DNA from: Actinomycetes bacterium | GTDB taxonomy: Bacteria; Actinomycetota; Actinomycetes; Nanopelagicales; Nanopelagicaceae | Length of the DNA stretch: 50,152 nt | NCBI GenBank assembly: GCA_025355805.1 | Contig: JANXYY010000070.1 | Coordinates: 1-50,152, forward strand | Direction of reading: 5' to 3' | Shown: positions 1 to 50,152 of the stretch, in pieces | Position numbering within the stretch: position 1 is the stretch's first letter | Layout of the letters: each line of letters starts with the position of its first letter | Translations under genes and position numbers: made by a program | The notes under the pieces: generated by a model | Database searches by the model: none | What the model saw: only the letters and a program-made list of their open reading frames with translations | What the model was told of the DNA's origin: nothing

Positions 1-64
1 TGATAAAGTTCTAAGTACCCCGAAGAAGTGGTAATCCGCATCGGCGGGTGGCCTTCGCCGTTAG

Positions 65-1098
<1,034 letters not shown>

Positions 1099-1099
<1 letters not shown>

Positions 1100-2295
1100 T
1101 GACTGAGCTCCCCTCGTCTCGAGATCTTGTTGTTGAAGGACGCACCGTACTTGTGCGTTGCGATCTCAACGTCCCGATAAAAGACGGAGCTATCTCCGAC
1201 GATGGTCGGATCAGGGCATCGCTACCGACGCTTCGCGATTTGCTCGATCGGGGTGCTCGAGTTGTCGTAATCGCGCACCTGGGTCGGCCCAAGGGCGAGC
1301 GAAAAGTGGAATTGTCATTGGCGCCCGTGGCGATTCGACTTGGCGAACTTCTCGGATCGAAGGTGCATTTTGCCGTAGACACCATTGGCCAGAGCGCACG
1401 TGAGGTGGTGGGCGCTCTGGTTTCCGGTGAAGTTGCGCTTCTAGAAAATGTTCGTTTCGAAGCAGCCGAAACAAGTAAGGACGACGACGAACGTGGCGCG
1501 TTCGCTGATGCCTTGTCAAAATTCGGCGACTTATATGTTGGTGATGGATTTGGCGCAGTACATCGCAAGCATGCTTCGGTGTATGACCTTGCCTTTCGGC
1601 TTCCACATGCCGCCGGTGACCTGGTTCGCGCCGAAGTAGGGGTGTTACGCAAACTCACCGAGCATCCGGGGCGACCGTACGCGGTCGTTCTCGGCGGATC
1701 CAAAGTTTCCGACAAACTCGGTGTGATCGAAAACTTACTTACGAAGGTTGATCTCCTAGCCATCGGGGGAGGGATGGTCTTCAGTTTTCTCGCGGCCCTC
1801 GGGTATGAAGTGGGAACGAGTTTGCTTGAAGCAGATCAACTCGATGTAGTTCGAGGTCTGATAGCTCGGGCTCAAGAACTTGGTGTGACGCTCCTGCTAC
1901 CTACTGATTTCATTGTCGCCCCAACTTTCGCAGCGGATGCCACGCCAACACTAGTTTCTGCACATGCGATCCCGGCCGACCAAATGGGGTTAGACATCGG
2001 TCCAGTGTCTGCGGCAGCCTTCGCCACTGCAATCAAGGGTGCTAAGACTGTATTTTGGAATGGACCGATGGGTGTTTTTGAGTTTCCCGCATTTGCATCT
2101 GGCACGCAGACAGTTGCACAAGCGTTAACTGAGGTCGAGGGATTTTCGGTGGTGGGTGGCGGAGATTCTGCGGCTGCGATTCGTAATCTTGGTTTTGCCG
2201 ATAGTGCTTTTGGTTATATTTCCACCGGTGGTGGAGCCTCACTTGAATATCTCGAAGGAAAAATCCTGCCCGGTCTCGAAGCGTTGGAGTCATAA
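1099..2295 (+). CDS. pgk: Phosphoglycerate kinase
   Basis: The track ORF starts at 1042, but its first 19 codons overlap gap. ATG 1099 forms a TGATG overlap with the gap stop and gives a typical PGK N-terminus ([26 protein letters not shown]). The C-terminal motif [14 protein letters not shown] is present. Confidence 0.93.
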
Positions 2296-3086
2296 TGTCG
2301 CAAAGTCGTAAGCCAATAATGGCTGGTAATTGGAAGATGAATCTGAATCATCTCGAGGCGATTGCAGTCACGCAGAAATTGGCGTTCTCATTCAACGACA
2401 AAGATTTTGATGAAGTTGATGTCGTAGTGGTGCCTCCCTTCACTGATATTCGGTCCGTCCAAACCCTGATTGATGGTGATCACCTCAGGATTCGATACGG
2501 AGCCCAAGACGTCTCAGATCATCCAAATGGAGCCTTTACTGGAGACATCTCGGCTTCTATGTTGCGCAAACTCGGATGCAGTTATGTCCTGGTAGGGCAT
2601 AGTGAACGCCGCGAGTACCACAACGAAGGTGACGCTCTGGTTAACGCAAAATTAAAGATCGTGCTGGCAAACGAGATGACGCCGATTCTCTGTGTGGGGG
2701 AGCCGCTCCAGGTCCGCGAAAATGGCGATCAGGTCCAGCATGTGCTGAATCAGCTAGACCTTGCCCTCACCGATGTGAAGTTGATTGATGGAACCAAAAT
2801 TGTTATCGCTTACGAGCCCATCTGGGCAATTGGAACCGGACTTGTGGCCACCCCAGAGGATGCTCAAGAGGTCTGCATAGAAATTCGAAAGCGGATCGCT
2901 GCACTCTCATCGGAAAATGTCTCAAGTGCCATCCGAATCATCTATGGCGGTTCAGTAAAGGCCTCAAATGTCGTTGAAATCATGGCCCAACCGGATGTGG
3001 ACGGAGCTCTGGTTGGCGGGGCGAGCCTAGATCCGGAGGAGTTTGCCCGAATTGCCCGGTTCCCACACTTGTCTGCGGGAAAATAG
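2295..3086 (+). CDS. tpiA: Triosephosphate isomerase
   Basis: A 263-aa ORF with the TIM motifs AGNWKMN, VGHSERR and [11 protein letters not shown]. The start overlaps the pgk stop as TAATG. Confidence 0.95.
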
Positions 3087-3173
3087 CTTCAACTTACCGG
3101 TATCCTTGGCCACCTGAAGGGGCGGCACTGGCTGGCCCCTGCTGAGAACTGCTATGAAGAAGAGGTTTGCGCG

Positions 3174-3404
3174 ATGGTTACGGCTCTATCGATCGTGTTG
3201 GTTATCACCAGCGTGCTGATGATTCTGCTCGTGCTGCTTCACAAGGGGAAGGGCAGTGGGTTGTCCGACCTTTTCGGCGGTGGAATCTCTTCGAACTACG
3301 GTGGATCATCCGTGGTCGAACGAAACCTAGACCGCATCACGATTGTTACTGGTGGCGTCTGGTTCGCAGCGGTTGTCGCTCTCGGCTTGATCCTCAAGAA
3401 GTAA
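3174..3404 (+). CDS. secG: Preprotein translocase subunit SecG
   Basis: A 76-aa protein with two TM segments and the SecG-type loop LLHKGKGSGLSDLFGGG. It holds the conserved position after tpiA. Confidence 0.85.
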   Translation: MVTALSIVLVITSVLMILLVLLHKGKGSGLSDLFGGGISSNYGGSSVVERNLDRITIVTGGVWFAAVVALGLILKK

Positions 3405-3416
3405 GGGCGGATAACG

Positions 3417-3758
3417 ATGGCAAGTGGTAGCGCAATTCGTGGCAGTCGAGTGGGCGCAGGCCCAATGGGTGAAGCTGAAAGAGGTGAGGCAGCGCCCCGT
3501 TTCCGCGTGTCTTATTGGTGCTCTAACGGCCACGAAACCCGTCCTTCATTTGCCGACGATGGCGCCGTTGCCCTCCCGACTGAGTGGGATTGCCCGCGTT
3601 GTGGCTTACCAGCGGGTCGCGATCAGGCCAACCCGCCTGCACCGCCAAAGAATGAGCCATACAAGACTCACCTTGCCTACGTGAAGGAACGTCGATCTGA
3701 AGTCGACGGAACAGCGATTTTGGAAGAGGCGCTCAGGAAGTTACGCGGCGACGAGTAA
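3417..3758 (+). CDS. rbpA: RNA polymerase-binding protein RbpA
   Basis: A 113-aa ORF with the core YWCSNGHE...WDCPRCG, followed by a basic linker and the C-terminal sigma-interaction helix KTHLAYVKERR. This family is specific to Actinobacteria. Confidence 0.85.
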   Translation: MASGSAIRGSRVGAGPMGEAERGEAAPRFRVSYWCSNGHETRPSFADDGAVALPTEWDCPRCGLPAGRDQANPPAPPKNEPYKTHLAYVKERRSEVDGTAILEEALRKLRGDE

Positions 3759-5289
3759 CTTCGCTTACTGCCGCAGCGATTTCAATCAGACCCTGATACC
3801 GATCCGTAAGATGAAGGCGAATCAACGGCACGCCTCTGGCACTCAGGGCGAGCCCGTCACCGATCGCCTGAGCCATTTGCAGGGTATGGAAAGAGTAGGG
3901 CCGATCCGGAATTGGATAGTCGCTTTTTACATCGCCCGTTATCTGTAAGAAAGCACCAATTGTTGGGTGGCCCTTGTGAAATTGTCCTGTGCTGTGTAGA
4001 AAGCGTGGTCCCCAGCCAAAAGTGACTGGCTGGGAGATGATCTTGCCGATTTCATTTCGCAAATTACTGGCCTGAGCATCCACAAAGCGATCCAGAAAAA
4101 CCATTAGTGCCAGATACCCGTGTTCTGGAACCTGGTCAAAGAATTCGTTGAGGGTGTCAGCAAGTGTTACTCCATCAAAATCTCCAAAAACTTCTACTGA
4201 ACCAAATCGAGTGCTTGATTTCATTGCCAACTGATCGGTGTGCTCGAGCGTGATTGAAGTCTTTTCCTTTGACTCCGCGACATTTGGTTGATCAAAAGGA
4301 TTTATCCCGATACTGCGGCCGAGTAAAGCAGTGGCCCACTCCCACAAAACAAATTGAGCGCCGAGTGGGCCATCAATTTTGATTTCAGCATCCACTTTTT
4401 CATTAAGGGCAATCGAAAGAATTCCTTCGCCCTCGAAGCCAGCGCTCTCGCACGTCTCGACCACGATCGGTAGGAGGCCATGATTAGCTTTACCCGTAGA
4501 TTCAGCCACAAGTTGTTCGACCCAATTGCCGATACCATCTGGAGCGAGAACCGAAAAAAACGCTGAAGTTTTTTCGTGTTCGGCAAGTAATGCCGCCAGG
4601 GTCACGGCTGGTGATTCCGGCGAGGACATGACCTGGATGACCGAGTCCGCATCGTGAATCAGTTCCGCGATATTTACACCTGCAAGCGCGCTGGGCAAAA
4701 GTCCGAAAGTAGTGAGCGCGCTATAGCGACCGCCAACAGTTGGATCCGCGGTCAAGATCCGATATCCGCTCGCGCTAGCCGACTTCTCGAGCGGTGAATC
4801 TGGATCAGTCACGATCATCATGTGATCAAGGGGAGATAGTTCCGCAGCTTTGAAGGCGTATTCGAAGGCCGCCATCGCTGAGGCAGTTTCGATTGTTGAT
4901 CCAGATTTAGATGAGATTACGACGACGGTATTTGGTAGGCGGTTGAAAATGGCGGAATGAATCTGTCCGGGATCGGTGGAATCGACGATCGTGATCTCTT
5001 TGCCGTAAACCCTACAAATGACCTCGGGAGCGAGTGAAGATCCGCCCATGCCACAAAGGACGACGCGATCAAGATGGTGATCGCCTGCCCACTTTACGAA
5101 CTCGGCAATTTTTGGCAGCAAGTCCAGGGCCTGCTCGGGGGAAGTGATCCAACCCAGCCTGACCGCCGCATCGCCTTCTGCATCAACGCCCCACAGTGAA
5201 GAATCCTTGACGGCCAATCGTGGCAGAATCGATTGAAGATCGCCGACAATGTCTGCCGCTGGCCTTTTCTTGCTGCTTAGCTCGATCAA
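3733..5289 (-). CDS. pgi: Glucose-6-phosphate isomerase (SIS-domain PGI, actinobacterial tal-associated type)
   Basis: A 518-aa ORF with the SIS phosphosugar-binding motif CGMGGSSLAPEV and a second SIS half. It lies immediately downstream of tal in the same orientation. Its 3' end overlaps the rbpA 3' end by 26 nt. Confidence 0.75.
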   Translation of the reverse strand: MIELSSKKRPAADIVGDLQSILPRLAVKDSSLWGVDAEGDAAVRLGWITSPEQALDLLPKIAEFVKWAGDHHLDRVVLCGMGGSSLAPEVICRVYGKEITIVDSTDPGQIHSAIFNRLPNTVVVISSKSGSTIETASAMAAFEYAFKAAELSPLDHMMIVTDPDSPLEKSASASGYRILTADPTVGGRYSALTTFGLLPSALAGVNIAELIHDADSVIQVMSSPESPAVTLAALLAEHEKTSAFFSVLAPDGIGNWVEQLVAESTGKANHGLLPIVVETCESAGFEGEGILSIALNEKVDAEIKIDGPLGAQFVLWEWATALLGRSIGINPFDQPNVAESKEKTSITLEHTDQLAMKSSTRFGSVEVFGDFDGVTLADTLNEFFDQVPEHGYLALMVFLDRFVDAQASNLRNEIGKIISQPVTFGWGPRFLHSTGQFHKGHPTIGAFLQITGDVKSDYPIPDRPYSFHTLQMAQAIGDGLALSARGVPLIRLHLTDRYQGLIEIAAAVSEVTRRRVTS

Positions 5290-5302
5290 CGGGACTCGCT
5301 TC

Positions 5303-6409
5303 CTATTTCATTATTTCAGCAACGGCAAGAAATAAGCCAGCCCATGCGGCTTCGAACTTCGCTACGCCATCGACTTCCAAGAAATCCACTACTTGATCGT
5401 ATGAAATTGCAAATTCATTGAGTGCATCAAGGTCTCTACGTGATTGGTCATAGGTTCCGCTGATGGTGTTACCCCGTGTCACTCCGTGATCTGCGACAGC
5501 CAGGAGGGTCGCTTCCGGCATGGTGTTCACCGTTTCCGGAGCAACCAATTCGATAACGTAGCGAGTGTCCTCGTAAGTTTTATCCTTAACCCCGGTAGAG
5601 GCCCACAGCGGACGTTGTCTGGTTGCACCCAATGCAGATAGTCGCTGCCACCGAGCTTCCGAAGTAATTCTTTCAAACGATTCATAAGCCAAGCGTGCGT
5701 TGGCAATGGCCGCCTTGCCACGGACCGCTACCGTCTCCGGCCTGGCGAGGGCATCTAGTTGTTTATCGACCTCAGTGTCGACGCGGGAGACGAAAAACGA
5801 CGCTACAGATTCGATTCCGGTCACCGGGAGATCTGCTGCCACTCGGTCCTCAAGACCCGATATGAAGGCATCGAGCACCGCTTCGTACCGAGCTCGCGAA
5901 AAGATAAGCGTGGCGTTGACGCTTATTCCTTCCGAGATGAGCGCTCGCATCGCGGGTAGGCCGGCAAGTGTGGCCGGCACTTTTACAAATAGATTTTTGC
6001 GATCAACGGTTTTCCATAATTTGCGCCCATCGGCAATCGTATCTGGCGTGTTATGCGCACAGCGCGGATCTACTTCGATGCTCACTCGTCCATCGCGACC
6101 GCCGGTCGCATCATAAACCTGAGCGAGTACATCACATGCGGTTCGGACATCATTTGTGGTAACCACCCGGATGGCCTCATCGACTGTGGCACCATCAGAT
6201 TTAAGTTTTGCAAATGCGGTTGCATAGAGGTCAGATTTTTCAAGAGCGACGGCGAATATGCTTGGATTGGTAGTCACGCCAACTACTCGAGACGTCTCAA
6301 TCAACTTCGCCAGCGAGTGTGGCGAGGAGCGGTCGATCAGGCGTGCCTGCGACATATCATCAAGCCAGATTGCAGTGCCAACAGCGCTTATTTCATCTAG
6401 AGTGCTCAT
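5303..6409 (-). CDS. tal: Transaldolase (long actinobacterial type)
   Basis: A 368-aa ORF with the motifs GVTTNPSIF, VSIEVDPR and the Schiff-base lysine context FVKVPAT. Confidence 0.92.
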   Translation of the reverse strand: MSTLDEISAVGTAIWLDDMSQARLIDRSSPHSLAKLIETSRVVGVTTNPSIFAVALEKSDLYATAFAKLKSDGATVDEAIRVVTTNDVRTACDVLAQVYDATGGRDGRVSIEVDPRCAHNTPDTIADGRKLWKTVDRKNLFVKVPATLAGLPAMRALISEGISVNATLIFSRARYEAVLDAFISGLEDRVAADLPVTGIESVASFFVSRVDTEVDKQLDALARPETVAVRGKAAIANARLAYESFERITSEARWQRLSALGATRQRPLWASTGVKDKTYEDTRYVIELVAPETVNTMPEATLLAVADHGVTRGNTISGTYDQSRRDLDALNEFAISYDQVVDFLEVDGVAKFEAAWAGLFLAVAEIMK

Positions 6410-8481
6410 TTTGCAGCCAAGGATTCACGGACTGCAGCGACAACAGCTTCGCTAGTGATTCCAAATTCTGAATAGAGTCGTTCCGAACTGGCGGAAGCAC
6501 CAAAATGTTCAAGGGATACCGAGCGACCACGATCGCCTACCAGTCCGCGCCAGGCTAGGGCGACCCCCGCCTCGACGCTCACTCTGGCCGTAACTTTCGC
6601 GGGCAAAACACTCTCTCGGTAGTCCGCCGATTCACGGGCGAACCATTCAAGAGAAGGAGCACTGACGACTCTGACGGAGATTCCCTGCGACTCCAGTTGA
6701 TCTCTGGCTTGCAAGGCAATACTGACTTCTGAGCCAGTGGCAATGATTATCGCCTGGGGGTCCTTATTTCCGGCTTCGATAAGCACGTACGCCCCCTTTG
6801 CTGCGCCCTCCGCTGTGGTGAATATGGTGCGATCGAATACCGGCAAGTTTTGCCTACTAAGAATTAAGCCAGCCGGACGCATTCGCTTCAGAATTTCCAG
6901 CCAGCATACGGCCACTTCATTTGCATCCGCCGGACGGACCACATCAAATCCTGGAATCGCACGTAAGGCGGTGAGATGTTCAACTGGTTGGTGCGTTGGA
7001 CCATCTTCACCGAGCCCGATTGAGTCGTGAGTCCAGACAAAAGTTACTGGGATTTTCATTAAAGCCGCGAGTCTTACTGCTGGTCTCATGTAATCGCTGA
7101 AAACTAAAAAAGTTCCACCGTAAGGGCGCGTCAGTCCTGCCAGCGTCATGCCGTTTAGGATCGAACCCATTGCGTGCTCTCGTATACCGAAATGGATAAT
7201 TCGACCAAATGGATTGGCGTTGTCGATTTTGCTACTGGTCGGCAAGAACGAATCGCCACCCTCAATTGTGGTGTTGTTGCTTTCGGCCAAATCTGCCGAA
7301 CCACCCCAGAATTCGGGCATCAAGCCCGCGATCTTTTGAATTACGTCACCCGATGCCTTCCGAGTTGATATTGAACTATCTGTGTCAAATGTCGGCAGCG
7401 CTTGCGCGAGATCCGCTGGAAGGTCTCGGCTCCTTAATCGAGTTAGCAAGGAATTCGAATCTGGATTCTCTAGTTGCCATTTGACGAACCTAATTTGCCA
7501 TTCCGCATGGAGTGCCGCCCCGCGTGTTTTAACTTCCCTAGCGTGTGCCAAGACTTCAACTGGCATCTGGAAGGAGAGGGTCGGGTCAAGACCTAATGCG
7601 CTTTTAAGTGCTGCGACCTCGCTCTCACCGAGTGCAGATCCATGCGCCTTGGATTTTCCCTGCGCATGCGGCGCCGGCCACGCTATAACGCTGTGCAGGT
7701 GGATGAACGATGGGCGATCTGTCGTCGACTTGGCTACTTGCATGGCACGATCAAGTGCGACCAAGTCGACGTCGCCAGTTGGCAGTGTGTCTACGTTCTG
7801 CACGTGCCATCCATAGGCGCGATACCGGGCGGACACATCTTCGGTAAATGAAAGGTGCGTATCGCCCTCGATTGAGATTCGATTGTCGTCGTAGATGACT
7901 ACCAGATTATCCAGACCTTGAGTGCCGGCCAGTGACGAAACTTCTGAACTCAGACCCTCCTGGAGATCGCCATCTGAAACTAATACCCAGACTGTGTAAT
8001 CGAAGAGCCCGCTACCTACTGGAGTCTTGGGTTCCAGTAAACCGTGCATGTATCGAGAGGACATTGCCATCCCGACTCCGTTACCGATGCCTTGCCCCAG
8101 TGGTCCAGTCGTAGTTTCTACTCCGATCGTGTGACCAAACTCTGGGTGACCAGGAGTGAGCGAGCCCCATGTTCGAAAGTGCTCTAGGTCATCCATCTCG
8201 AGGCCGTACCCACTCAGAAAGAGTTGCGTGTACTCAATGAGACTTGCGTGTCCGCACGATAATACGAATCGATCGCGACCCAACCATGCTGGATCTGCTG
8301 GATCGTGCCGAAGATGACGCTGATAGAGCAGATACGCCACTGGCGCAAGCGCAATCGCAGTACCGGGGTGACCGTTGCCCACTTTCTGAACCGCATCTGC
8401 AGCCAAGGCCCTGGCATGCACTATTGCCGCGTAGTCCAACGGTTTGAAATCAAGGGTAATGTCTTCGGTTTTCGAATTCAT
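6406..8481 (-). CDS. tkt: Transketolase
   Basis: A 691-aa ORF with the N-terminal GHPG, the ThDP-binding motif SDGDLQEG...NR and the pyrimidine-binding domain FGIREHAM. It overlaps the tal start by 4 nt. Confidence 0.95.
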
Positions 8482-8498
8482 TTAAGGGGGCTCCAGGG

Positions 8499-9449
8499 TT
8501 GGCATCAACTTGTCCTAACCCTAACCAATTTCGACCACTAGACTCCAGCCCCATGGCCTCGCACGAATTACGAATATCGGCTCGGGTCCGAACTTATGTT
8601 GCGCTGACTAAGCCACGCATCATTGAACTTTTGCTAGTGACCACATTGCCCACGATGATTCTGGCGGGCGGAAGGCTGCCCGGGTTCTGGCTGGCGCTGG
8701 CGACCCTGATTGGCGGGACGCTCGCCGCAGGCAGCGCCAATGCGCTTAACTCATATATTGACCGTGATATCGATGCGGTAATGCTTCGAACAGCACACCG
8801 ACCGCTCGCGAAGGCTCGTGTGAAACCCCAAAACGCGCTAATTTTCGGAATTCTCTTAGGCTTTTTTGCCATCACTTGGCTGGTCATCTTGGTCAATTTT
8901 TTAGCCGCAGTTCTATCTCTCGCAGCAATCCTATTTTACGTTTTCGTCTACACGTTGGCTCTGAAGCGTCGAACTCCTTCGAACATCGTGTGGGGTGGTG
9001 CTGCGGGCGCCTTTCCAGTTCTGATTGGCTGGGCCGCAGTGACGGACTCACTTTCCTGGGCGCCGGTTATTCTCTTTTTACTGATCTTTTTTTGGACCCC
9101 TCCGCATTACTGGCCACTAGCCATGAAATATCGTGATGACTACGCACGCGCCAAGATTCCAATGCTTCCAGTAGTCGCATCCGATGTCTTTGTGGCTAAG
9201 CGAATAATTCAGTACTCCTGGGTCATGGTTATCGTTTCCTTCGCGTTGACCCCGGTAGCCAAAATGGGATGGATCTACTCGATTACCGCTGTGGTTCTCG
9301 GTGCTGCGTTCTTATTTGAAGCGTACGGTTTGCAACGGCGGGTGAAGCGGAATGAACTGCCACTTGAGATGCGTTTGTTTCACGGCTCTATTTCATATCT
9401 CTCACTAATATTTCTTGCTGTTGCCATCGATCCATTGCTCCATTTTTAG
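8499..9449 (+). CDS. ctaB: Protoheme IX farnesyltransferase (heme O synthase)
   Basis: A polytopic UbiA-family protein with [11 protein letters not shown] and NxxxDxDID ([12 protein letters not shown]). The start is uncertain. TTG 8499 has AAGGGGG 8 nt upstream. ATG 8553 (MASHELR...) gives a length more typical of CtaB. Confidence 0.88.
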
Positions 9450-10357
9450 GATGGCGACAGAGGATAGTCGGCTTCGACGCCAGCGCGTTTGATCCTTGCG
9501 TAGAGTAAGCATGTTGTTATCCAAACAACGTCCGCCCCAAGTAAATGCACCGCCACTAGCGCTTCTGGGAGTTTGGTGAAGTACTGCGTATATCCGATCG
9601 CACCCTGAATGATTATGGAGGCGAGCACCAACTGGGTGGATTTGATCAATCGACGATCCGCGTGCGTCAGGCGCAGCGCCAACCAGATTGCCAGCGCCAA
9701 CCCGCAAAATGCAATGACCATGTCGGCGTGTAGAAATGAAACGGTTCGGGGATCAAACCCGAATCGTTTTGCCGCTGCATCACCTGCGTGTGGTCCTGAT
9801 CCAGTGACCAATGTTCCGAGCGTGATAACCAGAGCGGCGATCAGTAGAAGGAGCGAATTTAAACGGCTAACTTCGCTCCGAACTGGTGCAAACTCTTCAA
9901 TTGGTCGGCTCTTGATCACAAGTGCAACCGCGCCACCGATGAGTGCCATTGACAATAGAAAGTGTCCTGCCACTGGGATTGGATTCAATTTGGTCAGCAC
10001 GGTCACGCCGCCCAGAAGTGCTTGCGCAAAAATGCCCGCAACCTGCACCCAGGCCAATTTCACGAGCCCAAGATTGGCTCGACGACGGGATTCATTTATT
10101 GCAAAATAGAGCGCTGCCAGAGCCAACGCCACCAAGACAAAGGTGACCATTCGATTACTGAATTCAATCACCCCGTGATAGCCGCGAAGTGAGTTGGCTT
10201 GCGGTGTATACGACCCGCTGGTGCATTTTGGCCAGGTGGGACAGCCAAGTCCAGAGCCGGTCAGTCTCACTAAACCCCCTGTTATGACGAGGGCGGCCTG
10301 CGCGAATACAAGGGCAATGAAGGTTTTCTGGGCTCGGGGTTGGGCGGCGGTGGGCAC
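9446..10357 (-). CDS. ctaA: Heme A synthase (COX15/CtaA)
   Basis: A 303-aa protein with about 8 TM segments. It has the N-terminal [16 protein letters not shown] cysteine pair and conserved His residues in the TM helices. It is convergent with ctaB, and the two stop codons overlap (TTTAG). Confidence 0.85.
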
Positions 10358-10422
10358 ACCACAAGAGTATTGGCTGGTGGGGCCGAGTTGCCGGCGAAGC
10401 CGAATTACGTCACACTTATGTT

Positions 10423-11127
10423 GTGAAAACCCAAGAGACGTCGACCCGTGATCGGGTGGCCCGGAGCATCTTGGAAAACGGGCCGTCGAGCGCGTATACG
10501 TTGGGTCAGCGATTAGGTCTCACTACTGCTGGAATCCGTCGCCACCTGGAAGCACTCCTCAGCGAGGGTCTCCTCTCGGCTCGCGAACCACGAATCAGCC
10601 TGCCTAGCCGTGGGCGCGGGAGACCGGCGAAGGTTTTTATCCTTACAGATCATGGCCGTGAACGGTTTGAGCACTCTTATGACGATTTGGCCGTCTCGGC
10701 GCTTCGCTACCTTGCCGCAACGGGTGGGGCTGGCGCCTTGATGGGATTTGCCCAATCGCGAGCAGTCGAAATTGAACGTCGGCACGCGCCTGCACTGGCT
10801 CGAGTTGGGTCACACCGGCGTTTGGCAGCGCTCGCAGATGGGTTGAACGAAGATGGGTTTGCCGCATCCATCCAATTGACTCCGATCGCCTCGGGGCTCG
10901 AACTTTGCCAACATCACTGCCCGATAGCTCACGTTGCCGCGGAGTTCCCGGAAATTTGTGAAGCCGAAACCGAAGCTTTTGGGCGGCTTCTGGGCACGCA
11001 CGTTCAACGTCTTGCCACCATCGCGCACGGCGACGGGGTATGCACGACATTTGTTCCGGCGGTTCGCACGACTCGGATCGTGAGTGCGAATCGAAAAATC
11101 TCAGGTAATCGAAAGGTGAGTACATGA
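10423..11127 (+). CDS. sufR: SufR-type winged-helix (ArsR/DeoR-like) Fe-S-sensing transcriptional regulator
   Basis: The N-terminal wHTH is [30 protein letters not shown]. The C-terminal Cys cluster is [10 protein letters not shown]...ICE...C. It lies directly upstream of sufB with an ATGA overlap. Confidence 0.8.
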
Positions 11128-12533
11128 GTACAGCACACGCAGAACTTGATGGTTTAGGTCGCTATGAATATGGCTGGGCCGATAAGGACAGCGCTGGTGA
11201 AGGTGCCCGGCGAGGATTGAATGAAGAGGTGGTACGCGACATCTCCAGCAAGAAGAGCGAACCCGAGTGGATGCTTGATTTACGTTTGAAAGGTTTGCGC
11301 CTTTTCGACAAAAAGCCAATGCCGAACTGGGGTTCTGATCTATCCGGAATTCATTTCGACACCATCAAATACTTTGTGCGTTCGACTGAGAAGCAGGCTA
11401 CTTCTTGGGAAGACCTACCGGCCGAAATCAAGAACACTTACGATCGGCTTGGCATCCCAGAAGCAGAGAAGCAACGTTTGGTATCCGGCGTTGCCGCTCA
11501 GTACGAATCTGAAGTCGTCTACCACAAGATTCGTGAAGACCTTGCGGAACAAGGTGTCATTTTCGTAGATACAGACACGGCGCTCCGGGAATACGAAGAC
11601 ATTCTCAAGCAGTACTTCGGCACGGTGATTCCGGTTGGAGACAACAAGTTTGCCGCGCTTAACACTTCTGTTTGGTCGGGTGGATCTTTTATCTATATTC
11701 CAAAGGGAGTGAAGGTTGATATCCCTCTGCAGGCTTACTTCCGAATCAATACCGAAAATATGGGTCAGTTTGAAAGAACCTTGATCATCGCTGATGAAGG
11801 TTCCTACGTGCATTACGTCGAAGGATGTACAGCCCCGATTTACTCCTCTGATTCACTCCACAGCGCCGTCGTCGAAATTATTGTGAAGAAGAATGCGCGG
11901 GTTCGATACACGACAATCCAGAATTGGTCGAACAACGTCTACAACTTGGTCACGAAGCGCGCCATTTGCGAAGAAGGCGCAACCATGGAGTGGATCGATG
12001 GCAACATCGGTTCCAAGGTCACCATGAAATATCCCGCCGTATTCTTGATGGGACCCCACTCCAAAGGGGAGACCTTGTCAATCGCTTTCGCAGGCGAGGG
12101 TCAGCACCAAGATGCTGGGGCCAAAATGGTTCATGCGGCGCCATATACGTCTTCGACGATCATTTCAAAGTCGGTGGCACGCGGCGGTGGGCGTACCTCA
12201 TACCGTGGGCTAGTTCAGATCAACGAGGGGGCGCACCATTCACGGAGCACCGTCAAATGTGATGCATTGCTAGTCGACACGATTAGCCGGTCAGACACAT
12301 ATCCATACGTCGACGTGCGCGAAGATGACGTGACTATGGGACACGAGGCCACGGTATCTAAGGTGTCAGATGATCAACTCTTTTATCTCATGTCACGTGG
12401 TATCGCCGAAGATGAAGCAATGGCGATGATCGTTCGAGGCTTTATCGAGCCAATCGCTCGTGAATTGCCCATGGAATATGCCCTTGAGCTTAATCGCCTA
12501 ATAGCGTTACAGATGGAAGGCGCAGTCGGCTGA
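11124..12533 (+). CDS. sufB: Fe-S cluster assembly protein SufB
   Basis: A 469-aa ORF with a typical SufB N-terminus ([18 protein letters not shown]) and the C-terminal FYLMSRGI...A motif. No intein is present. Confidence 0.95.
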
Positions 12534-13630
12534 TGTCTGCAAGCACCGTTTCCGCACTACTCGCACCGCACACGCCCAATGGGCGCGAAGAGGCATGGCG
12601 CTTCACGCCGATCAACAAATTGCGGGGGCTCCATCAACCCGAGACCGAAACGACGAGCGAGTTACACTTCGTTGCCACTTTGGCTGGGCTAGCGACTTGT
12701 GAGGAGTTATCACCTTCGGATCCAAGAGTTGCTCCCTCGTCGCATACGACCGACGCAGTGGCGCAGAACGCGCGCATTAAGGCGAAATTTGTTTCGCACA
12801 TCGTTGTCCCGCGGGATGAAGAAATCACAGTCCCCATCCGATTAACTCGCAATAGTCCGAATGGTGAGGTCTCATTCAGTCGAACAGTGATTGAGGTTGG
12901 GGCGCACTCACGATCTACCATCATCTTGGAACATTTTGGGAGTGGAACGCTCGGTGAGGATCTAGAGATCCGCGTTGGGGACGATGCCGATCTGACGCTT
13001 ATTTCAACGCAGGAGTGGGGCGACGAAGGAGTTCACGTTGCCACCCACGCGGCGCTGCTTCAAAAGGATGCGCACTTCACTTCGATCGTAGTATCCCTTG
13101 GCGGATCCGTAGTTCGGATTTCACCGACGGTCGAGTTCTTCGGTCAAGGGGCTTCGTGCGATATGTTTGGTCTCTACTTTGCCACCGCTGACCAACACCT
13201 CGAGCACCGACTACACGTCGAACACGGGCAACCCAATTGTCGCTCACGCGTTACTTACAAGGGAGCTCTGAGTGGGTTTCAAGCCCGCTCAGTCTGGATT
13301 GGAGACGTCGCAATTCGGGCGAATGCCGAGGGCACTGACACTTATGAATTGAATCGCAATCTCTTGCTATCCGATGGCGCCCGTGCCGACTCCGTACCCA
13401 ACCTTGAAATTGAGACAGGTGAGATTGTCGGGGCAGGGCATGCGAGTGCTACGGGTCGCTTCGATGATGAGCAATTGTTTTATTTACAATCGCGAGGGAT
13501 TCCAGATGTTCAGGCGCGATTGCTGGTCGTCCGCGGTTTCTTCGCAGAACTATTGACCAGGATCAAGGACGACACAACCCGCGAGCGACTCACTTCCACC
13601 ATCGAGAATGATCTTGGAATGGCGGAGTAG
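12533..13630 (+). CDS. sufD: Fe-S cluster assembly protein SufD
   Basis: A 365-aa SufB/SufD-family beta-helix protein with the C-terminal motif DDEQLFYLQSRGI. It sits between sufB and sufC. Confidence 0.9.
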   Translation: MSASTVSALLAPHTPNGREEAWRFTPINKLRGLHQPETETTSELHFVATLAGLATCEELSPSDPRVAPSSHTTDAVAQNARIKAKFVSHIVVPRDEEITVPIRLTRNSPNGEVSFSRTVIEVGAHSRSTIILEHFGSGTLGEDLEIRVGDDADLTLISTQEWGDEGVHVATHAALLQKDAHFTSIVVSLGGSVVRISPTVEFFGQGASCDMFGLYFATADQHLEHRLHVEHGQPNCRSRVTYKGALSGFQARSVWIGDVAIRANAEGTDTYELNRNLLLSDGARADSVPNLEIETGEIVGAGHASATGRFDDEQLFYLQSRGIPDVQARLLVVRGFFAELLTRIKDDTTRERLTSTIENDLGMAE

Positions 13631-13941
13631 TGGAGACACGATTGAAAATTTCATTAGCGAATCTCGAGGATCGCAAGCCCATGCGGGTTGAAATCGAGGG
13701 CGAACCAGTCTGTGTCGCACGAGTAGACAACGAAGTGTTTGCTGTCGGCGACACTTGTAGCCATGCGAACGTTTCGCTAGCCGAGGGCGAAATCGTCGGG
13801 TACGACATCGAGTGTTGGCTCCACGGATCGCGTTTTGATTTGCGCACCGGCATACCTGATACGCCGCCGGCAGTCGTTTCGCTACCCACATATTTGGTAA
13901 CTATGGTCGACGATATGGCAGTAATTGAGAGGAAGAAATGA
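13630..13941 (+). CDS. Rieske [2Fe-2S] ferredoxin-like protein embedded in the suf operon
   Basis: A 103-aa ORF with Rieske ligand motifs CSH (DTCSHANV) and CWLH (IECWLHGSRF). Its GTG start shares one nt with the sufD stop. Confidence 0.85.
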   Translation: METRLKISLANLEDRKPMRVEIEGEPVCVARVDNEVFAVGDTCSHANVSLAEGEIVGYDIECWLHGSRFDLRTGIPDTPPAVVSLPTYLVTMVDDMAVIERKK

Positions 13942-14690
13942 GCACGCTCGTAATAAAGGATTTGCACGTCAGCGTTGAGGCCGATGGAGGTTCTCGCGAG
14001 ATTCTTCGCGGAGTCAATCTAACCGTTGAATCTGGTGAAACGCACGCGATCATGGGGCCAAACGGTTCCGGAAAATCGACGCTCGCGTACTCAATCGCCG
14101 GACACCCCAAGTATCGGATCACGTCTGGGAGCGCGACGCTTGATGGAGCCGATCTACTCACAATGACCGTTGATGCACGTGCTCGCGCAGGACTATTTCT
14201 GGCCATGCAATATCCCGTGGAAGTGCCAGGAATCTCGGTCTCGAACTTCCTCCGCACGGCAGCCACTGCTATTCGCGGAGAGGCCCCGAAACTTCGCACT
14301 TGGGTTTCTGAAGTAAAAAATGCCATGACCGAATTGGCGATGGATCCAGTTTTCTCGGAACGAAATGTCAATGAAGGGTTTTCTGGTGGCGAAAAGAAGC
14401 GCCACGAGATCCTTCAACTCGAATTGCTAAAACCAAAGATCGCCATCCTCGACGAGACGGATTCAGGTCTTGACGTTGACGCGCTTCGCGTCGTCTCAGA
14501 AGGAGTGAATCGGGTCAAGGAATCCAGTGACATTGGTATTTTGTTGATCACCCATTACACGCGAATCCTGCGCTACATCACACCCGATTTTGTCCATGTC
14601 TTTGCGAATGGTCGCATTGTAGAAGAGGGCGGGCCTGAACTAGCCGAGCTGCTAGAGGCCAAGGGTTACGCAGATTACGTAAACGCGTAG
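13938..14690 (+). CDS. sufC: Fe-S cluster assembly ATPase SufC
   Basis: A 250-aa ORF with Walker A GPNGSGKST, the ABC signature FSGGEKKR and Walker B AILDETDSGLD. Confidence 0.95.
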   Translation: MSTLVIKDLHVSVEADGGSREILRGVNLTVESGETHAIMGPNGSGKSTLAYSIAGHPKYRITSGSATLDGADLLTMTVDARARAGLFLAMQYPVEVPGISVSNFLRTAATAIRGEAPKLRTWVSEVKNAMTELAMDPVFSERNVNEGFSGGEKKRHEILQLELLKPKIAILDETDSGLDVDALRVVSEGVNRVKESSDIGILLITHYTRILRYITPDFVHVFANGRIVEEGGPELAELLEAKGYADYVNA

Positions 14691-14701
14691 GCGCATTCCA
14701 G

Positions 14702-15958
14702 ATGGCACTAGATGTGGCAAGGTTGAAGAATGATTTTCCAATTTTCGCGCGTACGGTGCGTGATGGAAAACCCTTGATATACCTTGATTCGGGAGCAACG
14801 AGCCAAAAACCTAGGCTCGTGCTAGATGCTGAGCGTAACTTCTATGAGCAGCACAATGCGGCCGCCCATCGTGGTGCGCATCAGCTCGCTGAAGAGGCTA
14901 CCGAAGCTTACGAGGACGCCAGGTCGAAGGTTGCCAAATTTATTGGAGCGGCCGATAACGAAATTATTTTCACCAAGAGCGCGACCGAATCCATCAATTT
15001 GGTGGCATATGCACTCTCAAATTCGAACTTCACTGACGCAAAACGTTTCCATATTGGCCCTGAACACGAAATTTTGGTTTCCGAAATGGAGCACCATGCA
15101 AACCTGATTCCTTGGCAGGAGTTGGCTAAGCGAACCGGGGCAAAACTGCGGTGGATACCACTGACAGATGAGGGACGTTTGGACCTTTCCAATATCGATT
15201 CGCTAATCACCTCCAGTACCAAAATGGTGGCCTTAACTCATCAATCCAATGTTCTGGGCACGATTAATCCGATCGCCGGAATCGCCAAGTTAGTACACGA
15301 TCGCGGCGCATTGTTTTTGGTCGATGCTTGCCAATCGGTTCCCCATCAGAGCGTTGATGTTAAGGCGCTCGACGTCGATTTTTTGGTATTTTCAGGCCAT
15401 AAAATGTTGGGGCCGACAGGTGTTGGAGTTCTCTATGGTCGAGCCGAATTGCTCGACGAAATGCCACCGTTCCTGACGGGTGGCTCAATGATTGAAGAAG
15501 TGCATATGGAATCGGCCACCTATGCTCGAGCGCCTCAACGTTTTGAGGCAGGAGTTCCAAATATGGCTCAAGCGGTTGGTTTAGCAGCGGCAATCGAATA
15601 TCTGGAGCGGGTTGGAATGGATCAAGTGCAGGAGCATGAAGAACTCCTGGTAAATCACGCAATAGATGGGCTTTTGGGGATCTCAAAAGTGCGAATAATT
15701 GGACCGTTTGGCGGTATTCATCGAAGCGGCGCGGTGTCTTTTACTATCGATGACATTCATCCTCATGATCTTGGGCAGGTTCTCGATGATTTGGGCATCG
15801 CCGTCAGAGTGGGACACCACTGTGCGTGGCCTCTGATGCGCCGTTTCGGCATTTCAGGCACGACTCGAGCCACTTTCTATTTGTACAATTCCATCTCTGA
15901 TGTTGATGCGCTTATTGCCGGGGTAGAGGCAACCAAGAAATTCTTTAAGGTTGCCTGA
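14702..15958 (+). CDS. sufS: Cysteine desulfurase SufS (class V aminotransferase, group II)
   Basis: A 418-aa ORF with the PLP-lysine context FSGHKMLGPTG and the catalytic-Cys loop RVGHHCA. Confidence 0.93.
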   Translation: MALDVARLKNDFPIFARTVRDGKPLIYLDSGATSQKPRLVLDAERNFYEQHNAAAHRGAHQLAEEATEAYEDARSKVAKFIGAADNEIIFTKSATESINLVAYALSNSNFTDAKRFHIGPEHEILVSEMEHHANLIPWQELAKRTGAKLRWIPLTDEGRLDLSNIDSLITSSTKMVALTHQSNVLGTINPIAGIAKLVHDRGALFLVDACQSVPHQSVDVKALDVDFLVFSGHKMLGPTGVGVLYGRAELLDEMPPFLTGGSMIEEVHMESATYARAPQRFEAGVPNMAQAVGLAAAIEYLERVGMDQVQEHEELLVNHAIDGLLGISKVRIIGPFGGIHRSGAVSFTIDDIHPHDLGQVLDDLGIAVRVGHHCAWPLMRRFGISGTTRATFYLYNSISDVDALIAGVEATKKFFKVA

Positions 15959-16452
15959 TGGATCTACAAGCCCTCTATCAGGAAATCATTCTCGACCATT
16001 ACAAGCGGCCTTCGCATCGAGGTCTTCATGAGCCATTCGACATCGAAGTTCATCACGTCAATCCCACGTGTGGCGACGAAATTACGCTCCGACTTAGCCT
16101 CGATGGGGAGCGAATCACTAATCTGTCGTGGGAGGGCATGGGTTGTTCGATTTCGCAAGCATCCACCTCAGTTATGACGACGCTAGTCGACGCAAAGACG
16201 GTGGATGAGTTTTCAATAACCAGCGATTCATTCCTTGCCTTGATGCACGGAAAGGGAACTGTGGTCCCAGATGAAGAAATTCTTGAAGACGGCGTGGCAT
16301 TCAGCGGAGTGGCGAAGTACCCAGCCCGGATAAAATGCGCATTGCTGGGATGGATGGCACTGAAGGACGCGCTTGTGCAGTTAATTGATAGTAAAAGCAC
16401 CGACGCAAAGATCATTAGTATTGTCCCCGATAGGAGTCGAGATGAGCGCTAA
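15958..16452 (+). CDS. sufU: SufU (NifU/IscU-like zinc-dependent sulfurtransferase)
   Basis: A 164-aa ORF with LYQEIILDHYKRP, NPTCGDE, GCSISQAS and the C-terminal PARIKCALL motif. Confidence 0.9.
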   Translation: MDLQALYQEIILDHYKRPSHRGLHEPFDIEVHHVNPTCGDEITLRLSLDGERITNLSWEGMGCSISQASTSVMTTLVDAKTVDEFSITSDSFLALMHGKGTVVPDEEILEDGVAFSGVAKYPARIKCALLGWMALKDALVQLIDSKSTDAKIISIVPDRSRDER

Positions 16453-16753
16453 GAATGACGACGTTACTGAGGCGATGCGCGATGTCGTCGACCCTGAACT
16501 AGGAATTAACGTCGTAGACCTAGGTCTTGTTTATGGCGTTCTCGTCGATGACGCAAATGTGGCATACCTTGATATGACACTTACCTCAGCGGCATGTCCC
16601 CTTACCGATGTGATCGAAGATCAAACCCGGCAAGCGCTTTCTGAACTCGTTGACGACGTAAGAATTAATTGGGTCTGGATGCCGCCTTGGGGACCCGACA
16701 AGATCACTGATTCTGGCCGAGAGCAACTTCGCGCTCTTGGGTTCACCGTCTAA
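16442..16753 (+). CDS. sufT: SufT-like Fe-S assembly factor (DUF59/MIP18 family)
   Basis: I moved the start to ATG 16442, which overlaps the sufU stop, rather than the track start at 16385. The DUF59 motif is DPELGINVVDLGLVY...TLTSAACP. Confidence 0.85.
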   Translation: MSAKNDDVTEAMRDVVDPELGINVVDLGLVYGVLVDDANVAYLDMTLTSAACPLTDVIEDQTRQALSELVDDVRINWVWMPPWGPDKITDSGREQLRALGFTV

Positions 16754-16776
16754 TCCAGATTTTTCGTTACTAAGCC

Positions 16777-18369
16777 ATGATTCAAGCTCGCGATTTGGAA
16801 CTTCGTGCTGGCTCAGCGCTGCTGCTCGAAGGAGCTACTTTTCAAATTGCTCCTGGGGATCGAATTGGGCTCGTTGGTCGCAATGGGGCTGGGAAAACCA
16901 CGCTGACAAAAGTTCTCGCCGGCGTCTCGCAACCGGCGGCAGGTACAGTCGTTCGTAGCAATGAAATTGGATATTTAGCGCAGGATCCTCGAACTGGAGA
17001 TCTTGAAGTAATTGCCTTAGACCGAATCCTTTCCGCACGGGGACTCGACGAAACCATCAGGCAGTTACGGAGTGCCGAAAGCCAAATGGGCGACGAGCGA
17101 AGTGGGGAAAAGGCCGCGAAGCGTTGGAGTCGTCTTGAAGAGGAATTTCAACAACAGGGCGGCTATGCCGCCGAAAGTGAAGCTGCATCAATTGCTTCCA
17201 GTCTGGGACTTCCGGAAAGAGTTCTCGTTCAACCACTCGGTACCCTTTCGGGAGGTCAGCGTCGTCGAGTCGAACTTGCTCGGATCCTCTTTTCAGGCGC
17301 GCCAACTCTACTTCTTGACGAACCGACAAATCATTTGGACGCAGACTCAATCGTGTGGTTGCGATCTTTTCTAGCCTCGCATAAAGGTGGTTTCATCATC
17401 ATTAGCCACGATGCCTCGCTCTTAGAAGCCTGCGTTAATAAGGTGTTTTACCTTGATGCAAATCGCTGCGTCTTGGACTTGTACAATATGGGTTGGAAAT
17501 CTTATTTGACGGCGAGAGAAGCCGATGAAAAGAGGCGTAAGAGAGAACGATCAAACGCCGAACGACAAGCTTCAATTTTGCACGCACAAGCCGAGCGAAT
17601 GCGTTACAAAGCAACCAAGGCGAAAGCCGCACAAAATATGGAGAAGCGGGCGGAGCGATTGATTTCTGGTCTCGAAACTCTGCGCAGAGCCGACCGGGTG
17701 GCAAAACTTCGCTTCCCAACTCCTCTGCCTTGCGGCAAGACTCCCCTACACGCCAACGAATTATCTAAATCGTACGGTTCGCTCGAAATCTTCACCGACG
17801 TTGATCTCGCCATTGATCGCGGAAGTAAAGTTGTAGTTTTAGGACTCAACGGAGCAGGCAAGACCACTCTCTTGCGAATTCTCTCGGGAATCGAACCTGC
17901 CGATACAGGGGAGATTCATTTGGGCCATGGTGCAAAATTGGGATATTACGCGCAAGAGCACGAGACTTTGCAGACCGAACGAACAGTGCTCGAAAACCTA
18001 ACCCGAGTTGCACCGAATCTCAATGACACCGAACTCCGAAGCGTGCTCGGATCTTTCCTGTTCAGTGGCGATGCCGTCGCAAAACGCGCGGGCGTCCTCT
18101 CAGGTGGCGAGAAGACCCGACTTGCGCTGGCCATGCTGGTTGTCTCGAGTGCAAATGTGCTCTTGCTCGATGAGCCGACCAACAACCTGGACCCAGCAAG
18201 TCGGGAAGAAATTTTGAGTGCGCTATCGAATTATGAAGGTGCCGTCATTTTGGTAACCCACGACGAAGGCGCGGTCACCTCCCTCAACCCTGAGCGAGTT
18301 CTTCTGCTTCCGGACGGGGTTGAGGACTTATGGAGCGAAGACTACCTAGACCTGATTGCCCTAGCATGA
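16777..18369 (+). CDS. ABC-F family ATPase (two tandem ABC domains, no TM domain; translation-factor-like)
   Basis: A 530-aa ORF with two Walker A motifs (GRNGAGKTT, GLNGAGKTT) and two signature motifs (LSGGQRRR, LSGGEKTR). A charged K/R/E-rich interdomain linker is present (READEKRRKRERSNAERQ...). Confidence 0.88.
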   Translation: MIQARDLELRAGSALLLEGATFQIAPGDRIGLVGRNGAGKTTLTKVLAGVSQPAAGTVVRSNEIGYLAQDPRTGDLEVIALDRILSARGLDETIRQLRSAESQMGDERSGEKAAKRWSRLEEEFQQQGGYAAESEAASIASSLGLPERVLVQPLGTLSGGQRRRVELARILFSGAPTLLLDEPTNHLDADSIVWLRSFLASHKGGFIIISHDASLLEACVNKVFYLDANRCVLDLYNMGWKSYLTAREADEKRRKRERSNAERQASILHAQAERMRYKATKAKAAQNMEKRAERLISGLETLRRADRVAKLRFPTPLPCGKTPLHANELSKSYGSLEIFTDVDLAIDRGSKVVVLGLNGAGKTTLLRILSGIEPADTGEIHLGHGAKLGYYAQEHETLQTERTVLENLTRVAPNLNDTELRSVLGSFLFSGDAVAKRAGVLSGGEKTRLALAMLVVSSANVLLLDEPTNNLDPASREEILSALSNYEGAVILVTHDEGAVTSLNPERVLLLPDGVEDLWSEDYLDLIALA

Positions 18370-18373
18370 CGCC

Positions 18374-19117
18374 ATGATCGAGACTATTCGTGACGGTTGG
18401 CGACTTGACGTAATTCTCAACAATCCTTCGCGGTTAAATGCCATGACTGAGGAAACCTGGCAGGCACTTGCCCAGGTGGGCCGCGAGCTTTCCGAGGAAG
18501 TGCGCGTGGTGGTTCTGCGAGCCGAAGGTCGATCATTTAGCGCAGGACTTGATAGAAGAGTTTTCGCCGGCGAAGCGAAGCCTGATCTGGCCGGATTGCT
18601 TGCCGGCTCGGATGTGGAATTCCAAGCTGCGATTGGCGTATTTCAGGAGGCTTTCACTTGGTGGCGAAAATCAGATGCCATTACAATAGCGGCAGTGCAG
18701 GGCGATGCAATTGGTGCAGGTTTTCAGTTAGCGCTGGCCTGTGATTTCCGAATCGTAACCGAGGATGCTCGGTTTTCACTTCGGGAAACCTCACTTGGAC
18801 TAGTGCCAGATCTGGCAGGAACTAAACCTTTAGTTGAACTTGTCGGCTACTCCCGAGCATTGGAGATTGCATTGACTGGTGCCCCGGTGGACTCAACGAG
18901 GGCTTTACAAATTGGACTCGCGAACAGAGTTGTGCCCGCCTCTGAACTCCACAACGCGATTAATTCGTTTGTAGAAAGCCTCCTGGCGCTACCAGAAGCT
19001 TCGGTTCGCGCAACCAAACGATTGATTCTGGGTGCGCTCACAAGCAACTTTGAGGAACAGGAATTGGCGGAAGGCCGCGAGCAGACACAACTCCTTCGAA
19101 TGACTATGGGCCAGTGA
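18374..19117 (+). CDS. Enoyl-CoA hydratase/isomerase (crotonase) family protein
   Basis: A 247-aa ORF with the crotonase-fold motifs FSAGLD and AAVQGDAIGAGFQLALACDFRI. Confidence 0.85.
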   Translation: MIETIRDGWRLDVILNNPSRLNAMTEETWQALAQVGRELSEEVRVVVLRAEGRSFSAGLDRRVFAGEAKPDLAGLLAGSDVEFQAAIGVFQEAFTWWRKSDAITIAAVQGDAIGAGFQLALACDFRIVTEDARFSLRETSLGLVPDLAGTKPLVELVGYSRALEIALTGAPVDSTRALQIGLANRVVPASELHNAINSFVESLLALPEASVRATKRLILGALTSNFEEQELAEGREQTQLLRMTMGQ

Positions 19118-20979
19118 TGTCGTCAACAGGGCATCGGACGATGCTTCGAAGCCTTTCTCAGGACAGTTCGGTCAAGCATCAAAAATTGAAGCCGGGGACC
19201 CTAAAGCGGATCGCTTCTTTCGCCGCGCCTTATAAAATTTGGATCGCTATCTTCCTAGTTACCGTGGTACTTGATGCAGTTTTGATGGTCAGCACTCCAC
19301 TACTGCTCCGTCGGTTGGTCGATCAAGGAATCCAGATGGGAAAGACTCGGGTTGTTGTGGTTTTGGCCCTGATAGTCGGGGTTCTAGCGATTTTGGACGC
19401 TGTGGTCAGCACCTTCGGTCGTTGGTTTTCGGTAAGAATTGGCGAGGGTTTGATCTACGACTTGCGGACACAAGTTTTTGCCCACGTGCAACGGCAACCG
19501 ATTGCTTTCTTCGTTCGAAGTCAAACTGGTGCACTGATCTCCAGATTGAATTCAGATGTGATTGGGGCACAACAGGCATTTACTGGCACTTTGTCGAATG
19601 TTGTAAGTAATGGTGTGAGCCTGGCGCTTGTTCTCTCCGCAATGTTTTACCTTTCATGGCAAGTTACGATCCTCTCGTTGGTGATCGTTCCGCTCTTTCT
19701 GCTGCCTAGTAAATGGATCGGTAGACAACTCCAGCGACTAACACGCCTGGCGATGAACCTCAACGCTGAACTCTCAAGTGCAATGGTTGAGAGGTTCAAT
19801 GTCTCTGGCGCCCTGCTCGTATCGCTTTTCGGAAACTCGGAACGCGAGCACCAATTCTTTAAGTCTCGAGCACGCAAAGTCGCTGATACAGGTATTAAAA
19901 CCGCCATGTTAAATCGTTATTTTTTCAATTCACTCACTTTGATTGCTTCAGTAGCCACCGCAATAACTTATGGGCTCGGCGGATCATTGGTAATTTCAAA
20001 AACGATTACAATCGGCACTTTGCTCGCGCTTACGGCGCTGCTCGGCCGGCTCTATGGTCCGCTGACTGCACTCTCGAATGTCCGCGTCGAAGTAATGACT
20101 GCGCTTGTTTCGTTCGAACGAGTTTTTGAAATTCTTGATTTGAAGCCTCTGATTAGAGATCGAGCGTCAGCACAGCACATGCCAAATGTTCCGAGTCGAA
20201 TTGAATTCCGAGACGTTTCGTTCGCGTATCCAAGTGCCCAAGAGGTCTCCTTAGCTTCGCTTGAGTCAATTGCCAAACCAGAATCCATGCCAACCGGGCC
20301 CGTACTCAGCGGGATTTCGTTTTGCGTTGAGCCTGGGACCATGACTGCTCTCGTCGGGCCATCCGGGGCCGGCAAGACCACGCTGGCCACTCTCCTTCCG
20401 CGGCTTTACGACGTGAGTTCAGGCGCGATCTTGGTGGATGGGATCGACATTCGTGATGCAACGCTCGAGTCACTCCGAAATGCCGTCGGAATGGTTACCC
20501 AAGATGCGCACTTGTTTCATGATTCGATTCTGGCGAACCTTCTCTATGCAAAGCCGGAGGCGACGATCGACGAGATCGCAGAGGCGTGTAAGTCGGCGCA
20601 GATCTGGGGGCTGATTACGTCGCTTCCTGATGGTTTGGCCACGGTGGTAGGGGATCGTGGGCATCGTCTATCAGGAGGCGAAAAACAGCGGCTTGCGATT
20701 GCTCGCCTTCTCCTTAAAGCACCGAGCATGATCGTGCTTGATGAAGCAACGGCGCATCTCGATTCAGAAAACGAGGCGCTCGTTCAACAGGCCCTGAAGG
20801 CCGCTCTGGCGAACCGCACGAGTTTGGTCATCGCCCATCGGCTCTCAACTATTCGAGAAGCCGATCAGATTCTTGTTATCGATGATGGACGAATCGCCGA
20901 AAGAGGCGTCCATCATGAGTTGCTTACCGCTGGAGGTCTCTACTCAGAGTTGTATCGACTTCAATTTGCAGAACGCTGA
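19114..20979 (+). CDS. ABC exporter, fused permease/ATPase (MsbA/type IV exporter-like)
   Basis: A 621-aa ORF with an N-terminal six-helix TMD. The C-terminal NBD has GPSGAGKTT, LSGGEKQR and VLDEATAHLD. The real start may be ATG 19117 (TGATG overlap with the upstream stop). Confidence 0.88.
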   Translation: MMSSTGHRTMLRSLSQDSSVKHQKLKPGTLKRIASFAAPYKIWIAIFLVTVVLDAVLMVSTPLLLRRLVDQGIQMGKTRVVVVLALIVGVLAILDAVVSTFGRWFSVRIGEGLIYDLRTQVFAHVQRQPIAFFVRSQTGALISRLNSDVIGAQQAFTGTLSNVVSNGVSLALVLSAMFYLSWQVTILSLVIVPLFLLPSKWIGRQLQRLTRLAMNLNAELSSAMVERFNVSGALLVSLFGNSEREHQFFKSRARKVADTGIKTAMLNRYFFNSLTLIASVATAITYGLGGSLVISKTITIGTLLALTALLGRLYGPLTALSNVRVEVMTALVSFERVFEILDLKPLIRDRASAQHMPNVPSRIEFRDVSFAYPSAQEVSLASLESIAKPESMPTGPVLSGISFCVEPGTMTALVGPSGAGKTTLATLLPRLYDVSSGAILVDGIDIRDATLESLRNAVGMVTQDAHLFHDSILANLLYAKPEATIDEIAEACKSAQIWGLITSLPDGLATVVGDRGHRLSGGEKQRLAIARLLLKAPSMIVLDEATAHLDSENEALVQQALKAALANRTSLVIAHRLSTIREADQILVIDDGRIAERGVHHELLTAGGLYSELYRLQFAER

Positions 20980-21716
20980 GCCAACCGATACTCATCGCGG
21001 CCCAAGAGGATTCGTCCAATGAAAAATAGCAGGGCAAAGAAATACCACTGGATTGCGTAGGCCAGATGCGGCCCTGGAGTCACTTCGGGAATATCACGAG
21101 GTACAGGTTGCTGTTGGCCCGATGGTGTGGAAGAAATCAACTCCACATAGCCTTTGATCGTAGGTCCGGAGGTCGCCAATTTTCCGATAAAAGTGGCCAC
21201 TGTCTCCGCTTGCTTGAACGGTAGGCCAAAGAGTGCTCCACCAGGCCCAGGGTTATCAAGCGCATCCAAGCCGCGAACACGCCCGAGAATTTGCACGACG
21301 CCGGTCGGGGGAGCGAAAGCCACCGGTTGTTCGGTGGCGACTCCCGGTGCCGCTACCCATCCGCGATCTATCCAGAGCAATATTTTCCTATCGCTGGTTC
21401 GAAAGAGCGACAGAACGGCGTAACCATATTTCCCGTGGTAGCTGCGTCCGCGGACATAGTGCGTAGCTGATTCGTAAGAGCCGGCGACTTGAACGCGCCG
21501 CCATCTATCGGATCTCTTTGGCTCGACGCTAGTATTCATGACCCTGCTGAGTGCAATGGGTGAGGTGCGCAAATTAATGGCCAATACTCGATTGATCTGA
21601 TCACGTGACTCCTTGCGGCTCCACTGCCATTTGCCCAGGTCAACGCAGAGCGCAATCGCCAATATCGCGACGAGCGAAAGTGCTAATGCCTTAGGTCCAA
21701 AAATGGCGCGCCACAC
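20961..21716 (-). CDS. SURF1-family cytochrome oxidase assembly protein
   Basis: A 251-aa ORF with an N-terminal TM helix followed by LGKWQWSR, the central motif DRGWV and a C-terminal TM helix (HLAYAIQWYFFA). Its 3' end overlaps the ABC exporter 3' end by 19 nt. Confidence 0.8.
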   Translation of the reverse strand: MWRAIFGPKALALSLVAILAIALCVDLGKWQWSRKESRDQINRVLAINLRTSPIALSRVMNTSVEPKRSDRWRRVQVAGSYESATHYVRGRSYHGKYGYAVLSLFRTSDRKILLWIDRGWVAAPGVATEQPVAFAPPTGVVQILGRVRGLDALDNPGPGGALFGLPFKQAETVATFIGKLATSGPTIKGYVELISSTPSGQQQPVPRDIPEVTPGPHLAYAIQWYFFALLFFIGRILLGRDEYRLAQRSAN

Positions 21717-21742
21717 GGGATGAAGGTAGCCTTAAAACCACT

Positions 21743-22750
21743 ATGTCTGCACCAGTGGGGTTCATGGACGGCTTCGGCCGTCGGAAGAAAGACCTCCGCG
21801 TCTCCTTAACTGATCGATGCAATTTGCGTTGTGCGTACTGTATGCCGGTCGAAGGGTTGGCTTGGCTTCCAAACGATTCACTCCTAACTGATGATGAGAT
21901 TATTCGCGTCCTTAAGGTCGCGATTCAGCATGGGATTGAACGGGTACGCCTCACTGGTGGAGAGCCGTTGATCCGGCCGTCCATAGTTGAGATTGTTCAA
22001 TCGATTGCCGCGCTTTCGCCACGCCCGGAGATAACCCTCACAACTAACGGCATTGGGTTAGCTTCATTGGCTGAACCGTTGGCTAAAGCGGGACTTGATC
22101 GAATCAACGTTTCACTTGACACTCTGGATGCGGATCGCTTTGCCGCCATCACGCATCGCAATCGCTGGGCTGACGTAATCGCAGGTTTGGAAGCAGCCAA
22201 GGCCACCACCCTTAAGCCGATCAAAGTGAATTCAGTGCTCTTACGTGGGATCAACGACGACGAGGCGCCAGCACTCTTGGATTGGGCTCTTGCAAACGGG
22301 TATTCGTTGAGGTTTATTGAACAGATGCCTCTTGATCCTCAGCATGGGTGGAGTCGCGAAGAGATGATTAGCGCCGACGAGATTCTGCGTCAATTATCAC
22401 TAACGCATCGACTGTCACCTGTTGGACAATTGAGTAGAGGTTCTTCGCCAGCCGAAGAGTTTTTAGTTGGTGATGGGCCAGCGACGGTTGGTATTATTGG
22501 CAGCGTTACCCGTCCATTCTGTGCAGATTGTGATCGACTCAGGCTCACCGCAGACGGCCAAATTCTAAACTGCCTCTTTGCAAAAGAAGAGGATGATCTG
22601 CGAGCCATACTACGTTCAGGGTCATCCAATATTGATGCCGAAATTGCCAGAGTTTTCTTCGGATCCGTTGCGAAGAAAAAAGCTGGGCATGGAATTGGCG
22701 AGCCAGGTTTTGAACAGCCGTCACGTCCGATGTCTGCGATAGGCGGATAG
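21743..22750 (+). CDS. moaA: GTP 3',8-cyclase MoaA (radical SAM)
   Basis: A 335-aa ORF with the radical-SAM motif CNLRCAYCMP, LTGGEPL and the C-terminal second cluster CADCDRLRLTADG. Confidence 0.92.
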   Translation: MSAPVGFMDGFGRRKKDLRVSLTDRCNLRCAYCMPVEGLAWLPNDSLLTDDEIIRVLKVAIQHGIERVRLTGGEPLIRPSIVEIVQSIAALSPRPEITLTTNGIGLASLAEPLAKAGLDRINVSLDTLDADRFAAITHRNRWADVIAGLEAAKATTLKPIKVNSVLLRGINDDEAPALLDWALANGYSLRFIEQMPLDPQHGWSREEMISADEILRQLSLTHRLSPVGQLSRGSSPAEEFLVGDGPATVGIIGSVTRPFCADCDRLRLTADGQILNCLFAKEEDDLRAILRSGSSNIDAEIARVFFGSVAKKKAGHGIGEPGFEQPSRPMSAIGG

Positions 22751-22764
22751 CCATCAGGGTTGGA

Positions 22765-23085
22765 CTAATTTTGCGGCGGTTCGATTGTATTCTTTTCGAA
22801 ATTGGTTGCCTCGTTCACACCGGCGGTCGGTTCGCGTCCTGCGTTCGCGATCACCACAGAGATGTATGGCAAGAAGAGAGCGCCCACCAAAAAGATCCAG
22901 CGCCATGGGCTTGGAAAAATTACCATCAAGATGAAACAGAGAGTACGAATCATCATCGAGATAAAATAACGACGCTGGCGACCAGCCACATCCTCGCGTA
23001 ACGAGGTACGCACTGTTGTGATCGAATGTGAGCGTCGTTTACGACGGTGCTTAAACATCCGGCGCAGATCTGTCTTAAGATTCAC
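22765..23085 (-). CDS. Small membrane protein, DUF3099-like
   Basis: A 106-aa ORF with a basic N-terminus and two TM helices (RRYFISMMIRTLCFILMVIF..., IFLVGALFLPYISVVIANA). The family assignment is from memory of actinobacterial DUF3099 proteins. Confidence 0.6.
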   Translation of the reverse strand: MNLKTDLRRMFKHRRKRRSHSITTVRTSLREDVAGRQRRYFISMMIRTLCFILMVIFPSPWRWIFLVGALFLPYISVVIANAGREPTAGVNEATNFEKNTIEPPQN

Positions 23086-23140
23086 CCAGTAAGCCTACGT
23101 CGATAGTAGGTTCTACCCCTAGGCGAAATTAGGAGGGTGC

Positions 23141-23851
23141 GTGAATAGCGCGAGATCGGTCCTCATCACGGGGGGTAACCGTGGCATTGGCTTGGCCACC
23201 GCCAGGGCTTTTGTCGCCGCAGGTGACAACGTCACAATCACGTACCGCAGCGGGCAGGCACCCGATGGATTCCACGCAGTACGCGCGGACGTTACCTCAT
23301 CCGAGGAGGTCGACGCAGCCTTCGCGACGGCAGAAGAACGGTTCGGTCCCGTTGAGATCCTGGTCGCCAATGCTGGCTTGACTCGAGATGGTTTGATCCT
23401 TCGAATGAGTGATGAAGATTTCAACGATGTGATGGATGCCAACTTGGTGGGTGCGTTCCGGTGCGCAAGAAGGGCTGCGAAAGGAATGTTGCGGCTCAAA
23501 CGTGGTCGTCTGATCTTCGTGGGATCAGTTGTTGGTCTTCTTGGCTCGGCTGGGCAGACCAATTACTCAGCAACCAAAGCTGGTTTGATCGGATTGGCCC
23601 GTTCGCTCTCGCGTGAACTTGGCTCGCGTTCGATCACTGCAAATGTGGTGGCTCCTGGATTTGTGGAAACCGATATGACTTCGGAACTCGATGCTGACCG
23701 TAAAAGCCAAATTCTCACTTCGGTTCCATTGGCTCGTTTCGCTACGGCTTCCGAGATCGCCGAAGTAATACGATTCATTGCCTCAGATGCGGCGGGATAT
23801 ATAACTGGGGCCGTAATCCCAGTCGATGGTGGATTGGGAATGGGGCATTAA
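23141..23851 (+). CDS. fabG: 3-oxoacyl-ACP reductase (SDR; MabA/FabG1-like)
   Basis: A 236-aa ORF with TGGNRGIG, NAG and YSATKAG (YxxxK). It is directly followed by an InhA-like gene. Confidence 0.88.
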   Translation: MNSARSVLITGGNRGIGLATARAFVAAGDNVTITYRSGQAPDGFHAVRADVTSSEEVDAAFATAEERFGPVEILVANAGLTRDGLILRMSDEDFNDVMDANLVGAFRCARRAAKGMLRLKRGRLIFVGSVVGLLGSAGQTNYSATKAGLIGLARSLSRELGSRSITANVVAPGFVETDMTSELDADRKSQILTSVPLARFATASEIAEVIRFIASDAAGYITGAVIPVDGGLGMGH

Positions 23852-23853
23852 CA

Positions 23854-24627
23854 ATGGGAATTCTTGAAGGTAAGCGGATTTTAGTAACTGGCGTGCTGAC
23901 TGAGGCATCGATCGCATTCCATGTCGCACGACTGGCACAAGCCGAAGGTGCCCAAGTGGTGCTCTCTTCCTATGGACGAGTGTTTCGACTCACTGAACGG
24001 ATCGCTGCCCGCTTGCCGGAGAGTGCGCCGGTCATCGAACTTGATGTCACCTCAAACGATGATCTCGCCGCGCTCGCCGAACGGGTTAAGGAACACGTTG
24101 ATGGCCTGGATGGAGTTCTTCACTCGATTGCGTTCGCACCCGAAGCAGCTCTGGGCGGTAATTTTTTAAATACTGAATGGGCCGACGTCGCGACCGCGAT
24201 ACAGGTCTCTGCGTATTCGCTGAAGTCCTTAACCATGGCGTGCCGGCCTCTCTTCGATCCCCAGAAGGGTGCAAGCATCGTCGGTTTAGATTTTGATGCC
24301 ACAGTGGCCTGGCCAAAGTACGACTGGATGGGGGTGGCGAAAGCCGCTCTAGAATCTTGCGCACGTTACCTTGCGCGCGATTTGGGTCATGAGGATATTC
24401 GGGTCAATCTCATTGCTGCCGGGCCACTCAAGACTTTGGCCGCCAAATCAATCCCGGGTTTTGAAGAATTTGAAAATCTTTGGGATCACCGAGCTGCTCT
24501 GCGATGGGATGTCTCAGACCCAGAGCCAGCTGCCCGTGCCGCGGTTGCCCTCTTCTCCGATTGGTTCCCGAAAACTACAGGTGAAATCATTCACGTCGAT
24601 GGCGGTGTACACGCAATCGGTGGCTAG
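23854..24627 (+). CDS. fabI: Enoyl-ACP reductase [NADH] (FabI/InhA type)
   Basis: A 257-aa ORF with the N-terminus GKRILVTGV...SIAF, HSIAFAP, YDWMGVAKAALES (Y-x6-K) and the C-terminal IHVDGG. Confidence 0.88.
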   Translation: MGILEGKRILVTGVLTEASIAFHVARLAQAEGAQVVLSSYGRVFRLTERIAARLPESAPVIELDVTSNDDLAALAERVKEHVDGLDGVLHSIAFAPEAALGGNFLNTEWADVATAIQVSAYSLKSLTMACRPLFDPQKGASIVGLDFDATVAWPKYDWMGVAKAALESCARYLARDLGHEDIRVNLIAAGPLKTLAAKSIPGFEEFENLWDHRAALRWDVSDPEPAARAAVALFSDWFPKTTGEIIHVDGGVHAIGG

Positions 24628-24642
24628 CCGATACCGTTAAAT

Positions 24643-25125
24643 ATGCCCACGCTCTACTTACTTAGACATGCCAAGGCGGAGAAGGCAGTAAAACATGCCT
24701 GGGATCCAGCCGAGGATCGCAGTCGCCCACTCACAGCGGGTGGAATGGCCGATGCAACGGCGGTTGGACGCTGGTTTCGGGTCCGTAATTTGATTCCCGG
24801 GCTTGCCCTTGTCTCACCGGCCAAGCGAACTCTGCAGACGTGGCAGCTTGCCGCCAACGAGTTGGGAGCCTGGCTGCCAATCAGGGTGGAAGAGGCACTT
24901 TACGAAGCCAGTGTTGAGGATCTCCTTCGAATCATTCGAGGGTTGCCGCCCCAATTCACCAGCGCCCTGGTAGTTGGCCACGACCCGTCTCTCAGCGATT
25001 TTCTGGGCTCCGATTTGGCTACCTGCTCGCTGGCAAGGATCGAGTTGGATGACTGGAACTCTCTCACGCCTGAGCCGACTGGAGTCAAGATTCGTCGGAT
25101 TAGGTCGGGGGATGACGACGCCTAA
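24643..25125 (+). CDS. Histidine phosphatase family protein (SixA-like)
   Basis: A 160-aa ORF with the N-terminal LYLLRHAKA (RHG/RHA motif) and a later VVGHDPS motif. Confidence 0.75.
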   Translation: MPTLYLLRHAKAEKAVKHAWDPAEDRSRPLTAGGMADATAVGRWFRVRNLIPGLALVSPAKRTLQTWQLAANELGAWLPIRVEEALYEASVEDLLRIIRGLPPQFTSALVVGHDPSLSDFLGSDLATCSLARIELDDWNSLTPEPTGVKIRRIRSGDDDA

Positions 25126-25258
25126 CAAATAGTGACCAAAGGCTTAGCAGAAAATTACAAACCCCTGCTTCGCGGACGCCTATTAGATATGGAGCAGTGC
25201 AAGTCGGGCAGAGCAACACTTGAAGAGTTCGCCGTCGTCCCAGAAGAGGCAGGTAGTC

Positions 25259-27328
25259 GTGGGCAGCATCCGAATTGGGATCGACACCGGGGGCACTTTC
25301 ACGGATGTGGTAGCTCTAGACGAAATCAGTGGACGAATTGTCACCACCAAGACTCCTTCGACTCCGAGCGATCCAGCCGATGGCTTCATGAACGGGATCG
25401 ACAAGGTCTTAAAGTTGATTGGGGCCGACTCGACGGAGATCATCTCGGTAAGCCATGGAACCACTGTGGCCACTAATCAACTCCTTGAAGAAAAGATCGA
25501 TGAACTTGGATTCATTACTACTGAAGGTTATGAATTCATTCTTGAAATTGCTAGGCAATCTGTCCCAGACGGCTATGGAAATTCATATTTTTGGGTTAAA
25601 CCACCACGCCTAGTCCCAGCGGATCTCGTGCGGACCGTAGGTGGTCGAATGAATTCGAGGGGAGAAGAAATACGGCCCTTTAACCGTGACGATGCAGTAG
25701 CGGCAGCGCGGTACTTGAAGCAACGTGGGATAAATACACTCGGAGTCTGTTTCCTGCACTCATACGCTAATCCCGCTCATGAATTGGCTATGCGCGAAGT
25801 TCTGCGAGTGGAACACCCCGATGCAGTTCTCTCAATTTCGAGCGAAGTTTTGCGCGAATATCGCGAATATGAACGTTCGATAACGACGTTGGTTGACGCA
25901 GCGGTAAAGCCACGGGTCGCTCGCTATATTGCCAATATCAAGTCTCGCCTCGATACCTTCACCGCCGACCTGATCCCGTTCTACGTTATGAAAAGCAATG
26001 GTGGCGTCCTATCGGCCGATGAGGTTGTGCATCAGCCGATCACCACAGTCCTGTCGGGCCCCGCCGCAGGCGCCTTAGGCGCCGCATTGATCGCGCAGCG
26101 AGCGGGTTTCGATCGAGTGCTCACCTGTGACGGCGGAGGTACTTCTACCGATGTGAGTGTCGTGATTAACGGCGAGCCGACCCTGACGACCGAAGGAAGC
26201 GTTGGTCGCTACCCAAGCAAAATACCGATGATCGATGTCGTAACGGTCGGAGCAGGCGGTGGCTCGATTGCGTGGATCTCACCAGAAGGAACTCTCAAAG
26301 TCGGACCTAAATCAGCTGGTGCAGACCCCGGGCCAATGTGTTATGGAAAAGGTGGCACCGCGCCAACTATTACTGACGCACATCTTGTGCTCGGACGGAT
26401 CCCACCACACTTACTCGGAGGTGAGATCCCACTTCAGTTGTCTGCGGCCGAGACCGGAATTGCGGACTTGGCTCAGCGAATTGGGCGAACGCTGGAAGAC
26501 TGCGCCACCGGAATTCTAGAAATCTCGGCTTGGAATCAAGCAAATGCACTTCGACAAATCACGGTTAAGCGCGGTCTAGATGTTCGAGATTTTTATCTAA
26601 CGACTTTTGGCGGGTCAGGATCGCTACTCCTTTGCCGACTGATCGATATCTTGAGTCTGGCAGGTGTGATCGTGCCCTTGAATCCAGGAAATCTTTCGGC
26701 CTTTGGTTTGCTCACCGTGGACGTGAAAAACGATTACGTCCAAACTTCCGTTGCCCAGCATGGAGACCTTGATCTAAATCTGGTGGAGCAATTATTTAGT
26801 GAACTTAGCCAGAAGGCAGCAATTGCACTGGATAAAGAAGGTTTTGCTCGCGCTTCTCATCAATATCGGCGGACGGCAGATCTTCGATATTTCGGTCAAG
26901 CCTACGAAGTTCGAGTTGATTGCCCATCCGGAGAAATCAATCTTGGGTGGGCAGCCCGAGTCGCAGAAAACTTTCACTCCGAACATGAACGTCTCTATGG
27001 ATACTGCTTCCGCGGAGATCCACGTCAACAGGTCGAGTGGGTTAACTTCCGAGTTTCTGGAATAGGACCAATTCGACGGCCCGAGGTCTTAGAAATGCTG
27101 GTGGGTGATGGCAACCATGAACGTGCTCGCTCTGGAGATCGCCAAATCTGGTTCGACGGACCGCGCATCACTACGCCAATTTATTCGCGAGCTTTGCTCG
27201 CGCCGGGCGACCAAATCCTCGGACCCGCAATTATCGAAGAGTTTGGTTCAACGATCCCGATCCATCCGGGATTCAAAGTTCGGATTGATGCATTTGGCAA
27301 TTTGATTGTCACCAAGGAGAGTGAGTGA
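25259..27328 (+). CDS. Hydantoinase/oxoprolinase family, A (ATP-binding, ASKHA-fold) subunit
   Basis: The N-terminus IRIGIDTGGTFTD is present, and a second phosphate-binding motif CDGGGTSTDVS lies mid-protein. I prefer GTG 25259, which has AGAAGAGG upstream, over the track's TTG 25220. The 3' end overlaps the next gene by 4 nt. Confidence 0.85.
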   Translation: MGSIRIGIDTGGTFTDVVALDEISGRIVTTKTPSTPSDPADGFMNGIDKVLKLIGADSTEIISVSHGTTVATNQLLEEKIDELGFITTEGYEFILEIARQSVPDGYGNSYFWVKPPRLVPADLVRTVGGRMNSRGEEIRPFNRDDAVAAARYLKQRGINTLGVCFLHSYANPAHELAMREVLRVEHPDAVLSISSEVLREYREYERSITTLVDAAVKPRVARYIANIKSRLDTFTADLIPFYVMKSNGGVLSADEVVHQPITTVLSGPAAGALGAALIAQRAGFDRVLTCDGGGTSTDVSVVINGEPTLTTEGSVGRYPSKIPMIDVVTVGAGGGSIAWISPEGTLKVGPKSAGADPGPMCYGKGGTAPTITDAHLVLGRIPPHLLGGEIPLQLSAAETGIADLAQRIGRTLEDCATGILEISAWNQANALRQITVKRGLDVRDFYLTTFGGSGSLLLCRLIDILSLAGVIVPLNPGNLSAFGLLTVDVKNDYVQTSVAQHGDLDLNLVEQLFSELSQKAAIALDKEGFARASHQYRRTADLRYFGQAYEVRVDCPSGEINLGWAARVAENFHSEHERLYGYCFRGDPRQQVEWVNFRVSGIGPIRRPEVLEMLVGDGNHERARSGDRQIWFDGPRITTPIYSRALLAPGDQILGPAIIEEFGSTIPIHPGFKVRIDAFGNLIVTKESE

Positions 27329-29166
27329 TGTCAATCGATGCCATTCTGGTTGAAATTGTTGAAGGGACGCTCGCTTCAGTTGAGATGGAAGTGGAAACGG
27401 CAATCGCTAGGACCTCCCGATCGCCAATGATTCGCGATGCGCACGATTTTCGCGCCGGTATCCATGATCGAAAATTGCGAAAACTGACGGGACGCTCTTA
27501 TTCGGCTCTAGTCCACCCAATCGTGAGGGATTACCCGCTTGAATCGATGCGTCAGGGAGATGTCTTTTTTCACAACGACGTCTACCAGTCTGAAGGCGGA
27601 ATAGGCCACTTGCCCGATCTTTGCGTGACGGTCCCCGTCTTTCACCTTGGCGAAGTCGTCGCATTCGTTCAGGCATTCGGCCACCACGACGATATCGGGG
27701 GCGCATGCCCTGGCTCGATGCCGTCCGGCGCCACGAGCGTCTTCGAAGAGGGTCTGATGGTGCCTCCGATTCGTCTTTGGGACCAAGGGATTCCAAACGA
27801 ATCGGCGCTTAAAATCATGACCAGAAATTCCCGGATGCCAGATTCGTTGGCAGCCGATCTTGATGCCGAATGTTCGGCTTGTTTGATGGGTGCGCAACGG
27901 TTGTCTGAATTATTTGACCGTTATGGTCGGGAAACAATTGAGAGTTGCTTTGATGCGATTCTGGATAAGACGACTGAAACTTATAAGCGAGAGATCCTAT
28001 CCAAGATCCCGGATGGCACTTTTGTTTGGGAAGATTACGCTGAACATGATGGCGTTGACGCACCGCGGTTGCACACCCAGCGCATTACTTTGACGAAGAC
28101 TCCGGAGAAAATCATTATCGACTTCACTGGAACCTCTCCTCAAGCGAAGGGCCCAATCAATCACTGTGGCGATTATGCCGATGGAAACTTTCTCAAAAAA
28201 TGGCTTGCACCGATTCTTCGTAATCTTGCTGACACTCCCGAACGAATGGCTGAGTTGGATGTAAATGAAGGCGTTGTTCCGCTCATCGAAATGATCTTTC
28301 CACCGAAAGGGACCTTACTTACCCCCATCTTCCCAGCTCCAACCAATGCCAGAACCTTCGTAATCTTGCGACTTCTCGGGGTTCTCGCGGGAGTCTTGGC
28401 AAAAGCCGTTGATGGCAAGATGCCGGCGGATCAAGAGACCATCCGTTACACGGGTGTTTATGGCGACGATTTAGCTGGTGACTCGTATCTGATGCGTGAA
28501 GTTTTGGGTGGTGGTTCTGGTGGACGCTATTACGCCGATGGCGAGGACACGATCCATGTGGTCCCGGATTCGCGAAACCTACCCACCGAATTTACTGAAT
28601 CGCGATTCCCATTCATTGTCGAGCGACTTGGACTTGCAATTGATTCGGGGGGTGCTGGACGTTACCGAGGTGGCCTTGGCTACGAAAAGCACATCCGAAT
28701 GCTGAAGGATGCAAATTTTATGAGTATCGCTGATCGTTCGATTCTCGCTTGTTGGGGATTGAAGGGTGGTAAAGCAGGAGCCTCTTTCTCGGTGACCATT
28801 GATGTCGGGGGCGCTAACGAACGCAACATCGATGCCCTAGCCGACGCTGCACCAGTGAAACAAGGGGAGATCATCCGAATCCGAACCACCGGTGGCGGAG
28901 GATGGGGAGACCCGCTGCTGCGGCCCTTTGCCGATGTCGAACGGGATCTTAGGTGGGGCAAAGTGTCTTTCGCCGGCGCCCAAACCGATTATGGGGTGAT
29001 CGCATCAGGAACCAAAGACGATCCACTGATCGACGTTACCGCCTCAATCGAACTGCGCAAGGAGTTATCTGCGCTCAGAACAGGGCTAGAACCATTTTTC
29101 GACCGCGGACCTGGTTACGCTCAACTTTCGGGCGGAAAACTATTTGCGGAGGTTGATTTCGTGTGA
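27325..29166 (+). CDS. Hydantoinase/oxoprolinase family, B subunit
   Basis: A 613-aa ORF with a typical HyuB N-terminus (DAILVEIVEGTLASVEMEVETAIARTSRSPMIRDAHDF), ...FHNDVY...GHLPD... and the C-terminal GGGGWGDP. Confidence 0.85.
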   Translation: MMSIDAILVEIVEGTLASVEMEVETAIARTSRSPMIRDAHDFRAGIHDRKLRKLTGRSYSALVHPIVRDYPLESMRQGDVFFHNDVYQSEGGIGHLPDLCVTVPVFHLGEVVAFVQAFGHHDDIGGACPGSMPSGATSVFEEGLMVPPIRLWDQGIPNESALKIMTRNSRMPDSLAADLDAECSACLMGAQRLSELFDRYGRETIESCFDAILDKTTETYKREILSKIPDGTFVWEDYAEHDGVDAPRLHTQRITLTKTPEKIIIDFTGTSPQAKGPINHCGDYADGNFLKKWLAPILRNLADTPERMAELDVNEGVVPLIEMIFPPKGTLLTPIFPAPTNARTFVILRLLGVLAGVLAKAVDGKMPADQETIRYTGVYGDDLAGDSYLMREVLGGGSGGRYYADGEDTIHVVPDSRNLPTEFTESRFPFIVERLGLAIDSGGAGRYRGGLGYEKHIRMLKDANFMSIADRSILACWGLKGGKAGASFSVTIDVGGANERNIDALADAAPVKQGEIIRIRTTGGGGWGDPLLRPFADVERDLRWGKVSFAGAQTDYGVIASGTKDDPLIDVTASIELRKELSALRTGLEPFFDRGPGYAQLSGGKLFAEVDFV

Positions 29167-30332
29167 CTAGCGGTCCGCTAGCCGGTGTCGTCGTAATCGA
29201 TTTATCACGCGCACTAGCTGGTCCACATGCGGCGATGATGCTCGGAGATATGGGCGCTCGCGTAATTAAAGTTGAGAATCCAGATGGCGGTGATGACACC
29301 CGCGGCTGGGGCCCACCTTTCGTAGGCCAGGCTCAGGCAATTGAGTCAACATATTTTCTATCGTGCAATCGCAACAAGGAATCGATCACTCTTGACTTGA
29401 AAGCAGAGAACGGCAAGACGATTCTCGAACGGTTAATTAAACAGGCGGATGTTCTCGTCGAAAATTTTAGGCCAGGAGTCATGGATCGCCTGGGCTTCGA
29501 CAATGAACATTTACACGAACTGAATCCGAGGCTGGTAATACTTTCGATTTCGGGATTCGGTCATGATGGTCCTGAGGGTGGCCGTGCTGGTTACGACCAA
29601 ATAGCTCAGGGCGAAGCTGGCCTGATGTCTCTAACGGGTTCCTCGCCGGATGAACCAACTCGCGTAGGTGTTCCGATTGGCGATCTACTGGCCGGCATGT
29701 ACGGCGCGTATGGTGCGGTCGCGGCACTCCACGAACGAAATAGCACTGGTATTGGCCGAGTCGTGCGAACTTCACTGCTTGCCTCGATCGTGGGCGTTCA
29801 CGCGTTTCAAGGAACTCGCTACACGGTTGCTGGAGAGATTCCCAAAGCCAGCGGCAACCACCATCCATCTATCGTTCCTTATGGACTTTTTCATTGCAGT
29901 GATGGATTTTTGCAAATCGCGATCGGCTCAGAAAATTTGTGGCGTTTATTTGCACCCGCCTTTGGAGTTGACAAACCTGTCTACGCAACGAACGCGTTAC
30001 GCGTCGGCGCCCGCATTGAATTAGTTGGTGAAATCGAAGCGGCCTTCGCCACCTGGAGTGTCGTGAATCTACTCGAGAGGCTTACAAACTTAGGAATTCC
30101 ATCTGGTGAGGTCCGCTCGCTCGATCGAGTTTATGAATGGGATCAGACCAAATCGCAAGGGCTCTTAATGGATGTTGAGCATTCATCACTCGGCCTAATT
30201 ACGATTCCAGGACCGCCGCTTCGCATCGAAGGAGTTGGATCTATCGGTCATCGTCCAGACCCTCTAGCTCCACCTCGATTGGGCGAACATACGGATTCAA
30301 TTTTGTCGTGGCTTGATTCCCTTGACGCTTAA
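29163..30332 (+). CDS. Type III (CaiB/BaiF/Frc family) CoA-transferase
   Basis: A 389-aa ORF with N-terminal VVIDLSRALAGPHAAMMLGDMGARVIKVENP...GDDTRGWGPPF and the ENFRPG motif. The conserved Asp context is GVPIGDLLAGMYGA. Its GTG start overlaps the hyuB stop (GTGA). Confidence 0.85.
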   Translation: MTSGPLAGVVVIDLSRALAGPHAAMMLGDMGARVIKVENPDGGDDTRGWGPPFVGQAQAIESTYFLSCNRNKESITLDLKAENGKTILERLIKQADVLVENFRPGVMDRLGFDNEHLHELNPRLVILSISGFGHDGPEGGRAGYDQIAQGEAGLMSLTGSSPDEPTRVGVPIGDLLAGMYGAYGAVAALHERNSTGIGRVVRTSLLASIVGVHAFQGTRYTVAGEIPKASGNHHPSIVPYGLFHCSDGFLQIAIGSENLWRLFAPAFGVDKPVYATNALRVGARIELVGEIEAAFATWSVVNLLERLTNLGIPSGEVRSLDRVYEWDQTKSQGLLMDVEHSSLGLITIPGPPLRIEGVGSIGHRPDPLAPPRLGEHTDSILSWLDSLDA

Positions 30333-31838
30333 GTGAGCAGCGCTTCGATGACGAAACGATTGAGTGCCGAAGAGTTAATCATGATGGTGCTTGATCCAGG
30401 TTCATTTATTTCTTGGGATCACAATATTGATGATCCAGCCAACGCCTCCATGCAATACCTTGCAGAACTAAGCCAAGCACGTGCCAAATCTGGAACCACT
30501 GAAGCGATTCTCACTGGGGAGGGTTTCATCAAGGGTCGCAAGGTGGCAATCGTGATCGGCGAGTTCGCGTTTCTGGCTGGCTCAATTGGGGTGGGTGCAG
30601 CGACTCGCATAATCGAGGCATTCGAACGGGCTACTCGTGAACGCTTGCCGCTTCTAGCCGCACCGGTCTCTAGTGGTACGAGAATGCAAGAGGGAACGCT
30701 CGCTTTCATGCAGATGGTGGGAATCACTGGAGCTGTCGTGGCTCATAAGGCAGCAGGCTTGCCTTACTTGGTTTATTTACGGCATCCAACAACTGGTGGG
30801 GTCCTTGCCTCGTGGGGTTCGCTTGGGCATGTAACCGTCGCCGAACCTGGAGCACTAATTGGCTTCCTTGGCCCACGTGTTTACCAGGCGCTTCATGGTC
30901 AACCATTCCCCAAAAATGTACAGACCTCCGAAAATCTTTTCGCACACGGTCTTTTGGACGCCGTTCTTGCACCTGAACGTTTGGCTGAGATCACCTCAAG
31001 GGCTCTGACGGTTCTGGCTCCTGATCACAACACTTTTAGGACTGTGCCAACAATCGAAAAGGAACCACTTGCAGAGCACACCGCCTGGGAATCCATCACT
31101 CTCACTCGGGCGGCAAATCGGCCAGGAGTTCGTTCACTTCTGCGCTACGGCGCTAATAATGTTTTGCGACTACACGGAACCGGCGAAGGGGAGAGTCAAC
31201 CAACTTTGCTATTGGCTTTGGCACGCTTTGGCAACGCCCCATGCATCCTGCTTGCCCAAGATCGGGTTAACGGCGATAGACCTTTGGGACCGGCTGGTTT
31301 ACGTGAAGCTCGACGTGGGATGAAATTGGCATCCGAGTTAAAAATACCTTTGGTCACTGTGATTGACACTCCTGGCGCCTCGCTCTCTAAGGAGTCGGAG
31401 GAAGGCGGCTTAGCCGGCGAGATTGCGCGTTCGTTGGCTGACCAGATCGCCCTCGATGCACCCACACTGTGTGTCTTGTTGGGCCAAGGCGGCGGTGGCG
31501 GAGCCTTGGCCATTCTGCCGGCCGATCGGGTGATTGCAGCTGAACACGCATGGCTTTCACCGCTGCCTCCCGAAGGTGCCTCGATAATCGTTCATCGGAC
31601 CACCGATTTCGCGCCCCAAATGGCAGCTGAGCAGGGGGTGCGAGCGCGAGACCTCCTTGCAGCGGGAATCGTCGATCGCATTGTCGCCGAGCGACCAGAT
31701 TCCGCTCGGGAACCCGAGGAATTTGCTAAGCGTCTGTCGCAAATACTTGAGCATGAGTTGATCGCCCTAATCGAGGCTGATCCGATCCAGCGCCTGGCCA
31801 AACGTTTAGCCAGATATCGGAATCTAGGTCGGAATTAA
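30333..31838 (+). CDS. Fused carboxyltransferase (AccD-like beta half plus AccA-like alpha half)
   Basis: A 501-aa ORF. The N-terminal half aligns by eye to AccD (FAFLAGSIGVGAA..., SSGTRMQEG, PTTGGVLASW, AEPGALIGFLGPRV) but lacks the AccD Cys4 zinc ribbon. The C-terminal half aligns to AccA (RPLGPAGLREARRGMKLASELKIPLVTVIDTPGA..., GQGGGGGALA, LSPLPPEGASII). The start could instead be ATG 30348. Confidence 0.8.
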   Translation: MSSASMTKRLSAEELIMMVLDPGSFISWDHNIDDPANASMQYLAELSQARAKSGTTEAILTGEGFIKGRKVAIVIGEFAFLAGSIGVGAATRIIEAFERATRERLPLLAAPVSSGTRMQEGTLAFMQMVGITGAVVAHKAAGLPYLVYLRHPTTGGVLASWGSLGHVTVAEPGALIGFLGPRVYQALHGQPFPKNVQTSENLFAHGLLDAVLAPERLAEITSRALTVLAPDHNTFRTVPTIEKEPLAEHTAWESITLTRAANRPGVRSLLRYGANNVLRLHGTGEGESQPTLLLALARFGNAPCILLAQDRVNGDRPLGPAGLREARRGMKLASELKIPLVTVIDTPGASLSKESEEGGLAGEIARSLADQIALDAPTLCVLLGQGGGGGALAILPADRVIAAEHAWLSPLPPEGASIIVHRTTDFAPQMAAEQGVRARDLLAAGIVDRIVAERPDSAREPEEFAKRLSQILEHELIALIEADPIQRLAKRLARYRNLGRN

Positions 31839-31945
31839 GCGAGCGCTGGTTTTCGATTGCGGGTGGCATTTTGCGCCCGTGATTCCATTGACTCTGGGCA
31901 AACTCTGCCCGCTTGTTCACGGCACTGTTAGGGCAGGCTAGACAA

Positions 31946-32896
31946 GTGCGACTTCTAATTGCTCTAGGCGGGAACGCGATGACCGCACCCGACGGCGGCG
32001 CCAGACCGATTGATCAAGAGCGAGCGATAACCACTGCCATGGAACATGTGGCAGATTTGATCGCCGAGGGCTATCAAGTTCTCTTGACTCACGGTAATGG
32101 ACCTCAGGTCGGAAATCTGCTCGTTAAAAATGAAATTGCGGCGAGTGTGGTCCCGCCAGTACCCCTCGATTGGTGCGGGGCACAGACGCAAGGAACGATT
32201 GCCCTCTTGATAATGAATGCACTTGATGGTGCGCTCGCCGCTCGAGGACTCAAAGGTCGTTCTGCTGGTTTAGTTTCGCGCACACTGATCGATCCAGCTG
32301 ATCCTGGATTTGCAAACCCGAGCAAGCCAATTGGGCGCTATCTGCCAAAGTTGGAAGCCGAGAAGTTGGCGATCCATGGTCAGATTTGGGAAGACCGTGG
32401 TGAACGCGGTTGGCGCCGAGTTGTTGCCTCTCCTCAGCCTCTGGAAATTTTAGAAGTTGACGCGATCAAACAACTTATGGCCGGGGGATTTCTGGTCATC
32501 GCCGCCGGTGGCGGTGGAATCCCGGTGGTACGCGATGCGGCAGGCACCCTCAAAGGCGTCGAAGCGGTTCTCGATAAAGACCTAACGGCGGCGTTGCTGG
32601 CTCGCCAGGTTGAAGCGGACCTCTTGATTATTGCAACGGACGTACCAAACGCAGTTGTCGGTTGGGGTACGCCGCAGGCTCGCGCGATCGGTCGGATCTC
32701 GGTCGTCGAATTGCGAGCGCTAGCGGCAGAAGGGTATTTCGCAAGCGGGAGCATGGGTCCAAAGGTCGAGGCGGCTTGTCGGTTTGCCGAAGGCGGTGGC
32801 GTTAGTGTGGTGACCTCGCTAGATCAAATTCGAAACGCGGTTACGAGTGTCGAAATCGCTCGATTCGATGTTGGAACCATCGTTGTTGCTAGTTAG
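31946..32896 (+). CDS. arcC: Carbamate kinase
   Basis: Carbamate kinase motifs are present along the whole length: LIALGGNAM, THGNGPQVGN, KPIGRY, GERGWRRVVASPQP, GGGGIPVV, KGVEAVLDKD and FASGSMGPKVEAA. I prefer GTG 31946 over the track's TTG 31913 on N-terminal length. Confidence 0.88.
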   Translation: MRLLIALGGNAMTAPDGGARPIDQERAITTAMEHVADLIAEGYQVLLTHGNGPQVGNLLVKNEIAASVVPPVPLDWCGAQTQGTIALLIMNALDGALAARGLKGRSAGLVSRTLIDPADPGFANPSKPIGRYLPKLEAEKLAIHGQIWEDRGERGWRRVVASPQPLEILEVDAIKQLMAGGFLVIAAGGGGIPVVRDAAGTLKGVEAVLDKDLTAALLARQVEADLLIIATDVPNAVVGWGTPQARAIGRISVVELRALAAEGYFASGSMGPKVEAACRFAEGGGVSVVTSLDQIRNAVTSVEIARFDVGTIVVAS

Positions 32897-32941
32897 ATTT
32901 AGTTAAATGAAGTTGCCATCCCGTAATCAGAAGGAGTAGTC

Positions 32942-34060
32942 GTGTCAGAGAAGCCGCAGGCTATTGAAGTCCGCAAAGTCGCGATCAAGCATGTAAGCGA
33001 TGCAAGCGGATTAGAAGAGCTCATCGATTCCGGGGTCATCGAAGCAGATCGAGTCGTTGCGATTATCGGCAAAACGGAGGGCAATGGCGGCGTGAACGAT
33101 TACACGCGAATCATTGCTGATCGAGTGTTTCGCGAAGTATTGGTGACTAAAGGAAGCCGTTCAGTCGCGGATGTTAAGCAAATTCCGATTGTTTGGTCGG
33201 GCGGAACCGATGGGGTTATTAGTCCGCATGCAACGATCTTCGCGACGGTATCGCCAGAGAAAACTATTAAGACTGACGAGCCTCGCGTCTCGGTTGGATT
33301 CGCCATGAGTGAGGCAATCCTGCCCGAAGAAATTGGCTATATGGGCATGGTAAACAAGGTTGCCGCAGCCGTAACGATCGCCATGGCGCGCGCTGGAATT
33401 ACTGACCCTGCCGATGTGCACTATGTACAGACAAAGACACCGCTACTCACAATCCATACGATTCTTGACGCACATAGTCGAGGCATGAAGGTATGGACCG
33501 AGAACACCCACGAGTCCATGGACCTCTCGAATGGGACAACGGGTCTTGGGGTTGCGCTCGCACTTGGTGAAGTTAAGAGTGTTAGCGACAGCGACATCAT
33601 GCACAATCGAGGCATCTTCTCCGCGGTCGCATCTTGCTCTTCTGGAGTGGAATTAGACCAGGCGCAGGTTGTGGTAGTCGGAAACGTGCGAGGTATCGGT
33701 GGGCGTTATCGAATCGGACATTCGGTGATGAAAGATGCACTTGATCAAGACGGAATTTGGGCCGCGATCAGAAGTGCTGGATTGGAATTACCAGAGCGTC
33801 CGCATCACACTGACCTCAAAGGACGACTCGTCAACGTCTTTCTCAAATGTGAGGTATCACCAGATGGAATCGTAAGAGGGCGACGCAATGCGATGCTCGA
33901 TGATTCAGACGTGCACTGGCACCGTCAGATTAAGGCGGCGGTTGGCGGAGTTGCGGCGGCGGTAACCGGCGATCCTGCGGTATTCGTCTCGGTGTCAGCA
34001 GTTCACCAAGGCCCGGCCGGCGGTGGCCCAGTGGCAGCGATTGTTGATTTGGGAGAGTGA
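32942..34060 (+). CDS. Ring-opening (cyclic amide) amidohydrolase, cyanuric acid hydrolase/barbiturase (AtzD/TrzD) family
   Basis: A 372-aa ORF that is colinear by eye with AtzD. Matching blocks are [69 protein letters not shown] and [12 protein letters not shown]. The GTG start at 32942 is preceded by GAAGGAG. Confidence 0.85.
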
Positions 34061-34755
34061 GGATTGCCGAACCTCTTTTTCCAAATGACGACGGGTCAGC
34101 AAATCCGCAACTAATCGCCGCGATGAGCGGCGGAGATCGGTATGAAATTGTCCGTGCCCTCGCCAAGGCTCGGGTGTTCATCGCGCTCCTGGCCAAACTC
34201 GAAAGCCCAGCGATCGAGACGCCTGGGGCAAAGATTCGGAGCGCTGACGCAGGGATCGAGCAAGAGAGCGAAGTGTCCCTGGCCTGGCTCGTCGATGGAT
34301 CAGTCAAGGCATTGCCAATATTCACCAGCATTGCAGCACTCAACGCTTGGAATGTGGTCGCGCGACCGCTTGGAGTCGAGGCCCAACGCGCTGCCGTGGT
34401 GGCCCTGGCAGATGGCGAAATCGCAGTTATGGATCCAGGCGGCAAACACCCCATCGAGATCGGGCCAAGCGCGCTCCGCTCGCTCGCACTGGGCTACGAA
34501 TATGTGCCCATCTCTGTTGACCCCGAAGTAAGGCGAGCTATCGAAGAAGCGCTCGAGGGGAGCCTGGACGGTGGGCAAAAGATTGATTTCTCCGTCTTTG
34601 GCGATTTTCCAGATGACTTCGTAATTACCCTGGCTGGACCAATCCCAGCACCAGATCATGCTCAGCTGAGCGCATTGGCGCGCCATCTGGCCGAGGACGC
34701 CCGTATTCGCCTGCGACTGGAGGCTGGGTTGCAGGTCAAGATCGCTACGCGATAG
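34057..34755 (+). CDS. SseB-family protein (function unknown)
   Basis: A 232-aa acidic protein with an SseB-like core ([15 protein letters not shown]...). Its GTG start overlaps the amidohydrolase stop (GTGA). The family assignment is by recollection and is not verified. Confidence 0.55.
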
Positions 34756-34880
34756 CGGTTTGGAGACTTCCCTACCAACCGGGTAATATCACCGAAGTCT
34801 GGTCGACGTCTCTTGGCGTAGACCCGCAAGCGGAGAACCCTCCCACCTTCAAGACGATCAGTCTTGTTAGGTAAAGACAT

Positions 34881-34907
34881 CGGATCATAAAAAGATCCGT
34901 CGTTTTT
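34881..34907 (+). terminator. Terminator-like hairpin with U-run inside the infC leader (possible attenuator)
   Basis: The stem is CGGATC (34881-34886) paired with GATCCG (34894-34899), with loop ATAAAAA. It is followed by TCGTTTTTG. It sits about 75 nt upstream of the infC start. Confidence 0.3.
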
Positions 34908-34980
34908 GTGGGCTCCTCGCATGTGACGCGGGGAGTTTTCTTTTACCCCGGGGATGGCACCCGATGAAGAAGGAGCAAGC

Positions 34981-35580
34981 ATCAGCACTGAACCCCGCAT
35001 TAACGATCGGATCCGAGTTCCCGAGGTTCGCCTCGTGGGCCCTGAGGGTGAACAGATCGGCGTTGTCGCAATTGATGACGCTCTTCGAATGGCAGGAGAG
35101 TACGACCTCGACTTGGTTGAGGTAGCCCCCGATGCCAGACCACCGGTCTGCAAGATTATGGACTTTGGCAAGTTCAAATATGAATCTGCGCAGAAGGCTC
35201 GCGAAGCAAGAAAGAATCAGACGCACATCGTCGTCAAGGAAATGAAGCTCCGACCGAAGATCGATCCGCATGACTATGAAACCAAGAAAAGTCACGTGAT
35301 GAGGTTTTTGAAAGCGGGAGACAAGGTAAAGATCACGATCATGTTCCGCGGTCGCGAACAGTCGCGCCCCGAGTTGGGGTACCGACTCTTGCAGCGCTTG
35401 GCTGAGGACGTGGCCGAGATGGGCACCGTGGAGTTTGCTCCAAAGCAGGATGGTCGCAACATGGTGATGGTCATAGGGCCGTTGCGTGGAAGCGTCAAAC
35501 CGAGGGTCGTCGCAGAGTCAACAGCATCAATATCAAGGCCAGCCGCAACGGTTAGTTCAGATGACGCAGAGAGCGCATAG
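34981..35580 (+). CDS. infC: Translation initiation factor IF-3
   Basis: IF-3 N- and C-domains are present ([24 protein letters not shown]..., [32 protein letters not shown]). I place the start at the non-canonical AUC 34981, which has AAGGAG 5 nt upstream. The track's ATG 34954 has no SD and would add 9 atypical residues. Confidence 0.85.
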
Positions 35581-35591
35581 AGGAGATCGAC

Positions 35592-35789
35592 ATGCCAAAG
35601 ATGAAAACACACAGTGGTGCGAAGAAACGTTTTCGCTTGACTGGCACCGGCAAAGTAATGCGCGAACGTGCAAATACACGCCACTTGCTTGAACACAAGT
35701 CATCACGTCGCACGCGTCGACTCGCCAACGACAGCCAGGTCAGCCCGGCTAATGCTAAAACCGCCAAACGGCTACTAGGCCTCAAGTAA
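35592..35789 (+). CDS. rpmI: 50S ribosomal protein L35
   Basis: A 65-aa ORF beginning [21 protein letters not shown], in the conserved infC-rpmI-rplT order. Confidence 0.95.
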
Positions 35790-35816
35790 TCGCCCGAACT
35801 GAAGGAGTGAATAACC

Positions 35817-36179
35817 ATGGCAAGAGTTAAACGGGCGGTTAACGCCCACAAGAAGCGTCGTACAACGTTAGAGCGCGCCAGCGGCTACCGCGGACAGCGC
35901 TCACGTCTTTACACGAAAGCAAAAGAGCAAGTCACGCATTCACTGGTCTACGCATTCAACGATCGTAAAGACAAGAAAGGCGATTTCCGGCAACTCTGGA
36001 TTCAGCGGATTAATGCTGGTGCGCGTGCAAACGACATGACTTACAACCGTTTTATCCAGGGCATGAAACTTGCGGGAATTGAAGTCGATCGTCGCGTCCT
36101 TGCTGATCTGGCAATTCACGATGCACCGGCCTTTGCCGTTCTTGTGGAACTTTCGCGTAAAGCAGTAGCTTCCATCTAG
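35817..36179 (+). CDS. rplT: 50S ribosomal protein L20
   Basis: A 120-aa ORF with [15 protein letters not shown]...[11 protein letters not shown]. Confidence 0.95.
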
Positions 36180-37022
36180 ATGACTGAGCAGAGTTCTGCT
36201 CGATCGGCTCGCAATCTTGGACCGACCAGCCCGCGTTCGGCGCGAGTGGTTGCGATTAGAGCGCTTAGTAAGCGCGCTGCACGTCGAGAGAGCGGGACTT
36301 TCTTGGCCGAGGGTCCCCAAGCGGTTCGTGAAGCACTTGTCTGGGGTCATGTCCGCGGAGAAGCGATTGCGATTTATGCAACTCAAGAGGCGCTGTCGAA
36401 ATTTGATTTTCTCGCTGCCTCAAGTGTGGAAGTGACCATCGTTGTCGAGGGAATTCTTAATGCGATGGCAGACACCGCAACCCCGCAAGGCGTAATTGCG
36501 ATTTGTCGGTTGCCACAGGACACTTTGGAATCGGTATTGAGTGCGCCTAATCCACGATTGTTGGCAATCTTGGTGAATGTCCGCGATCCCGGAAATCTGG
36601 GCACAGTCATTCGTTCGGCCGATGCCGCTGGCGCTGATGGTGTCATCACCAGCGCGGAAAGCGTCGATCCTTGGTCACCTAAAGCCGTCAGATCATCGGC
36701 TGGCTCCCTATGGCACCTTCCTGTTATTGCCGAGGCTGAATTGGCTAGCACGATAGCTGACGTCTCGGCGCGTGGGTTTCAAATATTTGCTGCCGACGCC
36801 GACGCCAGTGTTGATTTAGATGCCCTGGAGGCGGACGGCAAATTGGCAGGACCGACCGCTTGGCTACTTGGGAACGAGTCCAGAGGATTGACAGACCAAG
36901 TTCGAGCTCTGGCCGATTTGGTTGTATCGATCCCGATTTTCGGTGGAGCCGAGAGCCTAAATCTTTCGATGGCGGCGACGCTGGCGCTTTATTCAAGCGC
37001 ACGCGCACAACGTCGGGCCTAG
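36180..37022 (+). CDS. TrmH/SpoU-family RNA 2'-O-methyltransferase (TsnR-like)
   Basis: A 280-aa ORF with the SPOUT motifs DPGNLGTVIRSADAAG, LLGNESRGL and IPIFGGAESLNLSMAA. It holds the conserved position between rplT and pheS. Confidence 0.82.
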   Translation: MTEQSSARSARNLGPTSPRSARVVAIRALSKRAARRESGTFLAEGPQAVREALVWGHVRGEAIAIYATQEALSKFDFLAASSVEVTIVVEGILNAMADTATPQGVIAICRLPQDTLESVLSAPNPRLLAILVNVRDPGNLGTVIRSADAAGADGVITSAESVDPWSPKAVRSSAGSLWHLPVIAEAELASTIADVSARGFQIFAADADASVDLDALEADGKLAGPTAWLLGNESRGLTDQVRALADLVVSIPIFGGAESLNLSMAATLALYSSARAQRRA

Positions 37023-37061
37023 AATCAGAACGTCGCCAACGCAACGCCAGGGGAGTGCTTC

Positions 37062-38156
37062 TTGTCTGCGCCAAATAGCAAGTACGACCCAGTCGAGGTC
37101 GCATCTCTGCATCCAACTCAGATCGCGCAGATGGTTGAGGATGCTCTTCTTTCTTTCAGTGCCTCGACCAATCTGGAAGAGTTGAAAACCGCTCGCCTCG
37201 CCCATGCCGGAGATCGAGCGCCCCTCTCGTTGGCCAACCGCGAAATTGGCGCTTTACCGCCTGCGGCCAAAGCCGAGGCAGGTAAGCGAGTTGGCCAAGC
37301 TCGAGCCAGAATCAACGCGGCGTTGGAAGAGGCGACGATTCGGTTAGAAGAAGCACGCGACGCCCACGTGTTGATTGAAGAACGAGTCGACGTAACTTTG
37401 CCTTCTGCACGCAGGGCGCCCGGTGCTCGCCATCCGCTGACGACGATTCGCGAAAAGGTGGCTGAACTATTCATCGGTATGGGTTATGAAGTAGCAGAGG
37501 GTCCAGAACTTGAGGCAGAATGGTTTAACTTCGATGCCTTGAACATTGCAGCTGATCACCCGGCTCGTACTATGGCCGATACGTTCTTTGTTGACCCACC
37601 AGAGAATGGCTTAGTGCTTCGCACCCACACTTCTCCAGTGCAGGCGCGGACAATGCTTAGTCAGAAGCCTCCGATTTACGTGATCTGTCCTGGTCGTACC
37701 TATCGGACTGATGAATTGGATGCGACACACACCCCAGTTTTTAGCCAGGTTGAAGGATTGGTCATCGATCGGAATATTTCGATGGCGCATCTCAAGGGAA
37801 CCCTTGATCATTTTGCGACCTCAATGTTTGGTGAAGGAATTATCACTCGCCTCCGCCCATCGTTCTTTCCATTTACGGAGCCAAGCGCCGAAGTCGATCT
37901 GCGTTGTTTTGCGTGCCGTGGGGAAAACTTAGAATGTCGTGCTTGTGGGGGCGAAGGCTGGATCGAGTGGGGTGGGTGTGGAATGGTGAATCCGAAGGTC
38001 TTAATTGCCTGCGGCATCGACCCCTCTGAATTCTCGGGTTTTGCTTTCGGCATGGGTCTCGAGCGAACTTTGATGTTTAGGCATGGCGTGAAAGATATGC
38101 GTGACTTGGTCGAAGGCGACATCCGCTTCACAACCGCATTTGGGGTTGAGATCTAA
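37062..38156 (+). CDS. pheS: Phenylalanine--tRNA ligase alpha subunit
   Basis: A 364-aa ORF with class II motifs (HPLT, FRTHTSPVQ-like LRTHTSPVQAR, GRTYRTDELDATH, GFAFGMGLERT). The TTG start at 37062 is uncertain by a few codons. Confidence 0.92.
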   Translation: MSAPNSKYDPVEVASLHPTQIAQMVEDALLSFSASTNLEELKTARLAHAGDRAPLSLANREIGALPPAAKAEAGKRVGQARARINAALEEATIRLEEARDAHVLIEERVDVTLPSARRAPGARHPLTTIREKVAELFIGMGYEVAEGPELEAEWFNFDALNIAADHPARTMADTFFVDPPENGLVLRTHTSPVQARTMLSQKPPIYVICPGRTYRTDELDATHTPVFSQVEGLVIDRNISMAHLKGTLDHFATSMFGEGIITRLRPSFFPFTEPSAEVDLRCFACRGENLECRACGGEGWIEWGGCGMVNPKVLIACGIDPSEFSGFAFGMGLERTLMFRHGVKDMRDLVEGDIRFTTAFGVEI

Positions 38157-40612
38157 TGCGCGTCCCACTTTCCTGGCTCCGCGAACTCGTAACGGTGCCT
38201 GAACCATTTGGAGCACGTGAAATTGCTGATGCGCTCGTGCGCCAGGGTTTAGAAATTGAAGGTGTCGAATTTTTCGGAAGTGACCTCGTTGGCGAACTCG
38301 TCGTAGCGCGGGTTCTATCCATCGAAGAGTTGACGGAATTCAAAAAACCAATTCGTTGGGTGAGTCTTGATGCCGGAGAGAAGGATGTCAGGTGGGTAAT
38401 TTGTGGCGCCCAAAATTTTGCGGTCGGTGATTTAGTAGTCGTCGTCAAACCTGGTTCGATCCTGCCCGGTGAATTTAAGGTGACTTCCCGAGAGACTTAT
38501 GGGCACGTTAGCGACGGGATGATCTGTTCTGCCCGCGAGATGGGCATGGGCGATGATCACACCGGCATCGTCGTTCTACCTCCCGGGGTAGCCCCGCTTG
38601 GGTTCGACGCAATTGAACTACTCGGATTACGCGATGCTGTTATTGACGTCGCGGTTACACCTGACCGAGGTTATGCACTATCTATGCGCGGTATCGCCCG
38701 TGAGGTTGCAACTGCTTTCCAGGTCCCGTTTAGCGACCCAGTTTTCGCGATTAATTCTGGTATCACGGCCGTCGACGAATTGCTGGGTTCCGTTGAGGAT
38801 GCGATGGATGTCGACAGGATCGTATTGCGGAGCGTTACCGGAGTTGACACGTCGTTGCAGTCACCTATTTGGATGCAACGCAGGCTTGCACTTGCTGGCA
38901 TGCGTTCTATTTCCTTAGCCGTAGACATCACAAATTACGTAATGTTGGAGCTTGGCCAACCATTGCACGCCTTCGATAGTGGAAAAGTGAAAGGCGGAAT
39001 TCGAGTTCGTCGAGCACACGCCAATGAGTCGCTTGAAACCTTAGATCACGTAACTCGAAAACTGAATAATGATGATTTGGTGATTGCTGATTCATCGGGT
39101 CCCCTTGCTCTTGCAGGAACGATGGGTGGACTCAACTCCGAGATCGATTCATCCTCCACCGAAATCATTATTGAGGCGGCGCACTTCACACCCGAGCTCA
39201 TCGCAAGGATGTCAAGGAGGCACAAACTCTCATCCGAGGCCTCGCGCAGATTCGAGCGAGGAGTGGACCATGATCTAGCGCTAGCGGCAAGTGCTCGCGC
39301 GGCGAATTTATTTTGCGAGATCGGTGGCGCCCAAATTGTTTCGGCGATTGACATCGATAACCGAGTACCGCTATCCGCCATTACCTTCAATCCCAGTTTT
39401 CCAACCAGGTTGGTCGGACATCCTTATTCGGCTGACGTGGTGGATCAACGTCTCACGGACGTCGGTTGTACGATCGAAAAAAGCGTGGAGACCTGGTTGG
39501 TGAAGGCGCCATCGTGGCGACCTGATCTCACCTTGGCTGAAGATCTCGTAGAGGAAGTCGCTCGCCTAGAAGGTTATGACGCGATCCCTTCGATTCTTCC
39601 GCCAGCTCCAGCGAGTCGCGGTTTGACTCCAACGCAGAGGACGCGCAGGGGAGTTGGAATTGCGCTGGCGGGCGAAGGGTTTGTTGAAGTCTTGTCTTAT
39701 CCCTTTATCGGTGAGAATGATTTGGCGGCATTGGGGATCGTTGAAAACGATTATCGGCTTATCGCAATACGGTTAGCCAATCCAATGTCTGACGCCGCGC
39801 CGTTGATGCGCACAACTTTGTTGCCTGGATTGATCGCCGCGTTGAAGAGAAACCTGAGTCGTGGCAATCGGAATTTGGCAATTTTTGAGATGGGATCAAT
39901 TTTTCTGGGCCGGCTCGATCAACTACCTCTTCCTAGACTTGGTGTTGATCGTGCACCCTCGCCTGCTGATTTAAACGCTCTAATGAGTCTGATCCCAGAA
40001 CAGCCACAGTACGTCGCTGGCCTATTGTGCGGCGAAGGTGAGTCGTCTTGGCGCGGATTACGAGCAGTGGACTGGAGTGACGGAATTGCTGCGGCGCAAG
40101 CCGTAGCCCGCGCGGCAGGTGCCACACTCTCAATCCGCACTGGTTCGCTAGCGCCTTGGCATCCGGGCCGCTGTGCCGAGCTCTGGTACGGAGATCAAGT
40201 GGTTGGTCACGCAGGCGAATTACACCCACGCGTCGTCACGCGGCTTGATCTACCACCGCGATCGGTCGCCTTTGAACTTAACCTCGATGCTCTCGGAAAC
40301 CCCACTCCAGTGCATTCCCCGGAAATCTCCGTTTCTCCGCCAGCAATACAAGATGTGGCACTAATCGTTGATTCAAGTGTCGCCGCATCAGATATCACCA
40401 CTGCGCTGCTTGCCGGCGGAGGGCCACTGCTTGAATCCGCGGCGCTCTTCGACGTTTACGAGGGCGCTCAGGTGGGCAAGGGCCGAAAATCGCTTGCGTT
40501 CACTCTCACCTTTCGAGCCCCGGATCGAACCCTCACCGCGATTGAAGCCGCCGTCGCACGCGAGGGCGCGGTTACCGCGGCAGGAACCCTCGGTGCCGAA
40601 CTTCGAGGCTAA
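38156..40612 (+). CDS. pheT: Phenylalanine--tRNA ligase beta subunit
   Basis: An 818-aa ORF beginning MRVPLSWLRE, with tRNA-binding, B3/4, B5 and C-terminal FDX-ACB domains evident. Its ATG shares one nt with the pheS stop. Confidence 0.93.
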   Translation: MRVPLSWLRELVTVPEPFGAREIADALVRQGLEIEGVEFFGSDLVGELVVARVLSIEELTEFKKPIRWVSLDAGEKDVRWVICGAQNFAVGDLVVVVKPGSILPGEFKVTSRETYGHVSDGMICSAREMGMGDDHTGIVVLPPGVAPLGFDAIELLGLRDAVIDVAVTPDRGYALSMRGIAREVATAFQVPFSDPVFAINSGITAVDELLGSVEDAMDVDRIVLRSVTGVDTSLQSPIWMQRRLALAGMRSISLAVDITNYVMLELGQPLHAFDSGKVKGGIRVRRAHANESLETLDHVTRKLNNDDLVIADSSGPLALAGTMGGLNSEIDSSSTEIIIEAAHFTPELIARMSRRHKLSSEASRRFERGVDHDLALAASARAANLFCEIGGAQIVSAIDIDNRVPLSAITFNPSFPTRLVGHPYSADVVDQRLTDVGCTIEKSVETWLVKAPSWRPDLTLAEDLVEEVARLEGYDAIPSILPPAPASRGLTPTQRTRRGVGIALAGEGFVEVLSYPFIGENDLAALGIVENDYRLIAIRLANPMSDAAPLMRTTLLPGLIAALKRNLSRGNRNLAIFEMGSIFLGRLDQLPLPRLGVDRAPSPADLNALMSLIPEQPQYVAGLLCGEGESSWRGLRAVDWSDGIAAAQAVARAAGATLSIRTGSLAPWHPGRCAELWYGDQVVGHAGELHPRVVTRLDLPPRSVAFELNLDALGNPTPVHSPEISVSPPAIQDVALIVDSSVAASDITTALLAGGGPLLESAALFDVYEGAQVGKGRKSLAFTLTFRAPDRTLTAIEAAVAREGAVTAAGTLGAELRG

Positions 40613-40620
40613 ACAGAAGG

Positions 40621-40660
40621 CATAAATATACATTCGTGACTAAATAGATGTATATTTATG
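40621..40660. promoter_or_regulatory. Candidate ArgR operator (tandem ARG-box region) overlapping a candidate argC promoter
   Basis: A perfect 13-bp inverted repeat: CATAAATATACAT (40621-40633) and ATGTATATTTATG (40648-40660), separated by 14 nt. It lies in a strongly AT-rich 45-nt gap directly upstream of and overlapping the argC start. TATACA-N18-TATATT fits a -35/-10 pair. Confidence 0.5.
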
Positions 40661-41692
40661 CGTATGACAGTGCGGGCAGCGGTTGCCGGGGCGAGCGGCT
40701 ATGCGGGGGGCGAGTTACTCCGCATCCTAAGCGGCCATCCAGATTTTGAAGTCGGTGCCATCACGGCCGCACAGAGCGCAGGAACGCGGCTGGGCGATGT
40801 TCATCCGCAGTTGTGGTCCCTTCGCGATCGATGCATCGAGGTAACTTCGGTGGCTAACTTGGAAGACGCGGACGTAGTTTTCCTGGCCTTGCCTCATGGT
40901 GAATCCGCAAAGTTGGTACGCGAACTCGAAGGTGTGCGATTAATCGTCGATTTGGGCGCCGATTTTCGATTAGGCAGTCCGGAAAGTTGGCAGCAGTTTT
41001 ATGGTGGTGATTATTCGGGGCAATGGACCTACGGACTACCTGAGTTAGCGGGTGCTCGCGCGAAGATCGCTAAAAGTTCCCGAATCGCTAATCCGGGTTG
41101 TTATGCCACGAGTGCCATTCTTGGTTTGGCTCCGCTGCTTGTCGACGATTTGATCGAGCCGAAAGACATCGTCATAGTGGCAGCATCCGGCACCTCTGGA
41201 GCCGGGCGCGCGATCAAATCACAACTCATGGGCAGCGAAGTTATGAATTCGATGTCCACTTACAAAGTCGGGGGAGTGCATCAGCACACACCAGAAATCG
41301 AGGAGATGTTGGGACGAGTGGCCGGGACACAAATCGGCATTTCATTTACGCCACTCTTAGCCCCAATGCCCAGAGGGATTATCGCGACATTAACTGCCAC
41401 GGTTAAGGGCGCTAAATCCGCCGATATTCAACGTTCGCTCAGCAATGCTTACGCGGATGAATCTTTTGTTCACTTTTTGCCCGACGGGATCTGGCCAATT
41501 ACCGCCTCGACGTTCGGAAGCAATTCGGTTCAGATGCAAGCGGTGGTCGACGAACGCGCCGGGCGTGCAATTATCACCGTGGTGCTCGACAACTTAGTTA
41601 AGGGCGCAGCAGGTCAGGCGATTCAAAATGCAAATATTGCCTTGGGCTTTTTGGAGACAGCGGGATTATCAGCCGAGGGAATAGCGCCATGA
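40658..41692 (+). CDS. argC: N-acetyl-gamma-glutamyl-phosphate reductase
   Basis: A 344-aa ORF with AVAGASGYAGGELLR and the active-site NPGCYAT. The start could be ATG 40658, ATG 40664 or GTG 40670. Confidence 0.92.
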   Translation: MRMTVRAAVAGASGYAGGELLRILSGHPDFEVGAITAAQSAGTRLGDVHPQLWSLRDRCIEVTSVANLEDADVVFLALPHGESAKLVRELEGVRLIVDLGADFRLGSPESWQQFYGGDYSGQWTYGLPELAGARAKIAKSSRIANPGCYATSAILGLAPLLVDDLIEPKDIVIVAASGTSGAGRAIKSQLMGSEVMNSMSTYKVGGVHQHTPEIEEMLGRVAGTQIGISFTPLLAPMPRGIIATLTATVKGAKSADIQRSLSNAYADESFVHFLPDGIWPITASTFGSNSVQMQAVVDERAGRAIITVVLDNLVKGAAGQAIQNANIALGFLETAGLSAEGIAP

Positions 41693-42840
41693 GCGTCACT
41701 TTTCCGAAAGGTTTTCTGGCAGCTGGGATTTCAGCTGGACTAAAATCAAGCGGCGCTAAAGATTTAGCGCTCGTAGTGAACAGCGGACCATTAAAAAGTG
41801 CTGCGGCCCGCTTCACAAGCAATCGAGTCAAAGCAGCCCCAGTGCTCTGGAGCGAGCAAGTGCTCAAGGACGGGCGAGTTGATGCCGTCATTCTCAATTC
41901 GGGTGGTGCCAACGCGTGTACCGGGAACGAAGGATTTCTCGACGTTCATCGCACCGCCGAATTTGTCTCCGATTTGCTTGGCGTAAGCGCGACCGACATT
42001 GCTGTCTGCTCAACTGGACTCATCGGTGTTCGCCTTCCGATGGATCGCATCATTCATGGAGCGAGCCTGGCGCACGGCGAGCTCAGTCGGACCGGGGGTC
42101 TTGATGCAGCTCTCGCGATCATGACAACTGACACGGTTTCCAAAACGTTCGAAATTGAAAGTGATGGAGTTCGAGTGGCTGGAATGGTGAAAGGTGCTGG
42201 GATGTTGGCTCCTTCGCTGGCGACAATGTTGGCCGTTATCACCACCGACGCCATGGTGGACCCAAAAGTTCTAGATGGAATCCTCGGGGAAGTGGTTGAA
42301 CACACTTTCAATCGGATTGATTCCGATGGTTGCACCTCAACCAATGACACGGTTCTACTTCTGGCTTCTGGTGCTAGTGCTATTGAGATGCCCGAACGTC
42401 AACTCCGAGAGATGGTTTCTACCGTCTGTCAAAATCTTGCACGTCAACTCGTGACGGATGCCGAAGGGGCAAGCAAAGAAGTAGAGATTACGGTAATAAA
42501 TGCAGCGTCTGAGTCAGATGCCCTAGAAGTCGGTCGAGTGTGCGCTCGTAACAATCTCTTGAAATGCGCAATTCACGGAGAGGACCCAAATTGGGGTCGA
42601 GTTCTAGCGGCAGTCGGAACTACGAGTGCGGTTTTCGAACCCCAGCAGATCGATGTTTCAATCAACGGCATCACGCTTTGTCGGGGTGGCTCGATTGGCG
42701 ATGACCGGATCCTTGTGGATATGACGGGCCGGATAGTCGAAATCATTATCGATCTGAAGGCCGGAACGAGTTCTGCAACGATCTGGACGAATGATTTGAC
42801 GGCGGAGTACGTGCATGAGAATTCTGAGTATTCGTCATGA
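41689..42840 (+). CDS. argJ: Bifunctional ornithine acetyltransferase / N-acetylglutamate synthase
   Basis: A 383-aa ORF with an autoproteolytic-site context (GAGMLAPSLATML, T nucleophile) and the C-terminal LTAEYVHENSEYSS. Confidence 0.92.
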   Translation: MSVTFPKGFLAAGISAGLKSSGAKDLALVVNSGPLKSAAARFTSNRVKAAPVLWSEQVLKDGRVDAVILNSGGANACTGNEGFLDVHRTAEFVSDLLGVSATDIAVCSTGLIGVRLPMDRIIHGASLAHGELSRTGGLDAALAIMTTDTVSKTFEIESDGVRVAGMVKGAGMLAPSLATMLAVITTDAMVDPKVLDGILGEVVEHTFNRIDSDGCTSTNDTVLLLASGASAIEMPERQLREMVSTVCQNLARQLVTDAEGASKEVEITVINAASESDALEVGRVCARNNLLKCAIHGEDPNWGRVLAAVGTTSAVFEPQQIDVSINGITLCRGGSIGDDRILVDMTGRIVEIIIDLKAGTSSATIWTNDLTAEYVHENSEYSS

Positions 42841-43658
42841 GCCTTGAGCGATTCCTTGGGCGAACGCTCGTCGTTAAATATGGTGGAAATGCGATGATCG
42901 ATTCTGCGCTGAAGGAGAGCTTCGCCTCTGATGTGGTGGCGCTGGCTCGAAACGGAATTCATATAGTTGTAGTTCACGGCGGTGGACCACAGATTAATGA
43001 AATGCTCATGAAACTATCGATCGAAGTCGTATTTGCTGGTGGCTTCCGAGTTACGGATGCACAAACTATGTCGGTAGTTGAGATGGTATTGAGTGGTGTC
43101 GTGCAGCCCGAGATCGTTGGTCTGATCAATCACGCCGGCGGGAATGCGGTGGGGCTTTCAGGAATCGATGGAAATCTTCTGGTTTGTGAACGACGCGACG
43201 TGATGGTCGAAGGTAAGCCTACGAATATTGGGTTAGTGGGTGATGTTGTACGGGTAAATCCGGGGATCCTTCAAAACCTACTAAATGCTTCATACGTTCC
43301 AGTAGTTTCCTCTTTTGGTAACGACAAGTCAGGTCGGACCCTAAATGTGAACGCCGATACCGCAGCCGGATCCATCGCTGGCGCGTTGACGGCTGATGCA
43401 CTTGTTATGTTGACGGATGTTGCCGGTCTGTACGCCGATTGGCCCGCTACTTCAACGGTTATTCCTCAATTGAGCGCCGAGGCCCTGCGCGAACTTCTGC
43501 CCTCTCTAACCAGCGGCATGGTTCCGAAGATGGAAGGCTGTTTGAGAGCGCTCGACTTAGGTGCTAAAGAAGTGCTGGTGATTGATGGACGCGTTCATCA
43601 CGGGTTGTTTGCCGCGCTCGAGGCATCGGATTTCCTCGGTACTCGGGTCCTGCCATGA
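42837..43658 (+). CDS. argB: Acetylglutamate kinase
   Basis: A 273-aa amino-acid-kinase fold with VVKYGGNAM, VVVHGGGPQI and NVNADTAAG. Confidence 0.92.
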   Translation: MSLERFLGRTLVVKYGGNAMIDSALKESFASDVVALARNGIHIVVVHGGGPQINEMLMKLSIEVVFAGGFRVTDAQTMSVVEMVLSGVVQPEIVGLINHAGGNAVGLSGIDGNLLVCERRDVMVEGKPTNIGLVGDVVRVNPGILQNLLNASYVPVVSSFGNDKSGRTLNVNADTAAGSIAGALTADALVMLTDVAGLYADWPATSTVIPQLSAEALRELLPSLTSGMVPKMEGCLRALDLGAKEVLVIDGRVHHGLFAALEASDFLGTRVLP

Positions 43659-44842
43659 TTGACGAGAGCGGCCAGACGGACGCGCTCCTTGCGCACTGGC
43701 GTGAGTTGATGCAATCCAATTACGGAGTGCCACGGATTGCTCTAGTGAGCGGCTCGGGTGCCGAAGTGGTAGATGCTGAAGGTCGTAAATACACCGATTT
43801 TCTCGGTGGAATCGCCACAAATGTCCTGGGGCACGCAAACCCAGAAATAGTGGCCGCAGTTTCTACGCAGATTCGACAATTGGGGCACGTGAGCAATCTT
43901 TACGCCCACCCGAAAGCACTGTCGCTGGCCGCCAAGCTTCGACGATTATCAGGTGACGATTCTGCTCGAATCTTTTTTTGTAACTCAGGAGCCGAAGCAA
44001 ACGAAGCTGCATTTAAACTTTCTAGGCTCACTGGCCGCACCAAAGTGATCGCCATGCACGGCGCCTTTCATGGAAGGACAATGGGCGCACTCGCCCTCAC
44101 TGGGCAACCAAGCAAAGCGGATCCATTCCGCCCTCTGCCGACGGGAGTAGTTCATGTCCCGTTTGGGGATTTGGCCGCAGTTGCCGAGTTGATCGACGAC
44201 GAAACTGCAATGGTGATGGTGGAACCAATCCAGGGCGAAGCCGGCGTGGTTACTCCACCTCCTGGATATCTAGTCGGACTTCGCGAATTAACAATGAGAT
44301 TCGGGGTGCTCCTAGCGTTGGATGAAGTCCAAAGTGGGATGGGACGAACCGGAACTTGGTTCGCCCATCAGGCGGACGGAATTTCACCGGACATAATCAC
44401 CATGGCAAAAGGTCTTGGCGGCGGATTACCGCTCGGAGCGATGTTGGCACTTGGTTCGGCGTCTGGATTTTTTCAACCCGGTTCACATGGTTCAACCTTC
44501 GGTGGGAATCCAGTTGCCTGCGCCGCAGGGTTGGCCACAATCGAGGTGATCGAACGTGACGGAATGCTGGAAAACAACGCGTCTCTCGGGAAATATCTGG
44601 CAACCGAACTGAGTCACCTTAATCAAGTCGAGGAGGTGCGGGGCCGTGGCCTGCTCATCGGAATCGGTTTTAGGACCGAGATCGCCTACCAAGTTCAACT
44701 ACTGCTTGAAGAGCGAGGGTTCTTGTCAAATGCGGCTAGTGCTTACACGCTTCGATTGGCACCTCCCTATGTCATCACTGAAGCCGATATTGACCGCTTT
44801 GTCGCGACGTTGGCAGAAATCCTAAAGGAGACGACGCTATGA
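43655..44842 (+). CDS. argD: Acetylornithine aminotransferase
   Basis: A 395-aa class III aminotransferase with NSGAEANEAA, DEVQSGMGRTG and PDIITMAKGLGGG (PLP Lys). Confidence 0.92.
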   Translation: MIDESGQTDALLAHWRELMQSNYGVPRIALVSGSGAEVVDAEGRKYTDFLGGIATNVLGHANPEIVAAVSTQIRQLGHVSNLYAHPKALSLAAKLRRLSGDDSARIFFCNSGAEANEAAFKLSRLTGRTKVIAMHGAFHGRTMGALALTGQPSKADPFRPLPTGVVHVPFGDLAAVAELIDDETAMVMVEPIQGEAGVVTPPPGYLVGLRELTMRFGVLLALDEVQSGMGRTGTWFAHQADGISPDIITMAKGLGGGLPLGAMLALGSASGFFQPGSHGSTFGGNPVACAAGLATIEVIERDGMLENNASLGKYLATELSHLNQVEEVRGRGLLIGIGFRTEIAYQVQLLLEERGFLSNAASAYTLRLAPPYVITEADIDRFVATLAEILKETTL

Positions 44843-45414
44843 CTGCGCTCCCAAGAACATCGCCTCGGACCAAAGCGGCACGCCGAGAATTAATCATGGA
44901 TTTATTGGTCTCCGGCGAAATTCGATCACAGGTCGAATTGACCCAAATCTTGATAAAAAGAGGTTTCTTGGTAACTCAGGCAACCGTCAGTCGCGATTTA
45001 GAAGATCTTGGTGCCACCAAAATCAGGAATGAAACTGGCTCGCTGACTTACGGGATTTCGCCCAGTCGCCCACACCTGGAAGACCCGATCAATCGGGTTA
45101 TTCGAGTTGCCCAAGACCTTCTCATCTCGGCGGAGGCCAGCGCAAACTTGGTGGTGCTGCGCACACCTCCCGGCGGTGCACACCTGTTGGCGAGTGCACT
45201 GGATCAAGCAATTACAACATTTGCCCTGCCAGAATTGCTTGGCACGGTTGCCGGAGATGACACTGTTCTAGTGATAACTCGAAAGCCCGAGGGTGGAGAA
45301 GCGGCTGCCGCGCAAATTCTTCGACTTTCTGAAGGTTTACTCAAAATAACTTCGGCTGACCAAAGACAAAAGAGCGAAATTCATGGAAAACAAGAAGAAG
45401 GGAAACGCTCGTGA
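44839..45414 (+). CDS. argR: Arginine repressor
   Basis: A 191-aa ORF with the N-terminal wHTH ([29 protein letters not shown]) and the C-terminal oligomerisation/arginine-binding motif [11 protein letters not shown]. An extra charged tail of about 25 aa is present. Confidence 0.9.
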
Positions 45415-46622
45415 AAGAGCGCATTGTTCTCGCATACAGTGGCGGTTTGGATACGTCAGTCGCAATCGGATGGATCGGCAAGGAGACCGGAGCAGAGGTT
45501 ATCGCTGTTGCCGTTGACGTCGGTCAAAACGGCGAGGACCTCGAGGTAATTCGAAAGCGAGCTCTTGCTTGCGGTGCTATTGAGGCTGAAGTTGCCGATG
45601 CACGCCATGAGTTTGCCAATGAATATTGCTTGCCTGCCCTGAAAGCGAATGCGCTTTACATGGATCGATATCCACTTGTTTCGGCCATCTCGCGCCCGTT
45701 AATTGTCAAGCACCTGGTGGCGGCTGCTAGGAAGCATGGAGCTTCGCGAGTTGCGCATGGCTGCACTGGTAAAGGTAATGACCAAGTGCGGTTCGAAGTG
45801 GGTACGGGTGCGCTAGCGCCAGATCTCACGTCTTATGCGCCGGTACGCGATTCAGGCATGACCAGGGACCGCGCGATTGCTTTTGCCGAAAAGGCAGGCC
45901 TTCCGATTGATATCACGAAGAAGAATCCATTTTCGATTGATCAGAACGTTTGGGGTCGCGCCGTAGAGACGGGCTTCCTTGAAGACATCTGGAACGCACC
46001 AACTGAAAACGTATATGCCTATACCCAAGACCCGTCAATTGTTCGGGATCCTGACGAAGTTGTAATCACTTTCAAATCAGGCATTCCGATAGCCATTGAT
46101 GGCAAACCAGTAACGATGCTGGAAGCAATTCAGCAGATGAACCAACGAGCCGGAGCCCAGGGCATTGGCCGCATCGATATGGTCGAAGATCGCCTCGTTG
46201 GAATTAAAAGTCGTGAGGTATATGAAGCACCAGGGGCTTTAACGCTGATTACTGCGCATCAAGAACTGGAAAATGTCTGCGTGGAGCGTGAATTAGCGCG
46301 GTTCAAACGACAGGCTGAACAGCGTTGGGGTGAACTTGTTTACGACGGACTCTGGTTCTCTCCGCTCAAGAGCGCACTCGACACTTTTATGAACGAGGCC
46401 AACGAATTGGTCTCCGGCGAGATCCGGATGACATTGCATGCTGGACGCGCGATTGTTACTGGTCGCCGCAGTGAAACTTCGCTATACGACTTCGATCTTG
46501 CCACTTACGACGAAGGCGACACTTACGACCAGTCACTTGCAAAAGGTTTCGTAGATATTTGGGGAATGCCAAGTCGAATCGCAGCAGCTCGCGATCTACG
46601 CGTGGGCAAGTCGATGAAGTAA
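45411..46622 (+). CDS. argG: Argininosuccinate synthase
   Basis: A 403-aa ORF with [23 protein letters not shown] and [17 protein letters not shown]. Confidence 0.95.
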
Positions 46623-48040
46623 TGACTGACATGCGACTTTGGGGTGGGCGGTTCGCCGGCCTTCCCGCCGATGCGATGGCTGCCCTGTCGGCGAGTGTTC
46701 ATTTCGATTGGCGACTGGCCAAATATGACCTACTCGCGTCCAAGGCCCATGCTCGAACATTACGCAATGCCAAACTGCTTGACGACCAAGAGTTAACTCG
46801 CATCCTTGATGCTCTCGAAGAACTCAGGATCGAAGTAGCTAACGGAGTTTTTCATCCTCTGATCAGTGATGAGGACGTGCACACCGCACTCGAGCGCGGT
46901 CTGGTGGAAAAATTGGGAGAACTCGGCGGCGCACTACGAGCCGGCAGGTCGCGCAACGATCAGGTGGCGACTGATTTACGGCTCTATTTGCGGGATGAAG
47001 TGCGGTCACTTGCAAGTTTGCTCCTTGGTCTGCAGGAGGCACTGCTTGCGCAAGCGAGTCAACATGCTGATTCCATCGCGCCAGGCTTTACGCATTTACA
47101 GCATGCGCAGCCAGTCTCATTTGGCCATGAACTCGCCAAACATATTCACGCCTTCGCACGAGATTTGTCGCGACTGCGCGATTGGGATAAACGCACGGAT
47201 TTCTCACCGCTTGGAGCGGGGGCGCTATCCGGATCCTCTCTCATCGATGACCCGCGGGGGACGGCTCGTGAACTTGGCTTTAGTGGAGCGATTGCGAATT
47301 CAATTGACGCCGTCAGTGATCGCGATTTCGTCGCAGAACTACTGTTCATCACATCCCTCATCGGAATCCATCTTTCGCGTATCGGTGAAGAATTTACGCT
47401 TTGGGCTTCAAGAGAATTCGGGTGGGTTACGTTAGCCGATTCGTATTCAACTGGTTCCTCGATCATGCCTCAGAAGAAGAACCCTGACGTCGCGGAATTG
47501 GCGCGTGGTAAAAGTGGTCGATTGGTCGGACATCTCACCGGATTTCTGGTGACCTTAAAAGGTTTGCCCTTTGCTTATAACCGAGATTTGCAAGAGGACA
47601 AAGAACCGATCTTCGATTCTCTTGATACCTTGCAGATCCTCCTACCCGCTGTTACCGGCATGATTGAAACCAGCCAATTTGATCGGGGAAGAATGGCTCG
47701 ATCTGCGCCTGAAGGCTTTGCTCTAGCAACCGAGATCGCCGACTGGCTTGTCCGTAAAGGCATGCCGTTCCGCAACGCCCATGAGGTTGCGGGGGAGTGC
47801 GTTCGATTCTGTGAAGCCAATGGAATCGAACTAGATCAATGCAGCGATGCGGAGCTCTCGTCGATAAACCCTCTCCTGACTGTCGAAGTCCGCGATGTGC
47901 TGACCGCAGAAGGTGCGGTTGCCTCTCGAACTGCTTTTGGTGGCACCGCACCAGTTCGCGTTCGCGAGCAGTTGGCCGACTTGGCGCGGGCCATGGGAAG
48001 CGATCGGGCTTGGGCTAATTCCGTCTCATCCGCTCACTAG
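46622..48040 (+). CDS. argH: Argininosuccinate lyase
   Basis: I moved the start to ATG 46622 (TAATG overlap with the argG stop), giving [11 protein letters not shown]. The fumarate-lyase signature [12 protein letters not shown] is present. The track ORF start at 46559 lies inside argG. Confidence 0.93.
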
Positions 48041-48051
48041 TTAGGGCAGAC

Positions 48052-49338
48052 TTGGACGCTGTGACCGGACGCGAATTACTAGACGACTTCAAATGGCGAG
48101 GGCTGCTCGCTCAGAGCACCGATGAAGACGCACTTATTGCCTCCTTAGACGCCGGCCCGGTCTCCGTTTATATTGGATTCGATCCCACTGCGCCGAGTCT
48201 GCACATCGGTCACCTCGTCGTTCTGCTGGCGTTGCGCCGGTTCCAACTCGCTGGGCATCGTCCAATCGCCTTAGTGGGAGGCGCAACCGGCCTGGTGGGG
48301 GATCCGAGTGGTCGCAACTCGGAGCGGATCCTTAACGATGAAGAAGTTATTTCTGGCTGGGTTACGGGTATTAGGAGCCAACTTGAGGCTTTTCTAGTTT
48401 TTGATGACTCGGCGAATAGCGCAGTGATGGCAAACAACCTTGACTGGACGCGCTCGCTCACGGCGCTCGAACTCCTCCGCGATATCGGCAAACATTTCAG
48501 TGTGAATCAGATGCTCAATAAAGATTCGGTCGCAACCCGCCTCAATGGCGGCGGAATTTCATATACCGAATTCTCTTACCAGGTGTTGCAAGCCATGGAT
48601 TTTTTAGAACTGTTTCGACGCGAAGGCTGCACGCTTCAAATGGGAGGAAGCGACCAATGGGGCAACATCACCGCAGGCCTTGACCTAATCCGACGAGTTG
48701 AACAGGGCTCTGCGCACGCGCTCACGATGAACCTGCTCATGAAGTCAGACGGCACAAAGTTTGGGAAAAGTGCTGGTGGTGCGGTGTGGCTTGATCCCAA
48801 GATGACGTCCCCATATGCCTTTTACCAATACTGGTTCAATTGCGAGGACGCCGACGTCATCGCTTACCTGAAGTTTTTCTCTTTTGCCAACCATGCAACG
48901 ATCGACGATCTGGCGGTCCAGGTCTTGGAACATCCGGCAAAGCGAGCCGCACAGCGTTTCCTAGCCAGGGAGATGACCACGCTCGTACACGGCGCAGAAG
49001 AGTGCGAGCGAGTCGAGTTGGCTGCCGCTGCCCTCTTCGGCTTGGGGGACCTTTCTCAGGTAGCGGAGACCACCCTGGCGGGCGCCCTTCTGCAGGTGCC
49101 GCGGGCCACGATCGCCCGCTCCATGGAGCTCCCGGGCCTGATCGAACTACTTGCGGCGACCGGAGTTGTCGAGTCAAAATCGGCCGCCAGACGAACCATC
49201 CGCGAAGGCGGGGCTTACTTGAATAACGTCAAGGTCACGGATGAGGCTTTCGTCCCGACCCGAGGTGATCTACTTCACGATAGGTTTCTCGTTTTGCGTC
49301 GAGGCAAGCGCGATATTGCAGCGATCGAGGTGTCGTGA
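48052..49338 (+). CDS. tyrS: Tyrosine--tRNA ligase
   Basis: A 428-aa class I enzyme with the HIGH motif (SLHIGHL), KMSKS-like KFGKS and a C-terminal S4 domain. The start is either TTG 48052 or GTG 48061. Confidence 0.92.
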   Translation: MDAVTGRELLDDFKWRGLLAQSTDEDALIASLDAGPVSVYIGFDPTAPSLHIGHLVVLLALRRFQLAGHRPIALVGGATGLVGDPSGRNSERILNDEEVISGWVTGIRSQLEAFLVFDDSANSAVMANNLDWTRSLTALELLRDIGKHFSVNQMLNKDSVATRLNGGGISYTEFSYQVLQAMDFLELFRREGCTLQMGGSDQWGNITAGLDLIRRVEQGSAHALTMNLLMKSDGTKFGKSAGGAVWLDPKMTSPYAFYQYWFNCEDADVIAYLKFFSFANHATIDDLAVQVLEHPAKRAAQRFLAREMTTLVHGAEECERVELAAAALFGLGDLSQVAETTLAGALLQVPRATIARSMELPGLIELLAATGVVESKSAARRTIREGGAYLNNVKVTDEAFVPTRGDLLHDRFLVLRRGKRDIAAIEVS

Positions 49339-49340
49339 AT

Positions 49341-49365
49341 AAGCCCTAGCAACTAAGGCTTTTTT
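49341..49365 (+). terminator. Candidate intrinsic terminator after tyrS
   Basis: A short stem, AAGCC (49341-49345) paired with GGCTT (49357-49361), with an 11-nt loop. It runs into a T6 tract (49360-49365), 3 nt after the tyrS stop. Confidence 0.45.
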
Positions 49366-49404
49366 GAACTCAAATATCGCCTCATGAGCGGTAGATAGTC
49401 CGAT

Positions 49405-49434
49405 TTGACCGCAATCACTCCACTCGCATAAACT
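49405..49434 (+). promoter_or_regulatory. Candidate rRNA operon promoter (distal)
   Basis: TTGACC (49405-49410), an 18-nt spacer, then TAAACT (49429-49434). This fits the actinobacterial TTGACN / TANNNT consensus and lies in the 448-nt gap upstream of 16S. Confidence 0.35.
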
Positions 49435-49553
49435 ACGCAAGCATTCGAGAAACGGACGATGGAAATATCGGACGTTCGATTGACACCTCCCACCTAGATT
49501 TTCGCAAGAATTTGAATAGGTGTTTGCCAGGAGGGATGCGGAACCGCCGGGTT

Positions 49554-49582
49554 TGACCCGGGGGCGCGCAATGGCTAAGTTG
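49554..49582 (+). promoter_or_regulatory. Candidate rRNA operon promoter (proximal)
   Basis: TTGACC (49554-49559), a 17-nt spacer, then TAAGTT (49577-49582), about 205 nt upstream of the mature 16S 5' end. Confidence 0.4.
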
Positions 49583-49785
49583 GGAATGTTGCCCCGAAGA
49601 CGGTCGGAAGACCTGAGATCGGTGCGCGTCCGTACCTTGAGAACTCAACAGCGTGCCACAAGTCAATGCCAATTAAACCTCGTCGTTGGGGTTGTTTGAT
49701 CTTTGGATCAAGCCACACCAATAACGAAATTCCTTTGGTGAATGACATAACTAAAGCTAGTTACGTCAAGCGCCAGATCAAGCCT

Positions 49786-50152
<367 letters not shown>

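Follow-up and report, generated by a model that had tools for sequence, protein, structure and literature searches.

The question raised by this locus is which pathway is served by six intact genes that lie, tightly packed on the + strand, at 25.2–34.1 kb among the open reading frames (ORFs) of the window (the whole stretch of actinobacterial DNA that was analysed, 50,152 nt). A sequence-only reading had placed six same-strand genes between a SixA-like gene and the SseB/infC region; the ORFs and flanks were confirmed, and every family named for the six products was recovered with Pfam and NCBIfam profile HMMs. The features are as follows.

21743–22750, + strand: MoaA (Radical_SAM and Mob_synth_C), given for context only
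24643–25125: SixA-like His_Phos_1 protein (weak match), the upstream flank
25220–27328, + strand: ORF of HyuA, hydantoinase/oxoprolinase family, ATP-binding subunit (Hydant_A_N, Hydantoinase_A and Hydant_A_C in Pfam)
27325–29166, + strand: ORF of HyuB, the second subunit (Hydantoinase_B in Pfam, full length, 456 bits)
29163–30332, + strand: type III CoA-transferase (CoA_transf_3, PF02515, full length, 378 bits)
30333–31838, + strand: fused AccD-like/AccA-like carboxyltransferase (Carboxyl_trans/ACCA)
31839–31945: intergenic gap between carboxyltransferase and carbamate kinase, 107 nt by direct reading
31913–32896, + strand: ORF of carbamate kinase (NF009007); likely gene 31946–32896
32942–34060, + strand: barbiturase by homology (barbiturate amidohydrolase, EC 3.5.2.1; Amido_AtzD_TrzD, 472 bits)
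34057–34755: SseB-domain protein, the downstream flank, followed by infC-rplT-trmH-pheST

The first four genes had been described as translationally coupled. The HyuA/HyuB overlap at 27325–27328 is real; it reads GTGA and not the ATGA that had been given, with an in-frame ATG at 27328 (GTGATG) as the likely HyuB start. The GTGA overlap of HyuB and the CoA-transferase (29163–29166) and the abutment of the CoA-transferase stop (TAA, 30330–30332) on the carboxyltransferase start (GTG, 30333) stand as described, and these three genes are translationally coupled in the window. The true start of HyuA is probably GTG 25259 rather than TTG 25220. That of the carbamate kinase is most plausibly GTG 31946 (VRLLIALGGN...), with which the 107 nt gap claimed before this gene holds. 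No terminator-like site and no Rfam match were found in the gap, and it is only loosely conserved among related lake metagenome-assembled genomes. The barbiturase stop overlaps the GTG (34057) of the SseB-like ORF. The GC content of the block (0.51–0.57) is the same as that of the remainder of the window, where 20 further sampled ORFs (pgk, tkt, tal, suf, cta, moaA, ABC ATPases, argCJBDRGH and tyrS) are housekeeping genes, as had been claimed. The block, which had been described as accessory, does not look recently acquired: in 20 of 83 loci it lies upstream of infC. It looks like a long-resident element whose chromosomal position is conserved across lineages.

The product of the last gene matches the crystallized Rhodococcus enzyme deposited as 'Barbiturase' (PDB entry 5HWE) over its full length, with 635 bits and ~80% identity, whereas cyanuric acid hydrolases reach no more than 305 bits and 45% identity. 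Clustering at 50% identity gathers the barbiturase clade into one group, apart from the cyanuric acid hydrolases at ≤45%. In cyanuric acid hydrolases a conserved Arg binds the substrate (PMC4051656); the window protein and 5HWE both have Asn at this position. On these identities and the Asn-for-Arg replacement, assignment as a cyanuric acid hydrolase was rejected. With 458 against a cut-off of 360, the protein also satisfies the NCBIfam equivalog model 'cyanuric acid amidohydrolase', but this model accepts genuine Rhodococcus barbiturase too and therefore does not discriminate. Homology identifies the last gene as encoding a barbiturase, an ortholog of the characterized enzyme that is predicted to open barbiturate to ureidomalonate (3-oxo-3-ureidopropanoate). 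The AtzD/barbiturase family given earlier was right, and the choice left open within it now falls on barbiturase; cyanurate and a generic 'heterocyclic ureide' are unlikely substrates.

Gene neighbourhoods were compared in 80 barbiturase-clade loci from numerous actinobacterial genera belonging to at least eight named families. All were selected for their closeness to a single protein, and the counts therefore do not describe a random sample. HyuB lies within 10 kb of barbiturase in 48 of the 80, in 46 of them along with carbamate kinase; 44 loci have the CoA-transferase and 34 the carboxyltransferase. The complete six-gene set in window order was found in 12 loci, plus Streptomyces inhibens. 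The closest association is that of carbamate kinase, which immediately precedes barbiturase in 71 of the 80 loci (median gap 66 nt) and is retained in shuffled orders (HyuA-HyuB-NmrA-CK and CoAT-CK). Recurrence in dozens of genomes places the arrangement far beyond chance, and the two halves of the block co-occur in many other genomes, which makes it one functional module, as had been proposed. No paper describing the six-gene cluster was found in the literature.

The operons of larger genomes add to the block genes a PucR regulator, a pyrimidine permease resembling RutG, a molybdenum hydroxylase of three subunits and either an amidase or a CN-hydrolase, and a malonyl-CoA-synthase-like ligase sometimes substitutes for the CoA-transferase. 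A Micromonospora operon, for example, comprises PucR, an NCS2 permease (best match RutG), an FAD/FeS/Mo hydroxylase, CoxG, a CN-hydrolase, HyuA, HyuB, carboxyltransferase, carbamate kinase, barbiturase and a ligase. Taken with the identity of the barbiturase, these neighbours indicate an extended oxidative pyrimidine route, with the Mo-hydroxylase as candidate uracil dehydrogenase. The window contains no Mo-hydroxylase, permease or amidase homolog and so encodes no barbiturate source; no amidase or CN-hydrolase was found near the block in the window or in six related lake metagenome-assembled genomes. The uracil-oxidizing Mo-hydroxylase, the pyrimidine permease and the amidase/CN-hydrolase must be encoded outside the window or be dispensable. 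MoaA in the window implies that the organism makes Moco, which would fit a Mo-dependent uracil dehydrogenase with its gene outside the window.

The reference system is the oxidative pyrimidine pathway of Rhodococcus erythropolis, which consists of uracil/thymine dehydrogenase, barbiturase (EC 3.5.2.1) and ureidomalonase (EC 3.5.1.95), the last two giving urea and malonate (PMC3758960). The barbiturases are orthologous, the permease, Mo-hydroxylase and amidase of related loci fit the other two steps, and the carbon would be expected to leave as malonate (PMC3758960). The classical pathway stops after three enzymes at urea and malonate, whereas the block adds HyuAB, carbamate kinase, CoA-transferase and carboxyltransferase and in the window lacks the dehydrogenase and amidase. 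In Rhodococcus the CoA-transferase/carboxyltransferase pair stands beside the characterized barbiturase and its amidase (the protein of R. qingshengii locus L056 is ~99% identical to 5HWE), which points to an extension or variant of this pathway and not to a separate ureide pathway. The earlier proposal of a 'different route' is not upheld: the hydrolase is a barbiturase ortholog and its neighbours in related loci are those of pyrimidine oxidation. We are fairly confident of two points taken jointly: an extended oxidative pyrimidine operon of actinobacteria, leading from uracil to barbiturate and onward, has this block as its core, and the block includes a malonyl-CoA module.

This module would be formed by the CoA-transferase and the carboxyltransferase. 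In NCBIfam the former matches succinate-glutarate and oxalate CoA-transferases best, without reaching any of their equivalog cut-offs. In the latter, accD (TIGR00515) aligns to residues 9–219 at profile positions 56–270 only, the zinc ribbon of AccD being missing, and AccA aligns to residues 242–500; matches to the malonate decarboxylase subunits MdcD/MdcE are weak (E about 1e-5 to 1e-7). Neither the block in the window nor any of the annotated related loci shows a BCCP, biotin carboxylase or ACP. A ligase takes the place of the CoA-transferase in Micromonospora, where its best match is malonyl-CoA synthase, and in L040; in L012 a MatC malonate carrier precedes the CoA-transferase. The pair is portable and occurs also in another catabolic cluster. 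In the malonate decarboxylases (MdcA-E and Malonomonas MadA-F), malonate is likewise exchanged onto a thioester carrier using an acetyl thioester, an AccD/AccA-type carboxyltransferase decarboxylates it and the acetyl thioester is regenerated; the MatC carrier and malonyl-CoA-synthase-like ligase of related loci recall MatABC malonate utilization. The block differs in that the carrier would be free CoA, loaded by a type III CoA-transferase and not a dedicated ACP with MdcA, in its fused and only weakly MdcD/E-like carboxyltransferase, and in lacking ACP, MdcB/G and a MatA-type decarboxylase. We infer, with good support, that the pair functions in the manner of a malonate decarboxylase with CoA as carrier, most likely converting malonate to acetyl-CoA; that it also processes malonamate is speculative.

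The role of HyuAB is harder to assign. The closest solved relatives of HyuA are N-methylhydantoinase (PDB entry 7HK5, 471 bits) and caprolactamase (PDB entry 6YRA); HyuB scores 209 bits against N-methylhydantoinase and only 40 bits against acetone carboxylase. The pair resembles the hydrolytic members of the family and not acetone carboxylase. In its two subunits and its full set of Pfam domains it agrees with N-methylhydantoinase, 5-oxoprolinase and caprolactamase, but it scores far below every NCBIfam equivalog cut-off (e.g. CapA, 517 versus 1000) and forms a distinct subfamily, found in the collections searched only in barbiturase or Mo-hydroxylase contexts wherever these are readable. HyuA is 63–76% identical to cluster orthologs from other orders and HyuB 75–86%, against at most 42% for other HyuB proteins; the HyuB subfamily is tight and pathway-specific. 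Enzymes of the 5-oxoprolinase type phosphorylate the amide oxygen and proceed through an acyl-phosphate intermediate. We know of no member of the HyuAB family that acts on a linear ureide or releases an acyl or carbamoyl phosphate. The carbamate kinase passes NF009007 (300 bits, cut-off 266) and falls below TIGR00746 (318, cut-off 358); read from the alignment, it is ~45% identical to that of Pyrococcus furiosus, and the Enterococcus enzyme scores similarly.

Two absences guide the leading hypothesis. The window and the six lake genomes have no amidase or CN-hydrolase, so that a member of the minimal set must cleave ureidomalonate; and the carbamate kinase–barbiturase pairs of related loci have no recurring transcarbamoylase-like neighbour, which makes HyuAB the preferred in-cluster source of carbamoyl phosphate. 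Barbiturase would convert barbiturate to ureidomalonate, and HyuAB would use ATP to phosphorylate and cleave its ureido group, giving carbamoyl phosphate and malonamate. Carbamate kinase would turn carbamoyl phosphate and ADP into ATP, NH3 and CO2. The CoA-transferase would load the malonyl-type acid (malonate, possibly malonamate) onto CoA, and the biotin-independent AccD/AccA-type carboxyltransferase would remove the distal carboxyl (or carbamoyl) group to leave acetyl-CoA. Both ureido nitrogens would be freed at zero net ATP cost, with no urease and no urea end product. A malonyl-type skeleton decarboxylated as its CoA thioester, and carbamate kinase acting on the carbamoyl nitrogen, were already part of the sequence-only reading and remain the best readings. 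The scheme resembles the anaerobic allantoin/oxalurate branch of Escherichia coli, which consists of oxamate carbamoyltransferase and the catabolic, ATP-making carbamate kinase AllK/YbcF (PMC9843812): in both, an N-acylurea (oxalurate there, ureidomalonate, one CH2 longer, here) is the likely carbamoyl phosphate donor ahead of a catabolic carbamate kinase, but no transcarbamoylase and no FdrA/YlbE/YlbF-type genes are present in or near the cluster.

Several observations count against this hypothesis. HyuAB and barbiturase occur without a nearby carbamate kinase at two loci (L025 and L077), and 25 loci have carbamate kinase–barbiturase without HyuAB within 10 kb. Plasmid pRZP2 of Rhodococcus sp. 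ZPP carries Mo-hydroxylase-CoxG-HyuAB-NmrA, with neither barbiturase nor carbamate kinase in the 45 kb of annotation inspected. In 11 cases among the related loci an amidase or CN-hydrolase lies directly upstream of HyuA, an order that looks like a hydantoinase and carbamoylase pair acting on a cyclic substrate. An NmrA-like or SDR oxidoreductase that recurs beside HyuB has no role in the scheme. The specific chemistry of HyuAB and carbamate kinase is offered only tentatively; the extended pyrimidine pathway together with this chemistry is, as a whole, the best explanation, held with middling confidence.

A second ring opener alongside barbiturase is an alternative that we think unlikely. Here HyuAB would open, with ATP, 5-methylbarbiturate derived from thymine or some other pyrimidine ring, 5-substituted or reduced, that barbiturase does not accept; the adjoining amidase or CN-hydrolase would hydrolyse the open-chain ureide, (methyl)malonate would pass to the CoA-transferase and carboxyltransferase, and carbamoyl phosphate would come from outside the cluster. 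The kinship with N-methylhydantoinase and caprolactamase and the recurring hydrolase-HyuA-HyuB order favour it, as does the Mo-hydroxylase, which adjoins HyuAB in all 13 loci where one was seen and can accompany it where barbiturase and carbamate kinase are absent. To our knowledge, the characterized hydrolytic HyuAB enzymes all open cyclic amides or ureides. Uracil/thymine dehydrogenase oxidizes both bases, and barbiturase is, reportedly from Soong et al., specific for barbiturate. However, the strongest linkage, carbamate kinase–barbiturase, is left unexplained, the minimal block keeps HyuAB with no amidase or CN-hydrolase for either branch, and the NmrA-like/SDR oxidoreductase is again given no role.

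Urea itself is a less probable substrate. In such a nickel-free and biotin-free degradation, an unlinked ureidomalonase would free urea, HyuAB would phosphorylate it to yield NH3 and carbamoyl phosphate, and carbamate kinase would recover the ATP. That the classical biochemistry stops at urea and malonate (PMC3758960) fits, as do the carbamate kinase in 46 of the 48 HyuB loci and the coexistence of amidase, HyuAB, carbamate kinase and barbiturase in Nocardioidaceae-type loci, whose amidase shares its NCBIfam subfamily (PRK07486) with the amidase beside the Rhodococcus barbiturase. A general urea system would be expected outside barbiturate clusters, however, and the HyuB subfamily is confined to barbiturase and Mo-hydroxylase contexts where these are readable; no urea transporter lies nearby and the window holds no ureidomalonase candidate. 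We know of no precedent for urea splitting by HyuAB with carbamate kinase.

CoA chemistry from the outset is very doubtful. The CoA-transferase would activate ureidomalonate and the carboxyltransferase would release acetyl-CoA and allophanate in a retro-Claisen reaction or, in a variant, urea would stand in for biotin and accept the carboxyl of malonyl-CoA from the same enzyme; the allophanate would in turn be broken down through carbamoyl phosphate by HyuAB and carbamate kinase. All five non-barbiturase enzymes are used with no extra hydrolase, and three of their genes are coupled in the window. Carboxyltransferase sites normally bind the N-carboxy-ureido group of carboxybiotin, of which allophanate would be the minimal analogue. 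Against this, many HyuAB-carbamate kinase-barbiturase clusters have no CoA-transferase or carboxyltransferase within 10 kb (e.g. the Terrabacter loci), and the pair behaves as a separable malonate module, found with MatC, replaced in part by a malonyl-CoA-synthase-like ligase and, in Rhodococcus, present with the amidase and without HyuAB or carbamate kinase nearby.

Another heterocyclic ureide unrelated to pyrimidine oxidation (cyanurate, substituted hydantoins or alloxan-type compounds) is highly improbable: it could appeal to the 'cyanuric acid amidohydrolase' score and to the lack of uracil dehydrogenase and pyrimidine permease in the window, but that score is shared by genuine barbiturase, and the ~80% identity, the Asn for Arg (PMC4051656) and the RutG-like permease and Mo-hydroxylase of related loci all oppose it. 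Cyanuric acid mineralization (AtzD/TrzD, AtzEGH, and AtzF or BiuH) shares the Toblerone-fold amidohydrolase family PF09663, but the window hydrolase falls in the barbiturase clade and AtzE/G/H/F and the biuret hydrolase BiuH are all absent. Chance juxtaposition of unrelated functions by genome compaction, which the compact genome with its frequent overlaps (e.g. the barbiturase stop in the SseB-like ORF) might suggest, is effectively refuted by the same genes standing together, also in shuffled order, in large uncompacted genomes of many orders.

For the extended oxidative pyrimidine route favoured here, the block suggests that the classical pathway has additional, undescribed steps: ATP-dependent, carbamate kinase and CoA-dependent ones.

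In the best reading, the six-gene block of the window (25.2-34.1 kb) forms the core of the oxidative pyrimidine pathway together with additional functions. An ORF call on the window returned six + strand ORFs at the coordinates proposed in the sequence-only reading, and all six family assignments made there were confirmed with Pfam and NCBIfam. The gene junctions were read directly from the sequence and are as tightly packed as had been described, except that the overlap of the HyuA and HyuB genes is GTGA and not ATGA. The start sites and junctions of the block are as follows.

25259, +: GTG, probable start of HyuA
27325-27328, +: GTGA overlap of the HyuA and HyuB genes, then ATG in frame
29163-29166, +: GTGA overlap
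30330-30332, +: TAA, directly abutting GTG 30333
31839-31945: 107-nt gap 5' of the carbamate kinase gene, with no clearly conserved motif
31946, +: GTG, most plausible start of the carbamate kinase (VRLLIALGGN)

The public gene call for the carbamate kinase (305 aa) starts at ATG 31979 and loses the conserved N-terminal LIALGGNA motif. GTG 31946 is the more plausible start because it retains this motif and yields a protein of 316 aa, as long as most of its orthologs. A promoter and terminator scan of the block gave nothing above chance. The block is flanked by a weak SixA-like protein upstream and by an SseB-domain protein downstream, followed by infC-rplT-trmH-pheST. As had been described, BCCP, ACP, regulator, transporter and amidase genes are all missing from inside the block and the rest of the window is housekeeping in character (all 20 other ORFs sampled). 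Further features recorded in the window are listed here.

3733-5289, -: 518-aa ORF amid housekeeping genes, with no Pfam match at E<=1e-8
40658-48040, +: arginine cluster argC, argJ, argB, argD, argR, argG, argH; the argD stop overlaps the argR start, with no argF between them
49785-50152, +: 5' end of a 16S rRNA gene that runs off the window end (SSU_rRNA_bacteria, 358 bits), the sole Rfam match in the window

The customary actinobacterial order is argCJBDFRGH, where argF encodes ornithine carbamoyltransferase, a user of carbamoyl phosphate.

On sequence comparison the sixth protein of the block, ORF6 (32942-34060, +), is a barbiturase. The Toblerone-fold AtzD/TrzD/barbiturase domain is present at full length (Pfam PF09663; residues 9-369 aligned to profile positions 1-358 of 358, 472 bits) and TIGR02714 scores 556 bits. 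The best match among all PDB sequences is 5HWE ('Barbiturase'; 635 bits, full length, ~80% identity), compared with 305 bits for the best cyanuric acid hydrolase. The PDB alignments place ESMDLSNG in both ORF6 and 5HWE against ESMGYSRG in the cyanuric acid hydrolase 5T13. Cyanuric acid hydrolases (AtzD/TrzD) have one Arg residue for each ring carbonyl, three in all, whereas ORF6 has Asn at the equivalent of the substrate-binding Arg188 of the Azorhizobium enzyme; the barbiturase subgroup is without the substrate-binding Arg of cyanuric acid hydrolases (PMC4051656). Assignment as a cyanuric acid hydrolase was rejected on sequence identity and on this Arg-to-Asn position, and no AtzEGH/AtzF or BiuH genes were found in the block or related loci. 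An exhaustive search of 1.8 billion representatives showed the family to be small (252 clusters at E<=1e-30), with the barbiturase clade united in a single full-length cluster at 50% identity, other full-length relatives at 45% identity or lower, and no informative domain fusions. Members of the ORF6 cluster carry the public names 'ring-opening amidohydrolase-like' or 'cyanuric acid amidohydrolase'. ORF6 passes the NCBIfam equivalog NF052395 'cyanuric acid amidohydrolase' (458, cut-off 360), but so does the barbiturase of a Rhodococcus qingshengii locus (L056 9992-11107, 477), which is ~99% identical to the crystallized enzyme 5HWE; the model therefore cannot separate the two activities, and annotation pipelines will mislabel these barbiturases as cyanuric acid hydrolases.

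Related loci were collected by scanning one genome per species, which gave more than 570 barbiturase relatives. The best 80 (77-85% identical to ORF6) were used; locus genes were called with a GC3 filter and labelled by tblastn with the window proteins, and 10 kb on each side was viewed.

Gene content around the best 80 of more than 570 barbiturase relatives
Named families (at least eight, many actinobacterial genera): Intrasporangiaceae, Dermatophilaceae, Nocardioidaceae, Micromonosporaceae, Streptosporangiaceae, Motilibacteraceae, Geodermatophilaceae, Ruaniaceae
Carbamate kinase directly upstream of barbiturase, median gap 66 nt: 71/80 loci
HyuB within 10 kb: 48/80 loci
HyuB, carbamate kinase and barbiturase together: 46/80 loci
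CoA-transferase: 44/80 loci
Carboxyltransferase: 34/80 loci
All six genes in window order: 12/80 loci

The 80 also include Rhodococcus, Phytoactinopolyspora, Cryptosporangium, Haloechinothrix, Arachnia and several lake metagenome-assembled genomes. The two halves of the block, taken as one module in the sequence-only reading, do co-occur elsewhere, and on these counts decisively so. Loci in window order include Phytoactinopolyspora, Knoellia, Intrasporangium and Janibacter, and Streptomyces inhibens has the same order. The carbamate kinase-barbiturase pair stands alone in 25 of the best 80 loci, and two have HyuA and HyuB (HyuAB) without carbamate kinase. Membership can stay constant while gene order shuffles, and chance juxtaposition of the genes is unlikely: Mariniluteicoccus has barbiturase-HyuA-HyuB-NmrA-CoA-transferase-carbamate kinase, and Propionibacteriaceae G1746 has CN-hydrolase, barbiturase, four small genes and then HyuA-HyuB-NmrA-carbamate kinase. 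The four successive genes in the latter (L089 1897-4064; 161, 134, 115 and 310 aa, between barbiturase and HyuA) have no recorded Pfam hit.

The closest loci are from lake metagenome-assembled genomes (Lac Pavin, Erken, Kiruna). A close relative labelled Candidatus Nanopelagicaceae encodes an 81%-identical carbamate kinase and shares the backbone of the window (MFS, carbamate kinase, barbiturase, SseB, infC-rpmI-rplT-trmH-pheST-argC); infC-rplT-trmH-pheS lies downstream of barbiturase in 20 of 83 loci from several lineages. Because of this shared placement the block is taken to have been resident for a long time at a chromosomal site that is conserved. A recently acquired island was rejected, as the base composition of the block is the same as that of the rest of the window and the pre-infC position is common to those 20 loci.

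In the classical three-enzyme pathway, uracil is oxidized to barbiturate, barbiturase yields 3-oxo-3-ureidopropanoate (ureidomalonate) and ureidomalonase releases urea and malonate (PMC3758960). No Mo-hydroxylase, permease, amidase or CN-hydrolase homolog was found in the 50-kb window, so that the uracil/thymine dehydrogenase and the ureidomalonase are absent there, whereas candidates for both were found in related loci. We know of no gene assigned to uracil/thymine dehydrogenase. Micromonospora carries one long same-strand array, PucR through AMP-forming ligase.

First part: PucR, NCS2 permease, FAD subunit, 2Fe-2S subunit, Mo-pterin large subunit, CoxG
Rest: CN-hydrolase, HyuA, HyuB, carboxyltransferase, carbamate kinase, barbiturase, AMP-forming ligase

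The permease scores higher with RutG, a pyrimidine utilization transporter (348 bits), than with the uracil (254) or xanthine (148) permease models. The best model for the ligase is malonyl-CoA synthase (469 bits, under the cut-off), and the Mo subunit falls in NCBIfam 'aerobic CODH group 5' (1475 bits). Mo-hydroxylase and CoxG adjoin HyuAB in all 13 loci where they were seen, and three barbiturase clusters (L082 2401-6902, L077 3854-8597 and L083) have a three-subunit Mo-hydroxylase, its large subunit matching that same group 5 model, with CoxG and XdhC beside a RutG-like permease. The form-II-CODH-like Mo-hydroxylase with CoxG is a strong candidate for the uracil/thymine dehydrogenase. The genome is otherwise compact, yet the window itself encodes MoaA (21743-22750, +; Radical_SAM and Mob_synth_C), at a distance of 2.5 kb upstream from the block. 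This makes a molybdoenzyme elsewhere in the genome plausible and is compatible with a Mo-dependent uracil dehydrogenase there. Directly upstream of HyuA is an amidase of the NCBIfam subfamily PRK07486 or a CN-hydrolase (11 cases), both of which are candidates for the ureidomalonase; an NmrA-like or SDR oxidoreductase is often next after HyuB. The characterized Rhodococcus barbiturase lies among XdhC, PucR, an NCS2 permease, a divergent carboxyltransferase and CoA-transferase, a further PucR and a PRK07486 amidase, the last being the obvious ureidomalonase candidate there. Two further schemes, a route for purines or urate through pseudouric acid and a reductive branch formed by NmrA, HyuAB and CN-hydrolase, were rejected, since neither fits the minimal gene set and the permease resembles RutG, not xanthine-type transporters; a non-pyrimidine ureide pathway is likewise unlikely.

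The CoA-transferase is of type III (Pfam PF02515, residues 6-377 aligned to profile positions 1-366 of 366, 378 bits) and reaches no NCBIfam equivalog cut-off. The carboxyltransferase (501 aa) has an AccD-like half (residues 9-219) and an AccA-like half (residues 242-500), both under their NCBIfam equivalog cut-offs (accD 162 versus 317, AccA 154 versus 357). Its alignment begins at accD profile position 56, so the AccD zinc ribbon is absent. Both halves of the acetyl-CoA carboxylase carboxyltransferase are present; neither BCCP nor biotin carboxylase was found in the block or any annotated related locus. Matches to the malonate decarboxylase subunits MdcD and MdcE are weak (30.6 and 22.2 bits; MdcD E 1.6e-5), and the ACP (MdcC) and MdcA of that biotin-independent system are absent here. 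The CoA-transferase/carboxyltransferase pair may work like malonate decarboxylase by analogy, without being an orthologue or member of that system. A MatC dicarboxylate (malonate) carrier directly precedes the CoA-transferase in one locus (L012). The same pair, with overlapping genes and a 51%-identical carboxyltransferase, occurs on a Rhodococcus sp. USK13 plasmid (L088 6796-9452) in an unrelated aromatic-type catabolic cluster with VOC-family proteins (possibly ring-cleavage dioxygenases), alpha/beta-hydrolases and a hydroxyphenylpropionate hydroxylase. The contexts of two carboxyltransferase homologs were uninformative. The CoA-transferase and carboxyltransferase together resemble a portable module for converting a dicarboxylate to acyl-CoA. 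A malonyl thioester would be made by the CoA-transferase, or by the malonyl-CoA-synthase-like ligase in its place, and the carboxyl group would then be removed by the AccD/AccA-type carboxyltransferase, with neither zinc ribbon nor biotin partners. We infer this malonate branch with reasonable security; the nitrogen branch is not secure.

HyuA (Hydant_A_N, Hydantoinase_A, Hydant_A_C) and the adjoining HyuB (Hydantoinase_B, 456 bits) have the architecture of the ATP-dependent hydantoinase/oxoprolinase family (Pfam). They fall short of the NCBIfam equivalog cut-offs for CapA (517 versus 1000), CapB (189 versus 1000) and ApcC (299 versus 1500), and the acetone carboxylase alpha subunit gives 40 bits only. 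An acetone- or acetophenone-carboxylase-type HyuAB was rejected on this weak similarity, one locus with a nearby carbonic anhydrase being judged insufficient. That single case, in Phytoactinopolyspora halophila, is a beta-class carbonic anhydrase gene between HyuB and CoA-transferase (L008 5122-5850, -) and could perhaps point to a role for CO2 or bicarbonate. Members of the HyuB subfamily are exceptionally similar to one another, with 75-86% identity across orders and then at most 42% to other HyuB proteins; the context of a 42%-identical HyuB was uninformative.

The window carbamate kinase looks genuine by its matches: it passes NF009007 (300, cut-off 266), scores 318 with TIGR00746 (under the cut-off of 358), and gives 237 bits to the Pyrococcus furiosus and Enterococcus faecalis carbamate kinases, compared with 28 bits to acetylglutamate kinase (~45% identity to the P. 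furiosus enzyme on a rough reading of the alignment). As carbamate kinase is the most faithful partner of barbiturase, a carbamoyl-phosphate intermediate is implied. No transcarbamoylase or AllFGH-type gene recurs near the related loci. The mechanism of 5-oxoprolinase proceeds through O-phosphorylated amide and acyl-phosphate intermediates, and HyuAB, by analogy, would be the best-equipped conserved enzyme in the cluster for producing a phosphorylated carbamoyl species. HyuAB is therefore favoured as the carbamoyl-phosphate source. Tentatively, HyuAB may cleave ureidomalonate with ATP to malonamate and carbamoyl phosphate, from which carbamate kinase would regenerate ATP; malonamate would either lose its amide nitrogen to the amidase or CN-hydrolase, in loci that have one, or be processed as a CoA ester. 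If so, the minimal six-gene set would be self-sufficient from barbiturate to acetyl-CoA, 2 NH3 and 2 CO2. It is possible, if somewhat doubtful, that HyuAB in this cluster is a new kind of HyuAB enzyme that phosphorylates a ureide (ureidomalonate, possibly urea) and releases carbamoyl phosphate, the acyl-phosphate not being hydrolysed, with carbamate kinase again restoring ATP.

HyuAB could instead act as a parallel ring opener on 5-methylbarbiturate or another ring, in keeping with family precedent, with the adjacency of hydrolase and HyuAB and with a Rhodococcus sp. ZPP plasmid that carries Mo-hydroxylase-CoxG-HyuAB-NmrA and has no barbiturase or carbamate kinase in the 45 kb annotated stretch inspected; this leaves carbamate kinase unexplained and is rather unlikely. 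Degradation of urea by HyuAB and carbamate kinase would suit loci that combine these two with an amidase, but is improbable, as the HyuB subfamily was found only in barbiturate or Mo-hydroxylase settings (in the collections searched, where context was legible). A CoA-first route via ureidomalonyl-CoA and allophanate is very improbable, many clusters having no CoA-transferase or carboxyltransferase nearby.

The biochemistry of the oxidative pyrimidine pathway goes back to the 1950s; to our knowledge, only barbiturase has a well-established gene. A full-text literature search found no description of this cluster and no link of barbiturase to carbamate kinase, HyuAB or CoA-dependent malonate processing, an earlier mention in subscription papers being possible. 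The block is taken to combine an established pathway and key enzyme with four conserved but unassigned partner functions and at least one reaction that is probably new. The cluster and its relatives give concrete gene candidates for uracil dehydrogenase and ureidomalonase. Most carriers link the pathway to HyuAB, carbamate kinase, a CoA-transferase or ligase and a biotin-independent carboxyltransferase, none of which is in the textbook scheme. If HyuAB does release carbamoyl phosphate, HyuAB and carbamate kinase would provide an ATP-neutral, nickel-free and biotin-free release of both ureido nitrogens as ammonia, and the end of the pathway would be redefined in most Actinomycetota, abundant freshwater lineages included. 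Freshwater actinobacteria with compact genomes carry the minimal form of six genes, which points to the scavenging of nucleobase-derived nitrogen and carbon in lakes.

Follow-up and report, generated by a model that had tools for sequence, protein, structure and literature searches.

A type III CoA-transferase and a fused AccD/AccA-type carboxyltransferase as a candidate malonate catabolic module in actinobacteria

Results and Discussion

We identified a type III CoA-transferase gene followed immediately by a gene for a fused AccD-like/AccA-like carboxyltransferase (CT) in an Actinomycetes bacterium (GTDB: Nanopelagicales; Nanopelagicaceae). On balance, we favor the reading that the two make up a catabolic module through which a malonate-level dicarboxylate becomes acetyl-CoA and CO2, most likely without a dedicated biotin carrier. 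The window analysed is the whole stretch of 50,152 nt from assembly GCA_025355805.1 (contig JANXYY010000070.1, positions 1 to 50,152, forward strand). No biochemical work on any member of the fused-CT family was found in the searchable literature.

Gene organization

All features of the block lie on the forward strand. It opens with hyuA (25220-27328) and hyuB (27325-29166), which match Pfam Hydantoinase_A/B and score under the caprolactamase cut-offs; the two are a pair of the ATP-dependent hydantoinase/oxoprolinase family and share their operon with the transferase/CT pair. The GTG of the CoA-transferase gene (29163-30332) overlaps the hyuB stop as GTGA (29163-29166). Its own stop, TAA at 30330-30332, directly abuts the GTG at 30333 that opens a 501-aa frame running to 31838, as the initial annotation had described. 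Close CT homologues (83-94% identical) are 496-498 aa long and begin with MTKRL, MAERL or MTRRL, so the real start is more probably the ATG at 30348, 15 nt past the transferase stop; the two genes are tightly linked whichever start is used. Downstream lie an arcC-type carbamate kinase gene (31913-32896; NF009007, 300 bits vs a cut-off of 266), a barbiturase orthologue (32942-34060) and an SseB-like gene (34057-34755) that overlaps the barbiturase stop. An SseB-like gene is kept at this position only inside the window's own family, and it is probably outside the module. A terminator-like hairpin with an 11-bp stem and a T tract, located by consensus scan only, lies at 34910-34938 between the block and infC.

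The CoA-transferase

The product of 29163-30332 has 389 aa and matches PF02515 over its full length (residues 6-377 on profile positions 1-366 of 366, E 8.5e-113). Its Asp174 shares an alignment column with the Asp of YfdE, SUGCT and 4ed9, which we take to be the catalytic Asp of type III CoA-transferases; with both the full-length domain and this Asp, the protein classifies as type III (CaiB/Frc-type), putatively a malonate:acyl-CoA CoA-transferase. Every NCBIfam equivalog falls under its cut-off: succinate--glutarate CoA-transferase is best (331 bits vs 750), followed by YfdE (245 vs 522), Frc (212 vs 504) and CaiB (120 vs 413). We therefore rejected all four names for this protein.

Architecture and class of the fused CT

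The CT gene (30333-31838; PF01039 + PF03255) encodes a putative malonyl-CoA decarboxylase of the AccD3/AccDA family. Its AccD-like half (30357-30989, residues 9-219) matches positions 56-270 of 285 in the AccD model TIGR00515; the protein lacks the first ~55 positions of that profile, to which the Cys4 ribbon belongs. Residues 1-60 contain no Cys at all, and the sole Cys are 304 and 380. The AccA-like half (31056-31832, residues 242-500) matches positions 48-315 of 319 in the AccA model PRK05724. These matches and the Cys positions bear out the initial description of one 501-aa chain in which a ribbon-less AccD-like half precedes an AccA-like half.

Both halves retain catalytic motifs. The AccD-like half has SSGTRMQEG (113-121), HPTTGGVLASWG (151-162) and AEPGALIGFLGPRV (170-183), and the AccA-like half has VIDTPGA (343-349), EEGGLAGEIARS (356-367), LLGQGGGGGALAI (382-394) and SPLPPEGAS (409-417). 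The glycine-rich loops are kept in both: solved CTs have PTTGGVSASF and GEGGSGGALAI at the places aligned to HPTTGGVLASWG and LLGQGGGGGALAI. The AccA-like half preserves DTPGA, the EEGG..IARS stretch, the GQGGGGGALA loop and SPLPPEGAS. Across 40 homologues we count 51 invariant columns in the AccA-like half vs 56 in the AccD-like half, and the former is thus as constrained as the latter. An AlphaFold2 model (pLDDT 88) has a two-domain CT fold with TM 0.72-0.76 to PccB/12S/AccD5.

The initial annotation had likened the enzyme to the MdcD/MdcE pair of malonate decarboxylase and called for comparison with that pair and with AccD/AccA. By HMM score the CT is far closer to AccD/AccA (TIGR00515, 162.5 bits; PRK05724, 154.4) than to MdcD/MdcE (TIGR03133, 30.6; TIGR03134, 22.2). 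It is nevertheless no equivalog of either: the cut-offs are 317.45 and 357 for the AccD and AccA models, 278 and 237 for the MdcD and MdcE models. Missed cut-offs, the lack of a Cys4 ribbon and the single chain speak against assignment as AccD/AccA of heteromeric acetyl-CoA carboxylase, and missed cut-offs speak against assignment as MdcD/MdcE. The closest solved relatives of the two halves are the heteromeric AccD and AccA of E. coli and S. aureus (E 1e-36 and 4e-30). PF05292, the MCD fold, is absent from the Pfam matches of the CT. The protein is 58.5% identical over ~495 residues to Mycobacterium/Mycolicibacterium 'carboxyl transferase subunits beta/alpha'. With PF01039 and PF03255 in one chain of ~490-500 aa and this high full-length mycobacterial identity, it falls in the AccD3/AccDA family, an assignment made by comparison with the Mycobacterium/Mycolicibacterium homologues.

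Conservation of the pair and its settings

In 44 of 80 homologous loci, the gene immediately before the CT encodes a CoA-transferase orthologue (59-81% identical); outside one Nocardioidaceae clade the transferase adjoins the CT in 44 of 48 loci. Mycobacterial and Nocardioidaceae CTs stand alone, and the absence of a transferase beside them counts against our main reading. Of the 80 loci, 15 also carry hyuAB, 14 carbamate kinase and 14 barbiturase; 11 loci have a MatC-type carrier (PF07158, 200 bits; substrate taken from the family name only) with GntR/FCD regulators. The pair therefore occurs in two settings, one with a MatC-type dicarboxylate carrier and a GntR/FCD regulator and the other with barbiturase, carbamate kinase and HyuAB. 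On the CT tree the two settings are intermixed, as with Knoellia remsis vs K. flava/pratensis, and one locus carries both.

In a 400-genome sample of the class Actinomycetes that excludes the window's own genome, 132 genomes (about a third) have the CT. By manual tally it is present in 71 of 99 barbiturase-positive vs 61 of 301 barbiturase-negative genomes, and 30 genomes have the two genes within 3 kb of each other, 40 within 20 kb. Barbiturase is missing from 5 of the 10 MatC-linked genomes that carry the module; the shared substrate thus appears to be an imported dicarboxylate rather than a ureido compound. The MCD family (PF05292) had no match in the window's genome or four MatC-linked genomes, nor in any control genome, and MdcC (TIGR03130) had none in the same five genomes.

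Barbiturase and the oxidative uracil context

The 'AtzD-like' neighbor at 32942-34060 aligns end to end with PDB 5hwe 'Barbiturase' at 635 bits vs 233-306 bits to cyanuric acid hydrolases. By this comparison we assign it as a true barbiturase orthologue, and annotation as a cyanuric acid hydrolase was rejected. Contig C111 of the same genome encodes PucR, a RutG-like (uracil) permease, a Mo-hydroxylase, CoxG, a CN-hydrolase and AllH/FdrA/YlbE-like proteins, and such genes are contiguous with the transferase/CT pair in four other loci. The gene set for oxidative uracil breakdown thus looks complete, and we propose barbiturase as the source of ureidomalonate and hence of a malonate-level C3 unit. 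Two independent contexts, the MatC carrier and barbiturase, point to malonate and so support the malonate reading.

Biotin partners elsewhere in the genome

As first annotated, the window contains no BCCP, biotin carboxylase (BC) or ACP gene; this holds for the window only. A genome-wide search placed all Biotin_lipoyl matches on contigs C179, C127, C154, C39 and C54, and they include two BC-BCCP (AccBC-type) proteins on C127 and C154 and a 77-aa stand-alone biotinyl protein on C39. The sole PP-binding match is on C141. The fused CT is also not the organism's only AccA/AccD equivalent, the circumstance that would have told against the initial interpretation: PccB/AccD6-type CTs are encoded on C154, C141, C127 and C37, two beside BC-BCCP genes and one, AccD6-like, beside ACP.

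Database names ('acetyl-CoA carboxylase beta/alpha subunit') and the similarity to AccD/AccA would suit a routine role in fatty-acid synthesis, as the carboxyltransferase of acetyl-CoA carboxylase, with the CoA-transferase gene a chance neighbor. We consider this most improbable, since the AccD6-like and BC-BCCP-linked CTs are present in the same genome, the fused CT gene is embedded in catabolic clusters, and just 2 of 18 relatives of the same family have it. The fused CT is an accessory gene, not a housekeeping enzyme, and its database name probably misstates both the direction of the reaction and the pathway.

Proposed route

In the route that we favor, the type III CoA-transferase would shift CoA from an acyl-CoA donor to malonate. 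The donor could be acetyl-CoA, as initially suggested, so that the steps would make up a closed catalytic cycle, or equally possibly succinyl-CoA. The fused CT would then take the free carboxyl off malonyl-CoA to give acetyl-CoA and CO2, most likely without a dedicated biotin carrier, by analogy with the action of MdcD-MdcE on malonyl thioesters. MdcD-MdcE decarboxylates malonyl-CoA itself without biotin, with a kcat of 2.3 per s (PMC5534430). In the window's genome, malonate would derive from oxidative uracil breakdown: the Mo-hydroxylase would convert uracil to barbiturate, barbiturase would open this to ureidomalonate, an AllFGH-like carbamoyltransferase and/or the CN-hydrolase would remove the ureido part, and carbamate kinase would harvest the carbamoyl phosphate. 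In other actinobacteria the module would be fed by the MatC-type carrier under the GntR/FCD regulator. The route does not account for hyuAB, translationally coupled to the transferase, which counts against it. The sequence data establish what the genes are, how their motifs and linkage are conserved and the pathway around them, whereas malonate as substrate, decarboxylation as the direction, the donor of CoA and freedom from biotin are inferred.

The malonate part of the initial decarboxylase hypothesis is much strengthened by the transferase linkage, the MatC/GntR-FCD and barbiturase settings and the lack of MCD and MdcC matches in the five genomes searched. Ureidomalonate, which had been offered as a direct substrate, is disfavored by the MatC-linked genomes without barbiturase.

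Alternative readings

The AccA half binds carboxybiotin in true CTs. The retained AccA-like half fits a kept second-substrate site, which counts against a biotin-free enzyme; the corresponding half of MdcE is strongly diverged, unlike that of the fused CT (PMC5534430). The pair could thus follow the same malonate/malonyl-CoA route with a biotin-dependent CT that passes the carboxyl to a carrier encoded elsewhere, either the AccBC-type proteins or the 77-aa protein, in a transcarboxylase-like reaction whose carboxybiotin decays or feeds another carboxylase. We find this reading doubtful but worth considering, as both oxyanion-loop motifs and the whole, strongly constrained AccA-like core are retained, the HMM similarity is to AccD/AccA and not MdcD/E, and biotin carriers are encoded in the same genome. 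Moreover, a sister family of fused ribbon-less CTs (33-37% identical), from type II polyketide clusters of four Streptomyces-like genomes, has a BCCP-sized ORF and a BC gene adjacent in 4/4 loci. These same loci establish that our neighborhood method detects biotin partners where they exist, but just 1 of the 80 homologous loci has a BC/BCCP gene closer than 10 kb to the CT. Nor does the 77-aa protein strictly co-occur with the CT, as it is absent from two CT-positive genomes and present in CT-negative relatives. A sink for carboxybiotin is not evident, and M. tuberculosis AccD3 bound none of the proteins tested, AccA subunits included (PMC4347857). Biotin independence of the CT is therefore plausible, but no more than that, since every motif of the AccA-like half is intact.

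Other substrates would fit less well. CT-fold enzymes also decarboxylate methylmalonyl-CoA and glutaconyl-CoA, and the oxidative pyrimidine pathway also takes thymine, so the pair might act on another beta-carboxy thioester, from methylmalonate (thymine via 5-methylbarbiturate), other 2-substituted malonates or glutaconate/glutarate-type acids. The best family match of the transferase is in keeping with this, but that succinate--glutarate score is far under cut-off, neither a glutaryl-CoA dehydrogenase nor a mutase gene turns up repeatedly among the neighbors, and both the MatC and barbiturase contexts indicate malonate; we judge it unlikely. Alternatively, the CT could work on a nitrogen-containing C3 thioester made by the transferase, ureidomalonyl-CoA or malonamoyl-CoA, as a 'ureidomalonase' step at the CoA-ester level. 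The conserved ureido pocket of the AccA-like half would bind the urea/amide end, and cleavage would release an N-carboxy or urea fragment and leave acetyl-CoA (or malonyl-CoA). Ureidomalonyl-CoA would resemble the carboxybiotin/acetyl-CoA intermediate of the CT reaction, the enzyme still has its AccA-like half, and no evident ureidomalonase is encoded in the six-gene core cluster. If true, this would be a reaction type new to the carboxyltransferase fold and would supply the 'ureidomalonase' missing from that cluster. We hold it quite unlikely, however, given that nearly identical CT orthologues accompany MatC carriers in genomes without barbiturase, and that the CN-hydrolase and AllFGH-like genes are at hand for ureido/amide removal.

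Comparison with known systems and the AccD3 family

Malonate decarboxylase (Mdc) of Klebsiella, Acinetobacter and Pseudomonas is biotin-independent and consists of the MdcA transferase, the MdcC carrier and the MdcD-MdcE decarboxylase. As in Mdc, the transferase of our pair would replace the acetyl group of a thiol carrier with malonyl, and decarboxylation on an AccD/AccA fold would regenerate the acetyl thioester. In contrast to Mdc, the carrier would be free CoA rather than a dedicated ACP bearing a special prosthetic group, the transferase belongs to type III and not to the MdcA type, and the CT halves are fused as well as much nearer AccD/AccA. The rhizobial matABC/matR system likewise combines a MatC-type carrier and a GntR-family regulator with malonate activation and malonyl-CoA decarboxylation to acetyl-CoA, but there activation is by the ATP-dependent MatB synthetase and not, as proposed here, by CoA transfer, and the decarboxylase has the MCD rather than the CT fold. 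The Frc/Oxc oxalate cycle and YfdE also pair a type III CoA-transferase with a decarboxylase whose product thioester can donate the next CoA; Oxc, however, is a thiamine enzyme, whereas the CT here has the crotonase fold. The fused CT shares both catalytic motif sets with heteromeric AccD + AccA and differs from them in lacking linked BC/BCCP genes, in its catabolic context and in being dispensable in relatives. With the polyketide-cluster CTs it shares the fused actinomycete architecture but not the neighboring biotin genes.

If correct, the favored reading would add a third gene-level solution for malonate catabolism beside Mdc/Mad and MatAB, consisting of a type III CoA-transferase and a fused AccD/AccA-fold decarboxylase that act on free CoA. 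The pair would also supply the carbon exit of oxidative pyrimidine degradation, for which we found no description of genes in the literature searched.

The malonate-module reading also suggests a testable function for the orphan AccD3/AccDA family. Mycobacterial AccD3 (M. tuberculosis Rv0904c) and corynebacterial AccDA are orphan fused beta/alpha CTs of the same architecture and length as the enzyme described here. The M. tuberculosis protein is an outlier CT that pulled down none of the tested proteins, AccA subunits among them (PMC4347857), an M. smegmatis accD3 deletion mutant had no lipid phenotype (PMC5311964), and the mycobacterial carboxylase literature leaves the role of AccD3 open (PMC4347857, PMC5311964). 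Unlike in the window, the mycobacterial CT genes have no CoA-transferase within 10 kb in the two loci compared. Rv0904c and its C. diphtheriae homologue DIP0787 cluster with an enoyl-CoA hydratase gene (Rv0905 / DIP0789; PMC5501465).

The transferase and carboxyltransferase genes in the window

The type III CoA-transferase (P0001, 29163-30332) and the 501-aa fused carboxyltransferase (CT; P0002, 30333-31838) are encoded on the plus strand within a tight gene row spanning 25220-34755. The row begins with hyuA (25220-27328) and hyuB (27325-29166), and the pair is followed by a carbamate kinase (31913-32896), an AtzD/TrzD-family amidohydrolase (32942-34060), and an SseB-like gene (34057-34755). 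The hyuB stop overlaps the transferase start as GTGA. As the initial annotation had described, the transferase stop (TAA, 30330-30332) abuts the GTG at 30333 that opens the 501-aa frame; since homologues 83-94% identical to the CT start at the equivalent of the ATG at 30348, the actual gap is probably 15 nt. The accompanying statement that no biotin carboxyl carrier protein (BCCP), biotin carboxylase (BC), or acyl carrier protein (ACP) gene lies in the window also holds, since the genome's biotinyl-domain matches and its one ACP match are all on other contigs.

The stretch from the SseB-like gene to infC (34954) contains two terminator-like hairpins (34881-34938), which may mark the operon end or be part of the infC leader. 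Further downstream is an arginine operon, argC-argJ-argB-argD-argR-argG-argH (40658-48040), in which the ornithine carbamoyltransferase gene is missing between argD (43655-44842) and argR (44839-45414), the usual place of argF in actinobacteria.

A fused carboxyltransferase distinct from MdcD/MdcE and from the housekeeping enzymes

The AccD match of the CT covers residues 9-219 and begins only at profile position 56, so the zinc-ribbon segment is missing; the first 60 residues contain zero cysteines. Residues 242-500 match AccA, in agreement with the earlier description of a ribbonless AccD-like half followed by an AccA-like half. The nearest solved structures of the two halves are AccD (E 1e-36) and AccA (E 4e-30), and MdcD of the biotin-independent malonate decarboxylase (Mdc) is a distant match (E 1.5e-5). 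The NCBIfam models gave 162 bits for AccD and 154 bits for AccA, each below its cut-off; the MdcD and MdcE models scored 31 and 22 bits. MdcC was found neither in the window's genome nor in four genomes in which the CT is linked to a MatC-like carrier, and this absence together with the model scores ruled out assignment to MdcD/MdcE. Both halves retain their catalytic motif sets and are under about equal constraint, with 56 invariant columns in the AccD-like half versus 51 in the AccA-like half among 40 homologues. The AlphaFold2 model (pLDDT 88) predicts a two-domain CT fold, and a fold search with it returned PccB, 12S, and AccD5 at TM 0.72-0.76, indicating the generic two-domain CT fold only. 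The family is large and actinobacterial, occurring in 132 of 400 sampled genomes of the class (the window's own not counted).

The initial annotation had named, as a finding that would speak against its reading, that the fused CT be the organism's only AccA/AccD equivalent and cluster with essential acetyl-CoA carboxylase components. It is not the only one. The source genome, an actinobacterial bin of 1.83 Mb that is 87% complete, has other CTs of the PccB/AccD type on contigs C154, C141, C127, and C37. Those on C154 and C127 adjoin 588- and 625-aa BC-BCCP proteins bearing an AMKME biotinylation motif, and that on C141 adjoins an ACP gene. The fused CT is an accessory gene, since a search of 18 further genomes from the family detected it in 2; in both (G007 and G015) the whole block occupies the same site, between fabG-fabI-sixA and infC. 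These other CTs and the patchy presence within the family rule out a housekeeping acetyl-CoA carboxylase. Our tallies among relatives, for the fused CT and for a 77-aa biotinyl protein discussed below, include an unpublished genome (G024), and no claim depends on it alone. In a genome of the same genus (G001, 94% complete), the block is split over two contigs (L094, G001:C10:1-9000; L095, G001:C55) with an MFS transporter gene directly upstream of arcC-barbiturase; neither transferase nor CT was found there, and contig breaks fall inside the block. A ~3-Mb genome (L100, G125:C15) carries the transferase-CT pair directly upstream of infC without the other four genes, and infC is thus a neighbour common to this locus and the window's family.

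The pair is a conserved module

We fetched 80 genome loci of close CT homologues and searched them for orthologues of the window's genes. A CoA-transferase is adjacent to the CT in 44 loci, and with few exceptions it is the immediately preceding gene on the CT strand. Other genes are near the CT less often: HyuA in 15 loci and HyuB in 14, carbamate kinase in 14, the AtzD-like gene in 14, and a MatC-like carrier (200 bits on PF07158 MatC_N), which GntR/FCD regulators accompany, in 11. In a maximum-likelihood tree of the CTs, 29 of the 33 transferase-less loci form one Nocardioidaceae clade (SH-aLRT 97-98), and 44 of the remaining 48 rows, the window's own included, have a linked transferase. 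Loci with the MatC context are interspersed on this tree with those of the Hyu/barbiturase context: the CT is found with MatC in Knoellia remsis, with Hyu and barbiturase in K. flava and K. pratensis, and with both at locus L077.

The Nocardioidaceae stand-alone CTs (L022, L029, L031, and 26 further loci) are preceded by genes for an ECF-type sigma factor and an M1-peptidase-like protein, and a branched-chain 2-oxoacid dehydrogenase operon is close by. In this clade the transferase, if present, must be elsewhere in the genome.

Linkage to barbiturase and to a probable dicarboxylate carrier

The AtzD-like gene (32942-34060) matches PDB 5hwe, 'Barbiturase', end to end at 635 bits, and cyanuric acid hydrolases at 306 bits at most. 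By sequence it is a barbiturase orthologue, with ureidomalonate as the predicted product; the 5hwe score rules out a cyanuric acid hydrolase, though the NCBIfam model for that enzyme scores above its cut-off. In the 400-genome class sample, barbiturase orthologues of at least 69% identity occur in 99 genomes, 71 of which have the CT, as do 61 of the 301 others; the tally was manual and, with related genomes not being independent, the counts are descriptive only. The two genes lie within 3 kb of each other in 30 genomes and within 20 kb in 40. Barbiturase was described in older literature as a 'rare enzyme' (PMC4051656), and its presence in 99 of 400 Actinomycetes genomes is far from that. In two genomes of one genus, the CT match beside barbiturase comes in two pieces, ~325 bp apart in one open frame (G065:C4:159353-161140) and ~500 bp apart in separate frames (G176:C11:50562-52477); a long linker or a split CT may account for this.

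Barbiturase is missing altogether in 5 of the 10 MatC-linked genomes, and the common substrate of the module would therefore be an imported dicarboxylate. A MatA-fold malonyl-CoA decarboxylase was found neither in the window's genome nor in four MatC-linked genomes by a search that had no matching positive control.

Proposed decarboxylation, with or without biotin

We rank decarboxylation of malonyl-CoA by the CT without a biotin carrier above a biotin-dependent CT, though the two are not far apart. Only 1 of 80 loci has a BC homologue within 10 kb of the CT. In a sister family of fused CTs from type II polyketide clusters (33-37% identical), a small ORF separates the CT from a BC gene 3′ of it in 4 of 4 loci, and at L103 this ORF matches a biotinyl domain; context analysis therefore detects such partners where they exist. 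The same family shows that fusion and ribbon loss alone do not amount to loss of biotin dependence, and the AccA-like half of our CT is intact, whereas MdcE has strongly diverged from AccA; both points favor a biotin-dependent enzyme. Against it, MdcD-MdcE demonstrates that the CT fold can decarboxylate malonyl-CoA unaided (PMC5534430), and AccD3, the orphan mycobacterial fused CT, failed to pull down a partner when screened with AccA, AccD, and AccE proteins (PMC4347857). The 77-aa biotinyl protein does not track the CT among relatives, and this lack of strict co-occurrence rules it out as an obligate partner.

This stand-alone protein (C39:6376-6606; L009:1492-1725, minus strand) carries an ESMKME motif and adjoins an anti-sigma-like HxxxCxxC protein and a sigma factor (sigH/rshA-like genes). 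The arrangement resembles that of mycobacterial TB7.3/rshA/sigH.

Relation to known systems and to AccD3

The logic of the proposed module is already known from the Mdc system and the Frc/Oxc oxalate cycle, and from enzyme assays of malonate fermenters. In the literature searched we found no gene-level description of an actinobacterial transferase-CT module. Rhizobium MatA has a different fold from the CT. Livieri et al. in passing called some group-IV CT domains malonyl-CoA decarboxylases ('MatA' of S. coelicolor and SACE_3856; PMC6491548), and the source cited for that statement concerns Rhizobium MatA. A search of Streptomyces-like genomes for a fused CT linked to MatB yielded nothing but polyketide-cluster CTs adjoining BC/BCCP.

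A stand-alone Mycobacterium/Mycolicibacterium member, named 'carboxyl transferase subunits beta/alpha', is 58.5% identical to our CT and is probably of the same type as AccD3 (Rv0904c). M. tuberculosis AccD3 is an outlier with under 22% similarity to other AccDs (PMC4347857), an M. smegmatis knockout lacked a lipid phenotype, leaving a function that 'awaits further study' (PMC5311964), and the 49% identical C. diphtheriae homologue DIP0787 is named accDA (PMC5501465).

A candidate oxidative uracil pathway

The window's genome also contains a candidate uracil-pathway cluster (C111:14710-27053; locus L102:5711-18054). One strand encodes a PucR-type regulator, a RutG/uracil-type permease, a three-subunit Mo-hydroxylase with CoxG, and a CN-hydrolase; divergent on the opposite strand are AllH, FdrA, and YlbE-like genes, homologues of oxamate carbamoyltransferase subunits. 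Similar genes join the module elsewhere: MoL-CoxG-CN-hydrolase is directly upstream of hyuAB-transferase-CT...arcC-barbiturase at L016, CoxG and CN-hydrolase are upstream of hyuA in the same cluster at L030, and CN-hydrolase is upstream of hyuA at the edge of L101. In Nocardioides speluncae (L044), FeS-FAD-permease-PucR is followed by divergent FdrA-YlbE-transferase-CT-HyuA-HyuB.

From these observed gene identities and linkages we infer every chemical step past barbiturase. Uracil would be oxidized to barbiturate, which barbiturase would open to ureidomalonate. The ureido group would then be taken off, perhaps by phosphorolysis to carbamoyl phosphate, by analogy with oxalurate, and carbamate kinase would convert the carbamoyl phosphate to ATP. 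The malonamate or malonate so formed would be converted to malonyl-CoA and this to acetyl-CoA and CO2. Combined with the barbiturase and carbamate kinase of the window, the C111 genes suggest an oxidative route for uracil in which ATP is recovered through carbamoyl phosphate and ureidomalonate may be handled like oxalurate.

HyuA/HyuB (25220-29166) belong to the ATP-dependent hydantoinase family. They are coupled in translation to the CoA-transferase and have been conserved along with the cluster, but are required at none of the steps of this pathway. One idea is that they hydrolyze malonamate, ureidomalonate, or urea at the expense of ATP.

Follow-up and report, generated by a model that had tools for sequence, protein, structure and literature searches.

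A barbiturase gene of Actinomycetota and its conserved operon partners: a putative lower block of oxidative pyrimidine catabolism

Introduction

Which substrate is opened by a ring-cleaving amidohydrolase of the AtzD/barbiturase family, and to which pathway does its gene belong, if the known partner genes do not lie beside it? This question is raised by a 372-aa protein encoded in a stretch of 50,152 nucleotides from a member of the Nanopelagicaceae; the whole of this stretch is called the window here. An earlier note on the same DNA had described the gene context as non-canonical and had considered either a substrate other than barbiturate and cyanurate or a new downstream chemistry. Biochemical knowledge of the oxidative pyrimidine pathway dates back to the 1950s. 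It reportedly leads, in the work of Soong and colleagues from 2001 and 2002, from uracil via barbiturate and ureidomalonate to urea and malonate. In open-access papers and bioRxiv only the barbiturase gene of this pathway was found described, and no description of a cluster of barbiturase, HyuAB and carbamate kinase was found there. The enzyme itself proved to be ordinary; the real lead is its conserved operon partners.

Identity of the ring-opening enzyme

The barbiturase ORF (Table 1) is real and encodes a full-length protein of the AtzD/barbiturase family. The Pfam family PF09663 (Amido_AtzD_TrzD) covers residues 9–369 with its complete profile (1–358 of 358; 472 bits, E 1.5e-141, Pfam cut-off 25) and TIGR02714 reaches 556 bits at an NCBIfam cut-off of 153; both matches are full-length, and the family had been named rightly in the earlier note. 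All three Ser-Lys dyads are intact at the positions quoted there, K44/S86 in the motifs IIGKTEG and IVWSGGT, K165/S233 in VQTKTPL and ASCSSGV, and K302/S350 in VFLKCEV and VFVSVSA, as is R56 in NDYTR. Aligned to AtzD (PDB 4bvq) they correspond to K42/S85, K162/S233, K296/S344 and R54, positions which are essential in that enzyme (Peat et al. 2013, PMC3758960). The Toblerone fold with three repeats can be inferred from a gap-free end-to-end alignment with 78 % identity to the structure 5hwe.

This structure belongs to the barbiturase Bar of Rhodococcus erythropolis JCM 3132, the best match among the solved relatives (635 bits), with 77.9 % identity over the full length (289 of 371 residues). 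The cyanuric acid hydrolases AtzD and TrzD share the Toblerone-fold family, the catalytic dyads and an equivalent ring-opening reaction with the 372-aa protein, but they reach only 42–48 % identity and at most 306 bits. The products differ too, ureidomalonate being stable, while the carboxybiuret formed by cyanuric acid hydrolases decarboxylates (PMC3758960). The five residues taken as the barbiturase signature are Asn194, His324, Lys328, Val348 and Ser/Ala349 in Bar numbering (PMC3758960). Bar itself carries N194/H324/K328/V348/S349, and these are matched in all five cases, at an offset of +3, by N197/H327/K331/V351/S352. In contrast, the cyanuric acid hydrolase signature Arg195/Thr321/Arg325/Gly345/Gly346 is absent, all five positions being different (N, H, K, V and S). 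The alignment thus shows only barbiturase-type residues at the substrate-discriminating positions, and a neighbour-joining tree places the protein within the tight clade of the characterised barbiturase, separated from the cyanuric acid hydrolases by a long branch. By identity, signature residues and tree together it falls robustly into that clade. Judged by its sequence the protein is an ordinary barbiturase (EC 3.5.2.1) of group VI, with predicted activity on barbiturate.

Two other assignments have to be weighed here. The name cyanuric acid hydrolase is given by the NCBIfam equivalog model NF052395 ('cyanuric acid amidohydrolase'), which the protein passes with 458 bits at a cut-off of 360, and several databases so name close homologues. 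However, the residues R195/T321/R325/G345/G346 are replaced, the cyanuric acid hydrolases score less than half of the Bar score, and neither a biuret, a carboxybiuret nor an allophanate hydrolase is encoded nearby. In addition, Bar is inhibited by cyanuric acid (PMC3758960). A cyanuric acid hydrolase is therefore scarcely credible, and NF052395 is regarded, given the signature residues and the clade placement, as a model which does not separate the Bar clade. Annotation models that name barbiturase-clade proteins cyanuric acid hydrolases can mislead metagenome surveys of triazine degradation.

A substrate other than barbiturate or cyanurate, with an operon for the degradation of some cyclic amide, is also very improbable. 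For groups IV and V of the family, activity on the two known substrates is either unknown or absent (PMC3758960), and the canonical partners are absent from the window. The protein falls into group VI and not into IV or V, and the orthologous clusters described below carry a uracil-type permease, a Mo-hydroxylase and UPRTase. In view of the identity to Bar, the five Bar-type residues and the placement in the tree, the suggestion that neither known substrate is used is not supported.

The six-gene operon

The barbiturase gene is the last of six genes which lie on the same strand in the order hyuA, hyuB, CoA-transferase III, fused AccD/AccA carboxyltransferase, carbamate kinase and barbiturase. 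Neighbouring genes overlap by 4 nt or are separated by gaps of 0–74 nt; the end of hyuA runs 4 nt into the start of hyuB, and the carboxyltransferase gene starts with the base right after the stop of the CoA-transferase gene. This co-directional, overlapping block had been absent from the earlier note.

Table 1 Genes of the operon and the ORF following it (positions in the window)
Feature	Position	Strand	Length (aa)	Remarks
hyuA-like, ATP-binding subunit, ATP-dependent hydantoinase/oxoprolinase family	25220..27328	+	702	Pfam Hydant_A_N, Hydantoinase_A, Hydant_A_C
hyuB-like, metal-containing hydrolytic subunit	27325..29166	+	613	Pfam Hydantoinase_B, 456 bits
Family III CoA-transferase	29163..30332	+	389	Pfam CoA_transf_3, 378 bits; 4-nt overlap with hyuB
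Fused AccD/AccA-type carboxyltransferase	30333..31838	+	501	Pfam Carboxyl_trans and ACCA
Carbamate kinase	31913..32896	+	327	NCBIfam NF009007; length from TTG
Barbiturase (barbiturate amidohydrolase)	32942..34060	+	372	GTG start; AtzD/Bar Toblerone-fold family, group VI
SseB-like ORF	34057..34755	+		Pfam SseB N-terminal domain, 52 bits; 4-nt overlap with barbiturase stop

Among solved proteins the hyuA product is closest to N-methylhydantoinase (7hk5, 471 bits), followed by the caprolactamase subunit CapA (6yra, 381 bits) and, with lower scores, by carboxylases. In the hyuB product D41, H95, D98 and H120 align with the metal residues D41/H99/D102/H124 of CapB (PMC8453981). HyuAB thus belongs to the branch of ATP-dependent lactam and ureide hydrolases, with the Asp-His-Asp-His metal tetrad kept. 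The two-subunit architecture, the metal site of the B subunit and the best PDB matches are those of N-methylhydantoinase, 5-oxoprolinase and caprolactamase. However, both subunits stay far under the NCBIfam equivalog cut-offs for CapA and CapB (517 vs. 1000 and 188 vs. 1000 bits).

The carboxyltransferase is a fusion in which NCBIfam accD matches residues 9–219 and accA residues 242–500, and its PDB matches are the beta and alpha subunits of the E. coli-type carboxyltransferase; no biotin carboxylase or biotin carboxyl carrier protein is present in the operon cluster. The putative carbamate kinase scores 300 bits with the subfamily model NF009007 (cut-off 266) and 318 bits with the arcC equivalog model TIGR00746, which is under the cut-off of 358. 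It matches the solved carbamate kinases of Pyrococcus, Giardia and Enterococcus over the full length with about 236 bits, and its true start probably lies a few codons downstream of the TTG.

All annotated ORFs of at least 150 aa in the 50-kb window are either the five operon partners or housekeeping genes. The earlier statement that biuret and allophanate hydrolases, a uracil dehydrogenase and a ureidomalonase-type amidase are lacking holds for these ORFs; likewise, no Mo-hydroxylase, amidase/CN-hydrolase or nucleobase permease was found among them.

Conservation of the neighbourhood in Actinomycetota

The comparison set comprised 84 related barbiturase-clade loci from species representatives; in 54 of them each flank extends over 9 kb or more. 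In the high-GC loci ORFs were called by codon log-odds trained on conserved genes; the final neighbour counts were taken from tblastn and are independent of the ORF calls. The loci originate from Nocardioidaceae, Micromonosporaceae, Streptosporangiaceae, Jiangellaceae, Geodermatophilaceae, relatives of Streptomyces and others, among them the genera Terrabacter, Janibacter, Knoellia and Intrasporangium, which we take to be Intrasporangiaceae.

The carbamate kinase gene is located directly upstream of the barbiturase gene in 73 of the 84 loci, with a median start offset of −979 bp. Of the 54 fully flanked loci, 51 contain carbamate kinase, 41 HyuA/B, 31 the CoA-transferase and 24 the carboxyltransferase; 19 have an amidase or CN-hydrolase and 13 a Mo-hydroxylase. 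The hyuA orthologues upstream of the other barbiturase genes encode proteins with 64–76 % identity, and those of hyuB 75–86 %. Since carbamate kinase, HyuA/HyuB, CoA-transferase III and carboxyltransferase accompany barbiturase-clade genes in most of the 84 loci and in many actinobacterial families, the operon neighbours are the usual context of this clade, and the term non-canonical has to be given up.

In about a fifth of the loci with full flanks, carbamate kinase and barbiturase are present but no HyuAB lies within 10 kb; at least two of these loci (L013, L019) have a Hyu fragment at the locus edge. The intervening genes encode parts of ABC transporters, permeases, glycosyltransferases and regulators, and no other carbamoyl-phosphate-forming enzyme was found in these loci. 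Where the carbamate kinase gene is split from the barbiturase gene (L087, L063), it still adjoins HyuA-HyuB-NmrA. About a third of the loci carry an NmrA-like gene between hyuB and the carbamate kinase gene, for which the scheme proposed below has no place. The genes downstream of the barbiturase gene in Terrabacter-type loci (L053) were rejected as members of the cluster; they are purH, purN and sucCD.

The Rhodococcus loci differ from this arrangement. They have the CoA-transferase and carboxyltransferase as neighbours and an amidase gene directly downstream of the barbiturase gene, but HyuAB and carbamate kinase are missing, whereas the window contains HyuAB and carbamate kinase and no amidase, dehydrogenase or permease nearby. 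The dyads and the five specificity residues are common to both enzymes.

Relation to oxidative pyrimidine catabolism

Yinghuangia and Streptomyces combine the operon partners in a single cluster with genes for a uracil-type permease, a Mo-hydroxylase and a CN-hydrolase. One of the fuller clusters, locus L091, encodes on one strand a PucR regulator, a RutG/uracil-permease-like NCS2 carrier, three Mo-hydroxylase subunits, CoxG, a CN-hydrolase, HyuA, HyuB, CoA-transferase, carboxyltransferase, carbamate kinase and barbiturase. Candidates for the uracil/thymine dehydrogenase (a Mo-hydroxylase) and for the ureidomalonase (an amidase of the PRK07486 type or a CN-hydrolase) adjoin orthologous loci such as L088, L090 and L091, and the Rhodococcus loci additionally possess UPRTase and XdhC. 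Clusters with a uracil-type permease, a Mo-hydroxylase, an amidase/CN-hydrolase and PucR mark oxidative pyrimidine catabolism.

The best explanation overall, which we consider probable, is that the barbiturase closes a conserved 'lower' block of this pathway in Actinomycetota. What is observed is which enzyme is encoded and that its partner set is conserved; the single pathway steps are proposals, as follows. The Ser-Lys dyad of the barbiturase would hydrolyse one imide bond of barbituric acid (6-hydroxyuracil) to give ureidomalonate, which an amidase or CN-hydrolase would then split into malonate and urea. In the present genome the 'upper' block, namely the uracil-type permease, the Mo-hydroxylase with CoxG and the amidase/CN-hydrolase, is presumably located elsewhere. 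Within the window the pathway is therefore incomplete, a point against this explanation. Amidases of the Nocardioides type and the Rhodococcus type are about 39 % identical; the idea that they are two subtypes with different functions was dropped, both belonging to the NCBIfam subfamily PRK07486 (709 and 465 bits). The locus together with its more than 80 relatives provides a concrete gene set in which the dehydrogenase, the ureidomalonase and the fate of urea and malonate can be sought.

Of the enzymes of triazine degradation, the Atz-type downstream genes (AtzEGH/AtzF, BiuH) are not found in the window.

Possible roles of HyuAB and carbamate kinase

The classical pathway to urea plus malonate has no need for HyuAB or carbamate kinase. 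Because these conserved partners are not required there, the earlier suggestion of a new downstream chemistry survives; the absence of known partners, from which it had been derived, is not its basis. A tentative proposal is that HyuAB, carbamate kinase and a malonate shunt may constitute an undescribed nickel-independent and ATP-neutral hydrolysis of ureido compounds which completes the pathway to acetyl-CoA, CO2 and 2 NH3. At the expense of ATP, HyuAB would phosphorylate a carbonyl oxygen, either that of urea or that of the ureido group not yet released, and the phosphorylated intermediate would be hydrolysed to carbamoyl phosphate and NH3 or an amine. Carbamate kinase would use carbamoyl phosphate and ADP to form ATP and carbamate, the latter decaying to NH3 and CO2. 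In this way urease and nickel would be dispensable for the release of both ring nitrogens, and no ATP would be lost on balance. Urea is a possible substrate of HyuAB in this putative module, and ureidomalonate a doubtful one.

Urea reportedly accumulates as end product in Rhodococcus, according to Soong and colleagues in 2001. The lack of HyuAB and carbamate kinase in the Rhodococcus loci was counted for the module alongside this report, as were the affiliation of HyuAB with the lactam and ureide hydrolases and the loci in which a displaced carbamate kinase gene stays with HyuA-HyuB-NmrA. On the other hand, we know of no HyuAB-family enzyme that acts on urea or linear ureides or that releases acyl or carbamoyl phosphate; set against the lactam hydrolases, neither urea or a ureido acid as substrate nor carbamoyl phosphate as released product has a known precedent. 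For caprolactamase, the proposed mechanisms set the phosphate free as inorganic phosphate (PMC8453981). The loci without HyuAB and the NmrA-like gene also count against the scheme.

Two known systems resemble parts of the proposal. Urea amidolyase (urea carboxylase plus allophanate hydrolase) also disposes of urea in an ATP-dependent and nickel-free manner, but it is alike in concept only: the operon lacks a biotin carboxylase, a carboxyl carrier and an allophanate hydrolase, and the proposed intermediate is carbamoyl phosphate, with recovery of ATP. A likeness may also exist to the oxalurate branch of anaerobic allantoin degradation, which employs an oxamate carbamoyltransferase and the carbamate kinase AllK. 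Oxalurate is N-carbamoyl-oxamate as ureidomalonate is N-carbamoyl-malonamate, and in both cases a ureido acid would be combined with a dedicated carbamate kinase, the ureido group being converted via carbamoyl phosphate to ATP. However, a carbamoyltransferase of known type is absent from the inspected loci, and the ATP-consuming HyuAB in its place would make the route at best ATP-neutral and not ATP-yielding. Other catabolic sources of carbamoyl phosphate known to us are citrulline and carbamoylputrescine.

In a urea-free variant of the proposal, HyuAB would phosphorylate the ureido carbonyl of ureidomalonate to yield carbamoyl phosphate and malonamate, ATP would be recovered by carbamate kinase, and the amidase/CN-hydrolase would act as a malonamidase; the reaction would be a one-carbon-longer analogue of the conversion of oxalurate to oxamate and carbamoyl phosphate. 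HyuAB forms a distinct subfamily that turned up only in clusters with barbiturase and Mo-hydroxylase, its next relatives in a plasmid collection being at most 42 % identical; this hints at a substrate peculiar to the pathway, as opposed to a general one like urea. (Plasmid pRZP2 of Rhodococcus sp. ZPP, a candidate for HyuAB without barbiturase, was rejected: it carries a decaying cluster in which Mo-subunit and hyuA genes are truncated and unlisted, and is uninformative.) The divergence between the two amidase types and the occurrence of a CN-hydrolase in the amidase slot were also counted for the variant, as were the solved relatives of the Nocardioides-type amidase, which include 6c62 (a 'biuret hydrolase' deposit, presumably AtzE; full length, 189 bits) and malonamidase E2. 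Nevertheless the variant is rather unlikely, since both amidase types may be isofunctional ureidomalonases by their common subfamily, the operon in the window has no amidase to finish malonamate, and HyuAB action on linear ureides has no known precedent.

Alternatively, HyuAB might open a second ring on which barbiturase cannot act, such as thymine-derived 5-methylbarbiturate or a different cyclic ureide, and carbamate kinase might merely salvage carbamate as carbamoyl phosphate for arginine and pyrimidine synthesis. Among characterised enzymes, those most closely related to HyuAB, N-methylhydantoinase and caprolactamase, indeed open the rings of cyclic amides and ureides, and barbiturase is said to be specific for barbiturate, as Soong and colleagues put it in 2002. 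Such a role would not explain why the genes of carbamate kinase and barbiturase lie side by side almost universally, no carbamate-releasing step is evident, and carbamate kinases normally run towards ATP; we consider it quite improbable.

If the ATP-neutral proposal is correct, HyuAB with ATP recycling by carbamate kinase would be a new enzymatic way to free nitrogen from ureides that does not depend on nickel urease, and genes would be assigned to steps for which none are known to us. It would follow that the 'form II/group 5 CO dehydrogenase' beside the clusters is the missing uracil/thymine dehydrogenase. The Mo-hydroxylase of the clusters is labelled CO dehydrogenase by annotation models, which can mislead surveys of CO oxidation.

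The putative malonate module

The CoA-transferase and the AccD/AccA fusion might together process malonate, an assignment by analogy which we slightly favour. The family III CoA-transferase would form malonyl-CoA, and the fusion protein without biotin carrier would decarboxylate it to acetyl-CoA. The nearest solved relatives of the CoA-transferase act on dicarboxylates, namely a 'formyl-CoA transferase' deposit, succinate-hydroxymethylglutarate CoA-transferase and YfdE, which we take to be acetyl-CoA:oxalate CoA-transferase. Furthermore, in locus L089 the gene of a MatC-type malonate carrier abuts orthologous genes of the CoA-transferase (65 % identical) and the carboxyltransferase.

The logic would parallel that of MatABC (Rhizobium) and MdcA/D/E, with a carrier, thioester activation of malonate and decarboxylation by subunits of the carboxyltransferase fold. 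However, activation would be achieved by a family III CoA-transferase and not by the ligase MatB or by MdcA, and the fusion is only weakly similar to MdcD/E: it scores 162 and 154 bits with the biotin-dependent type vs. 31 and 22 bits with the biotin-independent MdcD/E. It may thus require a biotin carrier encoded elsewhere, which is a point against the malonate module.

Surroundings of the operon

The GC content of the operon (0.53–0.55) is the same as that of the window and gives no sign of recent horizontal transfer. No regulatory RNA was detected in the window with Rfam. Terminator-like hairpins are located at 34881–34938; promoter-like and terminator-like matches are not above chance. The SseB-like ORF is probably co-transcribed with the operon but stands outside the pathway. 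It follows the barbiturase gene only in the closest freshwater relatives (L007–L009 by tblastn, L004–L006 by called genes) and lies upstream of infC-rpmI-rplT in housekeeping synteny. If the proposed route exists, it would be relevant to streamlined freshwater actinobacteria, which keep the operon inside this housekeeping region.

The barbiturase and its family

The open reading frame that the earlier note had singled out as a ring-opening amidohydrolase is real and carries every residue quoted there at its proper position. Its product covers the entire profile of Pfam PF09663 (Amido_AtzD_TrzD; 472 bits, E 1.5e-141) and scores 556 bits against NCBIfam TIGR02714, both far above chance. By HMMER and pairwise alignment to the cyanuric acid hydrolase AtzD (PDB 4bvq), K44, S86, K165, S233, K302, S350 and R56 correspond to AtzD K42/S85, K162/S233, K296/S344 and R54, positions shown to be indispensable (Peat et al. 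2013, PMC3758960).

The top solved relative is the barbiturase Bar of Rhodococcus erythropolis (PDB 5hwe; 635 bits, gapless end-to-end alignment), compared with 306 bits for the top-scoring cyanuric acid hydrolase structure. Identity amounts to 77.9 % with Bar (289/371 residues), 47.5 % with the cyanuric acid hydrolase 5t13 and 42.4 % with AtzD. Five active-site positions discriminate between the two enzymes, namely N194, H324, K328, V348 and S/A349 in barbiturases and R195, T321, R325, G345 and G346 in cyanuric acid hydrolases (Peat et al., PMC3758960). In the alignments the window protein shows the Bar state at all five (N197, H327, K331, V351, S352) and does not match the signature of cyanuric acid hydrolases. 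Bar, nine further actinobacterial homologues and the window protein form a tight clade in a neighbour-joining tree, separated by a long branch from the three cyanuric acid hydrolases included. The Bar clade is unusually conserved: the best 120 database matches are all 78–91 % identical to the window protein, and at least 577 species-representative genomes contain a relative. By every testable feature of its sequence the protein is thus a barbiturase orthologue, a further representative of the barbiturase group, and the new substrate considered in the earlier note finds no support.

Names of close homologues in public sources vary between barbiturase, cyanuric acid amidohydrolase and ring-opening amidohydrolase. 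The NCBIfam equivalog NF052395 (cyanuric acid amidohydrolase) scores 458 bits on the window protein with a cut-off of 360; we take this model to be one that does not exclude the Bar clade, and systematic mis-annotation of such proteins is likely.

Conservation of the gene set

The barbiturase gene is the last of six operon genes, adjacent members of which either overlap by 4 nt or lie 0, 74 and 45 nt apart (see table). The comparison set comprised 80 loci of species-representative genomes, each with flanks of 10 kb, and several more obtained by exact-protein look-ups, in which homologues of every window neighbour were located by tblastn. Of the 84 loci with a barbiturase, 54 extended for 9 kb or more on each side. 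Carbamate kinase was found at 73 of the 84 (51 of the 54 full-flank loci), HyuA or HyuB at 49 (41), the CoA-transferase at 46 (31), the carboxyltransferase at 32 (24), an amidase at 21 (15), the large subunit of a molybdenum hydroxylase at 15 (13) and a CN-hydrolase at 5 (4). Some loci scored as HyuAB-negative have a Hyu fragment at their edge (L013, L019). Carbamate kinase starts at a median of 979 bp before the barbiturase start and is therefore the adjacent gene. Identities to the window proteins (tblastn) are 75–86 % for HyuB, 64–76 % for HyuA, 61–76 % for the CoA-transferase, 54–68 % for the carboxyltransferase and 52–69 % for carbamate kinase.

These loci come from Nocardioidaceae, Micromonosporaceae, Streptosporangiaceae, Jiangellaceae, Geodermatophilaceae, Motilibacteraceae and Propionibacteriaceae, from Nakamurella, Cryptosporangium, Haloechinothrix, Streptomyces, Embleya and Yinghuangia, and from Terrabacter, Janibacter, Knoellia and Intrasporangium, which we take to be Intrasporangiaceae. 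The closest (85 %) belong to freshwater-lake MAGs. The gene order of the window is the commonest architecture and the partner set of barbiturase is conserved; the non-canonical context that had been proposed is not supported. The barbiturase alone is ordinary; its conserved association with carbamate kinase, HyuAB, CoA-transferase and carboxyltransferase is a real lead to missing genes of an old pathway.

In about one third of the loci an NmrA-like NAD(P)-binding protein, absent from the window, lies between hyuB and carbamate kinase. It gave no match to NCBIfam models, and a pathway made up of hydrolyses alone offers it no obvious task.

Coordinates of genes in the window and at comparison loci from other genomes (L numbers)
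Feature	Position	Strand	Remarks
hyuA-like gene	25220-27328	+	upstream of barbiturase
hyuB-like gene	27325-29166	+	upstream of barbiturase
Family III CoA-transferase	29163-30332	+	upstream of barbiturase
Carboxyltransferase	30333-31838	+	upstream of barbiturase; E. coli-type AccD + AccA fusion
Carbamate kinase	31913-32896	+	directly upstream of barbiturase
Barbiturase	32942-34060	+	372 aa, GTG start
SseB-like ORF	34057-34755		4-nt overlap with barbiturase stop codon; then infC-rpmI-rplT
16S rRNA gene, first 372 positions	49785-50152	+	cut by window end; Rfam RF00177, 358 bits
ORF upstream of sufB	10423-11127	+	234 aa
ORF beside tal/tkt	3733-5289	-	518 aa
NmrA-like protein	L088:8134-8937, L087:4626-5321, L020:8042-8863		examples
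Amidase subtypes compared	L043:11230-12723, L088:2581-3999
CN-hydrolase in amidase slot	L041:4072-4974, L091:6734-7633		nitrilase superfamily
Mo-hydroxylase large subunit	L091:3607-6039, L063:5490-8312, L088:1-1912

Assignment to the oxidative pyrimidine pathway

The genes of the Yinghuangia seranimata locus (L091) follow one another on one strand as regulator PucR, NCS2 permease, molybdenum hydroxylase (FAD, 2Fe-2S and Mo subunits), CoxG, CN-hydrolase, HyuA, HyuB, CoA-transferase, carboxyltransferase, carbamate kinase and barbiturase. Its permease scores 378 and 284 bits with RutG/uracil permease versus 167 bits with xanthine permease. An identical arrangement of the lower block, from hyuA to barbiturase, is found in S. 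inhibens (L090), where the hydroxylase-CoxG-CN-hydrolase block lies on the opposite strand. Aeromicrobium (L088) shows the order hydroxylase, CoxG, amidase, HyuA, HyuB, NmrA, carbamate kinase, barbiturase and CoA-transferase, followed by Mo-cofactor maturation genes. At Rhodococcus loci the genes for CoA-transferase, carboxyltransferase, barbiturase and amidase are accompanied by PucR, UPRTase, XdhC and a permease of uracil/xanthine type; HyuAB and carbamate kinase are absent from these loci. Taken together, these clusters encode the oxidative pyrimidine pathway. Its upper block provides uptake, the oxidation step from uracil to barbiturate and an amidase or CN-hydrolase, while barbiturase closes the lower block. 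The window carries the lower block only: a Mo-hydroxylase, amidase, biuret or allophanate hydrolase, urease and nucleobase permease are all missing from its annotated 50 kb.

The barbiturase-linked Mo-hydroxylase large subunit scores 1536 bits against NF040766 (aerobic CO dehydrogenase large subunit, group 5), and at L063 it bears a form-II-type PYRGAGR motif. Its context, with a uracil-type permease and barbiturase, makes a uracil/thymine dehydrogenase more likely than a CO dehydrogenase.

Barbiturase converts barbiturate to ureidomalonate, which ureidomalonase cleaves to urea and malonate (Soong et al. 2001/2002 as summarised in PMC3758960). The obvious candidate for ureidomalonase is the PRK07486-type amidase, or the CN-hydrolase replacing it in the same slot, which looks like a non-orthologous replacement. 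Two amidase subtypes with about 39 % mutual identity, both within NCBIfam subfamily PRK07486, occur downstream of barbiturase (Rhodococcus type) or upstream of hyuA (Nocardioides type).

A pyrimidine-type cluster on plasmid pRZP2 of Rhodococcus sp. ZPP (L092, record 503325-533187) contains amidase, CoA-transferase, XdhC, PucR, NCS2 permease, Mo-hydroxylase subunits, CoxG, HyuA/B and NmrA; barbiturase and carbamate kinase are lacking. Its Mo-subunit and hyuA give partial matches only and are missing in the gene table, so that it looks like a decaying copy.

HyuAB and carbamate kinase

Four conserved extra genes make the operon a variant of the oxidative pyrimidine pathway; the literature searched, many subscription papers being outside its reach, describes no role for them. 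HyuAB and carbamate kinase are both superfluous to the classical scheme. Where carbamate kinase is apart from barbiturase, it remains with HyuA-HyuB-NmrA (L087, L063). Against solved relatives HyuAB scores 471 and 210 bits with N-methylhydantoinase and 381 and 185 bits with caprolactamase, carboxylases being lower, and HyuB retains the Asp-His-Asp-His metal site. Judged from these similarities, HyuAB is a member of the ATP-dependent lactam/ureide hydrolase branch, in which it forms a distinct subfamily (next relatives at most 42 % identical).

In this family ATP phosphorylates the amide carbonyl oxygen, followed by metal-assisted hydrolysis (PMC8453981). As a hypothesis, which is our preferred reading, HyuAB would act in this way on urea or on the ureido group of ureidomalonate and so yield carbamoyl phosphate, which carbamate kinase would turn back to ATP. 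Both ring nitrogens would then be released as ammonia without urease and at no net ATP cost. The loci inspected contain no carbamoyltransferase. Soong and co-workers are said to have found urea as the end product in Rhodococcus, which, in an organism without HyuAB and carbamate kinase at its barbiturase loci, fits this reading. We know of no HyuAB-family member that phosphorylates urea or a ureido group to yield carbamoyl phosphate. The earlier suggestion of new downstream chemistry survives as a possibility, now in the specific form of this HyuAB/carbamate kinase proposal.

Malonate branch

The beta subunits of acyl-CoA carboxylases in actinobacteria are normally of the PccB type. Because the nearest solved relatives of the CoA-transferase act on dicarboxylates, an orthologous CoA-transferase/carboxyltransferase pair (65 % identity) adjoins a MatC-type malonate carrier at L089, and neither biotin carboxylase nor biotin carrier is encoded in the cluster, we infer from context that the two enzymes may convert malonate via malonyl-CoA to acetyl-CoA and CO2. 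The closest parallels in concept to the operon are the malonate systems MatABC and Mdc, allantoin fermentation with its oxalurate/carbamate kinase branch, the N-methylhydantoinase of creatinine degradation and urea amidolyase.

Surroundings in the window

To judge from the overlap with the SseB-like ORF and from infC-rpmI-rplT downstream, the operon seems to be an insertion beside a housekeeping block, apparently placed between a SixA-like gene and sseB-infC in the freshwater lineage of the window; this layout recurs at L004, L008 and L009. Its GC content equals that of the flanks. The remaining annotated genes are housekeeping genes (gap-pgk-tpi, tkt, tal, suf genes, moaA, fabG1/inhA-like, infC-rpmI-rplT, pheST, arg genes, tyrS). 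The public gene call for carbamate kinase (305 aa; L001:117-1034) corresponds to a start at 31979 and would delete the conserved N-terminal GGNAM motif, which is retained with the TTG at 31913 or a start a few codons later. Pfam gave nothing at E 1e-5 or better for the ORF upstream of sufB, and just a weak PGI match (29 bits) for that beside tal/tkt. The partial 16S rRNA gene is usable for placing the organism.
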